Position numbers and translations under genes: made by a program. DNA of 64,000 bases, taken from Paraphysomonas bandaiensis (lineage: Eukaryota; Protista; Chrysophyceae). Shown piece after piece: positions 1-64,000 of the stretch; position 1 is the stretch's first letter, and the number at the start of each line of letters is the position of its first letter. Below the pieces are notes generated by a model. It searched no databases, was not told the origin of the DNA, and saw only the letters and a list, made by a program, of their open reading frames with translations. The stretch lies in NCBI GenBank assembly GCA_965644295.1, contig CBFFRP010000069.1, forward strand, positions 287,240 to 351,239. The letters are read 5' to 3'.

Positions 1-1309
1 ACGCGATTGTATTACCACCTCCTGATTTATGAGGGTATTCTTCGCCTTCTCATTTACAGTCTCCTTTCATAGGCTGACGGTTTTGAAAACCCTTCGCCAG
101 GGGTCGAAGCCGATCTCATCCAAGTCTTCAACATCCTCTCCATCTGGCCTACCCTTGGGGAGAGCGCCTGAGTGAATGCAGTCAGCCATATCCATAAGCA
201 ACTTCCGAGTCATAGTGCTTTGCTGTGTCGGATCTGCGGCCTCAGCACGCCTGAACCACATCTCAAAAGCCTTGCTAATTGTTGACCTGGTGTTCTCCAA
301 CCAGTCATAATCCTTCAGTATTAAGAAGTTATCCTTTAAAAAGTTCTCCTTTAAAAAGTTCTCCCCGCATTTGGCCTTCCTGTGACGTTCAGACTGATTC
401 GTAGCGACCCCCCCGTTCGCCCCACAGAAAGCATCCGCATATTGGTGGCAGCATTACACTGCGAATTCTCATATATCGCTTCTTTGACTATACCCATAAC
501 CAGCATGGTCATGGAGGTCGAACGTCACTGCCATCAATTCCCGTCAAGACGTGATGACAGGAGGGGGGGTGGTCCGGAGAGAGGAAACTGCAACTCGTCG
601 ATGACACTGGCCAACAAAAGTGATTAGACTCGTCTTCCACAAAAGCGTTCATAACCGATATAGATTCCATATCGAGTCATACCCGAAGAAGCCTTAAATC
701 CCTCGTCAGAGTAGAAAATGGAACTCCAAAGTGCTCCAGGATTTCGCTCCACTTCATTTAGCCAATAACGCGGGATTTAGGGCTGCCATACGTTCCTCAA
801 GTTAGTGGACCTTCCAGCTTGATAGAATATTAATGTCAGGGAGGGATTTGGCAGCTGCTCTGATGGTCCGCTCAGGAGCCCGGGAGGAGCCTGAATTAAG
901 GTGATCTGTAGAAGGGAGTGCCCCAAACAACCTATTCACAACCCTTTTTACGGGTACAGATACAGGCATACTTCCAGGCTTAGTCGCTTTCATCACTGAT
1001 GCAATTATATGATTATGGAGGGGGCGGGTCGCTTGCATCGTGCTGCTAATGGTGGGAGGCCACCATGAGGATTCATGTCACTTATCTCTATAAATATGAG
1101 ATGAGAGTGGGATCTGAAGGGGCCAGTGTGTCAAGCATACTCAAGTTAGTCTAAGCATGTGACCGTATATACGAATACAGACGCTGCCAGCACTTCATTC
1201 GAGGAAATAGTGATCGAAGTCCACAAATCTTCCAACTTCGTTTTCAGAAAATGGTTCATAATAGGGTCCAAAAAAATCAAAATGGTTCATAATAGAGCCC
1301 CCCCTTCCT

Positions 1310-1651
1310 AGTACGTACCGTATACATACACACATACCCCTATAGATTGTACGTACCGTATATAGAATAGTATACATACGCACATACCCCTATAGATTGT
1401 ACGTACCGTATATAGAATAGTATACATACGCACATACCCCTATAGATTGTACGTACCGTATATAGTATAGTATACATACGCACATACCCCTATAGATTGT
1501 ACGTACCGTATATAGTATAGTATACATACACACATACCCCTATAGTATACATACGCACATACCCCTATAGATTGTACGTACCGTATATAGTATAGTATAC
1601 ATATACACATGCCCCTATAGATAGTACGTACCGTACATAGGGGTATGTGTG
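1310..1651. repeat. 50-bp tandem repeat (~6 copies) ending in a short inverted copy
   Basis: tatagattgtacgtaccgtatatag... recurs at 1341, 1391, 1441, 1491; taggggtatgtg at ~1638-1650 is the reverse complement of the unit end. Confidence 0.9.
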
Positions 1652-1961
1652 CATCTATATGTCTGTATATCTGGAAACTTCATTGGAACGATACTTCAAT
1701 TCAACCCTACGCACTTCTCTCCACTCTACCATATACGGTATAAAGTTACTCTACATACGTACATATGAAGTACTTCTTTATCCATCTATCTAGACATACA
1801 TACATACATACCTTAACAACATCACTCATACTCCACCATACCACTTGATCTACTATATAAAACAATCAAACATTCATTGATTTCATATTCTGATCATATC
1901 CAGTCATATATCAACCATTCTTTTCATATGATAAGTCTATAGATAACGTTATATAGTTGCA

Positions 1962-4087
1962 ATGGCTCCATCTAAACAATCGAAAGAGAAACATAAGATA
2001 GAGAAGGTTATCCCTTATAATCGACATAATTCATTACGTACAATGATGAATTTATTCCCATTTCGTTTGTTTTCTATACAATGGAATGATAATATATGGA
2101 ATGGTGTGTTAAAGATGAAGGACAGTATGATGCATAGTATGATGCTACGAGCTGTGGGGCATACCATACAGTCACAGGGGGGTACAATACAGTCAGAGGA
2201 TGGTATGTTACAGTCGCAGGGGGGTACAATACAGTCTCAGGGGGATGCAATACAGTCAGAGGATGGTATGTTACAGTCACAGGATGGTATGTTACAGTCT
2301 CAGGGGGGTACAATACAGTCAGAGGAGGGTATGTTACAGTCTCAGGGGGTTGTGTCACAGTCACAGGCCCATACAACGCAGTCACAGGGGGGTATATCAG
2401 ATCAACATATCACACAAACAATTAATACCAGAGAGAAATATTTAACACCATTTCATTTTATACCAATTGATGTGTTCAATGATTATCTCACAAGATATTT
2501 GACTCTACAAGATATTGTAGCGCTTCGATCAACATGTAGAAGTGCACAAGATCTCGTTGAAATGAGTTCAAGATCTTATGCTGATTTGCTTCTTATTCAG
2601 CACCGAAAAGTTGCTCCAATCTGTGTGGGGACGTTTGAGAACCGCACTATATATTCTCTTCCTCCACCTACTACTTCGAGCAGTTTGCCAGTCGTCTGTA
2701 CTTTAGTGCATTTTGGAAGTCTTTTATCACAGCAACGCATGTGTGTCGATGCCAATTATATGGCAACAGTGCAATGCTCTGAAAACTTGGGAGCACTCCA
2801 GTTTCTGGATGAGAATATGCGGGCAAGTGTAGTGGATTGGATGGTCGAGGTGTCAGTTGAATTTTCATTGGCTCCCGCCGTCCTTCATTGTGCTGTACAA
2901 CTCCTCGATTTTATATTGGCCTGTGTTCCCGTTCCCCGTTCCAAATTTCAGCTTCTAGGGTGTACGTGTCTCCTTATAAGGTCTAGGCCTGTTGGTGATG
3001 GACGAGGAATGGGTGCTAGTCTACCAGGGTCCTTTTCGATGTCGGAGTCAGACGTAGTATATATGTGCGACTCACAGTATTCTGTCGAAGAAGTGACAGA
3101 TATCGTGACTTTTATCGACCTTCACAAGGGTAAGGCTAAGCCAAATGCTGCACCATATTTCGACGAAAGGGACAGAAAACTCATCCTGCTAGCAGTCCAG
3201 GAGAACAAATCCATTCCTTTCGTACCACCTTTCACCTTCAAGCGTAACGTCAGTGCTCTAAACACTGCATTGGCCCCGACTACGTTGTCATTCTTGGCCG
3301 TTTTGTGCTCCCTTCTCCGATTACCACTAGTTATGCACCCTCATTTGGAAATCGATGTATCACGCTATCCAACTCATGAAGAACACAATCCCCGTGAGTC
3401 TCCGACATCTGCAGAGCATGTACTCCTTGCTCTATTTCTCGCTGACTTGTCTCTGATAGACTACGCGATGCTGCAATTTTCCCCTTTTACAATTGCATGT
3501 TCAGTGGTGTGCCTTACTCGACTAACTTTGCACTATTATTCCACGGGACAGATGCTTTTGACTCCGTACGGGGTGGCAGACGGGCGATCACGAGAGGTGA
3601 AACAACTCATACGTACAACTTGCAGACGACTGTATATTGATTGCGACGACAGCTACATAGACAATCCATTTGGATGCGTATGGCTTGAGAAGTTTATATT
3701 GAGCAATGCGCCGGAGAAGCGGGCAGTACGACAATGCATTAAGCGCTTGTGGATGCTTCACACAGGTGTGGGCTCGTGATTGTATTTACTTTTATCCACT
3801 AACTGATCTGCTACACAGACTACTTTGGACATATTTACCATCGTGTTACACATGGCGACTACACTCCTATGGTACTGCATTATCACTCTCATATGTTCGC
3901 TGGTATCAGAGAAAAGTTTGCAGCCCGTGGTAGCAATAGAGATAGGGTATGGCAGAAGCTGAGAACCCTACAATGGAACGATCTCCAGAGCTTGTTAGAC
4001 AGGTCAGTAGTATACAGTTTTTCGCCTTTCCCCTGTTTTACCTTTATATGCAGAATATTTGGCATAGACATGGCAGGTGTGTCTTAG
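1962..4087 (+). CDS. F-box + cyclin-box protein (cyclin F-like architecture), spliced at the 3' end
   Basis: F-box-like IPIDVFNDYLTRYLTLQDIVALRSTCR; cyclin N-box MRASVVDWMVEVSVEF...FQLLGCTCLLI; cyclin C-like LADLSLIDYAMLQFSPFTIACS; intron 3766-3818 (GT..actaac..cag) joins in frame to ORF 3869-4087; exact 3' end uncertain. Confidence 0.8.
2160..2395 (+). repeat. 21-bp coding tandem repeat (QSQGGTI/QSEDGML heptads)
   Basis: Repeated acagtc(a/t)cagggg / acagtcagagg units inside the cyclin ORF. Confidence 0.85.
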
Positions 4088-4250
4088 TTCTGCTGTGAAG
4101 AGCCCTAATTAGTGATAGTTGTTTATATTTTAAGTGATTTCTCATAAGTTTTTTTTCTCAAACGCTACTGTATTTAACTAATCATATATTTGCTCTATTG
4201 TTTGCACTGACTGCTTTTTAGACTTTTTCTGTTTTCTGGCCATTTTATTT

Positions 4251-4544
4251 TATTAGAATATGGATCTTATTCTAGTATATTCAGTATGTCACTTGAAGAC
4301 AATGTACGAGAATACAGTGAAATATAGTGATGTACAAATGCTGTGATGATATTGAGAAACTGAAATAGTTTGATCTTTCAAGATATGTTCAGTAACGAGA
4401 GGTTCGCATATGTAGGATATTATGCAGGGATTATAATGAGTTAGTGTTGGTTATCACAACTTCGTGTAAACGATATTAATAAATCTATCTAGTCTTACGA
4501 CAAATTCTCTCTGTGATCTAGTGTAAAATGAGCGTTTCTCAATA
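4251..4544 (+). repeat. Copia 5' LTR
   Basis: Identical by eye to 18099-18392; termini TATT...AATA. Confidence 0.95.
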
Positions 4545-4556
4545 TGGTAGCGAGCG
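4545..4556 (+). promoter_or_regulatory. Primer binding site, probably initiator tRNA-Met
   Basis: TGGTAGC directly after the LTR is complementary to ...GCUACCA, the typical 3' end of eukaryotic tRNAiMet. Confidence 0.7.
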
Positions 4557-7440
4557 AGGAGGAGAGAAGGAGGATAGAGGAGTAGTGCCACAGTTTAATG
4601 AGAGCAATGTTGAACAATGGATTGAAGACTTCGAAACGTTCCTCATGAGGAAAGAGCAAAGTGAAGTAGCGGTGGAGCCACCACCGAAGGAAAGCGACTT
4701 TGGGGAACAGCCACTCACGTTAATGGAGGAGAAGTCTTACAGACAGGCTGTGAAGAAGTACTGGAAGGCGAATGCCATAGCGTATTCGTACTGCAGAGAG
4801 GCAGTGCAAACATCTTCGAAGGCGCTTCAGAAATTCCATCTTCTACATAAAGGGTTCAAGGCTGATGGAAAAGGAAGCAACAGGTTTAAGGCGCATATTA
4901 TGATTGATGAGTTGAAGAAGTGCTTTGCTGGAGGGAAGCAAAACAAGATCAGTGAGCTGTTGACTCAGTATGGATCTTTCCGTATGCGTCCGGAGGAGAC
5001 TGCGAAGGACTATATAATACGGTTTGAAATACTGCTGAAAGAGCTACAGGAGCAGCAGCAGGACATATCGGAGCTCTCAAAAATAACACGGTTACGAGAA
5101 GGTCTGTTGAATGAAGAATATGCTCCTCTGAATGTTGCTTTGTACTTGATGCCTGATGATGTTGATTATGCAACATTATCAAGGAAGATAGAAAGGTATG
5201 ATGATACCATTCCTGGAAGGATTGCGTTAGAGCGGAAACGCAAGAAGGTGGAGGAGCTGAATTTCATTGAAAAGAGCAAACGGTCTCGAACAGAACGGGA
5301 TAAGCGTAAGAAGGGCAACTGTAGATATTGCAGGAAAGAAGGAATTCCTCATAGCCATTCAACTGAACAGTGCAGGAGGAAGCAGAGGAAGAAGGATGGA
5401 GAGATATCAGGGCAGCGTCCTGGAAGTGCTGCGTATACGGGATGCAGAAATTGCAAGTCTCTGGAACATCTTGCTGCTGATTGTCCAACGACGAAGAAAA
5501 AGCATTCTAGAAGAGGAGAGAAAGGGAAGAATCATGGTAGGAAGCCGGACAAAAGGCTGCTGACAGTAGAGAATATACGGCGTGGAGAACCAGCAGAATT
5601 CTCTGATGAAGATGAAGCAAATATGATCGAGGATGTTATGAAATTGTCATGCAATATACATGAAACGAATATATGTAGTGTAAATGATGACATGCATTAT
5701 ACATATATTGACACCTGCTGTTCATCATCAATGTTCTTGATGAATGATGTGACCATGCTTGACACTCATATGAATACATCAAAGGTGATAAACGGCTCTA
5801 AGAAGGGATCAGAGATTCATATCACAAGTGTGGGATCCCGTGGAGCATGGAGAGACATAGAAATTTCAGATCAGATCAATCGATGCCTGTGCTCCGGACG
5901 TAAGCTGAACGAAATGGGCTATCGATTCACGGTGTGGTATGGAATCCAAATTTATGACTGTAATACTGGTGAACTGGTACTGGAGGGACCCATGAAGAAT
6001 GGAATGACTGCAGTTCCAACTCAGCAGCTGTTGGAGCTTCCAGATGTGTCTACACCGAGTAATTGTGAAGTAAATCTTAGCGATAGGACTGGTGAGGACG
6101 AGCTGGAGTTGCTGCATCGGAGAGCGGGTCACTTCAACAAACATGCTTTAGTGGAGGCACATAAGAGGATGCTCATCATGGGTACAGGGTTGAAACGAAA
6201 ACACCTCACAGCCAAGGTACACAAAAATCAGTGTTTGTGTGATGTGTGTGCCAGGTCTAAGATAACCCGAGTCAGCTTCCGAACGAAGGACGAGAATTCC
6301 GTTAGACCGAATTTTTCAGCAGATATCGCTGTGTACTTAAATTGTCCTGCTAGAGGAGGTGAGAGGTATGTGTTAAAGATAACGCATCATGCCAGCAAAA
6401 TGTTCTGGGCGACGGGTTTAGTCCACAGAACTGGGGAAGCAGTCTTAGAAGTCTTCAAAGAGCTATTTAGAGGAGATGTTAAAAGGTACAAGCTCAAGAT
6501 GGAGCACTATCATGCAGATGGTGCAGGAGAGTTAATCAGTGAAGAGCTGCGTCAGTATCTTAGGACACAGGAGTGCTATCAACATACGTGGAGCTCAACA
6601 GACTCTCCAGAAATGAATGCCATAGAGGAGAGGAAGTTCAGAACTGCTGGAGAGATGACTCTTGCAATGCTAATCTTATATGTCTCCTATAGAGTTTCTA
6701 ACGGGTGAGCCTCCAAATTTGAGATATCTTAGGGTATGGGGGTGTCGAACTTATGTTCTTTCACCGAAGGCGGATCGACGAAAGGATTGGGAGGATAAGG
6801 CTCTAGTTGGATATTTAATGGGTTACTCTGATGAGAAGGTAGGATACCATGTATATCTTCCTGAATCAAACAAGGTGGTGACTACAGTCCATATATTGAC
6901 TGATGAGTCAACGCCATCACGATCGGAGAAGTATTTCGCAGAGATTGATGCTCTTCGAGTGCGGGAGGCCGCTAGACCCAAGCTTGCATCCGACTATGTC
7001 AGCTTAGAAGGAACGTAACATATTGATGATGAGGACGGACTTCTGTATAAGACAACAAGAGTTGTAGAACGTAAAAGGGTGTGATTGTAGCATACCATTC
7101 ACTTGTTACTGCAGGTCGTGAGCATATAGAGCACCGGGTGCCTATACACGTCGAAGACGTGGTGCGTATGACTGCAGAAACCCCCGGGAATACCGGGTAC
7201 ATAGGAAAGGGGGACGCCCTGAGTACTACGCCAGCCAGGGAGCTGGACCAGGGAAGACCTGGAGGGTTCCAGGAGAGTCCTGACCCAACCTGTCAACAGA
7301 CAGTCGTGAGGTTGCAGACCTTGACAGACCGTGGGTCTGGGGATGCGAGCGGGGCTCCTCCCACACCGCAAGATTTGCGGGCTCAGGATGAGCAAGGTAT
7401 GGGTTCGTATATATCTACTAGACGACCTATTGAACTAGAT

Positions 7441-7658
7441 GGTGATGGTCGTGTACGGCGGAAACGGCTACAGCGTAGGTTGGCGAACGCATCGGTGTTA
7501 GGAGAAATAAATATGGTTGAGGTGCCAGATGCATGCACTGTTAACTTTAAACATGCAGAGTTTCAACATGATGACTTTAAGATACCAGACTCCTATGCTG
7601 AAGCGGAGAGATCTCCACAGTACATGAAGTGGCGAGAAGCTCGGAAGGTGGAGAAGAC
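7441..7658 (+). repeat. 218-bp copia segment duplicated on both sides of the gypsy insertion (copy 2 at 16154-16374)
   Basis: ggtgatggtcgtgtacgg...gtggagaagac occurs left of the 5' LTR and right of the 3' LTR; copy 2 has an extra TAT codon. Confidence 0.95.
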
Positions 7659-8663
7659 TGTGACCACGTGGCATTTCCCATGCCCTATCTACGTGGCTAT
7701 AGTATCACGCTATTGAGTCACATGCATGGTTACATTGACTTTTAGGACCCTATGTTGGTTTAAGACCCTATATCAGGATCCTATACATGGCTTTAGGACC
7801 TTCATTGTGTTCAGGATACATATTATGCAACACCATTTGGACATTGGTAATGTACCACAGTGTACCTACATATTGAGCCAACGTTCGGGTATGATGTCCA
7901 ATTTTATCTGCTGATGATGATGTACGACTATGATCTGCTGCTGGTGACTTCGGTCGATGTGAAACCTGCTGCAAATTTATATCAAAGTTATGTGGGCCCG
8001 TATTCCTGTGTAGCAGTTGCAGTATATACTTCCATATACATACATACATGTATTACCCGTACTACCCTATAGGGGGGCAAATACATGTGACCATCACAGG
8101 AGAGAAGTCGCTATTATACACTTGAGGTGCACGAGTGTTCATGCAAGGCTTATTGGGGTTCGATTGCAAATGTGGTGTGCGTACTATACGTACTATATGT
8201 ACCGTATTTATGTATTTCCTGGATTATGGGGTTTTCAGTCTCTGGTAGGGTATAGATACGTAGTATACGGTGTACTCTCGGCATATGGTGGTGAGCCATT
8301 CCCTATCAGGTTGCTGTGTATTTTCAGTTTTGATTGAAGAGTTGCGCAACCTGTGGTGGTGTGATGACACCACGTGTGTTGCACTATGTTAGGAGTGTGT
8401 GTGTGTGCATATATGCTCCTGTGGTGTTTATCACTTGTTTTAAGTTAGACCAAAGCTTGGTGCTAGTGATCTTGGGTGCCAGCGGTATACCATTGCGCGG
8501 TGACTCTTCGCGGGAGTCACTAACTGAGTTTAGGTCTAAACTTGGAAAAAAGTGTTTTAATAATAATACCGTTATTACTGTGCTTGTTGGTTCAGTGTAG
8601 GTGTTGTTGTAGTTTTATTGTTTACGAGCCAACACCCTGGTTATCAAACCGGGTGTTGTTATA
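7659..8663 (+). repeat. Gypsy 5' LTR (1005 bp)
   Basis: tgtgaccacg...gttata; ~98% identical to 15147-16153. Confidence 0.95.
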
Positions 8664-9165
8664 GTAAATATTTACTTTACTGCTCGTACAGAAATTTCTG
8701 TCTTTGCGCTGTTGTTTCACACTCTTATAAGAAACTAACTGCGACACGCTTCTTTGGGCTTGATTCTTTGGGTTTGTTGTCTGTTGCCTTCGGTTGCCTG
8801 TGGTTGTTGGTTGTCTGTTGTTCTCTGGGTGTGAGTTGTCAGTAGTTGTTCTCTAGGCTCTTTGTTCAGTGGTGATTGTTTGATACACAGTGTGGTGACT
8901 GGGGAAATTCGGTTCTTTTCGAAGTCAATCGACCGTGGATACCGCCTGTGTGTTAACTGTTGTCACTTGTACAAATCCGACGGGTTCAACGGGTTTGAGT
9001 GTTGAGTTTTTGGATTCTTACGCAGGGTTGTCTTTGGGATTTGTCTTGGTGTGTTGTTGAGATCTGGGTCAGTGGTTCTAGGAGTTGCCAGGGTTGCTTG
9101 TCTCAGTGTGTTAGGGAAAGGTTTGGTGGATATAGTCTTTAAGGCGGAAGTTCTTCTCAGTAACC

Positions 9166-10977
9166 ATGTCAACTCCGACTGGTAAAACGAGGAGAGGCGG
9201 CAAGAAAACTCCTGGGAAAGATCAGGAAGCCGCTGGTGGTAGTGGTGAAACCAAACAAGACGCTGCTGGAGGTGTGCAGGATGTTGTTCAGGAGTCTTCT
9301 GCTCCAAACATCAATCCAAACCAGGAGATTTTGGATACAGTTCGTGCCATGTCTCAGTCTTTTACAGAGGTGGCTACTGCAGTGTCTAACCTCAGCAGCA
9401 GGATGCAAATATTGGAGAATAGAGTACAAAATGTTGAGGATGGTGAGAGCAGTCAGTCTCAGGCTTCTGTGGGCTCACATCAGCGGCAAAAGGTTACCAA
9501 GCGCACGTCGAAACACAAACGTCAGCCGAGGTATTCCACTCTGGAAAACATGGCTAAGTTTCGCATTATTCCTCAGGAGGAAGATAGCAACAAGGAGGAC
9601 GATGGTTCGAATCCCGATGTTGATGGTGATGGTGTTAATGATGTGCCTACCCTCATGGATAACATCTTTAAGGGCAAGAAAGCGGGCAAGTTATTCAGGG
9701 ATTTGAAGAAAAGTTCTGAGGTGGCTAGTGCCAAAACAGTTACCATAACTAGAGAGGAAAGGAGGTGTCATGTTCGCATCAATGACTTTAAGTTGGGTAA
9801 AGTGGCGAAGGCGATCAAAGACATCTTAGAGTTTCAAGAGCAAGAAGAAACTGAGGTGCGAATTCAAAAGGTACTTTCAACCAGTTTGAAGGCACATCTG
9901 CGGAATGTGTACAGCATCACACATGCGCAGCTGGCACAAATGGATGTTTCGGATTTGCTTCTCATTGTGGCTCAGGAGACCAAGGTGTTCAATTGCGTGG
10001 CATTTTATAATGAACTCAGAGATTCCTTGAAACATATCCAGATCATGGACTGGAAGTATGTAAATGCTGTGACTTTTGAGGCATTCTATCATCAGCAATT
10101 GAACTTGATGCAGTCGTTCCAAACAATGTTGTCTATCATGTTGGTCTCAAACAAAACATGGTGTCCTCGTATCGATGACAAAGAGTACGGATTGATAAGA
10201 CTCTTTAAGACTTTGAATGACGGGACCTATGTTAAGTATGTGTTGGGGTGCATGTCGACTAATAAATTTGACTCTATGAGCGAATTTTTCAAAGAGTATT
10301 CGGCTGTACTCTTGGATCATTATCAAGTAACCATCGCGTACCGACAGTTACCTATGGAGTCGACTACGATGTTTCAACAGAAGCACGAGGACTATCTTAA
10401 GAGGAGAAAGGAACTATTCTCTCAACAGTCCAACAAACCTTCGTTGAACAGTCGTGTTGATTCTAAACCAAGGGTTTCGCAAGTGTCACATCTAGATACT
10501 TACGATGAGTCTGGAGGAAACTATAACGATGAGTGGGATGATAATGATGGGTATGTACCCAATGATGATGATTTGTGGGATGCTCCGAGTGAGACTTGGC
10601 GGTCCAGCAATCTGGAGGTACATGACGATAAACAAGTCGCTATGATGACAGATGTGAAACCAATGTCGGGTAAGGACGCAGCAGTTGATGAGGAGCGTCG
10701 TGTTAACTCTGATAGGTCTCTGTCAGCCATGCATTCCAGACCAACTGGTGCTCAGAATAATAAGACCGATAAGTATGGGTGTCTTAGGAAAATCATGTAT
10801 GGCAAATGCGACAAAACAGACTGTCCTTATAATCATAATGCGAAATGTCTGTTGGATTCTGCGTCCGAAATGCGGGACAAGATCGATGCGTATCTTAAGT
10901 CTGCGGGAAGTTCGGAGCAGAGGGACAAACAACCAACCATCTTGAGGAGGGATCACTTCGGTGATTCCCGCCCTTGA
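9166..10977 (+). CDS. gag: Gypsy Gag-like protein
   Basis: 603-aa ORF between 5' LTR and pol; N-terminal coiled coil; C-terminal CCCH-type motif CLRKIMYGKCDKTDCPYNH. Confidence 0.8.
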   Translation: MSTPTGKTRRGGKKTPGKDQEAAGGSGETKQDAAGGVQDVVQESSAPNINPNQEILDTVRAMSQSFTEVATAVSNLSSRMQILENRVQNVEDGESSQSQASVGSHQRQKVTKRTSKHKRQPRYSTLENMAKFRIIPQEEDSNKEDDGSNPDVDGDGVNDVPTLMDNIFKGKKAGKLFRDLKKSSEVASAKTVTITREERRCHVRINDFKLGKVAKAIKDILEFQEQEETEVRIQKVLSTSLKAHLRNVYSITHAQLAQMDVSDLLLIVAQETKVFNCVAFYNELRDSLKHIQIMDWKYVNAVTFEAFYHQQLNLMQSFQTMLSIMLVSNKTWCPRIDDKEYGLIRLFKTLNDGTYVKYVLGCMSTNKFDSMSEFFKEYSAVLLDHYQVTIAYRQLPMESTTMFQQKHEDYLKRRKELFSQQSNKPSLNSRVDSKPRVSQVSHLDTYDESGGNYNDEWDDNDGYVPNDDDLWDAPSETWRSSNLEVHDDKQVAMMTDVKPMSGKDAAVDEERRVNSDRSLSAMHSRPTGAQNNKTDKYGCLRKIMYGKCDKTDCPYNHNAKCLLDSASEMRDKIDAYLKSAGSSEQRDKQPTILRRDHFGDSRP

Positions 10978-13900
10978 TGGTTCGGTGGATGTAACGATAC
11001 AGACAGGGAGGATTCTAATTCAAAGACTCGTGATGAGAATGATGAATGTTCAGTGCATTCTAATGACCTTAATGAGTTTGCGAATTCCTCCAATGTCTGT
11101 ATCGGGGATCAGGCTAAGCTGTATGCCTGCTATCCTTCATCCAAGAGCTTCTCTTCAGCGCACACTATAGGAAGGATTACTTTAGATAGAAAATTTGGAA
11201 TAGAGGAGTTAGTAAAAATATTGTGTGACACTGGAGCCCTCTCAGCCAATTATGTGTCGAGGGATTTGGTGGACAGATTGCGGAACAAACTAGAACCGAG
11301 CCGTTTTTATAAAGCTAAACACCGTGTGGTATTGGCGGATAGTAGAACGGTGAAGGATCTCAATGAAGGAGTCAGATTAAATTTAGTGCTGACTGATCCG
11401 AAGAGTCATACCTATCAATATACGGGTGAATTCTTTGTGATTGATATGACGAGTAATGATATTATTTTGGGGTTGCCTGCGCTGACTGGAAAATTATATC
11501 CTTTCATGTGTGCTGTTATGCGTGAGGCACATGACACTCAAATCGAGGGTGTCTCCGATAATGAAAATTCGAATGTGTTGTCATCTCTGGCAGGGGACAC
11601 GGTTGACTCTGATGACCGTGTGCACCCATGGTCAAGAGCGAGTGATGCTATTGCCCCAGAGGATGAGGAAACCGAGTTACCGGTTCAATTCAAGGATGCG
11701 TTGACATTCTTAGGAAAGTCTAGGGAGGAAGCCCTCCAAGACTATCATGAGCAGATAGAGACTCATGTCAGTGATGAAATGAAAAGTGAAACTAAGATTA
11801 TGGAATTGTTGTCAACGAAGGCTGAAAAAGTGTTCGTGCCTGACGAATGGAGCGGTGTGAGAGGTGTGGACCCTTTGTCTCTAAAATGGAAAAGCACTCT
11901 CCCGGATCGAATGAAACCAAAGGCTCGCCCGATCAATCCTAAGCTGTGGGAGGCTTCGGAGAAGGAGTTTCGGCGACTGTGTGGCTATTTCTACCGAAAG
12001 AGTCGTTCTCCTTGGGCTTCATGCCTAGTGGTTGCTCCCAAAGCCACTCCTCCATACATCCGTTTTTGTGGTGACTATGTGCAAATTAACAAGCACATGG
12101 AAGTGGGAAATTATACGATTCCTAATGTTAAGCATGAGTTGGACAAGATTATCAACTTTCCGCTATATATGGACATCGATTTAACAAATGCTTTTCATCA
12201 AATTCCATTAGATGATGAAACTTCTGAGCGCCTATCAATTCAGACGCCTTGGGGGCAATTTGCTCCTAATTTCATGCCAGAGGGTATTGCTCCGGCCACG
12301 GGTGTTTTACAGGAAACTGTGAGAGAAATATTCGATGATTTCTCTGAGTGGGCCATAGTCATTTTCGATAACATGCTTATATTGGCTAATGATGCCAGGG
12401 ATGCTTATGAGAAGTTCGAGAAGATCATTGACAGATGTATTGAAAGGAATGTGAAACTTAAGATGCCAAAAAGCTGGTTGGGGTTTAGAAAGGTGGATTT
12501 CTTTGGATATGTTTGCCGTCACAAGTCATATGAGGTTAATCCCGATAAGAAGGAGGCTCTCGGCAAGATTCCAATGCCTACTAACACCAAACAGGCCAGA
12601 TCGTTGCTGGGTAAAGGGGTATTCTTTTCTAGTTTTACGCCTAGATACTCTGATTTAGTTGCTCACTTGACTGACATGACAAAGTCGAGTTTCAATTGGG
12701 ATAAGTCCACATGGCGGCATGACTACGAGGCAGAGTATCGTCGTTTCATTGCCGGACTACAAGACGCTTGTGAGCTGTTTTATCCGGATTATAATCTTGA
12801 GTGGACATTGCGTACTGACGCTAGTGAGTTGGGAATAGGTTCAGTGTTATTGCAAAAGAAAATATTAGAGGATGGGAGCATACAGTGGCAGCCTATAGCT
12901 TTCATTTCCAAAAAGTTTTCTGCCCAAGCTCAGAAGTGGTCAACTATAGAGCAAGAGGCATATGGAATTTTCTACAGTGTTAAACACTTGGCTTATTACT
13001 TAATAGGCAAGCAATTCACAATTGAGACCGACCATAACAATTTATTGTGGATGGAATCTTCGGATGTTCCAAAGATTACACGATGGAGGATATTCTTGCA
13101 GTCTTTCAACTTCAGCATTCGTCATATATCTGGTGCCAAGAATTGGTTGGCGGACTGGTTATCTAGAGAGCATCAGGTTGCTATACTCTCTGGAATATTC
13201 CCAGAGGAGGAATATGATGACGCCTATTTCATGGGGGATGACTGTAATGAGTATGAGTACTTTAACTTTCTGGGTAACTTTATGAACCCGGATGATCGAG
13301 AGATTGAGGACCCTCCAACATCTCATGTATCACCGGAGACGGCGTTGCGTGAGGTTCATAACGCGCGAGTTGGACACATGGGGGGAAGGGCTACCTGGAT
13401 ACGCTTAAACAAAGAGTTCCCGGGTCATAATATTCCTTACAAGGTTGTTGAGGATTATATCTCTAAGTGCCCAAATTGTGTGAAAACGAGGTTGGCTATG
13501 AAGGAGGCTCTTATTCCGATCGTACGAAATCTCAAGCCCCCAAATGCTCGTAGCGCGATTGGTATAGATGCTGTTGAGATTACACCTCACGGTGCAGAGG
13601 GATATACACATATCAACGTGGTGGTCAATCTTTTCACCAAGTTTGTGTACCTTGAACCTGTCAAAGGTGTGACGGCTCTTAATCTTGCAAATACTATATG
13701 GAAATACTGGAGTCATTACGGTCACACAGATCTAATAATCTCGGATCAAGGACCGGATTTGACTTCAGATTTGTTCAAACAGTTGACGGAGTACATGGGT
13801 GTTCGGCACACTTTTAGTATTGCCAATCGCCATGCAAATGGATGTGAAAGAATTATTGGAGAAGTAGTTCGACATCTACGTGCTCTGGTCTATGATTACA

Positions 13901-14961
13901 GTGAACGGGAGGAACGAAAAGACATCTTTGAGGACCCTAGTTGGTTAGCAAGTGTTCAATATCTTCTAAATTCTGAAGTGTCTTCGGAAACAGGATTTTC
14001 GCCTTTTGAGTTGACGTTTGGCTCAAAGGATCTTGACTATTTGAACATGGATATCAAAGATCTTCCAGATCGGGCGCATGCTAGACTCACTGCGCTTAAT
14101 GATCAGTTAGCCCAACTCCGAGAGGCTTCCAAAGCTTATCAGCAAAAGTTAGCCACGGAGAGGGCAGGAACAGGTGTGCATCCCGATAGACAGAATAGGT
14201 ATCAACCGGGAGATTTTGTCTTATTTGACAAAGGGGCAAAGGTTCATCCTAAGATGTCTCACCGGTATATGGGACCTTTCTCAGTCAAGTCCCAGTACAA
14301 GAATGACGTAGACTGTCAACATCTCGCCACTGGGCAAGTGGTTCGTGTTTCCGTGAGCGATGTTAAATTGTTTCCGGGAGATTCTGATACTGCTTATAAA
14401 ATGGCTTTACGCGATCAGGATCAACATGTTATTGATGAAATCCTTTATTACCGTGGTGATAGAGAGGTTCGATCTACCATGGTTTTCACTGTGCGTTTTC
14501 AAGATGGAGATGTCCGAGAAGTCCCTTACAGCAAGGATATTTTTGATTCCGTTCCTTATGCTGAATTCTGTTCTCGAAAACGATATCTTTACCATCTTAT
14601 TTATACTGCTGACTATGCAAAGAAATACATCGCGGATTTCCGCCGGCAACCGATCACTCAGTTTCAACCTGGTGATCTAGCCTATGTTGATTTGCGAATT
14701 TATGGTGATGCTTGGTACGATGAGTTGGAATTACCAGATTCTCATCTCATTACTTATGTAGCTCCTATCCAGTTCACACACTGGTATCACAAGAGCTCTA
14801 AGCGAGTTTTATCGGTGAAGGATCTTCTCACTCTCCGTACCTACCGTTATGATAATTACCTAGTGCATTGCTTTGTTCATTCCGAGGTGAATGCTAGCAC
14901 AATGGTACTCGTGGACGAGGATTTTGCCAACAAATATCCTCAGGTCCGTGCGTCTTATTAA
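10978..14961 (+). CDS. pol: Gypsy Pol (protease, RT, RNase H, integrase, chromodomain-like); in frame with gag after one TGA
   Basis: LCDTGA protease; DIDLTNAFHQI, MPEG, IFDN, VDFFG RT; TDAS, EQEA, TDHNNL RNase H; H..GH...CPNC, IDAVE, SDQG, NGCER integrase; GPF motif; VIDEILYYRG...FTVRFQDG chromo-like. Confidence 0.93.
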   Translation, partial: WFGGCNDTDREDSNSKTRDENDECSVHSNDLNEFANSSNVCIGDQAKLYACYPSSKSFSSAHTIGRITLDRKFGIEELVKILCDTGALSANYVSRDLVDRLRNKLEPSRFYKAKHRVVLADSRTVKDLNEGVRLNLVLTDPKSHTYQYTGEFFVIDMTSNDIILGLPALTGKLYPFMCAVMREAHDTQIEGVSDNENSNVLSSLAGDTVDSDDRVHPWSRASDAIAPEDEETELPVQFKDALTFLGKSREEALQDYHEQIETHVSDEMKSETKIMELLSTKAEKVFVPDEWSGVRGVDPLSLKWKSTLPDRMKPKARPINPKLWEASEKEFRRLCGYFYRKSRSPWASCLVVAPKATPPYIRFCGDYVQINKHMEVGNYTIPNVKHELDKIINFPLYMDIDLTNAFHQIPLDDETSERLSIQTPWGQFAPNFMPEGIAPATGVLQETVREIFDDFSEWAIVIFDNMLILANDARDAYEKFEKIIDRCIERNVKLKMPKSWLGFRKVDFFGYVCRHKSYEVNPDKKEALGKIPMPTNTKQARSLLGKGVFFSSFTPRYSDLVAHLTDMTKSSFNWDKSTWRHDYEAEYRRFIAGLQDACELFYPDYNLEWTLRTDASELGIGSVLLQKKILEDGSIQWQPIAFISKKFSAQAQKWSTIEQEAYGIFYSVKHLAYYLIGKQFTIETDHNNLLWMESSDVPKITRWRIFLQSFNFSIRHISGAKNWLADWLSREHQVAILSGIFPEEEYDDAYFMGDDCNEYEYFNFLGNFMNPDDREIEDPPTSHVSPETALREVHNARVGHMGGRATWIRLNKEFPGHNIPYKVVEDYISKCPNCVKTRLAMKEALIPIVRNLKPPNARSAIGIDAVEITPHGAEGYTHINVVVNLFTKFVYLEPVKGVTALNLANTIWKYWSHYGHTDLIISDQGPDLTSDLFKQLTEYMGVRHTFSIANRHANGCERIIGEVVRHLRALVYDYSEREERKDIFEDPSWLASVQYLLNSEVSSETGFSPFELTFGSKDLDYLNMDIKDLPDRAHARLTALNDQLAQLREASKAYQQKLATERAGTGVHPDRQNRYQPGDFVLFDKGAKVHPKMSHRYMGPFSVKSQYKNDVDCQHLATGQVVRVSVSDVKLFPGDSDTAYKMALRDQDQHVIDEILYYRGDREVRSTMVFTVRFQDGDVREVPYSKDIFDSVPYAEFCSRKRYLYHLIYTADYAKKYIADFRRQPITQFQPGDLAYVDLRIYGDAWYDELELPDSHLITYVAPIQFTHWYHKSSKRVLSVKDLLTLRTYRYDNYLVHCFVHSEVNASTMVLVDEDFANKYPQVRASY

Positions 14962-15146
14962 GTTCCACGCTGGACACATTATTCTTATTGCTCTCTCAAT
15001 TCCATTCCATATCAAATTATTATTATATAACTTATAATTCTCCGGGGATTTTCGTTTTGACGGCTACGTAACACCTAGTCCCGTTGGCATTTGTGAATAC
15101 CGGAGGCATGCTATTCTGTAGACAACCAAAACGGGGGAGGAGGCAG

Positions 15147-16153
15147 TGTGACCACGTGGCATTTCCCATGCCCTATCTACGTGGCTATAGTATCACGCTA
15201 TTGAGTCACATGCATGGTTACATTGACTTTTAGGACCCTATGTTGGTTTAAGACCCTATATCAGGACCCTATATATTGCTTTAGGACCTTCATTGTGTTC
15301 AGGATACATATTATGCAACACCATTTGGACATTGGTAATGTACCACAGTGTACCTACATATTGAGCCAACGTTCGGGTATGATGTCCAATTTTATCTGCT
15401 GATGATGATGTACGACTATGATCTGCTGCTGGTGACTTCGGTCGATGTGAAACCTGCTGCAAATTTATATCAAAGTTATGTGGGCCCGTATTCCTGTATA
15501 GCAGTTGCAGTATATACTTCCATATACATACATACATGTATTACCCGTACTACCCTATAGGGGGGCAAGTACATGTGACCATCATAAGAGAGAAGTCGCT
15601 ATTGTACACTTGAGATGCACGAGTGTTTATGCAAGGCTTATTGGGGTTCGATTGCAAATGTGGTATGCGTACTATACGTACTATACGTACCGTATTTATG
15701 TATTTCCTGGATTATGGGGTTTTCAGTCTCTGGTAGGGTATAGATACGTAGTATACGGTGTACTCTCGGCATATGCTGGTGAGTCACTCCCTATCAGGTT
15801 GCTGTGTATTTTTCAGTTTTTGATTGAAGAGTTACGCAACCTGTGGTGGTGTGATGATACCACGTGTGTTGCACCATGTTAGGAGTGTGTGTGTGTGCAT
15901 ATATGCTTCTATGGTGTTCATCACTTGTTTTAAGTTAGACCAAAGCTTGGTGCTAGTGATCTTGGGTGCCAGCGGTATACCATTGCGCGGTGACTCTTCG
16001 CGGGAGTCACTAACTGAGTTTAGGTCTAAACTTGGAAAAAAGTGTTTTAATAATAATACCGTTATTACTGTGCTTGTTGGTTCAGTGTAGGTGTTGTTGT
16101 AGTTTTATTGTTTACGAGCCAACACCCTGGTTATCAAACCGGGTGTTGTTATA
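15147..16153 (+). repeat. Gypsy 3' LTR (1007 bp)
   Basis: Direct repeat of 7659-8663, preceded by a polypurine tract. Confidence 0.95.
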
Positions 16154-17919
16154 GGTGATGGTCGTGTACGGCGGAAACGGCTACAGCGTAGGTTGGCGAA
16201 CGCATCGGTGTTAGGAGAAATAAATATGGTTGAGGTGCCAGATGCATGCACTGTTAACTTTAAACATGCAGAGTTTCAACATGATGACTTTAAGATACCA
16301 GACTCCTATTATGCTGAAGCGGAGAGATCTCCACAGTACATGAAGTGGCGAGAAGCTCGGAAGGTGGAGAAGACCTCACTACTGAAGAGACGTGTCTTAA
16401 AGATTGTGCGGACTCCACGGCCCGGGGAGTGAAGTTGGTGCGAGCTAAGTATGTTCACACGGTGAAGAGAGACCTTCTGGGGAATGTAGTCAAGTATAAG
16501 GCGCGGCTGGTTGCATTAGGGAATCTACAAGAAAAAACGGAGGAGGAGCAGTCCACGTTTGCTCCAGTGGTCAAAGGAATAACCATTCGACTGGTCCTCG
16601 CGATTGCGTTTATGTTCCATATGCATGTACATCAGTTGGATGTATCATCAGCGTTTTGTTATGCCGATCTTGAAGAGGATGTTTATATGGCACCTCCACC
16701 TGATGAAGAGTTGCCAGCGGGGTGGTGTTTTCAATTGATCAAGGCCTTATATGGTTTGCGGTCATCACCGAGGCAGTGGAACAAGCATATTGACAAGTTT
16801 ATCAAATCGTTACATTTTACTGCTTGCATTTTAGATACATGCTTGTATATGCGATGGAGTAATGGTCAATTGCACTTATTGCTGATATATGTTGATGATA
16901 TTATCATTGCATCTGCTGATCTCACCTACTTAGAAAGTGTTAAACGTAGGTTCTGCGAAACGTTTGAAATGCACGATCTGGGTGTGTGCAAACGGTTTCT
17001 GAATATCAGAATCACGAGAGGAGAGGACTGGTACATGTTAGATCAATCGGAATATGCCAAGAATATTGTAAAGAAATTCGATTCGTTTATGGGGAAGAGC
17101 AGTAAGAATAAGGAGACTCCACTACCTACCAATGTTCAGGATTTGTTGGCAGAGCAACGTGAGCTGACGGAGGAGCAGAAGCAGTGGGTCGAATCATTTC
17201 CGTATAGAGGAATTATTGGAGCGGTGTTGCATTTGGCGATTCACACTAGACCTGATCTGGCTTACGCTGTGGGGTTATTGGCTCGATTTAGTACTTCTCC
17301 AACATATGCGACTTGCAGATTAGCTATTCATTTGTTGAAATATTTACGTGGTACAGTTGAAAAGGGAATCAGATTCAGTGGGAGTGGGTTTGATTTACAT
17401 GTATTCAGTGATTCAGACTGGGCTGGTGATAGGATGACTAGGCGGTCCACAACGGGATACATCGTGCTTTTATGTGCGGGCGCTTTGGCCTGGCAGTCCA
17501 AGCTTCAGACCACAGTTGCGACTTCGAGCATGGAATCTGAGTATATGGCGGAGTATGCGGCTTTGCAAGAACTGGTGTGGCTTCGGGGGGTGTTCAAGGA
17601 GCTCGGACTCTTGGTAGCGAAGTCGACTCCATTCTTTATGGATAGTAAGAGTGCAAAGGATCTTTCAGAGAATCCAGTGTATCATAAGAGGTCGAAGCAT
17701 ATTGACATCAAGTATCACTGGATAAGAGAACATGTTAATGGCAAATTTCCTACAGCAAAGTTGATTCATGTATCTACGGACGATATGGCGGCCGATATTT
17801 TTACAAAGGCGTTGTCCACGAAGATCTTCAGCCGTCATGAGAAAACGATTACCGGGGTTAAGAGGAGTGTGTCTAACAGTGTGGAGGAGCAGCAGAAGAA
17901 ACGACCCCGAAGAGGTTAA
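16154..17919 (+). pseudogene. Copia reverse transcriptase-RNase H (frameshift near 16420)
   Basis: KARLVALG, HQLDVSSAF, LYGLRSSPRQW, IYVDDII, FSDSDWAG, KHIDIKYH, ADIFTKAL. Confidence 0.93.
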
Positions 17920-18098
17920 AGGTGTGTTTTAGTGGGTGAAAATCCCACATAACTGTATATCTAGTTGACTGCTAGATATATATGTATCTTTAAAAGATTT
18001 CACATCTGTTTTTACCTATGGGACTAGATAGTCATAGCATTATCAGATTATTGTGATCACTGTTGTTTTATCTCACTGCATTCTACATTGAGTGGGAG

Positions 18099-18392
18099 TA
18101 TTAGAATATGGATCTTATTCTAGTATATTCAGTATGTCACTTGAAGACAATGTACGAGAATACAGTGAAATATAGTGATGTACAAATGCTGTGATGATAT
18201 TGAGAAACTGAAATAGTTTGATCTTTCAAGATATGTTCAGTAACGAGAGGTTCGCATATGTAGGATATTATGCAGGGATTATAATGAGTTAGTGTTGGTT
18301 ATCACAACTTCGTGTAAACGATATTAATAAATCTATCTAGTCTTACGACAAATTCTCTCTGTGATCTAGTGTAAAATGAGCGTTTCTCAATA
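18099..18392 (+). repeat. Copia 3' LTR
   Basis: Direct repeat of 4251-4544 followed by TSD TATTT. Confidence 0.95.
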
Positions 18393-18763
18393 TATTTCGA
18401 AAAAACGATCCATAGTTGTCATTGCAAATGACTGATATCTGATATCATGGATACCGGCCGAATATAGCAAAGCAATGGATTCGCCTCGTCAGTGTATTTT
18501 CGCTGATATGGTCGCGAATAATAACAACACAAAAGTAAGGGGATAGTCATCACTAATATCCAGGAGCTCACAATGAGAATACATTAAGATATTACGTCGC
18601 ACGTCGTACCACATAATTATTATTAATATAATGTTATTCATAATCTGACCATATAAACTATATTAGAGTATGCAAGTAGATTTCGCTAAATGAACAAAAT
18701 ATATTCTGTCTATACACAGAGATTGACAAATCATGTAATCCACACACTGATGGCACAACCGCA

Positions 18764-19825
18764 TTAGTCCTCTTTCTCACTTTTCGCGCTCACAGCTGAC
18801 ATCGACTTTGACGGAGGAGGTCTGCTGCTAGCCTCCAGTTTTGCAGCCATTGCGGCATCTTCAGGGTCATCGTCATCACCTGCATATCCTGCATTCTTCG
18901 CATTGTAGTCTTTGTACCATTCAAGAAGAGGAAAGAAGTCAACCTCTTGGTCCCCAACCACTCCCAGCTGGTTAAGCACCGCCGGCATCTCCTCTTCCGG
19001 TACAAACACAGCAACCTTGACGAAAAAGTCCGCGAGAAGCTCTTGTGGAAGAGTTCCACTCTTTTTCTTATCAAGTTTTTTAAACTCTTTTCGGAATACA
19101 CGTTCCTCCATGTCCTCTATCGATGGGCCCTTGGCTTGACTGTTTACGAAATTCTCAATCAAATTACCAAACTTAAGCTTAATCAGATAACACCCTATAA
19201 TGAAGAATCCCAACCAATATGTTACTACTAGGTAGGTACTAAATTCGTAGAGCATCGGCGCAGTGCCAGCACAGAAGAGAGACAAGTCGAGCAACGCTGT
19301 TCCAATGCACCATATAAGAAAGCTCACAAAAGCAATTAACATGTAGACACCCATCAGCCATTTTAACGAGCGAAATGGGCGAAGCAAATGGAAGCCCATC
19401 CCTGTAAAAGGAACGGTAACATAAACTTTACTTCCCAGGAAGGACCATGAGTATACCAGCAAGAAAATATAGCACACAAAAAGAGCGAGACTGATAAATG
19501 CTACAAAAAGTAACATATTAACACATTTTCTATATAACAGTATATAAAACTTACTATCCAGTGCATAGCCACAATAGCCTGTCCATGTATTTAACACTAA
19601 ATGTCCAGATACTATCGTAATAATAGAGAAGAGTGCAGGTAGAAATGTTCCAAGGAGTATAGGACCTGACCATTTTCTTAGAAATGCATCATCTTCACTC
19701 AAAGAGGGAATCTCTGGATGAGATTTTTGACTTTGTATTGTAGCTGATCGTAATAAATCTGGATTAGTTGATGCACGTGATGCATTTGTAAATGTTCTAG
19801 TGACTGTTTTTTTCTTATCTTCCAT
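18764..19825 (-). CDS. Four-TM membrane protein (TMEM272-like Cys pattern) with C-terminal EF-hand pair
   Basis: Four hydrophobic helices with luminal Cys (YCGY..., FCAGTAPMLY); FKKLDKKKSGTL EF-hand loop; probable small in-frame intron ~19501-19554. Confidence 0.65.
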   Translation of the reverse strand: MEDKKKTVTRTFTNASRASTNPDLLRSATIQSQKSHPEIPSLSEDDAFLRKWSGPILLGTFLPALFSIITIVSGHLVLNTWTGYCGYALDSKFYILLYRKCVNMLLFVAFISLALFVCYIFLLVYSWSFLGSKVYVTVPFTGMGFHLLRPFRSLKWLMGVYMLIAFVSFLIWCIGTALLDLSLFCAGTAPMLYEFSTYLVVTYWLGFFIIGCYLIKLKFGNLIENFVNSQAKGPSIEDMEERVFRKEFKKLDKKKSGTLPQELLADFFVKVAVFVPEEEMPAVLNQLGVVGDQEVDFFPLLEWYKDYNAKNAGYAGDDDDPEDAAMAAKLEASSRPPPSKSMSAVSAKSEKED

Positions 19826-20573
19826 TATTTGTTATATATATATATATATGTGTGTGTATGTGTTGATTGATAGAGAATTAGATAGTAAGGGTTGGTTGAT
19901 GTGATGTCATGCAGGAGGGTTTAATATGATTGTGGTGATAGTGTGTTTAGTATATATATATATATATGTGTCTGTATATGTATATAATAATGCAGCTGAG
20001 GAGAGCTGTAACTGTAACACTCTGTATATACATACACACACTGCTGCTGCTGTACTGCTGTACATATAGAGACATACATACTGCTGTACTGCTGTACATA
20101 TATAGCTGCATGTACATATATATGTATATGAATAAGTACAGCAGCCGCTATACTGCTGTACATCAGTACACTTGTATATGTACATGTACATGTACATGTA
20201 CACCCGTACTGTGTACTGTTGTATTTAAGTGCTTTTCCGTTGTAAATATTTCCTCATCTCTTATAAATCCATGGTTTTGTATTAAACCCCTACTTTAGTT
20301 TCTGGTGTCGCATATAGTGGAGAAAACCAATAGTTTGTTCACTGGTTTGGTGGAATTTCCGTTGTGTCTGTCTAAAATCCTCTATTTTTATAGAAAATAT
20401 ACATAATATATCAATATACTACATCAAAACCTTTACTATTTCTATAAACACCAGTTTTCAAACCTTAAAAGCCGTTAAAATAGAACCTGTCTGTTAAGTA
20501 ACTACAACGAGCTCACTTAAGAGATAATTTCACAATGAATATCAGACTATATCATGAATAAATAACTTTCATT

Positions 20574-22060
20574 ATGAATTATCAACAATATAATGCACCA
20601 TATGAATGTAATGAACATGATGAATCGGATGGATGGGTGTTGTATTATTCCCCTGAAGGATATCCTTATTACTATAATACATACACAGGAGACTCTCAAT
20701 GGGCTGAATATAATGAGACATATAATCAAGATACAGGAAATGAAATAGATCAATCACAGTCAGTATCTGATGAAGAACATGAATATAGTGATGAGTATAG
20801 TTCACAATCAGATGATGAAAAGGAGTTTGAAGAATACATGCAGACTACAGAGGGACAACAAAGATATGAAGTAAGATATCTAAACACACACTATATACAC
20901 ACTATATACATATATACTGTACATACACACTCACTAAGTATGCAATCGATATTTATATACACTCACTATATATGCTCACTATATATACTTATCTATACTA
21001 TATACATGTGTTATCTATAGCATATACACGCTTATTAACTGTACTATATATACACTCACTATCTGCACACTGTATACCTATGCTACCTACTCACTTGTTA
21101 TATATACACTTATTATCTACTCTACCGTATATATTCTCTACACTATGTGTACGCTTAGTAGCTATATATATACTGGATTGACTCCTAATATATAATTTTT
21201 ATAGAAGGAGCAGAGATATGTGGAGCGCTATATGGAACGACAGTCTTTTTTAGAAGCACAAGCCCTTCCTGAGCCCCCCTTCCAATGGCAAGAAAGCGAG
21301 AGTTACTCAAGTCAATATGGTGAAACGCTCTCTGCGGAAGAAGCCGCACAGTTTATCTCTACATATGGTCTTCCACCACCGCCGCAACACTCTCTTCCCC
21401 TAGACCAGACAGAAAAGAAGGTTCGGTTTTCTCGTAGTGTGAAGAGTAGGGCGGATATAGAGGGTGGGAGGAGTAGTAGTGGTGAAGAGGGCAGCGAGGA
21501 GGAGAGTGATATATCCTCAGTTTCGACAGAAGATCCTGATGTGAAAACGGTAGGACTTAAATGTGCTGCATGTATATATAGGACTATGTATCAGACACGT
21601 TAAAATGTATTTCTGTATTTGTGCCCCATTCATTTATTTGTTAATATCTCCAAATTTATTGAATTGATTCTGGTGCAAACAGATACGGGCACCCCTTGTA
21701 CCTGTGTGGATCAGTAGTAGTACTACAATGATTTTAGGCGTATTAGATCGTATTTTTCGAGCTCCCGTGGCGGCAGCTTTTAACACCTTGATAAGATCAT
21801 TCACGACTGAGGGTCGAGTAACATCTTCTCACTCCGCACCAACTGACCCTGTGCCAGTCATCGACTCAACTCCAGACAATGAAGCCGCAGTTTCTGTTCC
21901 GGATCCTCAACAACCTTCTGTCGACTCCAAGCGGTCATGGGGATGGGAACCACTGGCGACTTATGCAGCTACCAATACATGGAAATATTTATTAGCAGCA
22001 TCTGAATATATTGTTGATGGTGATCAAAATGAAGCGAAACCTGAGTCACTTCCACCCTAA
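20574..22060 (+). CDS. WW-domain protein; exons 20574-20870, 21205-21549, 21683-22060
   Basis: GWVLYYSPEGYPYYYNTYTGDSQW WW signature; GT-AG junctions keep the frame across all three exons. Confidence 0.8.
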
Positions 22061-22243
22061 TGTTGTCAGATTCTATTGTGTATGACATGTACAGCTAGTT
22101 AGTGTTATTTTTTGCATATTATGATATCTTAATAAATATGTGAAATGGGTGTATTTCTGCTCCAGCTTACTATCTGGAGATAACCGCATTACTACATATG
22201 AGTATGTATAATTATACGAATACCACAACTTTCTACTGATTGT

Positions 22244-22911
22244 CAGGGATGCGTATCAATTAATTGAGGCAGGTTGTAGTCAAATTATAATTGCTATTAT
22301 TACTTGCTCTCTCAATTTCAATTATTCAATGCTAAACTACATTAGCTGCCAACTGCCAATATAGCTACCTCAACTACCATATCATTCCAGAGGCGACGGT
22401 TCAAGTTTATAAACAATAATAAACAAAAGTAGCTCTAAATGCTGAAGAGTCATACTCTTGGAATCCGTCATAACAATCCTAGCTCTACTGAACAACTTTA
22501 TTGGTTGTGGCATGCAAGTGCTTCATGCTGTTAAGACGTGCTCACTTCCGCTGTCTGCTACCATCAATCAAACATTGCGCTGCGTCGCCATTCTGAACTA
22601 GACTTTCACTGTCATCATCGTCTTCATCCTCATCAAGCAAAATAATTTATTTTGATATTTTCCGTTAATTAGTGCGGCTGAATTGCCACATTGAATCTTC
22701 ACGATTCCCTTTACGAAAGCAGCATTTTCGCCCAGTAGACGCTCGACAATCGGGTGTCTTATGATAAGTTCTTCGTGAAACAATTAACAAACAAGCCGGA
22801 GTCAATTATATTGCTATTATTACTTGCTGTCTAAATTTAAACTATTGCAATTTCAATAATTGACGATTAATATCAATCAATTGAAAATCAATTAATTGAT
22901 ACGCAGACCTG
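22244..22911. mobile_element. Non-autonomous hAT-type DNA transposon (MITE/deletion derivative)
   Basis: 24-bp TIRs CAGGGATGCGTATCAATTAATTGA / TCAATTAATTGATACGCAGACCTG (2 mismatches); 8-bp TSD CTGATTGT / CTAATTGT; short transposase-like relic AFVKGIVKIQ on the - strand. Confidence 0.8.
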
Positions 22912-23459
22912 CTAATTGTTACTGTGTATTAGTTGTGTGTATTGTGTATGTAGAGGACGACTTATGTTTTTCTTTTAGATATTGCTAATGGAATATAATT
23001 TTTCCAACTTATTGTCATTACACCAAATTCTAACATCTATATACTATATACTACTAGGCAGGGTTAGGTATCATAAAAATAATACGTAGGTCTCTCAGTT
23101 CACTCAATTTTATTACTTCATAACACCATGGTTCACGAGACGCCTTCCAAAGTTGGCTCCACATATGCGTAGGATGAGTTATTAAACACAAAATATCGTT
23201 TGACACATATCGCGGTTGTAAAAATACTGCAAAAGAGCAACGCATAAAAATTACTACAACCCATATACAACTCCGTAATACTCACACAGATCTTTCTCAA
23301 TTCAATTCAACTATGCGTACTCCAAGTCTCCTTTGCGTGGCCTAGGTAGAGCGCTAGCCACTGCAATGTCCTGTACTTGTTGCGAGTAGCTACCTTCAAC
23401 TATGCCGGAGAGCTGACCGCATAAATCCTCTATCTATACGCACCATCATATAAGAAATC

Positions 23460-24524
23460 TTAAGAATGATCATAACTCTGTACCTCATTTCTAGAAAACG
23501 GTTCACACCGCTGCCTTTTACTGTCGTGGGCATGTGCAAACTGTTCTTCACTATCATCATCTGGGTATAACGAGGCCACAATCCGGTTGATTTCTTTTTC
23601 TATCGATCGTACATTCTCTAACAGGTTGTCGTATACTTTCTTCTCTTGCTCAGATTGCAATACTGACTCCTTTAGGGCGTGAGAGAGACGAGTTAAGGTC
23701 GGCGTGGTTCGCATTGTAATTGGGGGGACTGGGCTATTTTGAGAAGTGGTGGAGGGTTCTTGAGATGGTGCAACTGTACCGCCCGTTGCAGACGTAGCAA
23801 TTTGGGCCGATGAGTCCTCTGACTGAACGCTCAACAGCTTCTTTGTCTTGAATTTTGTACGGTCCGTGTAAGGCTGCAGCAGTAGATTATTCAATTCCAT
23901 TGGGCTTGCTGTAGACTGCAGTAATGAGGACGCGATATCAACGGTTTCTGCCCAACTATGTACAGCTTTTCGCAATAGACATGTTTCATCAGAATCCATC
24001 TCCATATCTTCAAAATAAGAAACTGGTAAAAGAGTACTTTTAAGTGATTTATTCATGCTAACAGCAGCAGATGCAAGCTTCTGTACAGCAACTTGAGGAG
24101 ACACATCCGTTACTTCAATCTCAAATAACAATTTTGCCCATGAAATACGAGCTTGAATATTACGAGAATGATTCTGTTTAGATGATATACTATCATTGAC
24201 TGGAAGTTTTGGAAATGTCATTTCAACAATTGATGTATGATCAACAAAATAATATACATGATCAATCACAAAATATAAACATGATGGTAATTTTTTATTA
24301 TTGATTGAATGATTTTTATTAATTGCAATATAAATAGAAAATGATATTTTATTATTTATAGATGATATTAAATTTAATTTAATGAATGGATGTGGTATAT
24401 ATATGTGACATATAGAGTTTGTTAATATATTATAAAATATATAATTATTTTGTAATTTATCAAGTAATTCATTTGATATTTTATAAAATATTGTTTGTGT
24501 AATAAGAAAATCTGATATATTCAT
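23460..24524 (-). CDS. Hypothetical protein with C-terminal coiled coil
   Basis: 354-aa ORF, AT-rich 5' part as in neighbouring host genes; no domain recognised. Confidence 0.55.
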   Translation of the reverse strand: MNISDFLITQTIFYKISNELLDKLQNNYIFYNILTNSICHIYIPHPFIKLNLISSINNKISFSIYIAINKNHSINNKKLPSCLYFVIDHVYYFVDHTSIVEMTFPKLPVNDSISSKQNHSRNIQARISWAKLLFEIEVTDVSPQVAVQKLASAAVSMNKSLKSTLLPVSYFEDMEMDSDETCLLRKAVHSWAETVDIASSLLQSTASPMELNNLLLQPYTDRTKFKTKKLLSVQSEDSSAQIATSATGGTVAPSQEPSTTSQNSPVPPITMRTTPTLTRLSHALKESVLQSEQEKKVYDNLLENVRSIEKEINRIVASLYPDDDSEEQFAHAHDSKRQRCEPFSRNEVQSYDHS

Positions 24525-25211
24525 AATTTTAATGATGTATAGTTTAATATATGGATATATATGTAGGATGTTAATGATGTGATGTTTAAGGTGGGATAGA
24601 CATGTATATATATGGACACATTATTGGCAACGTTTGTATATTTTTGTTCCAAAATGCTTCTAATATTGAGACAACAATTCTCTGTATTCTAGCCGTAGTT
24701 ATATATCAGTAATATAGAGTAATTTTACTTCAATTTATTTCCGAAAAATAAGTACATAGCAATACATCCTACTGCTCTATATTTAAGAATCTGACCAAAT
24801 CTCCAAAAAGTTTATAAAAATGTCACATTTTCTATGAATTAGGCCAAAATTCCAAAAAATCCTATGCAAATACCATATTTTCTTTTAATGAAAGCTAATT
24901 TTATAGCATAAAAAACAAGAATGTGTTATTTCCTCCCAAAAAATAGTGATTATATGGTATAGTGGTGCAAAGTATGTGATATTATTACTCCAGAATACGG
25001 TACACGGTACACTATACCATATACTGTCTATATGCTCTGCTGTATATGTATACTGCTGTATGCTGTATATGCGTGTCATAACATCCTACTTGTATATATA
25101 CATATACATCCCTATACATCCACTCACACATATCTCCCTTACACTAACCTCCTCTATTACACACACATTCATCACAATCTCCTTCTCCTCATATAAATAC
25201 ATATTTTTATC

Positions 25212-25963
25212 ATGTCGTCCCTAACAGCTTCAATAGATATCTCTGCATATGGTAAACTATGCCTCCACTGTGCTAAGTATCCTCCATTCCCAGTATTAGG
25301 GTTACTTATGGGATCATTCATAGATAATAAAGTATAAGTATATCATCTTATATATATATATTTATAATTATATTATATATAGATAACAGTTCATAATGTA
25401 TTACCTGTACTTCATAGTGCACCTGTTGGACCAACACTTGACATAGCTGTCTCATCGGTATATATAACTGTTATATTAATTATATATATAGTAAGTATAT
25501 ATGTACAGGCAAATACCCTCTATGATGGATTAAAAGTTGTTGGAATTTATTTTGCAAATGAACGTGTAGATTCAGATACATGGCCACATTATGTGAACAA
25601 GATTATCAAGGGGCTGCAAGCATCAATGGGATCTTGTTTAGCGCTGCAAGTGAAGAACTCGCAATTGGAGAGCGTCGACACTTTGTGCATAAATGTATTA
25701 CTGATGCAGTAGTACCATAGATTTGTAACAATGTATTTTAGGGTACACAAAGTGGGCAAAGTGTGAAGATAGAGATGTCGGGTGGGCACACTGCTGTTTA
25801 TGTCAACAAAATGGTCGATCACCTTCTGGCTGAGAACCTTCACAGAACTTTTGAGGATTTTGAGGACCATATGGATAGTGCTCACGTAAGTGAGACTGAT
25901 TTTAGAAATGTAGCTGTTGATGAAGAAATACGGAGCTATGTTGTGAATCATGCAGATAGGTGA
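25212..25963 (+). CDS. EMC8: ER membrane protein complex subunit 8/9 (MPN-like, UPF0172), multi-exon
   Basis: Spliced reading MSSLTASIDISAYGKLCLHCAKYP...VLGLLMG / NVLPVLH / VVGIYFANER / FEDFEDHMD...DFRN matches EMC8/9 motifs; missed by the ORF track because of introns. Confidence 0.85.
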
Positions 25964-27695
25964 GCGTGTCAGTGACGAATTAGTTACGTTCTGAAAAAAG
26001 TAGCCTCGTCTACATCTCCTCATGCAGGAACACACGTGTCGTAAAATATAATTTGCATCACTTATAAATTTGTGGCCCATTATACTATGGGCACTAAAGT
26101 GCATGACTAAGTGCAGAGAAATGACGTGGAAGTGTTTCTTACTGTAGACATCATGCAGCAAAGAAGGCAATGTTCTTAACTACGCAGTGTCTAGTAAATA
26201 GTAAGTGTATGCTTATCGAAGACATAGCTCTATATGAGCAGGACGAGACAGCGTAGTAATTCTACTGGGCTGAGGTACTACTGAAAGTGGCGATAGCATT
26301 CGCTACAACTACGACTTCTGATCATAAGGACTAGCTGTGCAATAGGTTTTGCGAAGGTAGCTAGTAGAAGTGAGTAGTGAAATCCATTTTAAAAATCAGC
26401 GCTGGAATAGAAAGCAATTTATTGCAATACCAATAATTCGATGTTTGGCTAATTGGCTAATTATGAGTACATTTATAGAAGAAATGGTGGTGTGCAATTC
26501 AAACAGTATATAAAATATAAACTAGATAAAATAGTGAGAACAAGTTCACACATGACAGGTGTAAAGGTGTGCATTTCACACATTCGTTAACACATGATAT
26601 AAACTACTACAAAAAAATTATTCATTCTCGGGCGGGGGTGATTCAGCCTTTCTCATAGAAATACGCCGAGATACTCTTGATGAGAAGGCAGTTGTCTGGA
26701 CTCCCCTCATCCGGCTCCACATAATACCGTATGCGCTTCATACCCGGTTGCTCTTCCACACCCTCAACAGCCACCAGGCACTCCTTTGAGGAACCACCGA
26801 CAGAGAAGTTTGAATATCTCGAGAAGCTAGGCGTCACCAGAATTCAAAGCTTTCCGGGAATCACAAAGTTGGAGCAATGAGCCTCTTCTCACCGGAATGT
26901 GAATGCACCTACAGTACTCCCCTAATGAATGAAGCACTTATGACGTCAAGGTTTACTCCATATTCCAATCAGTTCAGAGATCAACGTTGTTGTATATATG
27001 GCTTTAGGTTCTGCCAAGCGAGATCATATCCGCAATTGTGTACTACCACAGTCTATCTTAAGGACCCAGTATGTACAGATGTAGAGTACATAATATCCAG
27101 TTTTTTCCCAAAAAAAAGCAGTTTTTATAGTTGTATAGGGAATATATGTTATGAGTTGTGGGTTATTTGTACTGTACTGTAGTTCCGGCATGTGAAAACC
27201 CCTATAAAAGGTATGGTATTATGTTTACTCTGTTTTTCCCAACCATTCGACTCCAGTATGATTTTCTTCATGGATACAAAGTCGAAGTCAAGATATTTCT
27301 CTATATATTTCAAAGGTGCGTATATTTCCATACATTAATGAGGTATATGCTCTCTTTATGTATGCTATCTTTCTATAGAATATTCCTCAAGGTGAAGTCG
27401 AAGTCAATGGGTTGGATATGTCCATATATATATATAGGGCTACTATCCATAGGGAATGATCCGTATGGATCTATCCATAGGGTTCTATCCATAGGGAATA
27501 ATCCGTATGGATCTATCCATATATAATACTACAGATATATACTATGAAGTCCCTCATAATTAACTTCACTCATATACATACATACGTACATACATATACG
27601 TATACATACATACATAACAACTCAGGTATATACATACATATATATACATACATACATACTCATAAAGTGTTATAATAGAGATCCACTCCTCTTAC

Positions 27696-30559
27696 ATGGC
27701 AATCTACGATATGGATATGGATTTCACTGGTGGGAATGCAGAGGCATCCTTGACTTATCCACTATCAGCTGGACGCATTAAGAAAGGAAGGTAGATACAC
27801 AGATATACGTATATGAGTGTATGGAGATATGAGTGTATGGAGATATGAGTGTATAGAGATATGAGTGTATGGAGATATGAGTGTATAGAGATATGAGTGT
27901 ATAGAGATATGAGTGTATGGAGATATGAGTGTATGGAGATATGAGTGTATAGAGATATGAGTGTATGGAGATATGAGTGTATAGAGATATGAGTGTATAG
28001 AGATATGAGTGTATAGAGATATGAGTGTATAGAGATATGAGTGTATAGAGATATGAGTGTATAGAGATATGAGTGTATGGAGATATGAGTGTATAGAGAT
28101 ATGAGTGTATGGAGATATGAGTGTATGGAGATATGAGTGTATAGAGATATGAGTGTATAGAGATATGAGTGTATAGAGATATGAGTGTATAGAGATATGA
28201 GTGTATGGAGATATGAGTGTATGGAGATATGAGTGTATAGAGATATGAGTGTATAGAGATATGAGTGTATAGAGATATGAGTGTATAGAGATATGAGTGT
28301 ATAGAGATATGAGTGTATGGAGATATGAGTGTATAGAGATATGAGTGTATAGAGATATGAGTGTATGGAGATATGAGTGTATAGAGATATGAGTGTATAG
28401 AGATATGAGTGTATGGAGATATGAGTGTATAGAGATATGAGTGTATGGAGATATGAGTGTATGGAGATATGAGTGTATAGAGATATGAGTGTATAGAGAT
28501 ATGAGTGTATAGAGATATGAGTGTATAGAGATATGAGTGTATGGAGATATGAGTGTATGGAGATATGAGTGTATAGAGATATGAGTGTATAGAGATATGA
28601 GTGTATAGAGATATGAGTGTATAGAGATATGAGTGTATAGAGATATGAGTGTATGGAGATATGAGTGTATAGAGATATGAGTGTATAGAGATATGAGTGT
28701 ATAGAGATATGAGTGTATAGAGATATGAGTGTATAGAGATATGAGTGTATGGAGATATGAGTGTATGGAGATATGAGTGTATGGAGATATGAGTGTATAG
28801 AGATATGAGTGTATAGAGATATGAGTGTATAGAGATATGAGTGTATAGAGATATGAGTGTATGGAGATATGAGTGTATGGAGATATGAGTGTATAGAGAT
28901 ATGAGTGTATAGAGATATGAGTGTATGGAGATATGAGTGTATAGAGATATGAGTGTATAGAGATATGAGTGTATGGAGATATGAGTGTATAGAGATATGA
29001 GTGTATAGAGATATGAGTGTATAGAGATATGAGTGTATAGAGATATGAGTGTATAGAGATATGAGTGTATAGAGATATGAGTGTATGGAGATATGAGTGT
29101 ATGGAGATATGAGTGTATGGAGATATGAGTGTATAGAGATATGAGTGTATAGAGATATGAGTGTATAGAGATATGAGTGTATAGAGATATGAGTGTATGG
29201 AGATATGAGTGTATGGAGATATGAGTGTATAGAGATATGAGTGTATGGAGATATGAGTGTATAGAGATATGAGTGTATAGAGATATGAGTGTATAGAGAT
29301 ATGAGTGTATGGAGATATGAGTGTATAGAGATATGAGTGTATAGAGATATGAGTGTATAGAGATATGAGTGTATAGAGATATGAGTGTATGGAGATATGA
29401 GTGTATGGAGATATGAGTGTATAGAGATATGAGTGTATGGAGATATGAGTGTATAGAGATATGAGTGTATAGAGATATGAGTGTATGGAGATATGAGTGT
29501 ATAGAGATATGAGTGTATATAGATATGAGTGTATGGAGATATGAGTGTATAGAGATATGAGTGTATGGAGATATGAGTGTATATAGATATGAGTGTATGG
29601 AGATATGAGTGTATAGAGATATGAGTGTATAGAGATATGAGTGTATAGAGATATGAGTGTATGGAGATATGAGTGTATAGAGATATGAGTGTATAGAGAT
29701 ATGAGTGTATATAGATATGAGTGTATGGAGATATGAGTGTATATAGATATGAGTGTATGGAGATATGAGTGTATAGAGATATGAGTGTATGGAGATATGA
29801 GTGTATATAGATATGAGTGTATGGAGATATGAGTGTATAGAGATATGAGTGTATAGAGATATGAGTGTATGGAGATATGAGTGTATAGAGATATGAGTGT
29901 ATGGAGATATGAGTGTAATAGAGATGTGAGTGTATAGAGATATGAGTGTATGGAGATATGAGTGTATAGAGATATGAGTGTATATAGATATGAGTGTATA
30001 GAGATATGAGTGTATAGAGATATGAGTGTATATATAATTATAATTTTATTGATTTGTGCAGTTTTATGCTTATTCAGGGCAACCCGTGTAAGGTATGGCT
30101 ATATATATCACAGTATTTTATGACTTCATGCTATATATACATAGGTGCTAAGTGTTAGTACTTGCAGTAGTGGAAAGCGTAAGTATATACATACAGAGAC
30201 ATGTAGTGATGTTACAATCTATACGTGCAGATGGACATTCAAAGAGTCATTTTGTTGGTGTCGATGTATTTACCGATAAGAAGATGGAAGATATTGTCCC
30301 CACCACCCATAATGTATATGTCCCAATTGTTACACGAACTGACTATGTACTCTTGAATATATCTGATGAGGACTATTGCACTCTACTTGCAGATGATGGC
30401 ACGCTGCAAGAAAACATTAAAGTTCCCGCTGTACCTACAGATCTTGGAAAACGAATCAAAGCTAGTTTTGAGGCCGACAAACATTTGGTGGTGTCTGTTA
30501 TGTCGGCAATGAAACAGGAGCGTATTATTGCTGTACAAGAAGTTCGTGATAGTAACTAA
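27696..30559 (+). CDS. EIF5A: eIF5A-like translation factor; exons 27696-27790, 30062-30092, 30145-30178, 30231-30559
   Basis: Spliced protein ASLTYPLSAGRIKKGSFMLIQGNPCKVLSVSTCSSGKHGHSKSHFVGVDVFTDKKMEDIVPTTHNVYVP...; all introns GT-AG and frame-consistent. Confidence 0.9.
27811..30031. repeat. 16-bp minisatellite, ~138 copies, in eIF5A intron 1
   Basis: agatatgagtgtat(ag/gg/at) tandem units. Confidence 0.97.
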
Positions 30560-30870
30560 GATCCTGCACGCAATGTACACGTTATTGATGTACCATGAAT
30601 TTCCTGCGCTCGAAATGTGCACGTGTATCACTGCGCCGAACACTTTTAAATATGTGAACGATTTAATGCAGTATTAGAAATAATAATTCAGTAACATTAC
30701 GAAGAAGAGTAAGAGATATATGTGATCTATGTACCACCTAGTAGTAGTACATGATAAATTATATATATTTAGTGGTAGCTATACTCATTATCGTTTGGTA
30801 ATGATTTTTTTCAAATTTTCTTGAACACTGCAGTTATTAAGGTTTTTCTTTGCTTCGAGCGATAGAGCAA

Positions 30871-31708
30871 ATGTGGCTGCATCTTGGCGCTTGCGGTAAC
30901 GCACACGCAGCCTTCGTAGCACCAAATAGTAGGATATCAGAGTTAAGCACTAGTTAATAGTTTTGGCCTATTGCAAATATAATAAGACATTTTATTCTAT
31001 TGCTTGTAATCATTGATTCTATTGCTTTAAGTACTCTGAGAATCAGAATGAGATGTTGTCGGTACCGTAGAAAGCATAACATATGTAGTATATTGCAGCA
31101 ATGCATAAGTAGTTCCGGAAGCGGTACATCGAAGGGAACGGTGTTCTTATTGAACTCAAATGAAAGTATAGTGTTAGAATATAGAGTTTTCAACAATAGT
31201 ATGAGTTTTAGATTAAAAATAATAGCAATCAATAGTCACTGTTGAAAGTTCACTCTTTTCCAGATTCCATTTAGGATTATGACAAAAAGGAAACTATACA
31301 TTCTACCTAACTCTTAAAATATCTCACTATAACATATATATATACCAGGGAAATATAGTTCAACCCATCTAATTATGGTTGAATTATCTAATCAAAGTAT
31401 TTTTAATGACTTGCACAACACGCATCAACACAAATATTGAACATATCAATTTATATATATGCTTATTTACGTAACATAGTGTATGATGATATATACATAT
31501 CTCTCTAATATATATATAGCTTACTAGTATATAACCATGAATCCCTTGTCAGTCAATCAAGCCTGCTAGGAAACGCGGCCGGCATAGGCCAATGTCTTAT
31601 TATATTTGCAATAGGCCAAAACTATTAACTAGTGCCAATCTCTGATATCCTACTATTTGGCGCTACGAAAGCTGCGTGCGCGTCACCGCAAGCGCCAAGG
31701 TGCAACCA
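30871..31708. repeat. ~120-bp imperfect inverted repeat pair (30871-30990 and 31591-31708), possible MITE/foldback
   Basis: ...gcactagttaatagttttggcctattgcaaatataataagacatt versus aatgtcttattatatttgcaataggccaaaactattaactagtgc...; no TSD established. Confidence 0.75.
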
Positions 31709-32607
31709 CTTTCGCTTTCTGTCGTTAAGGTGAACTAGCCCGGATGATTGACTTCAGCAGGCAGCCCAATACCCTTGATGCCCTTGAGGTGGGCCCATTC
31801 CCGGATGTCTGTTTATTCGTCAAGGCCCAAAGACGTCTACACAAGTGACACTAATAAGCATCCATTGTACCACACAATCATTTGACTACGAGTGGGCAGA
31901 ACAATATCTGCTGACTATATATGCCGCTCACGTGTTAGTTTCCCGATACTTATCCCTCAGAACACCACGAAAAGGTGCGAGTCCGACTTTGTGGAGAGGT
32001 TGTGCAGTGTGCAGTGTAGGTTCTCTGACGCCCCTGATGACATCCTTGCTCATCCTAAGTTTGTGGGGTTTGATGTCAATGAAATGAATAAAGCTGTGTG
32101 ATGGGTGATGTATAGCATGCATACAATATCTGCATTCATTGATTGATGGTTCGAGTATCGAGTATACCCCCATGTTTGACGGAAATATTTATTTCTGACA
32201 AAGGTGAATACCCGTACACTCTAGTTAACCAAGTCATTCAAACCAAAAATTTGACTAGGTTTTTGAGCCACTTGACTGCAGGTTTTTACACCAATATATG
32301 TTACTAGGAAATTACACCAACTTGACTAGTTCAATAATAGATCATACAACTAAAGCATCACCAAATGTTGGATCGTTCCTTAATAACATAATACGCAACA
32401 ATTTCAAGAGTTATTTTACAACTGAAATCGTATCCAAAACTGTGAATTGGGTTTAGATATTTTACAGTTTTCACCCACTTTAATGTATACGAGTTGAACA
32501 TTTAAGCTAGAAAAATCAGAAGAGAATTATTAGAAAGAAAATAACTGCTTTGGGAAAATACTAAAATGTCAAAGTTGTATTTGCGATGGCCTATCATAAC
32601 AACTCCG

Positions 32608-35600
32608 TCAATTTGCACCTCTGCCATGGGGTACCTGATTTACGCTAAGATCTACACTTAAGGCACAAGAATCATCGAAAACAAACCAGTTTTCAGAATA
32701 CGTGGCATGTATTCTTTGTGTATTCTCCACTCCCAAACTGCTTTCTATTTTCCTCTCGAAAGCAAGAGTTACATCGGTCGCATTGGAGCTCACGAGCAAG
32801 TTGTTTGCAATTGCAGTCATATCAACATCCACCACGTTGAAACACTTCGGGCCAAATTTTCTACCTGAAAGAATTTGGGGAGGAAAATGCGGCAGCGTAC
32901 ACTTCAAATAGTAGCTACCATCACATTGGTGTCTCCGACGGAGTATTATATGCCCATTGGTTTGACTGTGATTGCATGGATTAAAACATTGAGAGTGTTC
33001 TAACGGAGGAAGATCCGAATTGAGAGAATCAGAAATCCCTCCACAAATTGACTCCAAAGAAGCATTGTCAAACGCACGAAGAACCCCAGATATCACATTG
33101 GATTTTTCCTCCCTCGAGTGCCGAAGCATGCCCCACAAGGAATAGGAGTAAGGGATGCTAGTGCAGGACTTGCCCACAAGAGCATCATGGAATTTCAAAG
33201 TCACCTCGTGGTAAGCGTCGGGGGAATATGATACCATTAATCTATTACCAGTCCAACGAACCTTACATTTTGATGGGCTATCTTGCTCATCACTCAAGGA
33301 AATCGAACCAAACTTGCTTCGTTTCCAATAAGACTCTTCTATACTACCCACCTGGGCGGAACGCTTCCGATTCTCCTCCGTGGCTCGCAGTAAAGAATCA
33401 AAAAACAATCGTCTGTATTCCGTATTGATGGAGCGCTTTACCGCTTTGCTAGTTACTTTGGGGGATGACATCTCAGATAACCCTTTCGTCGGAAGAACCA
33501 CTGGATCAGATGGCGGCGTTGGAAGCACATCGGTTGGCTTCGAAGTGTCGGTAGACATAATGCCAGGATGAGATGGTAAAGGATTCACTTGCGTTAAGGA
33601 CGATATAACACTCTCTGGCTGCTGTAAATTTTGATCTCTATCGAGCTTACTCAATATCGGTGCTATCAGGCTCGTGGTAGATTCACTACTATCTGGATAT
33701 GCTGAGGCGGATTTCGGACCCAAAAGTCGCATGGAAGATGAAGCTTGCGTTGGTAGAACTACAGGATTGGACTGGGTTATCACATGACCTATGTCAGGTT
33801 TAAACGCAGCATCTCCCGGACAATTCGAATTCGACGCTATAGTTTCCCCATGACAATCTTCGCTTGGGGCTGTAGAGAGCAGATGAGGACTTTGCCGAAT
33901 CGCTGTATCTGTAATGCTTTTCTGTGAAGTATCACTCGGAGATAACTTAGAGGGGTCTGTCACTACACTTTCTTTCGTAGGAGAAGACACTGCTGGTACA
34001 GTGGACGACACGTTGTCTACATCAGCAGATCCCGAGCAGCTAGTAACGTCAACACCACCTCGCAACGATACAGGAGGCGTTGTTGATTCGAGTTGATTGT
34101 CAATAGTATGTACCAAATCACTGATCACATTGCTCACGGAATCTGGGGCTTGTTGTAGCGCATCAGTGTCTCTCTCGGAGATTTCTTCCAGCGTACCGCA
34201 ACGTGGAACCAATAGACGAACTACCTGAAGGCCTGTGCATGTGCGGTATCGCATCACCATAATGTCTTTGTAAAATGTATTTGTGCTTGTCGAATGAACT
34301 ACACTATTTTCCGATGTATCACCTGAACAAACATCAGTACATACGTTCTCAACGTGCTCATCATCGAATTCTACTTCGACTCGCCATACCCCTATCCCGC
34401 TCACGCAGGAAAGATTTGATGAGGACGAACACAAGCCGAGGAGATCAGATATGCATATCGAGCGATCTCCGTGCGCCTTGACAACAAGCTTTTTATTCTG
34501 TTCTGGAGAAGAATGAGACACTTTTATTGGAGACACCGAAGTATCTCGGTTCATCAGCATCGGTTCAAGGGCGGGAGTCGTACCACAAGGATCCCTTCGC
34601 TGCCTTTTCGCTACCTGAGTCTCATTAGTCTCATCACATGTATCACTATAGGGGTATGTAGCATCTCTGCCTCGTTTCACTCCGCCTGATGGGTCCTTAT
34701 CATCTTCCAATGCCTTACTATCTCCGCAAAGGTCACTAAAAGAGGCTTCACTTTCATCAGATTTCTGTCCAACCGAAGAAACCATAGTCTTCACAGAAGG
34801 ACTCGGTAATGCAAAACCTGGTGCTGCATCAGCGAATATCTCTTGATCACTATGCGCAATTCCGCCACCCAAGTGGGTATTATCTATACTATATTTGCTA
34901 CTGAAGTATGGCAAGTTAGGCTTCGCTAATGGCTCTACAGACTTCAATGTGAAGCTCACTTTCCTCTCGGCGGCAACTCTATCTACAGGCTGCTGTGATG
35001 ACATATCTTCCCCTTTAGTGTGAGATCTTTCTGCCGCAACAGATTCAAGGCGATAAACCAACTTCTCCTGTACGGGCACTCTTTCTACATCACTTGCCGG
35101 CGGCTCTTTCTCATCTCTCATTACACTTTCACTGACAGGTCCAACTGCCGAGCACTCCTCTGCCTCAGGAAGAATTTCCCTCGGCGTTTTCACTGTCTTT
35201 GAGTACCCTGTGGTCTGTATCCAGGTTTCCCACGCTTGCTGTCGTACATCCTCGCGTAGCTGGTTTATAGCCGCTTCACTCGTGGCACTGCTAGAGTTAC
35301 CTCGTATCACCTTGTCTTGTCCTTCTTCACTACCTATCGAAGACGTCCGTACAATAGGTACTTCCACCGCTTCTTCCTCATAATAACTAGAACCGCGCTT
35401 CACTTGGGACGGTGCTAAAGCTGGCCCTTCCACGGTGCCAGTTGACTGCTCTCGTTTGATCTGATCATGAGCAAATGCCGGATGAAGGGCTTTTAACCGT
35501 TCGATTTCCTAGGAACAAGTACTGTGTCAGTAGCAAGTGAACGTGGTTTCGCCACATACCTGCTTTGTGAATTCGTCAAATTCCTTTTCTTGCTGGGACA

Positions 35601-38600
35601 TTTTCTCCCGCCTTTTAGCCTACAGAAATTATTAGCTCGCATTTTTTAAGTAATACGATGCATCATGAAGAGACAGAAATCGCTATAGTAGAACAACCTC
35701 TGCCTCTGCGTACTCCTTGGATTTCAAATTAGCGTAAGTTACTCTCTCCGCAACATCCACCGAGAATTCCTCATTGATGAAGTTCTCCAGCTAGATTATA
35801 CAAACAAAACAATCAAAGGATTCATTATTATATGCACAGGAGCGTACCATTTCTTGAAACCTTACTGCACTATCATAGACATCACGAGAAAGAGAATCCT
35901 TTTCTTTGTGCACGCTATTATAGGTTATAGCATTGGAAAATATCAGACGCAAGTCTTTGATGAAGTCCATATATGTAGGATACCTGGAACGCACAGTAAT
36001 AAAACACAGGGAAGTAAGTCTCTAAATTCACTTACTTATTGCGCTCCAACTTTTCACTCACAGTTCTGAAATCCATCGGGCGGCGAACATACACTGAATA
36101 ATCACACAGAGCATCCAAGTCGATAGGTCTATATACAGTACCAGTTATATTACTTCGCATTGAAAGGGAGATACATTCTTACAGTCTAAAATATTCGTAG
36201 CTTTTTTTGAATTTGCTATGTGTGAATTTCTTAAGGAGGGCCCTACATTCCTTCGGATTGTCAATCTCTGCTGTAGCAAGTATTTCCATCCGATCTTTTC
36301 GATACTGGTCCCTTAGAGAAGCTCTAATTAAACCTAACGTTGTGGGATCATGATCATTAATGTCATCCTTTACAGGCAGCATTTCGTGGGCAAGCCACCC
36401 TATATACGTAATCATGTGTCTGCTCCTTGATACTATCATGCGATAGTAACTATCTTCTTCCTCCACATTGGGTTCATTGAATGTGATCGCATTTTGAAAT
36501 ATCAATAGTAGCTGAAGATACACGGGAAGCAGATGAGAACAACGAATTCAAATCAAAGAAATGTCACCTTAGAGTAAAGGTCATCTGGGTCCAACATTCC
36601 ATTCAGACGCTCCTGAAGTAAGCTGAAATCCATAGGTTGTCTACAGTGGGAAAGACAGTCATATTCATAACACGGTTAACTCAGAATCATGGGCCATTAC
36701 TTGATAATTTCAAGATACGCCTCCGTGATATCTGGAAATAATTCTACAACCGGGCGTGTGAAGTCCACTGCAAAGACCTTGCCATTAGCCCTTTTCACAT
36801 CAATAAACTCGTGCTTCAAAATCTTCTTGATCATTTTGTCACCCTCAATTTTCCAAGCACACATTTCAGATGTTGAAATCTGACGGGCTGCTTGTACTGG
36901 CTGCTCAATGGTTTCCTCATCTTCGTCCACAAAAGGTACGTGCCTTTGCTTCCCACCCTTTCCTTTTCCACCTGCACGCTTGCCTTTGCTTATAGGAGCT
37001 GGGGACGGAGGAATAATACTGTCGAACAATTCTCCACTAAAACTCTGGTCTGTGCCACTTACTTCGTCCACATTGAGAAAGTCCACATTATTCGTAGATT
37101 CCACTTTCATTGGAGACTTGAATTTTGTAGACGCCTCACCACTACTTCGGCGCTTCTCGGACTTTTTCTTCTTGTTCTGTGTGGCCTCTATTCGAGGATC
37201 GTAAAACCTTGCACTGATGCTTTCCAAGTCTTCCGGAGATGGGGACATTATGGCCTCCAAAGATTCAGGTGGAAGTATTTCCTGAATTAAAGCTTCGTTA
37301 CCACTGGCCAGCACTTCTTTCGCAACATGCTTTAGTAAATATTTGAAGTTGCACAATGTTAAATCGGCCAAATAGCGGATATCAGCATCTACACAATTAA
37401 AAACAATAGACGATGAGACGCTGCAAGTAAACCACATCCATTTCAATTATTTTCACCTTTGTTATAAGTATATGCGTTGTCGCGAATAAGCTGTATATCA
37501 GATAGCAGTGCACCCATATTGGGGTACCGACCCCTGTTAACCTTTTTCTCAACTGAGGCTAAATCCATTGGGTTGGATATTTTCTACGCGAAGTATAATA
37601 TCATACACCTATGTGCAAAATATACGATTAATATTACCGTTGGGTAGTCCGGGTAAGCAACAGGATCTACAGCCTTATTAAACAAATAACATGTCTGAAC
37701 TCCCCTACTCCCGTCTTTGTTTATAATATAGTTTTCTTTCAGTTCTGATAGACACCAAAGATAGCGCTCTCGTATAGGAATAGCCTTAGGTTTTATTGAT
37801 GGGGGCAAAGCGGTGGGTGGAGGAGGATTATTTTCCTCAGCGGGGTGGTGTGTGGAATCTCTCTGGCGTTTCGTAGAAACCTTAGACGAGTTCACAGGGA
37901 CATGTATAGAAAAAGGAGTTGCTGCTTTATTCCGATCAGTCAGACATCTATCCAGTGCAGACACAAACGTATGATATAACTCCCACGCCATCTGAGTTAA
38001 AATATCCTACACCACAACATTTTTCAGGCGCTACATGATAATGGTGGCTAAGTCTTACCTCTTCACGTGATTTCTCTACTGGTACTTTATTGACAGCAGA
38101 ATAAAACGCTGCACAGTTCTTGGCAACCTGTTCACAGTCCGCAGCTATTTCCTGAGTAGACTTGTACTTCGCTTCTACAAGGTTGGATATAATGGTACCG
38201 TAGTCCATAGGCTTCTTCACAATACTATTATATCTATCACATACACAACGTCAGATACGTAGATGACGACTAGGTGAAAGTAATACCTTTCCATATACTT
38301 CTCGTCGGTTTGATAGAACACTGCAACTGGGTCGATAAAATGAAAAACTTTTGGAGCTCCGGAATCGCTATCCACGGACTATATAAATGTAATCATCACA
38401 ATAACTTCAAGATATAAAACAAGTACCTCTATAACTTCATCTAAAGCTTGGAGACATTCTACGAGTTCGGGTAATGGCTACCAAAATGTAAGACTCGTGT
38501 ATAATATTGCCGTACATCACATATTTTCATGTACATGCTGAGTATCATACCTGAGATACACGCAATCCAAAAGCAGTAAATAATTCTTCCTCGAACTTCA

Positions 38601-39319
38601 ATAACGCAGCTTTAGCATCTTTCCTGGCGAGAATGGGTTGTTTGTTTCCGTGACGATAATTGATAACATTGTAATAGTAGCGAAGACAGTTACCGAATAC
38701 CCTCCTCACAGATGTGGCGAACTCATCCAAGGATTTGAAGATATTATTACGCAGTTTATCTCGGATTGTAGGGAAATCAATCGGATTCGGTATACGCTTC
38801 CCATAGCGCTCCAATTTTGTGTTTACTTTACTTGCAAAACGCTTTCCAAACGGAAGATTGGTCAGAGTGTTAATTATGGCCAGACATCTATCCGTATTTA
38901 TTCCAGCGGGTGAGGACTCCAGTTTTTTAAGTAATTTATTAATCTCAGTCTTGAACAACTACAAGTAAATTAGACAAGATAAGTTTACATTACATTGATG
39001 AAAAGACCTTAAGAAGTGTAGTTGCTGCATCATATACATTGCGATATTTATTTTTATTGTATTTTATCGCATTCTCAAAACATAAAACAACATCAGCTTG
39101 AAATTTTGCAATACTAGAATATTTATCACTTTCTAATTTTTGTTTAATTGTTGCTAAATCACGTGGATTCTTAATGATTGATTTATATGCTAACCATTCT
39201 TGTTTATCAAGTACATGTTCAACAGGACATAAAAAATATTGTACATGACTTGTTTCAGACATTAAACGATTCAATATACCAATACAGAGATCTTTATGAG
39301 TGGAAGACATAGTTGCCAT
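32608..39319 (-). CDS. Multi-exon protein with six tandem bromodomains and a long low-complexity C-terminus
   Basis: Six PMD/PxD...N-A/C-x-x-Y/F helix sets: NPRDLATI..NAIKYN, NPIDFPTI..NCLRYY, KPMDYGTI..NCAAFY, NPMDLASV..NAYTYN, QPMDFSLL..NAITFN, RPMDFRTV..NAITYN; many short GT-AG introns; exon boundaries not all resolved. Confidence 0.85.
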
Positions 39320-39482
39320 GATGGAATCTAACCCCTTAAATGAATGGGTTAATATATTAATAGAATTTATTCATTGTTTTATATGATTCTACATGTATTG
39401 AATCGATAGAGAATGAACAAGTTATGGAATGATGATATGAGGGAGGTCTATGTGTATATATATGTATGTGTGTAGATAGCAT

Positions 39483-39665
39483 GTGTGTGTAGAATATATA
39501 TGTATGTATGTACGGCTCTACTATATTGCAGTATGTACTGCTCTATATGTACTGCAGCATATGTATGGAATATATATGTACGGCTCTACCATATTGCAGT
39601 ATGTACTGCTCTATATGTACTGCAGCATATGTATGGAATATATATGTACGGCTCTACCATATTGG
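39483..39665. repeat. ~63-bp tandem repeat in low-complexity upstream region
   Basis: atgtacggctctac(t/c)atattgcagtatgtactgctc repeated ~2.5 times. Confidence 0.75.
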
Positions 39666-39999
39666 AGTGTAAGCACTACATACATATGTACAGCAGTACA
39701 GTATATAGACATATACAATATAAAACTCTCGTACTTCGTATATGATACAGTGCTGTACATGTATACTGGTATAGCAGTACATGTAATTGTATGTACAAAG
39801 CAAAGAATAAAGAAAAAACACTGAATTTTTTTCTCTGTGGGGGGTTGGAAGTCTCTGGGAATAGAGTGGGCAAAGGTACTCGGTCGTAAAGTTACGGATG
39901 CTACAGATCAATAAACGGACGAAATACCCCCGTTGCCTTTTCGTACAGTCTACACAACAGCTAGCTAGTCAAAAATTGCAGTTAGGGGCGACTTATACG

Positions 40000-40906
40000 G
40001 AGCTCGTTATACCAATTCGGCCACCACGGAATGGAAGTTGGCGGCCTCCTTCCTGCCCAATTTCTGCTCTGCGCCCTGTGAGAACAATGATGATGTTGCT
40101 GGAGATGCTGCTCTGCCTGTGACCGCTGCCTCCTCCAGCACCCGGTAGGCCCTCATTGACACCACTGCCTTGTCATCTATTATGCTCACATGCATACCTA
40201 AATACGACATGTCTCCGTCACAGTATTTTATCTCACCATATTGTTTCTTTAGTTGTTTCACCAACCACTCGATGTCACCCTTGTCTTGCGATAGCACCAG
40301 CAGATCATCCACATGTAGTGTTGTAGTTGAGAACACACTGATCCACCGGGTTGGCCACGAAACCAATGCTTTCCAGGTACGCTCTTATCGTGTTGTACCA
40401 TAGCTTTGCACTCTGTACATATCCATATAACGCTTTGTCTAGGCGCACCAATATTCTGCCTCTCTCATCAACATACGGCTGAATCGTAGGGTCGAGTTTT
40501 CTCAGTATTGTGGTCAACATCGGCTCCAATTCTATTATCACTTCTTCGCCAGTCATCTCTGCGTTAAGGTAGGCACCTCCTATGTCCACTGTTGATACAT
40601 GTCTCCCCTCTCTCGCCGCTATAGCTAGGCATACAAACACTGACTGTATGTCCACAGTGGGAGTTGACGTGTCTGGGTACAGTTTCCTGTCCTGTTGCGC
40701 CCCGTTCGCAACCAACCTCGCCTTGATTTTCTCGAATCTCCCTAGTATTTGGTCTTCAGGAACATCAGCGATCGAATTGTTCGTTTGAGCTGAGTCTTTG
40801 ACAGGTCACTCCGGTGGACTGGAACTACGACCTTTTTGTCATGTAGCAGCTGCTTCAGCTCCCGTGCTATCGTCAGGGACGCCTCTTTGCCATGTTCCTT
40901 TAAACC
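40000..40906 (-). pseudogene. Copia RT fragment (third copia lineage), frameshifted
   Basis: KIKARLVANG, VDIGGAYLNA, KALYGYVQSAKLW, LHVDDLL, YLGM motifs; no LTRs seen. Confidence 0.9.
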
Positions 40907-41065
40907 TTACAAAGTGTTCCAGTCCACCGGAGTGACCTGTCAAAGACTCAGCTCAAACGAACAATTCGATCGCTGATGTTCCTGAAGACCAAATACTAGG
41001 GAGATTCGAGAAAATCAAGGCGAGGTTGGTTGCGAACGGGGCGCAACAGGACAGGAAACTGTACC
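40676..41065. repeat. Perfect 150-bp inverted duplication (40676-40825 / 40916-41065), 90-bp spacer
   Basis: 40916-41065 is the reverse complement of the copia fragment 40676-40825. Confidence 0.95.
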
Positions 41066-42968
41066 TGGCGATAGAAAATTATGCTTCTATCCTACAGCCG
41101 TACACAAAACACTGCATAAAATATAACACCATACACCTCTATGTGCCCTATGCATATCTTATACAGTCACTTCAAGTACTAAACTGAAAAGAACATCCTC
41201 TCACTCCTCTTCGGTGGGAACTTCCTCAAACTTTACACATTTTCACAGTAGATTATGCTTTATTTCCCAATATTATGGAAAAGCCTGATTTTTAAGTTCT
41301 GAAAAGTTGTTTTTTCGGAAAACTAATGCTAGATTGTGCTGTCTATAAAATATGAGCGATGTGTATACGTAAGCAATAGATACACACATGCAAATATATC
41401 GCAGTGCATATAGATAACTGTATAAGTAACAGACAATTCTATTTCTTCATTAGCATTACATTGAGTGATTGATAGCAAGAATAGTGCTAGCGGCGTCGCA
41501 CTTATAGTTCTAGTAGTGCTACATAGTAGAATACAGTAACAAGAGTGTTTATAATATTTACTTCAGATATACTACTCCCATATTTAAGTTTACTGCTAAT
41601 ATAATGAGGAACCCACTGAGGAATAGATAGACACTGGTGCAGTTGCTGTGTCTTCCGTTATTGCTGGCAAACGTACTATGGATATATATGTTTTATAATA
41701 ATGGCACCGTTAATTCTAATATTTATATCTGTAACTGATATAAAAAGTATTAAATGTTTGCGAAAACATTATTTCTTCACACCTTATTCAATACGTATAA
41801 TAGTGTATCTGGATTTAAATTTCAACTGAATTTAAATTTCATCAGGTTTTGACCATTCCACTAGGTTTGGTTATCACCACATACATCGACTTTTAGATAT
41901 CCTCTGAATACTATATCTATCATTTATTTATAATTTGTAAAATCATGGGTTACAAAATATTAGAGGGGTATATGGTGGTGGCCCAAAAAACTTATGCGAG
42001 GCCACAGTCCGGTATAACTGTTGTGCTAATGCTCAACACACCCCTGTTGGGGTGGGGTTTGCGGTCCGGAGAATATGTGTTACATGAATCAAAGGTCAAA
42101 GTGTAAGGAGTTTATAATGGCGTATAAGTAAAATATGGTAATGACATTAAATTGCTCCTCACTTGGAGCTTGGAACCACGTCGAATATCAATACCCACAA
42201 AGCTTCTTTGAGGGCTGGAGATGTGTGGTCCAGAAACACTGCCACATAATATGTATGCCAGGTTATCTTGGGCAGGGAGTTGGAAAACGCACTAAATAAT
42301 ATATAGTAAAAGTGTGCTAGTTGGAGATTGAAGGCATAGAGCCGCTCACCTAGGATTGTTAAATTTTGACAAGATTATGGATTACAACGACCTGATACAA
42401 CTCTCAAAGATTGTATAATAAATTGTATAATTATAACAATATCACTTATGACCATTTTATAAACGATCGACTTGTCTGACCATACATATTCTCATATTCT
42501 CCATCCTCCAGATGTTGAACAGACACAACTTTCAGTTATGATAACATTTCCATATGCAATGAATCTTAAACGGTTACCATGTCTTTCAGCTTTACTCAAT
42601 ATTCTTCTAACTGTAATATGCACTACAATACGTTACACCGTTCACTCCTAACGACTACTATTGTGCAATTCTCAAGAACAGGGATCCAGAGACCAATAAA
42701 ACCAATTTGTCTGTGCTAACAGTACTCTAAGAGGTTAGGAGGCGTTCTAAGAAAATGCGCCAAAGTTGTGGTAATACTCAAGTGAGCACATACATATACA
42801 TCAAGGCATTGCATAACCAGCATGGTCTGGGGTTTGTTATGATAGGCAGTAACGAAGTATTGGTGGGTGTTAACACGGATTCGATCTATAAAGTGAACTT
42901 ATAAAAGCATGCACCTAAAGGGGTATACTTACTTCAAAATAGCAAGACAAGAATAATACATATAAAAC

Positions 42969-44351
42969 CTACGCAGTCGTTGCTATTCGAATTAGTCGAC
43001 TGAAATAGATAAGAGGTAAACACCAGTACATTCGACCAAAAGTGCCTTCCCGACATGTAAATATATCACATGCGCTCCCACCATCAGAGAAGAAAACATA
43101 CAACAGTATGGTAACAGAAACAAACAATATGGCAACAGCAAAATATATCACTTGAAACACAAACACCACAACCCCAAAAAACGCAATATAAGAAGCAGTC
43201 ATGGGGAAAAGTATGTGGTCAATGCTGGCCTCTGTGATACTCAACTCACTGTCGTCGGCATTGTTAGACCCGCAAATCAGCACAGCAGGTAAAGTAAGAA
43301 GTGTCAGTGGAAAACATATTATAGTACACAGTGTTGCAGGTAGAAGAAGTAATATTCCCAAAAGTCCTGTAAGTAACAGCAGTATATACCACGGGACACG
43401 AATCAAGCAATTGCCTAAGCCAGATCGCACACACGGAAACAGCACCCACAATGCAATTTCTTCGTCTGTTGTTCCATTACCAAATTGCTGTCCAGGGCAA
43501 CCAGTGATGTTTCCGGGATCGTAGTGTTCCCCTGCTGCATCCTCTGACTGCAGCGAACGCCCACAGAGCCAACACCAATGGGCTCCACACTGCTTACAAG
43601 TCATGTGATTACATCCACCACTTTTCTCTGTGTTCACACCACATAACGGACACCTTCGAGAGACGCGCCGTATGAGGGCACGACTCTGAGCCTCGGCTTT
43701 TTGCTCAGCTGCGGTGTAGTCCTCACATCTCATAGCAGGATGAGCATTCGAGTGATAGAAACAAAACGACTTGTCGCACTTTTCACAAACAATTTCTGAA
43801 GACGGTGGGTTGCCGACACATGCATTATTGCAATAGGGACACTCACGAATATTAGAATTGCTCTTCATAAACTGAAAACGCTTAAATTTGTGATACACCT
43901 CTAATGGAACCAGGGCCATAACGTCTTGTTCATTTATGTGTCCATGACATTCAGATGCTAATGGACATGCAAATTCAATCGCTCCTTCCATAATATTTAT
44001 ATTTAAATATTCTCTTAAACTTTGTTTACAAAACATATGCTTGTTATTGCAGTTTGATAAGGGGAAATAATCTAATATGGAGTGATTTTCATGACAGATT
44101 TGACAGTAAAATACTCTGATAGGAGATACGAAACGAATTGATGATCTTAAAACTCTAAAAGGTAATAAAAAACTTAATCTTTTTGATAATGATTCATAAG
44201 AGTTTATAGGATTATGATGATGATTAGGGATATGTGCACTAGCTGGACGGTTATGTGTGATTGCTAGAGGTGTTTTGAGTGTAGGAGTACTCAAACTACG
44301 CATATTACGTCCTCTATCATCATTAAGAGGATTAGAAATCTCGTCTTGCAT
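42969..44351 (-). CDS. RBR (RING-IBR-RING) E3 ubiquitin ligase with C-terminal TM helices (RNF144/RNF19-like)
   Basis: RING1 CQIC..CNNKHMFC..CP; IBR CPYC..CEKC..FCFYH..H..C; RING2 CPLC..EKSGGCNHMTC..C..WCWLC; hydrophobic tail. Confidence 0.92.
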   Translation of the reverse strand: MQDEISNPLNDDRGRNMRSLSTPTLKTPLAITHNRPASAHIPNHHHNPINSYESLSKRLSFLLPFRVLRSSIRFVSPIRVFYCQICHENHSILDYFPLSNCNNKHMFCKQSLREYLNINIMEGAIEFACPLASECHGHINEQDVMALVPLEVYHKFKRFQFMKSNSNIRECPYCNNACVGNPPSSEIVCEKCDKSFCFYHSNAHPAMRCEDYTAAEQKAEAQSRALIRRVSRRCPLCGVNTEKSGGCNHMTCKQCGAHWCWLCGRSLQSEDAAGEHYDPGNITGCPGQQFGNGTTDEEIALWVLFPCVRSGLGNCLIRVPWYILLLLTGLLGILLLLPATLCTIICFPLTLLTLPAVLICGSNNADDSELSITEASIDHILFPMTASYIAFFGVVVFVFQVIYFAVAILFVSVTILLYVFFSDGGSACDIFTCREGTFGRMYWCLPLIYFSRLIRIATTA

Positions 44352-44417
44352 TATAATGAGTGAGAGAGTGGATTAATGAAAGAAGAAGGCGCCTCGCATC
44401 ATATCATAATAAGATCT

Positions 44418-45058
44418 TACCTACATACATACGTACATACATACATACATACATACATACATACCTACATACATACATACATACATACATGCATACATAC
44501 ATACATACATACATACATACATACATACATACATACATACATACATACATACATACATACATACATACATACATACATACATACATACATACATACATAC
44601 ATACATACATACATACATACATACATACATACATACATACATACATACATACATACATACATACATACATACATACATACATACATACATACATACATAC
44701 ATACATACATACATACAGACATACATACACATACAAACATACATACATACATACATACATACATACATACATACATACATACATACATACATACATACAT
44801 ACATACATACATACATACATACATACATACATACATACATACATACATACATACATACATACATACATACATACATACATACATACATACATACATACAT
44901 ACATACATACATACATACATACATACATACATACATACATACATACATACATACATACATACATACATACATACATACATACATACATACATACATACAT
45001 ACATACATACATACATACATACATACATACATACATACATACATACATACATACATAC
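44418..45058. repeat. (TACA)n microsatellite, ~160 units
   Basis: Directly visible. Confidence 0.99.
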
Positions 45059-46261
45059 TGTCACGCAGTTCTGGTTACTTATACTGCGTTATTAGAGTAT
45101 GATATGTTACTCTTCTGTTGTACTCTCTAACACGTACAGAGTGTTTTAGTATTTTCAGTTTTCAGTTTCATTTTCAGTTTCTACTCTCAGAGTGTTGAAG
45201 CTGTACATACATACCGGATAAAATACTTCTAATCGGGTGTGTTGTGTGTTGAAGTGAAATGCTGAACATGATGTATGTGTATGTGTGTGTTACACTGTAG
45301 AGATGTATAGCTGTGTTACTCATTCTTCTTCTATATAACGTTTTAATAACGATTCAATTAAGCTCATTCGCGGTTTGCGTTTGTGTGGAGGAGTTCTACC
45401 CGCTGGTAGACTTAACAGTGTAGCAGCCCGCTGGCGTACACTCTAAATCTGTTAAAACGTTTTTAGAGAGAGCTTTCTGTCATTCACGTGTTTCTAGTTC
45501 TCAGAAACATCACAGTAATATTACTCTGAGTAGAAGAACAGTAAACATTCATTTTGAGTTTAATTCATTTTGAGTGTTATGGAGGGAACAGATGATGGAG
45601 CTAAGGAGGAGCAGATTCCACTGTATATCCAGCAACTGTTTCAGCGTTTGGATAATATTGAACAACGTAATGAGCAGCGTGAACAACGTAATGAGCAGCG
45701 CTATCACGAGCAACAGGTGTTCAATCAGTATGTTCAACAGAGTCTCGAGGAGCTTCGAAAGAGGAGGTCACGAAAATCATCGAAGGCTGATTCGAAATCA
45801 GTACAAGGTGGTAAAAAAATCGTAGGTTACGGTTTCAGTGCTATGAATATGGAATTTGGTTCAGTGCAGCATTCTTCAAGTGTTGGTGTTGTTGTCGATT
45901 GTAGTTCTTCTATGGTTGAGTCTGTTGTGTCAGTGCAAGATGTTGATATCGGTGATGCAATTGTTGTTGTTGAGGTGGATGGTGAAACTGAGGAGTTGTC
46001 TACTGATATTGCCAGTGAGGATTCGGAACTTGCTGATGATGAGTGTTATGCTGTGCAGAATTTTGTTAATGATTTAGTCGATTCAGTTGTGCAGTATGAT
46101 GTGCAGTCTAATAAGCCACTTGAAACATTTGATTCGGTTGTTGATTTCCAAGTAGTTATTCAAGATAATGTTATTGATGCTGAGAATGATGTTCCAATTT
46201 TCTTTGGAAAAGAGACTACTGCCGATGATGCTACCGATGTATTCGAGCGCATGTCAGTCGT
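45059..46261 (+). mobile_element. 5' part of a putative LTR retroelement (LTR-like leader + coiled-coil gag-like ORF 45570-46274), truncated by the virus-like element
   Basis: Starts TGTCACGCA at the microsatellite edge; shares start, cgcggtttgc..ggagg block and ORF style with 61337-62038. Confidence 0.55.
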
Positions 46262-46493
46262 TGCCCCATTCTGAGCGCGTACTTAGGTAGATTCGGATGG
46301 GGGCCGGGTGGGTACCTAACTAATACTCGATTTAAGTCCCATATGTTATTTGCTAGCTACCTACTGAACCCAACTAGCTACATCATTATCACATGGTATT
46401 CAGCGCTGAATATGCAGTGAGACCCCGGGTGGGGTAGTGCTGAACTAAGCAATGTGTACATAGATAGAGGTGAGCAATCGCAGCAGCACTCAG
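46262..46493 (+). repeat. Left copy of 232-bp terminal direct repeat
   Basis: tgccccattctgag...gcagcactcag, ~99% identical to 59164-59394. Confidence 0.95.
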
Positions 46494-46907
46494 CAGCACC
46501 CACTAGGGGGCCGCACGCAGTAATTAGTTACGCTGTCAATATGGGGCACCCCCCATCCCCTATAAATCTACGCATATCATACACACAAAAACAAGCAACA
46601 CATAGTATATGCTGTATTCGGTATAGTGGGGAAAACACAATTCACTTATGCTTTCTACCTTTATGGACACGAAGCCCATTCAAATTCTTTGCGACAAACC
46701 CGCATATTGTACACACTAGTCTCATCTTCTCCTCCACGATATGGCACCACTAAAACTAGCACCACTAAGCTTAGCGTATTGGGTGAGAGAATGATCGAGT
46801 TCATCATCCTCGACCGACCCGTTGTTTCGCCGATGGTAGTCGGCGTTATTATATTGTTCAGAATTTACTGGATTGTATTGTGCCATTGACTATTTAATAA
46901 TTATTAT

Positions 46908-48539
46908 TTAATAAAAAATGCCAATATTACTTAATACATTTGTGGGAACCGTCCCCGATGTAGTATATATTACCGTAATTGTTTGAACAATCAACCCGCT
47001 ACTGGTCACATCCGAAACATCAACGTTCGCTAACCCACCTGCCGCTTGAATTGTATAAGACGTCGCATTAATTTTGCACGTATTGGCAAATGCCTTGTAG
47101 CTCGAAGTATCAATCAAAAGTGACACCGTAAAACTCGTGTGTGTAAACGCACCGGTGTTTACATTTGTTAGCAACAGCTCAAAATTGGTATTTGCCGCAA
47201 GATCAGAAAAGTAGACTACCGACCCGTTGTTGTAGTCATATGTCAACACATTTGATGAAAACGTATATGTGGTCGATACCGATTCCCGAATTTGTTTGGT
47301 TTGAACAGCTCCCGTGAAAACACCACCGGTTAGTCCCATTTTTGTATCAAGCTGAGATTGAATATCAGATCCCACGTTTTGTAAAAAATTAAGTTTCGTG
47401 TTGTTGACTGCACCCGTTCCAACCAAACCACAATCCAATCGATTACTCACAGTAATTGAATCATGTTTGCCAGCAACCGAAGCTTGCAACGTACTAATAT
47501 CACTGTTGATTTGGGTAAAATTAGCTTGGTCACCATCCTGTAATCCGGTCAACGTGTTGATTTGATTTTGTAACCCTGTCAAGTCACTTTGAATGGAACT
47601 ATCCACATCAACGTGTGCAAGCACATGACCGGTAAGATCGATATTAGCGGCGGCCAATTTATTAACCCCGTCAATGACATTTTGTTTTGATGTTTCGAGA
47701 TCGTTTATGTCACCCTCAATGTCGGTAATTACATTGGCCAACGTGTCGTCACGCACAACATCAAATACGAATGCCGAATCCAGTCGATGAGTATTGTCAA
47801 TTACATCGTGTTTGCTGTCGATATTAGATTGTAACACGGTGTCTTGTGTTTGGAGTGCCGTAATATCAGTTGTGTGTGTTGCCGTTGTTGTTTGGAGTGT
47901 CGCAATGTCCGATGCGTGGTTTGTGGTCAACGTTTGCAATGACCCAATCTCATTAGTATGGGTTGATATGTCGGAGACAATTCCATCAAGCTGGGTTTGT
48001 AGACTTGTTGAAATATCCACATGATCGAGTGGGGATCCTACTAAATCTACCACTCCCACGGGTAATTTATTCGTCGCATCGATGAGGTTATGTTTACCAT
48101 CAATATGAGTTTGAAGCACGGTGTCTTGTGTCTGGAGGGATGCAATATCCCCAGTATGGGTTGTAATACTTGCGGTGATCCCACCAAGTTGCGTTTGTAG
48201 ACTCGTCGAAATGTCAACATAATCGAGAGAACTACCTTGTAAATCCACCACCGAAACGGGTAATTTATTCAATCCATCGATGACGTCGTGTTTACTTGCT
48301 TGTAGCGATGTAATATCACTGTCGTTACTCGTAACTTGTGATTGAATGGATGCCAGCTGTGACGCAATTTGACTATCCGACAATCCACTTGCAGTGATGA
48401 GCTCGCCGGTCAATTTTCCACCAGATAATGGAAGGTAACTGTTCACAACCTCCACTGCTTCCAAAATATCATCGGTTGATCGATATTTGTAGTTGTATGG
48501 ATTAAATCGTTGATCTTTAATTGCAATATACTTGGCCAT
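46908..48539 (-). CDS. Fibre/spike-like virion protein with coiled-coil and ~40-aa repeats
   Basis: YLPLSGGKLTG and LTGGVFTG tail-fibre-like motifs; repeated KHxxIDxxNKL..VDISTSLQTQL; LNFLQNVGSDIQSQL; beta-rich C-terminal head. Confidence 0.7.
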   Translation of the reverse strand: MAKYIAIKDQRFNPYNYKYRSTDDILEAVEVVNSYLPLSGGKLTGELITASGLSDSQIASQLASIQSQVTSNDSDITSLQASKHDVIDGLNKLPVSVVDLQGSSLDYVDISTSLQTQLGGITASITTHTGDIASLQTQDTVLQTHIDGKHNLIDATNKLPVGVVDLVGSPLDHVDISTSLQTQLDGIVSDISTHTNEIGSLQTLTTNHASDIATLQTTTATHTTDITALQTQDTVLQSNIDSKHDVIDNTHRLDSAFVFDVVRDDTLANVITDIEGDINDLETSKQNVIDGVNKLAAANIDLTGHVLAHVDVDSSIQSDLTGLQNQINTLTGLQDGDQANFTQINSDISTLQASVAGKHDSITVSNRLDCGLVGTGAVNNTKLNFLQNVGSDIQSQLDTKMGLTGGVFTGAVQTKQIRESVSTTYTFSSNVLTYDYNNGSVVYFSDLAANTNFELLLTNVNTGAFTHTSFTVSLLIDTSSYKAFANTCKINATSYTIQAAGGLANVDVSDVTSSGLIVQTITVIYTTSGTVPTNVLSNIGIFY

Positions 48540-48583
48540 ATTATATATTATATTATTATTATATGATAGATGTCTACGTTTTA

Positions 48584-49132
48584 CTAATCAGTCGTTAATT
48601 TTAGAATACAAATGTGAAATTTTTCAATACAATCGCGCAATGCCGGAAAGTTAACCCCGTGCAACTCCCTTCGGAAAAACACCTCGACGTGGTCTGCATG
48701 GACATCAATGAGAACGGGTTCTGTTTGCAAAAAGAAAAAGTCGTCGGCAATTTTATGGAAATCCATAGAGTGAAACTTTGTGTTCACATATTCCACTCGA
48801 GATTTCACCACGTCCGGATTATTTCGCTCCGACAAATGAAAGCAATAGCAGACATCAGAGGGGGTGATTACTGATTCGTTGCAATCGATGGTCATGGTGA
48901 CCTGGATGTAGTATGTTCCCTTCTCCAAAACCTGTTTCATCCCAAAATCAATGTCACCAAGGTCTTCCCCGGTATGCATGATGCTAAAATGGCTGTGGCG
49001 GGTGATGTTGTAGTGACACGGTTCATAGAACGAATTAGGGACTGGCATTCTACGTTTAGAGTCAAGGTGAGTTGGCTTGTAGAATTTGTCGGGTTTGTGG
49101 TGTTTTGTTGGAGAACTGAACATCGGTAGCAC
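48584..49132 (-). CDS. Hypothetical beta-rich protein of the virus-like element
   Basis: 182-aa ORF tightly packed between integrase and fibre genes; alternating hydrophobic strands (GTYYIQVTMTI). Confidence 0.55.
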   Translation of the reverse strand: MLPMFSSPTKHHKPDKFYKPTHLDSKRRMPVPNSFYEPCHYNITRHSHFSIMHTGEDLGDIDFGMKQVLEKGTYYIQVTMTIDCNESVITPSDVCYCFHLSERNNPDVVKSRVEYVNTKFHSMDFHKIADDFFFLQTEPVLIDVHADHVEVFFRRELHGVNFPALRDCIEKFHICILKLTTD

Positions 49133-49139
49133 TTTAATA

Positions 49140-50423
49140 TTATGAATATGTTTTTCGAAGCCGATTTAGCGCATTTGCTTTTTCCATCGTATAATTTAAC
49201 CGAGTTTTGGGGTCGGGTTCGTGTTCAATTTTTTGTAAATGAGCACCAATGAGCCATTTAACTCGTGTTTCGTCATTATCATGTGATAAAAATTTCCCGT
49301 CTTCGGACTCGACTTTATACTTTCCACCTCGTTTTGCAACCACCGTGTACAGACCAACACTCCACCGGATTGCAATTTGTTTGTAGTTGTTATTTTTTTT
49401 ACGTTCTCTTACTTCCGGTATGAGCTCTAGAAGATTTATACGAACAGTATCTCCGACTTTTATTGGATCATGTACACGACGCATCGCTTTTTGTTTCTTC
49501 GATTTCGAGTGAGTACCTGACCATATTGCAATTGGAATTCCCACCCCTTCTACATATGAATGGTTGTAACTTTCTTCCGCCTCAGGTATATAATGAAACC
49601 ATTGCCGGTTTTTGTTACGGACCATAAGTCGACGAATAAGTGACCTGACATAGCCATTTGTACTCTCAACCAACGAAAGGGGTGTATAGGACATGTTTCG
49701 TTTGAGTTGTATACCATATTGTTCAGTAAAATCAGCTGAAAAGTTAAATTCACCTCCGTTGTCACACCGAATGACCTTAGGCCATGTATGATGGGGTATC
49801 GAATCAAGAAGCTGACCTATTTGTTTTTCAATTGAAGCGGCATTTTTCAACTTGGTTCGTCTCAACCATACTCGGCGACTGTACGAGTCTTGTACTGTTA
49901 ATATATATCGCCAAACATTCGTGGGGTATGTGCCATCGAACTTTTTCTTCATGTAGAAACTAAAATCAATGAGATCCATTTCCCATGCGCTATGTGGAGT
50001 CGTTTTATGAATATAAGACAACGTATGAGGTCTTGTTTTCGTTGTGGTATATTGGTAATCTTCTTGTCGTTTCAAAAACTTGGCAATATCACTTTTCTTG
50101 ATGCCTATGTATTGATGTTTTATTGTGTTGTACCATTTATTGATCCCACCCGGTACAAGTTCTTTATAGATAGTGGACAACACCTCGTCTATTTGCGACG
50201 GCAAAACGAATTGCAATTTCAATTCACCGTCCACATAAAATAGTTTATTATTTTTCAATTTGAAATGTTCCGGTGGCCATCGTTTCTCAAACAAATCTTT
50301 CTGACGATCGGTTAAATTAGAATTCCGAGCAAATCCACCTGTTCGTCGGAAACGTATAATATCATTGTGCACCGACTGATTATATTGCTTGCGATTCAGT
50401 TTATTTAAAAGTGCCGCATCCAT
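49140..50423 (-). CDS. Retroviral-type (rve, DDE) integrase of Polinton/virophage type, intact
   Basis: WEMDLIDF, ILTVQDSYSR, IRCDNGGEF, LVESTNG; C-terminal KVGDTVRI...RWS..YTV. Confidence 0.92.
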   Translation of the reverse strand: MDAALLNKLNRKQYNQSVHNDIIRFRRTGGFARNSNLTDRQKDLFEKRWPPEHFKLKNNKLFYVDGELKLQFVLPSQIDEVLSTIYKELVPGGINKWYNTIKHQYIGIKKSDIAKFLKRQEDYQYTTTKTRPHTLSYIHKTTPHSAWEMDLIDFSFYMKKKFDGTYPTNVWRYILTVQDSYSRRVWLRRTKLKNAASIEKQIGQLLDSIPHHTWPKVIRCDNGGEFNFSADFTEQYGIQLKRNMSYTPLSLVESTNGYVRSLIRRLMVRNKNRQWFHYIPEAEESYNHSYVEGVGIPIAIWSGTHSKSKKQKAMRRVHDPIKVGDTVRINLLELIPEVRERKKNNNYKQIAIRWSVGLYTVVAKRGGKYKVESEDGKFLSHDNDETRVKWLIGAHLQKIEHEPDPKTRLNYTMEKANALNRLRKTYS

Positions 50424-50452
50424 ACTTTTCTTTAGTTATTGTTCCGCATTTT

Positions 50453-51200
50453 TTATCCATCCACTATTATTTTTGACAAATCGAAGAATTCATTGTAATT
50501 CCGGCTTATTTTTTTTTGCATCAAGGGTGTCATGATGTCAAATTTCATAAAATCTGTCCTTTGTTCAGTACATACTCTATACATGCGGCGCAAATCAGCA
50601 ATTGGAATTCCCAGTGCATATGTTTTAAAATACGATTCAAATCCCCCACACATCGGCCAGCGATTTGATTATAAGGTGTGTTAGATTCTTGCGGCAAAGA
50701 TAGGGAATGTCATAAAACGATTGAGATATAAAACACGCAGTGATGTTATATTTGCGGCACCTAATATAGTAATCACTGATCATATCAAGATTCCGTTTGC
50801 CACTCGTAATAATATCATCAAATACAACCAGTGTTTGCAATCCCGTCTTCTTTCCAGAAAGATCTTCCAACCTGAATTCGCTGGGTTTCTCAAAAAACTC
50901 AATGCTTGATCCCAATTGCTCTTTCAGAAATTTATATAACGGCTCGCTGTGGTCGGGAATGCACACGACAATTTTAGCAAACGTATCGGGCATCTTGGAT
51001 ATTAAATCAACAAGACATTGCGTTTTCCCAGTACCACTACCACCAACAATGGCAAGACGGGCGGGGAGTGTGATTTGATTTTGGTAAAAATTTGGATTTG
51101 GACATTCTGTCTTGGCAAGACCTCCAATTTTCTCGTACCAGTTGTAAACGGTATTGCGATTGGTGGATACGGTTGTATTCTTAGACTTGCGGTTTGACAT
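50453..51200 (-). pseudogene. A32-like (FtsK-HerA superfamily) DNA packaging ATPase, frameshift near 50650
   Basis: Walker A GGSGTGKT, Walker B LVVFDD, A32 motifs RCRKYN and ISQSFYDIP; C-terminus continues in ORF 50453-50653. Confidence 0.9.
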
Positions 51201-51230
51201 AATAATGTACTTTTATAAATACGTATGTGT

Positions 51231-51387
51231 TTTTTTAATCGGGCGTCGGAATTGAATATATATATATAATCATTTTGACGCCCGAACCCTCCTAAATTGA
51301 TTGCCGTAGAAGTTTTTTTTAAAAAAACACACATAAAATTTTAATTCATTTCAAATCTATGTGTATTTTTTTCAGCCAATCAGAAAC
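51231..51387 (-). repeat. Palindromic intergenic module, copy A (inverted relative to the other copies)
   Basis: Reverse complement of 56875-57030; contains CGGGCGTC-(AT-rich)-GACGCCCG and CCAAT. Confidence 0.92.
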
Positions 51388-51405
51388 AAGAATAGAAATC
51401 ACGAA

Positions 51406-52294
51406 CTATTTTTTTACATATGATTGCATTGCTTCACCGACGGAGTGCCCCATTTCCTTTGCAGTTTGTGCCATTTCTTCCATGCTGGGTACATTTTTGT
51501 ATTTATGTGACAAGTATGCCTTTCGAAGCATGGATGTTCCCACTTTTTTTCCAAATATTGCGTTTAGTCGTTGCGTGATTGTCGATGGTGTAAGTTTTTG
51601 TTGATTTTTGTTAAAGAAAACAAATTCCACGCGAAGACCTTTTGTAATCTTTTTCCATCGCTTGAGTAATGACAACACCTCTCGATCAATTTTGATACGC
51701 TGCGTCCCATACGTATCTTTTGTTTTATACCGCTGGAAAACAAACTCCCGTTTCTCCCAGTCGATATAATTATACTTTTTACTGGGTTGTAGCTTCAGTT
51801 CACTATAGTCGAGTGACCGCCGCGGGAGAACTCCCATCACCCCGCTGCACAACGATAGAAGAATAAAAAGGATTGTATCTCCTGTAGCTGTTCCATACTC
51901 AATTGTTTGACATACATTAGTTTCATAATTTTTGGTTTCATTTGCGCGTGTATTCGGACCACCTCGGTAAAATCTACCCAATTGGCAGATTCGCGATCAG
52001 TTTTAGTTTGTTCTTTTTGTTTTGCATTGTAAATTTCAATATCTTCTTGCATGAGTCTACTATATATGTCATTACCCGTGAGTATATAAAGGGCCGAACA
52101 CGTCGTTTTACGTCGATTGATGTTTGGAATCCGTGTAATATAATCTATCAGTTGCTTTGTTTTATTTTGTATGTTGTCTTTTTACTAATACCCGTCGCAT
52201 TTAACGCGGAATTTATGAGTGACACGTACGTACGTACCGAACTGTCCGCCAATTTGGGTCGGTTAAAAAGAATAGTCTGTTTAATTGAATTCAT
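51406..52294 (-). pseudogene. PLV/virophage-type tyrosine recombinase, disrupted
   Basis: N-terminus RPKLADSSVRTY; LPRRSLDY, YKTKDTYG, MLRKAY, MGHS..AMQSY catalytic motifs; stops near 52145 and a frameshift near 51860. Confidence 0.88.
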
Positions 52295-52349
52295 TGCTTT
52301 TTATTAAACGTCATATAAAAATACGACGCAACCATTCATACAAAACCAA

Positions 52350-52736
52350 TCATTTACAAATTTGAATTAGTTTTGCCTTTAGCACAATTCCACACTTGCC
52401 ACATGATTTCCATGCATACACTTCCAAAATCATTCGAATCTTGGTTGATTTCGGAATGAGTTCACACAGTGGGATTTCAGCCGTGATTTTTTCTTTGTCG
52501 GTTCCCAACACCCCAATTTTGGTGAAGTCGGGAATCGGTTTGCGATTTTTTTTTACCACGGGCACCCGTATTGTGATCGTGTTTGGTTTCAAGTCATGAG
52601 ATGTTAGTATTGGTTGATAATCCAAATCACTAAAAAGTGCCTCCAAATATTCGTCCAATTCTCTAAACAACGCACGATATTCAATCGATTCATAGGTAAC
52701 CTGCAATTGAAGTTTTAGTAAACGGTCGAAATCGTG
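52350..52736 (-). pseudogene. C-terminal part of an NCLDV-type ssDNA-binding (DUF2738-like OB-fold) protein
   Basis: LDEYL..YQPIL..IPKSTKIRMIL..W..GKCGIVLKAKLIQI pattern; 5' part lost at the Crypton insertion. Confidence 0.6.
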
Positions 52737-52964
52737 CTAATTGTAAACCACAATCTACATTATTCTATTATACAGATCAGTATTCTATTATACAGTTCAG
52801 TACCGTATTATACAGCTCAGTATTGTGTAGTACAGTGTATTTATAGGCTAGTGCTGTTATCGCCATAGCTTGATGTCTAAAAGTGTCCATAACTATAGCG
52901 GTTAACACAGTATCAGTATTAAGCAATTTGAGCTATTTCACATTTCAATTGAATTACTATCATC

Positions 52965-55250
52965 GTGATGGAAGACTTGTGCTTGGTAGTGCAAGGTCAG
53001 CAGGAACGAAATATTCTAAATTCTTCAATGAGAGACTATTTGAGCCGCTGCCGAACTATGACCAGACTCATCAATGACATTGAGGGGTTACGTGAAGTGG
53101 CTCTTGATGTCGATGAGACTGGAGTGGCAAGGAAACATACTGGACTAGCCAAAGATGTTCTCAAACTGAAACTTCCAATGGCAGTACAAACAGCTAAACT
53201 CTTGTTCGCAAAAATTTCTGTAGACACCACATTACCAAAGAAGCGGAAACACGGTGGGCAAGACCCAGTGGAGAACCTTGATGATCCTGCTGTAGTTGAC
53301 ACTCACAACCCTGCTGCAAATAAAGTAACGGTTAGTGCACAGACTTATCAAAACTATAAGTCAGCCCTTAAATGGTGGCACTGTTACGATCGTCCTGACA
53401 TGGACAAAATAGGATCACCATGGCCAGGTGGAATGGACGAAGCCCTAAAAAAATCTATATCAAGTTACAAACGAGACATAGCAAGCAAGAAAAGAGCCGG
53501 CATTATGCGACAGAAAGAAGGAAAGGAGGCCTACAATCTCAATGGCTACATTGAAATTAATAAGGCTTTCGCTAGGATGAGGCCCACTGGAAAGCAACGA
53601 ACTTGGGATGAAGGAGTATTTGCCAGTCTGTTCACAGTATTATCTGTTTCAACTATTGGAAGGAGTGATAATGTTGATGATTGTTTGCTCTCCAACTTTG
53701 GATGGAGAAACGATGCACTAACAGTGGTGTTTGGAACTACCAAATCCGACCAGACAGGAGAAACAACTTCTGATATAAAACGCTGTTTTGCAAATCCATT
53801 TAAGCCTGACATATGCATCGTGCTGAAGCTTGCAGTTTATGTCCTGTGCACAAGACGGAATGGGGGAACAGGTGTACTACGTTTGTTTGAAGGAAGAGAG
53901 CAGAATAAGAGATATTACAACATATTGACGCAAGTCGTTCAGTCAATTGACGAATGTACCGATATCGGATGTTCAAAACATGATATTGGTACTCACAGCA
54001 ACAGGAAGTTTGCTGAATCAACTTCTGCATCTCGTATTGATGGGCCAAGTAAAACCCAGGTATGTTTAAGAGCTGGTCAGTCAGTAGGAAAAACTCAAGA
54101 CTGCTACATGTCGGCAGAGGAGGATGGTGACGCTTTGGTTGGAAGAACAGTTGCTCAACTAAAGTTTACTGCCGATGAGTTTGACGTTCTGCCACTACAT
54201 TTTGATATGGAAACATTGCAATACATAGGAAGTACGCTGGAATGGTCGAATATCATTCCAGACTACTATATGTATCCCGAACGATTTCGGGAGCAAGTCA
54301 TTCCCAAACTAGTAGCATCCGTCATATATCATCATAGGCATGGTGACCTTCAAAAGATGTATCCTCATGATCACCCAATATTCAATCAACGACTATTCAC
54401 TGATCCTATTGTGTACGATGCACTCAAAGATAAACCTATTCTATGCTTTGGTGAGTGTGAGAAGAGTAATATGTACGCTACGGGAGTTCCTGCTTTGATT
54501 CTTGTGTCCAGAGAAGTCAGACAGATTAGTGAACAATTTGAAGCGGAAAGAAATACCTGTCGTAATGACATTCGCGAGTTTAAAGAGACAGTGATGCATC
54601 AAATTGATGCAATGCGGACTGGTATGCCACAAGATTTGGTACGTGTGCTAACAGAGCGATTTGAAGTGAATGGCGTCATTCCATTAAGTCGAAGTGACGT
54701 AACGGCTAGTATAAATGAAATTCTCAGTCATCTAGAAGGCAATTTAATGGTATTAACGAGATGTGTAAAAGAATTAACTAATTCTGGTCGCGTGCAAACT
54801 ACGGCAGATGATGAAAGAAGCAGCGACAATTCAGGTGAATTAAAATCTCGTAATATTCATGTTTGGGAAGGTAGCCCTAATCTACATCGAGTACCTAAAG
54901 GATTTAAATTTCCCAGCTATGTAGTAGGTACAATGTGGAATCTATGGTTCTTGGGAAACCGGAGAGAGAACATTGGTCCATATAGATTCATTGCACCATC
55001 AGTGGATCTAGTAACCAGAGCCTGCAGAAATAACTTTAGCCGTTGCAAAAAAGTTATGTCAAAACTACTTGACATAGCTATCCACGACAACAAAATCACA
55101 CGGGCACAAGATATAACAAGGGACAACGAACAAGAAGTGTACGATTCTGCCTACACTAAGTTGCTACAGGATCTGTACGATGTCTACCCTAAACGACCCG
55201 CTACAATTAATATAAATACCATAGCCAACAAAATAAAAATTAGAAGGTAA
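52965..55250 (+). CDS. Crypton tyrosine recombinase with GCR1_C-like C-terminal domain, intact
   Basis: YQNYKSALKWW, IGRSDNV (R), TKSDQTG (K), GTHSNRK (HxxR), LRAGQS, QDCY (Y); C-terminal VPKGFKFP..MWNLWFLG..IGPYR. Confidence 0.85.
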   Translation: MMEDLCLVVQGQQERNILNSSMRDYLSRCRTMTRLINDIEGLREVALDVDETGVARKHTGLAKDVLKLKLPMAVQTAKLLFAKISVDTTLPKKRKHGGQDPVENLDDPAVVDTHNPAANKVTVSAQTYQNYKSALKWWHCYDRPDMDKIGSPWPGGMDEALKKSISSYKRDIASKKRAGIMRQKEGKEAYNLNGYIEINKAFARMRPTGKQRTWDEGVFASLFTVLSVSTIGRSDNVDDCLLSNFGWRNDALTVVFGTTKSDQTGETTSDIKRCFANPFKPDICIVLKLAVYVLCTRRNGGTGVLRLFEGREQNKRYYNILTQVVQSIDECTDIGCSKHDIGTHSNRKFAESTSASRIDGPSKTQVCLRAGQSVGKTQDCYMSAEEDGDALVGRTVAQLKFTADEFDVLPLHFDMETLQYIGSTLEWSNIIPDYYMYPERFREQVIPKLVASVIYHHRHGDLQKMYPHDHPIFNQRLFTDPIVYDALKDKPILCFGECEKSNMYATGVPALILVSREVRQISEQFEAERNTCRNDIREFKETVMHQIDAMRTGMPQDLVRVLTERFEVNGVIPLSRSDVTASINEILSHLEGNLMVLTRCVKELTNSGRVQTTADDERSSDNSGELKSRNIHVWEGSPNLHRVPKGFKFPSYVVGTMWNLWFLGNRRENIGPYRFIAPSVDLVTRACRNNFSRCKKVMSKLLDIAIHDNKITRAQDITRDNEQEVYDSAYTKLLQDLYDVYPKRPATININTIANKIKIRR

Positions 55251-55297
55251 GATATCAGCAAGCTTCAATTAATTTGAAAAAAGTAATAATAATCAAA

Positions 55298-56198
55298 CAA
55301 TAATAAAGCAACACAATACACACATACACACCTTACACTCTCAGCGTAAACACAATGCTCCTCACTGTAGCTATACACTCATGCCTCAGGATCATACGGA
55401 CTATGCATCAGAGGCTCCTCTTATATATTGCTGGATATATAATGCCATTAATAATACACAGCACACTGCATCGTACTATACTTACTTCATTGTGACCTCA
55501 AATGACAGGATGAATGGTATATCATATATATAATATATGTTCAGGGATGCTGCAGTAGTTCCGTACTGTAAGCTACAGTTAGCACCTCCACATATGATCA
55601 TCTCACAATGGGGACATCATACCATCATTCACACCTCATCAATCAATAATAAAGCAACACAATACACACATACACACCTTACACTCTCAGCGTAAACACA
55701 ATGCTCTTCACTGTAGTTATACACTCATGCCTCAGGATCATACGGACTATGCATCAGAGGCTCCTCTTATATATTGCTGGATATATAATGCCATTAATAA
55801 TACACAGCACACTGCATCGTACTATACTTACTTCATTGTGACCTCAAATGACAGGATGAATGGTATATCATATATATAATATATGTTCAGGGATGCTGCA
55901 GTAGTTCCGTACTGTAAGCTACAGTTAGCACCTCCACATATGATCATCTCACAATGGGGACATCATACCATCATTCACACCTCATCAATCAATAATAAAG
56001 CAACACAACACACACATACACACCTTACACTCTCAGCGTAAACACAATGCTCTTCACTCTAGTTATACACTCATGCCTCAGGATCATACGGACTATGCAT
56101 CAGAGGCTCCTCTTATATATTGCTGGATATATATTGCCATCAATAATACACAGCACACTGCATCGTACTATACTTACTTCATTGTGACCTCAAATGAC
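55298..56198. repeat. 346-bp tandem repeat, ~2.6 copies
   Basis: caataataaagcaacac at 55298, 55644, 55990. Confidence 0.95.
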
Positions 56199-56431
56199 CA
56201 CATGGCACTGTATCGTATTCTACTTACTTCACTGTGAGGTTAAATGACAGGATGAAGTATATCGTATTCATATATAGATATGGTTCTATAACAGCTAGAT
56301 TCTATATATATATATATATATGGTTCATCCTGCACTGTACAATCCCATACACTACTGCTATACTGTACAATCCTATATGTATTGCTCCTATACAATCCTA
56401 CAGTGATTTAAAAGTAGCATATTTCCCCTAT

Positions 56432-56747
56432 ACAGAAACAACAGTCGAATTGTGCGTGGATTTTTATATGAACCATAAACGAAACATCAAAAAACATGTT
56501 ATCACAATAGCACACAGCCATATTTTGTAACGGCTGAGTAGCATAAAAGTACGAGTTTTCTAAAATCCTTACCGCTGTCATATAAATCCGATGCGGCATA
56601 AGCAACTTTGAGTGGCTGCGTTTGAATGGTAAAGGCATGTTTATCATACTGAAACCCCGTCGTTTGAGTGAATGGAGTGTTCGACCAACGTTTGACAGTC
56701 AAAAGGGATGCATCGAAATTGTTGAGACGAATTGGTGTTGCTAACAT
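56432..56747 (-). pseudogene. N-terminal fragment(s) of SSB-like gene
   Basis: IRLNNFDASLLTV...FQYDKHAFTIQTQPL resembles the N-terminus of NCLDV SSB-like proteins; reading frame breaks down before the Crypton. Confidence 0.45.
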
Positions 56748-56866
56748 GGTTTGGTATTCGGTAATCATATAAATTGTGATAATTGTGAGAGCAAAGCAAC
56801 AAATATTGTGATGAAAAAGTATGATTGTTGCACAGAATAGAGTTCTAAAATGAATGGTGTAGGTTG

Positions 56867-57030
56867 AATCCTCGATTCTGATTGGCTGAAAAAAATACAC
56901 ATAGATTTGAAATGAATTAAAATTTTATGTGTGTTTTTTTAAAAAAAACTTCTACGGCAATCAATTTAGGAGGGTTCGGGCGTCAAAATGATTATATATA
57001 TATATTCAATTCCGACGCCCGAATAAAAAA
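56867..57030 (+). repeat. Palindromic intergenic module, copy B
   Basis: Near identical to the 58460-58968 units. Confidence 0.92.
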
Positions 57031-57144
57031 CTAAACTTCAAATCCTCGATTCTGATTCATGTGTTTTTTTAAAAATAAACTGGCACGGAATGTGGTGCGT
57101 TAGGGTGGAAATGAATTATCCTTATTTAGCATATATGCACTCTA

Positions 57145-57840
57145 CTACCAACTACAGTAATGTCGCCGCGCTGTGTAATTAATTACACAACGTAATACAA
57201 CGCACCGTAAGAGAACAATACTACATCCCCAACTCCCTTGGTACGCACAAGAAAAATTGAAAAGAATATTCACTTTGCTACCCACGGGAAATACACTGGG
57301 TAAAGATTTGACAGATGAAGTAATATCGTTTCCGCGTTTGTCTATTATCAGCACTTCCGATGGGTCAGGTACCCCCCAGGGGCCCGACACCGTGGTTGGG
57401 ATTTGTAAGGTGACAAATTTCGTATTGTCTTCTTTTTCTACCCTAAGCAGTGGAATGTAACCCCGCTCTTTAAGATTTTCTTTGCTGCGTTCCTGTGACA
57501 CTAACTGGTTATCAATTGCTATTATATTGCTATAATTTGAACACGACAGCGCAACAACATTCACTCTAAAATATTTTCGAGTCAGATTTGTCTGTTTGCT
57601 ATAGTTGGGTGCAATTCGTACGCCATTGAGTTTAAACAGCACTTCGCGCTGGCATGTTCTCTTTTTTTTAGTCGGTCCATAGAACATCGTTGACTTCAAT
57701 GTATATGCACTAACTCGATCAAACGGATCGAATCGTATATGGGACGGATTAATGTCGCTTAGTCGCATGATCTTTTTTCCCTCCGTGGGGTTACGGTAGC
57801 ACTTTTTGGTAGCCGATTTGCGTTGTTTGTCGGTTGTCAT
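57145..57840 (-). CDS. Putative NCLDV-type ssDNA-binding (DUF2738-like) protein
   Basis: RLSDINPSHIRF N-terminus, IIAIDNQL..YIPLL, FPVGSKVNILF....GCSIVLLRCVV; colinear similarity to 52350-52706. Confidence 0.55.
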   Translation of the reverse strand: MTTDKQRKSATKKCYRNPTEGKKIMRLSDINPSHIRFDPFDRVSAYTLKSTMFYGPTKKKRTCQREVLFKLNGVRIAPNYSKQTNLTRKYFRVNVVALSCSNYSNIIAIDNQLVSQERSKENLKERGYIPLLRVEKEDNTKFVTLQIPTTVSGPWGVPDPSEVLIIDKRGNDITSSVKSLPSVFPVGSKVNILFNFSCAYQGSWGCSIVLLRCVVLRCVINYTARRHYCSW

Positions 57841-57955
57841 GGAATTGCTTGGGTGGATTTCTTTTTATATCAGTTTTGCAAATTATATATATAATCATTT
57901 TTTTTTTAAATTGCCTGATTCACACCAAAAATGAAAGTATAATTGGTGCTCGCAT

Positions 57956-58141
57956 GAAAATTTGATTTGCATCAAACGAAAAAGTATAATGAATGGCTGA
58001 GAATAAATGTGTCATTGTACTAAATTATACTTTTGAGACCTGGTGTCCGCGGAAAATTTTGGTTTGCATCAAAAGAAAAAGTATAATGAATGGCTGAGAA
58101 TAAATGTGTCATTGTACTAAATTATACTTTTGAGACCTGGT
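57956..58141. repeat. ~97-bp tandem duplication with internal inverted repeat
   Basis: Two copies containing tttgcatc and aaaagtataat...attatactttt. Confidence 0.9.
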
Positions 58142-58459
58142 TGGTGCGGAGAATTACATGTATGATCATACCCCAACCCTAACCCTAATCGAAGAGTTTT
58201 TTACTTTTGCTATCCCCCTAAAATGAGCTACATGTTTATACAAACTGCATACCCCCGCTAAATTAAACCGTAGTATCAAATATATCTTGACCGTCAAAAA
58301 CCGATCTCAAACCCGTGAAATCATTTGGGAATGTCACATCAGATTGATACATGGTGTTGGTGAGTGCGGGTGGGCTTTGGTGGGGGCGGGTTGTATAACT
58401 ATTGATAAGTGAGAGTGAGCTCAACATTTTTTTGTTATTACATATGGGGTCAGAAAGAG

Positions 58460-58968
58460 CGATTCTGATTGGCTGAAAAAAACACACATAGATTTGAAAT
58501 GAATTAAAATTTTATGTGTGTTTTTTTAAAAAAAACTTCTACGGCAATCAATTTAGGAGGGTTCGGGCGTCAAAATGATTTTATATATATATTCAATTCC
58601 GACGCCCGATTAAAAAAATTGGAGTTCAAATCCTCGTTTCTGATTGGCTGAAAAAAACACACATAGAATTTAAATGAATTAAAATTTTATGTGTGTTTTT
58701 TGAAAAAAAACTTCTACGGCAATCAATTTAGGAGGGTTCGGGCGTCAAAATGATTTTATATATATATTCAATTCCGACGCCCGATTAAAAAAATTGGAGT
58801 TCAAATCCTCGTTTCTGATTGGCTGAAAAAAACACACATAGAATTTAAATGAATTAAAATTTTATGTGTGTTTTTTGAAAAAAAACTTCTACGGCAATCG
58901 ATTTAGGAGGGTTCGGGCGTCAAAATGATTTTATATATATATTCAATTCCGGCGCCCGAATAAAAAAA
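58460..58968 (+). repeat. Three tandem 175-bp copies of the palindromic module
   Basis: ctgattggctg at 58465, 58640, 58815. Confidence 0.95.
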
Positions 58969-59163
58969 TAAATATCTACTCTTGTCCCCAATTGGAGAAA
59001 TGGACTAGTCAACCATGCGGCCTGGTCCACGGCGACTTAGGGTAAGAAAAGGATGGTGGTCAAATGAGTCATGTGGGACACTCTCCTTATTAGTCACAGT
59101 GACGGAGTTGATCACATATGGGAATACTGTACTACAGTTGTATTTAGGAATACGGGTGGGGGG

Positions 59164-59394
59164 TGCCCCATTCTGAGTGCGTACTTAGGTAGATTCGGAT
59201 GGGGGCCGGTGGGTACCTAACTAATACTCGATTTAAGTCCCATATGTTATTTGCTAGCTACCTACTGAACCCAACTAGCTACATCATTATCACATGGTAT
59301 TCAGCGCTGAATATGCAGTGAGACCCCGGGTGGGGTAGTGCTGAACTAAGCAATGTGTACATAGATAGAGGTGAGCAATCGCAGCAGCACTCAG
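59164..59394 (+). repeat. Right copy of terminal direct repeat
   Basis: Matches 46262-46493. Confidence 0.95.
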
Positions 59395-61336
59395 TAACAG
59401 AAGTTGACATTATTTACTAAGGTTTACTATTCTCAACTGATAAGATGAAAATTATAAACATTACATGATAAAGAACCTAAGTTGTGTTCGATGTGTTCAA
59501 CACCATTCATTTACTACTATAGTGTACAAACCACACACTCAGTGATCGTATCCTGTATAGTCATCCACTTCTACTTCAGTTTCATACTACATAATATAAT
59601 GTACTAATTACATATATATCTTTCGATCCTTGCATCTCACATAATACTGCACTCAATTGCAAGTATATAGAATCTTCAGATCTCAACACTCCCCCTCAAT
59701 TGAGTGTTGTACTATGACGCCTCCCAGCTATTGAATGCCTGAGATAAAAAAATTCTTGACAGTAAAATAGACTCATCTCTAAGTCTAAACCTCTGTCTAA
59801 AAAACTCAGTACCTACTTGCGCCTTCTTTTATCCCTTGGTCCCTCATTAATCACTTCAGTGGAACTCTTAACTTTCTCTCCAAGATTTCTCTTTCTCTGC
59901 TCCATATATGATAAACCAACCAATGACTTTGTATAAATATCTGCTGCTTGTTGCGATGTATGCACATGCACTAACTTAATCGTATTGAACTGATTGGGAT
60001 CCACGTGCTCTCTCACCATGTGATACTTAATCTCAATGTGCTTCGACTTCTTGTGAAACACTGGGTTTTCGGCCAAATCCTGGGCACTCTGACTGTCGAT
60101 GAAGAATGGTGTGGGTTTGATGAGCCTCAACTTAATCTCACCCGTCACCCCCCGAACCCATAGCACTTCTTGGAGACCCGAGTAAATACACTGATACTCA
60201 GACTGCATGCTTGACGTTGCCACTGTCGTCTGCAGTTTGGACTGCCAGACTATAGGCCCTCCCGCTGCAAACCCAACGTACCCCGACGTGGACTTCCTGG
60301 AGAGCTGATCTCCCGCCCAATCCGCGTCAGTAAACATATGGAAGTCGAACCGTCTACTCCCATATTGAATCCCTTTGTCAATAGAACCACGAATATATTG
60401 CCATACATGTGTTAATAGCTTGCATACTTCAATATTCACCTTATTACTGAACCGAGACAGTACTCCCACTGCATAGGCAATATCCGGCCTCGTGTTCATC
60501 GATAGATATAGTAATGCACCTATCAGCGGCCGATATGGGAAGTTATCTACTATAAGCTGTTCCTCCTCGGTATGCTCATGCCGCGCCCCTTTTGCCACTA
60601 AATCCATTGCTTCCGCCGGTAGAGGACTCTTCCGTACCTTTCGCGGTGGCCCAAGATACTTTTCAAACTTTTCTAAGATCTTAGCCGCATATACTGATTG
60701 GTCAAGACGAATATACTCTGGCGTTCTTGTGACTCGAACATTCAGAAAATGTTCCATCTCGCCCATATCCTTCATATCAAACCGGGCACACAGTTGAGCT
60801 TTAATATCCTTCACTATGTTGACATCACGACCTAACACTAGGATATCATCCACATATATCGTTAATAATATCAATTCATCGCCCTTATACTGATAATACA
60901 AACACGGGTCTAATACACATGGTTTAAAATGCATAGATCGTATGAATTTATCCAATGTTTTCCACCACGACCGCGGGGAACTCCGAAGCCCGTATAACGA
61001 CTTCTTCAACTTAAAGCAGTACCCCTCAGGCAGCTGAAAGTCCGGAGTTGCCTTCATATATACATCCCCCTCTATATCTGCATATAGAAATGCGTTAGAC
61101 ACATCCAGTTGATGAATTACCATGTTCATCACGAAAGCTATGGCGATTAACAGTCGCACTGTTACCCCCTTAACAACGGGTGCGAAATGGTTCGCCCAAC
61201 CACTCGACTGCTGTCCACAACCGATTGCTACAAGACGAGCCTTATATCGGCGGACCTCTCCCTCCTTATCGTACTTTTTTCCATAGACGTACTTGGAGTG
61301 CAGTGGGACGACTCCGTCCGGTATACGAGTCACCTC
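59395..61336 (-). mobile_element. 3' part of a second copia element (RT-RNase H, PPT, truncated 3' LTR 59395-59688)
   Basis: On - strand: PPT ttgagggggag then TGTTGAG at 59688; RT ORF upstream; cut on both sides by other elements. Confidence 0.88.
59813..61336 (-). pseudogene. Copia RT-RNase H, 5'-truncated open frame
   Basis: YKARLVAIG, HQLDVSNAF, LYGLRSSPRSW, IYVDDIL, FTDADWAG, KHIEIKYH; related to the 16345-17919 protein. Confidence 0.92.
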
Positions 61337-62038
61337 TGTCACGCATACCTGTAGTTACTGTTATACGTGGAGTTATACGGTGTTATACTGCGGTACTCTA
61401 GGTAGCATGCTGTTGTACTTTCATTTTCAGTTTATTTAGTATACATTGCGGTTACTGTATTCTTGAAGGGATATAAGTCCCGTATATGTACAAGAATGAT
61501 ACTGTAAACTGTAGATGATTCACAGCAAGATAGAGTGTTGTATGATTTCACTTTTCTTTCTTTACACGTTTTAACGTAATTTAATTCATTCTATACTCGC
61601 GGTTTGCTTGTGTTAGGAGGCAGTTTCACCGGTTTGGTGTTCTGGACAGTGTATTCTCGGTTTGGGAAGCACTTTAAATTCATATAAAACGTTGTAAACA
61701 CGGTCTTTCTCATCAGAAAGATTACAGTATTAATACTTTAGTCGGATAGAAAGAAACATTGTTTATTTATATTATTGTCGACTATGAGTTCGGAAGAAGA
61801 GGTTTCAAAGATTATGGAGTTCCTTCAGCAGCGGTTTGCTGAACAAAATGAACAGTTTGCTGAACAAAAGCAGCGGTTTGCTGAACAACAAGAGCAGCTG
61901 AACAAGCGTTTTGAGTCCATCGATCTTCATTTCGAAATGTTCGAACAAAGATTGCAGCAGTTGGAGTCTCGACGTTCCTCAAGACGAGCGATTCCAGTTA
62001 ATTCAGATCTACTTCAGACCAGAACCGATGAGAACTGA
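61337..62038 (+). mobile_element. Putative LTR retroelement 5' end with coiled-coil gag-like ORF (61775-62038)
   Basis: Begins TGTCACGCA exactly where the copia RT frame is interrupted; similar to 45059-46261. Confidence 0.55.
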
Positions 62039-64000
62039 TACTCATCCTTGCTTGACCCTAGCCAATGACCACGACGATGCTGTAATGTATTCTTCCGTGA
62101 GCTTCTTGACATCACCCAGTAGGCTACCGAGGCCTCCCTCCTGGACAACCCCTACCTACTACCTACTACCAGTCAGGAGAGCCCCAGTACTCATCCCTTG
62201 CTTGACCCTAATGACCCAGAGGATGCTGTAATGTATTCTTCCGTGAGCTTCTTGACATCACCCAGTAGGCTACCGAGGCCTCCCTCCTGGACAACCCCTA
62301 CCTACTACCTACTACCAGTCAGGAGAGCCCCAGTACTCATCCCTTGCTTGACCCTAATGACCCAGAGGATGCTGTAATGTATTCTTCCGTGAGCTTCTTG
62401 ACATCACCCAGTAGGCTACCGAGGCCTCCCTCCTGGACAACCCCTACCTACTACCTACTACCAGTCAGGAGAGCCCCAGTACTCATCCCTTGCTTGACCC
62501 TAATGACCCAGAGGATGCTGTAATGTATTCTTCCGTGAGCTTCTTGACATCACCCAGTAGGCTACCGAGGCCTCCCTCCTGGACAACCCCTACCTACTAC
62601 CTACTACCAGTCAGGAGAGCCCCAGTACTCATCCCTTGCTTGTACCTAATGACCCAGAGGATGCTGTAATGTATTCTTCCGTGAGCTTCTTGACATCACC
62701 CAGTAGGCTACCGAGGCCTCCCTCCTGGACAACCCCTACCTACTACCTACTACCAGTCAGGAGAGCCCCAGTACTCATCCCTTGCTTGACCCTAATGACC
62801 CAGAGGATGCTGTAATGTATTCTTCCGTGAGCTTCTTGACATCACCCAGTAGGCTACCGAGGCCTCCCTCCTGGACAACCCCTACCTACTACCTACTACC
62901 AGTCAGGAGAGCCCCAGTACTCATCCCTTGCTTGACCCTAATGACCCAGAGGATGCTGTAATGTATTCTTCCGTGAGCTTCTTGACATCACCCAGTAGGC
63001 TACCGAGGCCTCCCTCCTGGACAACCCCTACCTACTACCTACTACCAGTCAGGAGAGCCCCAGTACTCATCCCTTGCTTGACCCTAATGACCCAGAGGAT
63101 GCTGTAATGTATTCTTCCGTGAGCTTCTTGACATCACCCAGTAGGCTACCGAGGCCTCCCTCCTGGACAACCCCTACCTACTACCTACTACCAGTCAGGA
63201 GAGCCCCAGTACTCATCCCTTGCTTGACCCTAATGACCCAGAGGATGCTGTAATGTATTCTTCCGTGAGCTTCTTGACATCACCCAGTAGGCTACCGAGG
63301 CCTCCCTCCTGGACAACCCCTACCTACTACCTACTACCAGTCAGGAGAGCCCCAGTACTCATCCCTTGCTTGACCCTAATGACCCAGAGGATGCTGTAAT
63401 GTATTCTTCCGTGAGCTTCTTGACATCACCCAGTAGGCTACCGAGGCCTCCCTCCTGGACAACCCCTACCTACTACCTACTACCAGTCAGGAGAGCCCCA
63501 GTACTCATCCCTTGCTTGACCCTAATGACCCAGAGGATGCTGTAATGTATTCTTCCGTGAGCTTCTTGACATCACCCAGTAGGCTACCGAGGCCTCCCTC
63601 CTGGACAACCCCTACCTACTACCTACTACCAGTCAGGAGAGCCCCAGTACTCATCCCTTGCTTGACCCTAATGACCCAGAGGATGCTGTAATGTATTCTT
63701 CCGTGAGCTTCTTGACATCACCCAGTAGGCTACCGAGGCCTCCCTCCTGGACAACCCCTACCTACTACCTACTACCAGTCAGGAGAGCCCCAGTACTCAT
63801 CCCTTGCTTGACCCTAATGACCCAGAGGATGCTGTAATGTATTCTTCCGTGAGCTTCTTGACATCACCCAGTAGGCTACCGAGGCCTCCCTCCTGGACAA
63901 CCCCTACCTACTACCTACTACCAGTCAGGAGAGCCCCAGTACTCATCCCTTGCTTGACCCTAATGACCCAGAGGATGCTGTAATGTATTCTTCCGTGAGC
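62039..64000. repeat. 146-bp tandem array, >13 near-identical copies, runs off window end
   Basis: ctcatcccttgcttgacc at 62190, 62336, 62482 and onwards. Confidence 0.98.

What the first reader, a model, noticed from the sequence alone, without database searches (positions are those of the whole stretch)
46262..59394. Polinton-like/virophage-related element with packaging ATPase, fibre and two integrases but no visible capsid or polymerase
Seen: a discrete, repeat-bounded block of intronless co-oriented genes (fibre-like, beta-rich ORF, rve integrase, A32 ATPase, YR, SSB-like), about 9.5 kb without the Crypton. Known: PLVs, virophages and Polintons normally pair the A32 ATPase with a double jelly-roll capsid and carry pPolB or a primase/helicase. 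No ORF here is recognisable as either. Inference: since both ends appear present, this may be a helper-dependent satellite of PLVs or giant viruses rather than just a fragment.
Basis: partly seen in the sequence, partly recalled or inferred. Interest (0 to 1): 0.85.

Follow-up and report, generated by a model that had tools for sequence, protein, structure and literature searches.

The report
Capsid-less remnant of a Polinton-like virus
A 9.3-kb block of virus genes (packaging motor, fibre-like gene, two integrases) between two direct repeats has no recognisable capsid or polymerase gene and is likely a cut-down, decaying copy of a known kind of integrating protist virus, though a true capsid-borrowing satellite is not excluded.

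Summary
The anatomy is real: direct repeats (287 nt; right copy cut at 232 nt by a copia element) enclose fibre-like, 179-aa, rve, A32 ATPase, YR and two unassigned paralogous genes; a Crypton is a later insert. Profiles from relatives find no capsid, penton or protease remnant, and no replicase was seen. The ATPase, YR and rve match Gossevirus-type Polinton-like viruses (PLVs); two relatives carry rve+YR together with capsid, penton and replicase genes, and PLVs with direct repeats plus YR+rve are published. So the ends and the two integrases are not new. The window copy has a broken ATPase and YR; copies in public runs under four organism labels are broken in different genes, yet listed differences are mostly synonymous (25 of 47). 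The terminal repeat is a high-copy dispersed repeat, and both inner ends are multi-copy, so sister elements exist whose interiors I could not see. Best reading (0.55): internally deleted, non-autonomous PLV derivative. A stable helper-dependent satellite stays open (0.2). The decisive sister-copy test needs the genome, which is not held. The scan noted a similar case on other DNA.

The parts
46262..46548 (.). Left terminal direct repeat, 287 nt, TG..CA ends with its own ~20-nt imperfect inverted termini; high-copy in the host
   Evidence: bin depth about 80-400x the core in 4 of 4 runs, 17 contigs with differing flanks behind 46548 in X5
46529..46558 (.). Left arm of a 30-nt inverted repeat spanning the repeat/interior junction (partner 59154-59183); purine tract abuts each repeat on opposite strands; no TGG primer-binding site
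   Evidence: (I13, 83%)
46722..46886 (-). 54-aa stub, weakly like the N-terminal motif of fibre genes of the relatives
   Evidence: best of 2,577 six-frame segments, E 0.03 (weak)
46908..48539 (-). 543-aa fibre-like protein (coiled/repeat shaft, beta-rich tip); open frame; diverged paralogues of the tip in the same runs
   Evidence: no family over cut-off; weak hits E 1e-4 to 5e-3 to proteins of relatives; loose ends 47238, 47270
48584..49123 (-). 179-aa protein, predicted single beta-sandwich of jelly-roll/TNF-C1q type; likely spike or fibre-associated, too small for a double jelly-roll
   Evidence: 2 full-length homologues; pLDDT 57.5; best Z 8.4, rmsd 3.3, 106 aligned, tied with TNF-like and spike domains
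49140..50423 (-). rve integrase, 427 aa, open frame, D-D-E-like residues aligned with relatives
50453..51200 (-). A32 packaging ATPase of the Gossevirus-type family; frame broken near 50620-50650 here and in X1, open in X5, X8, X9
51231..51393 (-). Inverted copy of the element's 175-nt hairpin-forming repeat, upstream of the ATPase
51406..52300 (-). Tyrosine recombinase of PLV/virophage type in three pieces (breaks at 51865, 52179)
   Evidence: (profile positions 1-33, 46-150, 147-298)
52350..52717 (-).
   Evidence: empty site in X8, X9, X12
52712..56560 (+). Crypton-like insert (760-aa ORF 52968-55250, 346-nt tandem), bounded by 6-nt direct repeats; later, polymorphic insert
   Evidence: empty sites and one end-to-end junction; name rests on anatomy and PMC3212892 passages, no Pfam hit
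56555..56768 (-). N-terminal part of unassigned gene 1
   Evidence: X9 contig joins it to 52716
56868..57057 (+). 175-nt repeat, single copy
57145..57840 (-). Unassigned gene 2, 231 aa, weak paralogue of gene 1
   Evidence: (only a 96% identical copy)
58460..58972 (+). Three tandem copies of the 175-nt repeat; a 97-nt x2 tandem lies at 57944-58155
59164..59394 (.). Right terminal direct repeat, cut after 232 nt by a copia element (RT ORF 59813-61129)

Best explanation
This block carries the ATPase, fibre-like, rve and YR genes of a Gossevirus-type Polinton-like virus between direct repeats, and is likely an internally deleted, non-autonomous copy that has lost its capsid, penton, protease and replicase genes and is now decaying. 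Shown: gene set, absence of profile-detectable capsid remnants, relatives that hold the missing genes, copy-specific breaks. Inferred: the parent was a 16-25 kb PLV that would integrate and excise as a circle by YR recombination at the 287-nt repeat (leaving solo repeats, which would explain their high number); the missing genes would have been lost by rearrangement at the five internal 175-nt repeats, one of them inverted; any later movement would need proteins from complete sister viruses.
For: ATPase relatives: 65 of 80 loci carry a 550-700 aa capsid-like gene, 62 of the 65 with at least 7 kb held downstream; by eye that family matches MCP cluster PC_0014 = Gossevirus/GKS1 in PMC7805220 Tables S2, S4. 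L013 (24.8-kb contig) and L176 (16.4 kb) hold rve, YR, ATPase, fibre-like, MCP-like, penton-like and replicase-type genes; L084 holds replicase-type, protease-like, rve, fibres, ATPase, YR and ends there. The ATPase tree puts the window with L013, L084, L079 (85/89, below the starred bar; long branch). PLVs with ~266-nt direct repeats, YR plus rve and no TSD are published. Breaks differ by copy: window ATPase, YR, gene 1; X1 ATPase; X5 rve, an insertion in the 179-aa gene, one YR copy; X8 YR. A further deletion form (repeat joined to YR, 5.3 kb skipped) is seen in one X12 contig. A stub of a likely second fibre gene lies at the left end (weak).
Against: No complete sister with the same ends was seen; the relatives are only 26-47% identical. 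25 of 47 listed coding differences between copies are synonymous against 20-29% expected (p 0.0008; ATPase 5 of 6, 179-aa gene 5 of 7), so the genes were under selection until recently. The order fibre-ORF179-rve-ATPase is bridged in X1, X5 and X8 with no extra gene between. Gene order differs from L013/L084 (rve-fibres-ATPase-YR), and the 179-aa gene, genes 1 and 2 and the 175-nt repeat have no counterpart in any fetched relative.
Confidence: 0.55

Rival explanations
1. A stable satellite: it replicates with a helper's enzymes, uses the 175-nt hairpins as origin or promoter, and its own ATPase and fibre load its DNA into capsids made by a sibling Gossevirus-type PLV, like P4 or PICIs in bacteria (comparison recalled).
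For: Synonymous excess; same core order in three labels; both inner ends multi-copy (left 2-12x the core; right 3-5x in X5 and X8); contigs over the 179-aa gene and parts of rve in one marine poly-A run (X15; contigs do not prove transcription); unique genes absent from complete relatives.
Against: Each sampled copy has at least one broken gene; the core is one contig path per run, with no sign of many near-identical copies; selection could date from the complete parent; contigs break at the 175-nt repeat, so what lies beyond the ATPase in other copies is unknown.
Confidence: 0.2
2. A piece of PLV captured between two copies of a host LTR-like or MITE-like repeat and moved as a non-autonomous or composite transposon.
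For: TG..CA ends, purine tract before the right copy, pair 99.1% alike, repeat depth 80-400x the core and many different flanks; window rich in LTR elements; fibre stub at the left end; one poly-A loose end on the plus strand in X9.
Against: No TGG primer-binding site, whereas the copia in the same window has one; purine tracts on both sides in inverted symmetry; no gag or RT inside; repeat length fits published PLV direct repeats; diverged fibre tips share the depth rise next to the repeat.
Confidence: 0.2
3. The gene gaps and breaks are assembly artefacts.
For: PMC10120064 section 7 shows that stops in endogenous PLVs are often artefacts; both YR breaks lie in homopolymer runs; the 51865 break is absent from all runs that cover it.
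Against: X1 shares the ATPase break (0 gaps over 47028-51077) and X8 the 52179 break; independent contigs bridge the same gene order.
Confidence: 0.05

Closest known systems
Gossevirus (GKS1) group PLVs, Polintoviricetes-related (PMC7805220; 10.64898/2026.06.19.733378)
   Same: ATPase and YR families; rve+YR+fibre+ATPase together as in L013, L084, L176
   Different: No MCP, penton, protease or replicase; two unassigned paralogues, a 179-aa beta-sandwich gene and 175-nt hairpin repeats not seen in relatives
Tyrannomonas regina PLV-56 and PLV-78 (PMC12747079)
   Same: Terminal direct repeats of similar length (median 266 nt vs 287), YR plus rve in one element
   Different: Those are complete (MCP, mCP, primase-helicase) and of another MCP group; sequences not compared here; many solo repeats not mentioned in the section read
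Fragmented PLVs and virophages of Halocafeteria seosinensis (10.64898/2026.07.28.741278)
   Same: Lack core genes, some keep their ends; read by the authors as remnants or helper-dependent
   Different: Inverted repeats and TSDs there; no selection test in the passages read
Transpovirons (PMC11161782 passages)
   Same: Capsid-less PLV derivatives that depend on other viruses
   Different: They keep a pPolB-SF1 helicase and lose the whole structural module; this block lost the replicase and keeps ATPase and fibre

Membership tests
Gossevirus-type PLV | A32 ATPase of the group | tested here: met
   frame broken in this copy
Gossevirus-type PLV | Group-type double jelly-roll MCP | tested here: not met
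   profile of the relatives' MCP-like cluster finds nothing at E 0.05 in 2,577 six-frame segments; no spare ORF of that size
Gossevirus-type PLV | Penton (mCP) | tested here: inconclusive
   group profile no hit; the 179-aa protein is a predicted single jelly-roll-like sandwich with tied matches
Gossevirus-type PLV | Cysteine protease | tested here: not met
Gossevirus-type PLV | Replicase (pPolB or primase-helicase) | tested here: not met
   no Pfam/PHROG hit; no tblastn hit of element frames to the replicase genes of L013, L084, L176
Direct-repeat PLVs with YR+rve | Terminal direct repeats, YR and rve | tested here: met
Direct-repeat PLVs with YR+rve | No TSD; circular intermediate | not testable with these tools
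   right end interrupted by copia; only contigs available
Virophage (Maveriviricetes) | Virophage-type MCP in element or relatives | tested here: inconclusive
   relatives' MCP-like protein and profile match no PDB chain; by eye it matches the Gossevirus cluster instead
Transpoviron | pPolB-SF1 helicase replicase | tested here: not met
LTR retrotransposon (non-autonomous) | TG..CA repeats and polypurine tract | tested here: met
LTR retrotransposon (non-autonomous) | tRNA primer-binding site | tested here: not met
   with the window's copia as control
Helper-dependent satellite | Spread as the same capsid-less unit, packaged in helper capsids | not testable with these tools
   no genome; contigs break at repeats
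Crypton (insert 52712-56560) | Single long ORF, 4-6 nt terminal direct repeats, circle | tested here: met
   6-nt repeats, empty sites and one end-to-end junction, definition; YR domain itself not hit by Pfam

The most novel reading that the evidence does not exclude
A eukaryotic capsid pirate: a satellite of Polinton-like viruses that keeps its own packaging ATPase, fibre and integrases, borrows capsid and replicase from a sibling virus, and has left hundreds of solo 287-nt excision footprints in its marine host genome.
Probability: 0.2. Interest if true: 0.8.

Novelty: new variant of a known kind. Interest (0 to 1): 0.42.

Why it matters
As a remnant it adds a marine, direct-repeat-ended, YR+rve member to the Gossevirus-type PLVs and suggests that their terminal repeat can be a high-copy host repeat, a usable record of past integration and excision. 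If the capsid-less set spreads as a unit, it would be a satellite of a PLV (a parasite one level below virophages) with the opposite gene loss to transpovirons; my eight paper searches showed no such element, only the suggestion in one preprint.

Tried and rejected
No host genome. Single-sequence scans of viral contigs with the ATPase and fibre, and with the 179-aa alignment, found nothing. Repeat patterns: none in viral (95) or prokaryote contigs; 12 hairpin-pattern loci (96) had no blastn match to the repeat and were dropped as chance. ATPase alignment in prokaryote genomes: none. Fold searches of the 179-aa models list no double jelly-roll MCP standing out; low confidence, so this absence is not evidence. 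Atlas on a homologue gave nothing above 0.90. Trimer job: no verdict. Rfam and tRNA scans empty. The empty-site continuation of the left flank is not in the window. Giant-virus early-promoter motif (recalled): 4 in 12.6 kb, none upstream of a gene start. Runs with small shares that I did not lay (X13, X14, X16-X20) are not used. No cover of fibre in X9 and X15 is not used as evidence. Run depth is summed contig depth, not a copy number.
Full report
Observation. The finding's coordinates are right. Two direct repeats, 232 nt and 99.1% alike, lie at 46262-46493 and 59164-59394. The left copy continues to 46548 as a 287-nt unit with TG..CA ends; the right copy stops where a copia element begins (RT at 59813-61129). 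Between them all element genes are on the minus strand: a 543-aa fibre-like ORF, a 179-aa ORF, rve, A32 ATPase, YR and two unassigned ORFs. A Crypton-like insert with 6-nt direct repeats (52712-56560) splits one of the unassigned ORFs; without it the block is 9,290 nt. Five copies of a 175-nt hairpin-forming repeat lie inside, one inverted. The ATPase is in two frames and the YR in three.

Is anything a hidden capsid? Profiles of 45 protein clusters from 80 related viral loci were run over all 2,577 six-frame segments of the window; only ATPase and YR hit at E 0.05. The 179-aa protein has two full-length homologues at 28% among 1.84 billion representatives (4 hits in all, 2 of them short matches in repetitive proteins). 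Its model (pLDDT 57.5) is one beta-sandwich; the best match is an archaeal virus turret protein (Z 8.4, rmsd 3.3, 106 aligned), tied with TNF-like, spike and fibre domains. It is likely a spike-type protein; a penton role is undecided. The 'SSB-like' label could not be confirmed.

Relatives. An ATPase alignment found 453 stretches in viral contigs, of which the best 80 were kept. 65 of 80 carry a capsid-like gene, 63 a penton-like and 62 a protease-like gene; 62 of 65 with at least 7 kb downstream have the capsid-like gene. These labels rest on size, motif and comparison by eye with an annotated genome in PMC7805220 Table S2, whose MCP is cluster PC_0014, listed as GKS1, the Gossevirus group found in oomycete and chrysophyte genomes. 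Three contigs join rve, YR and this ATPase family: L013 and L176, both with capsid-like, penton-like and replicase-type genes, and L084, which ends after YR. They give the best rve hits among viral loci (26-27%). The ATPase tree groups the window with L013, L084 and L079 at 85/89, a long branch below the support bar (46 rows after removing near-duplicates). So two integrases are a trait of this lineage. PMC12747079 (section 14) describes complete PLVs with direct repeats of about 266 nt, YR plus rve and no TSD, which is the same end structure.

Other copies. Twenty of 23 listed runs hold part of the block, eight of them half or more, under four organism labels and marine metagenomes; one may be the window's source. 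In four laid runs the core is flat and follows one contig path, while the terminal repeat stands about 80-400 times deeper, with 17 contigs leaving its end into different flanks in X5; the left inner end stands 2-12 times deeper and shows diverged fibre tips. The right inner end is 3-5 times deeper in X5 and X8. Depth is summed contig depth and only indicates multiplicity. The Crypton is absent at this site in X8, X9 and X12 contigs, and one X12 contig joins its two ends. One X12 contig joins the repeat to YR, skipping 5.3 kb. Breaks differ by copy: ATPase broken in the window and X1 but open in X5, X8, X9; rve broken in X5, X9, X15; an insertion in the 179-aa gene in X5 and X9; one YR break shared with X8. 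Of 47 distinct listed coding differences, 25 are synonymous against 20-29% expected (p 0.0008 at 0.30). The lists are cut (40 of 302 rows, 40 of 49), X12 was not scored, sites are not independent, and fibre (2 of 6) and gene 1 (2 of 7) show no excess. One poly-A marine run has contigs over the 179-aa gene and parts of rve, which does not prove transcription.

Mechanism. Shown: a Gossevirus-type gene block without capsid and replicase, between near-identical direct repeats, with recent selection and copy-specific decay. Inferred: the parent integrated and excised by YR at the repeat through a circle; solo repeats are footprints or landing sites; internal repeats mediated loss and inversion; remaining mobility needs a complete sibling. 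This deletion reading gets 0.55. A stable satellite gets 0.2: it explains the synonymous excess and the unique genes but not the breaks in every copy or the low copy number. Capture by a host LTR-like repeat gets 0.2: ends and copy number fit, but there is no primer-binding site where the neighbouring copia has one. Artefact gets 0.05.

Comparison and novelty. It works like a non-autonomous PLV; it fails membership as a virus because the capsid, protease and replicase tests were not met. Halocafeteria fragments that keep their ends were already read as remnants or helper-dependent. Transpovirons keep the replicase and lose the structural module, the reverse of this block. New here are the high-copy terminal repeat, the hairpin repeats with two unassigned paralogues, and the selection signal. 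Look-ups by sequence and place returned nothing.

Papers seen: PMC12747079 (passages, section 14); 10.64898/2026.07.28.741278 (passages, section 5); 10.64898/2026.06.19.733378 (abstract, sections 5, 7); 10.64898/2026.10.13.758929 (abstract, section 13); PMC7805220 (passages, part of supplement 1); PMC10120064 (passages, section 7); PMC11161782, PMC3212892, PMC4642659, PMC8547959, PMC12220804 (passages). P4/PICI, TVpol motif reading and the promoter motif are recalled. The host group is not determined; a marine protist is inferred from the runs' habitat and the virus group.

Noticed in passing
window 52712-56560: Polymorphic Crypton-like insert; one X12 contig joins its right end to its left end (circle or tandem), and many internal-deletion joints are seen.
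   Followed up: partly
window 51231-57030: YR and gene 1 lie between two inverted copies of the 175-nt repeat (163 nt, 98%): a possible invertible or separately mobile cassette; its depth is about 1.5x the core in X1 and X5.
   Followed up: partly
window 52164: Poly-A loose end on the plus strand, antisense to YR, in one X9 contig (run kind uncertain).
   Followed up: no
window 45059-46261 and 61337-62038: Two copies, alike by eye, of a multi-copy element with a short coiled-coil ORF; the finding's left repeat is inserted in one of them; a 146-nt tandem array runs from 62039 to the window's end.
   Followed up: partly
window 4251-18393: Copia-type element with identical 295-nt LTRs, interrupted by a gypsy-type element with ~1.2-kb LTRs.
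   Followed up: partly
window 40676-41065: 150-nt perfect inverted repeat with 90-nt loop in a copia RT fragment.
   Followed up: no
window 27811-30032 and 44418-45058: 16-nt satellite (139 copies, extreme strand skew) and a 4-nt microsatellite.
   Followed up: no
L176 3256-3395 and 10818-10957; L175, L176: L176 has 140-nt direct repeats (99%) around ATPase, fibre, YR and penton-like genes; L175 and L176 each hold two penton-like genes.
   Followed up: no
L082 3910-6399: An 829-aa rve homologue inside a giant-virus-labelled contig.
   Followed up: no
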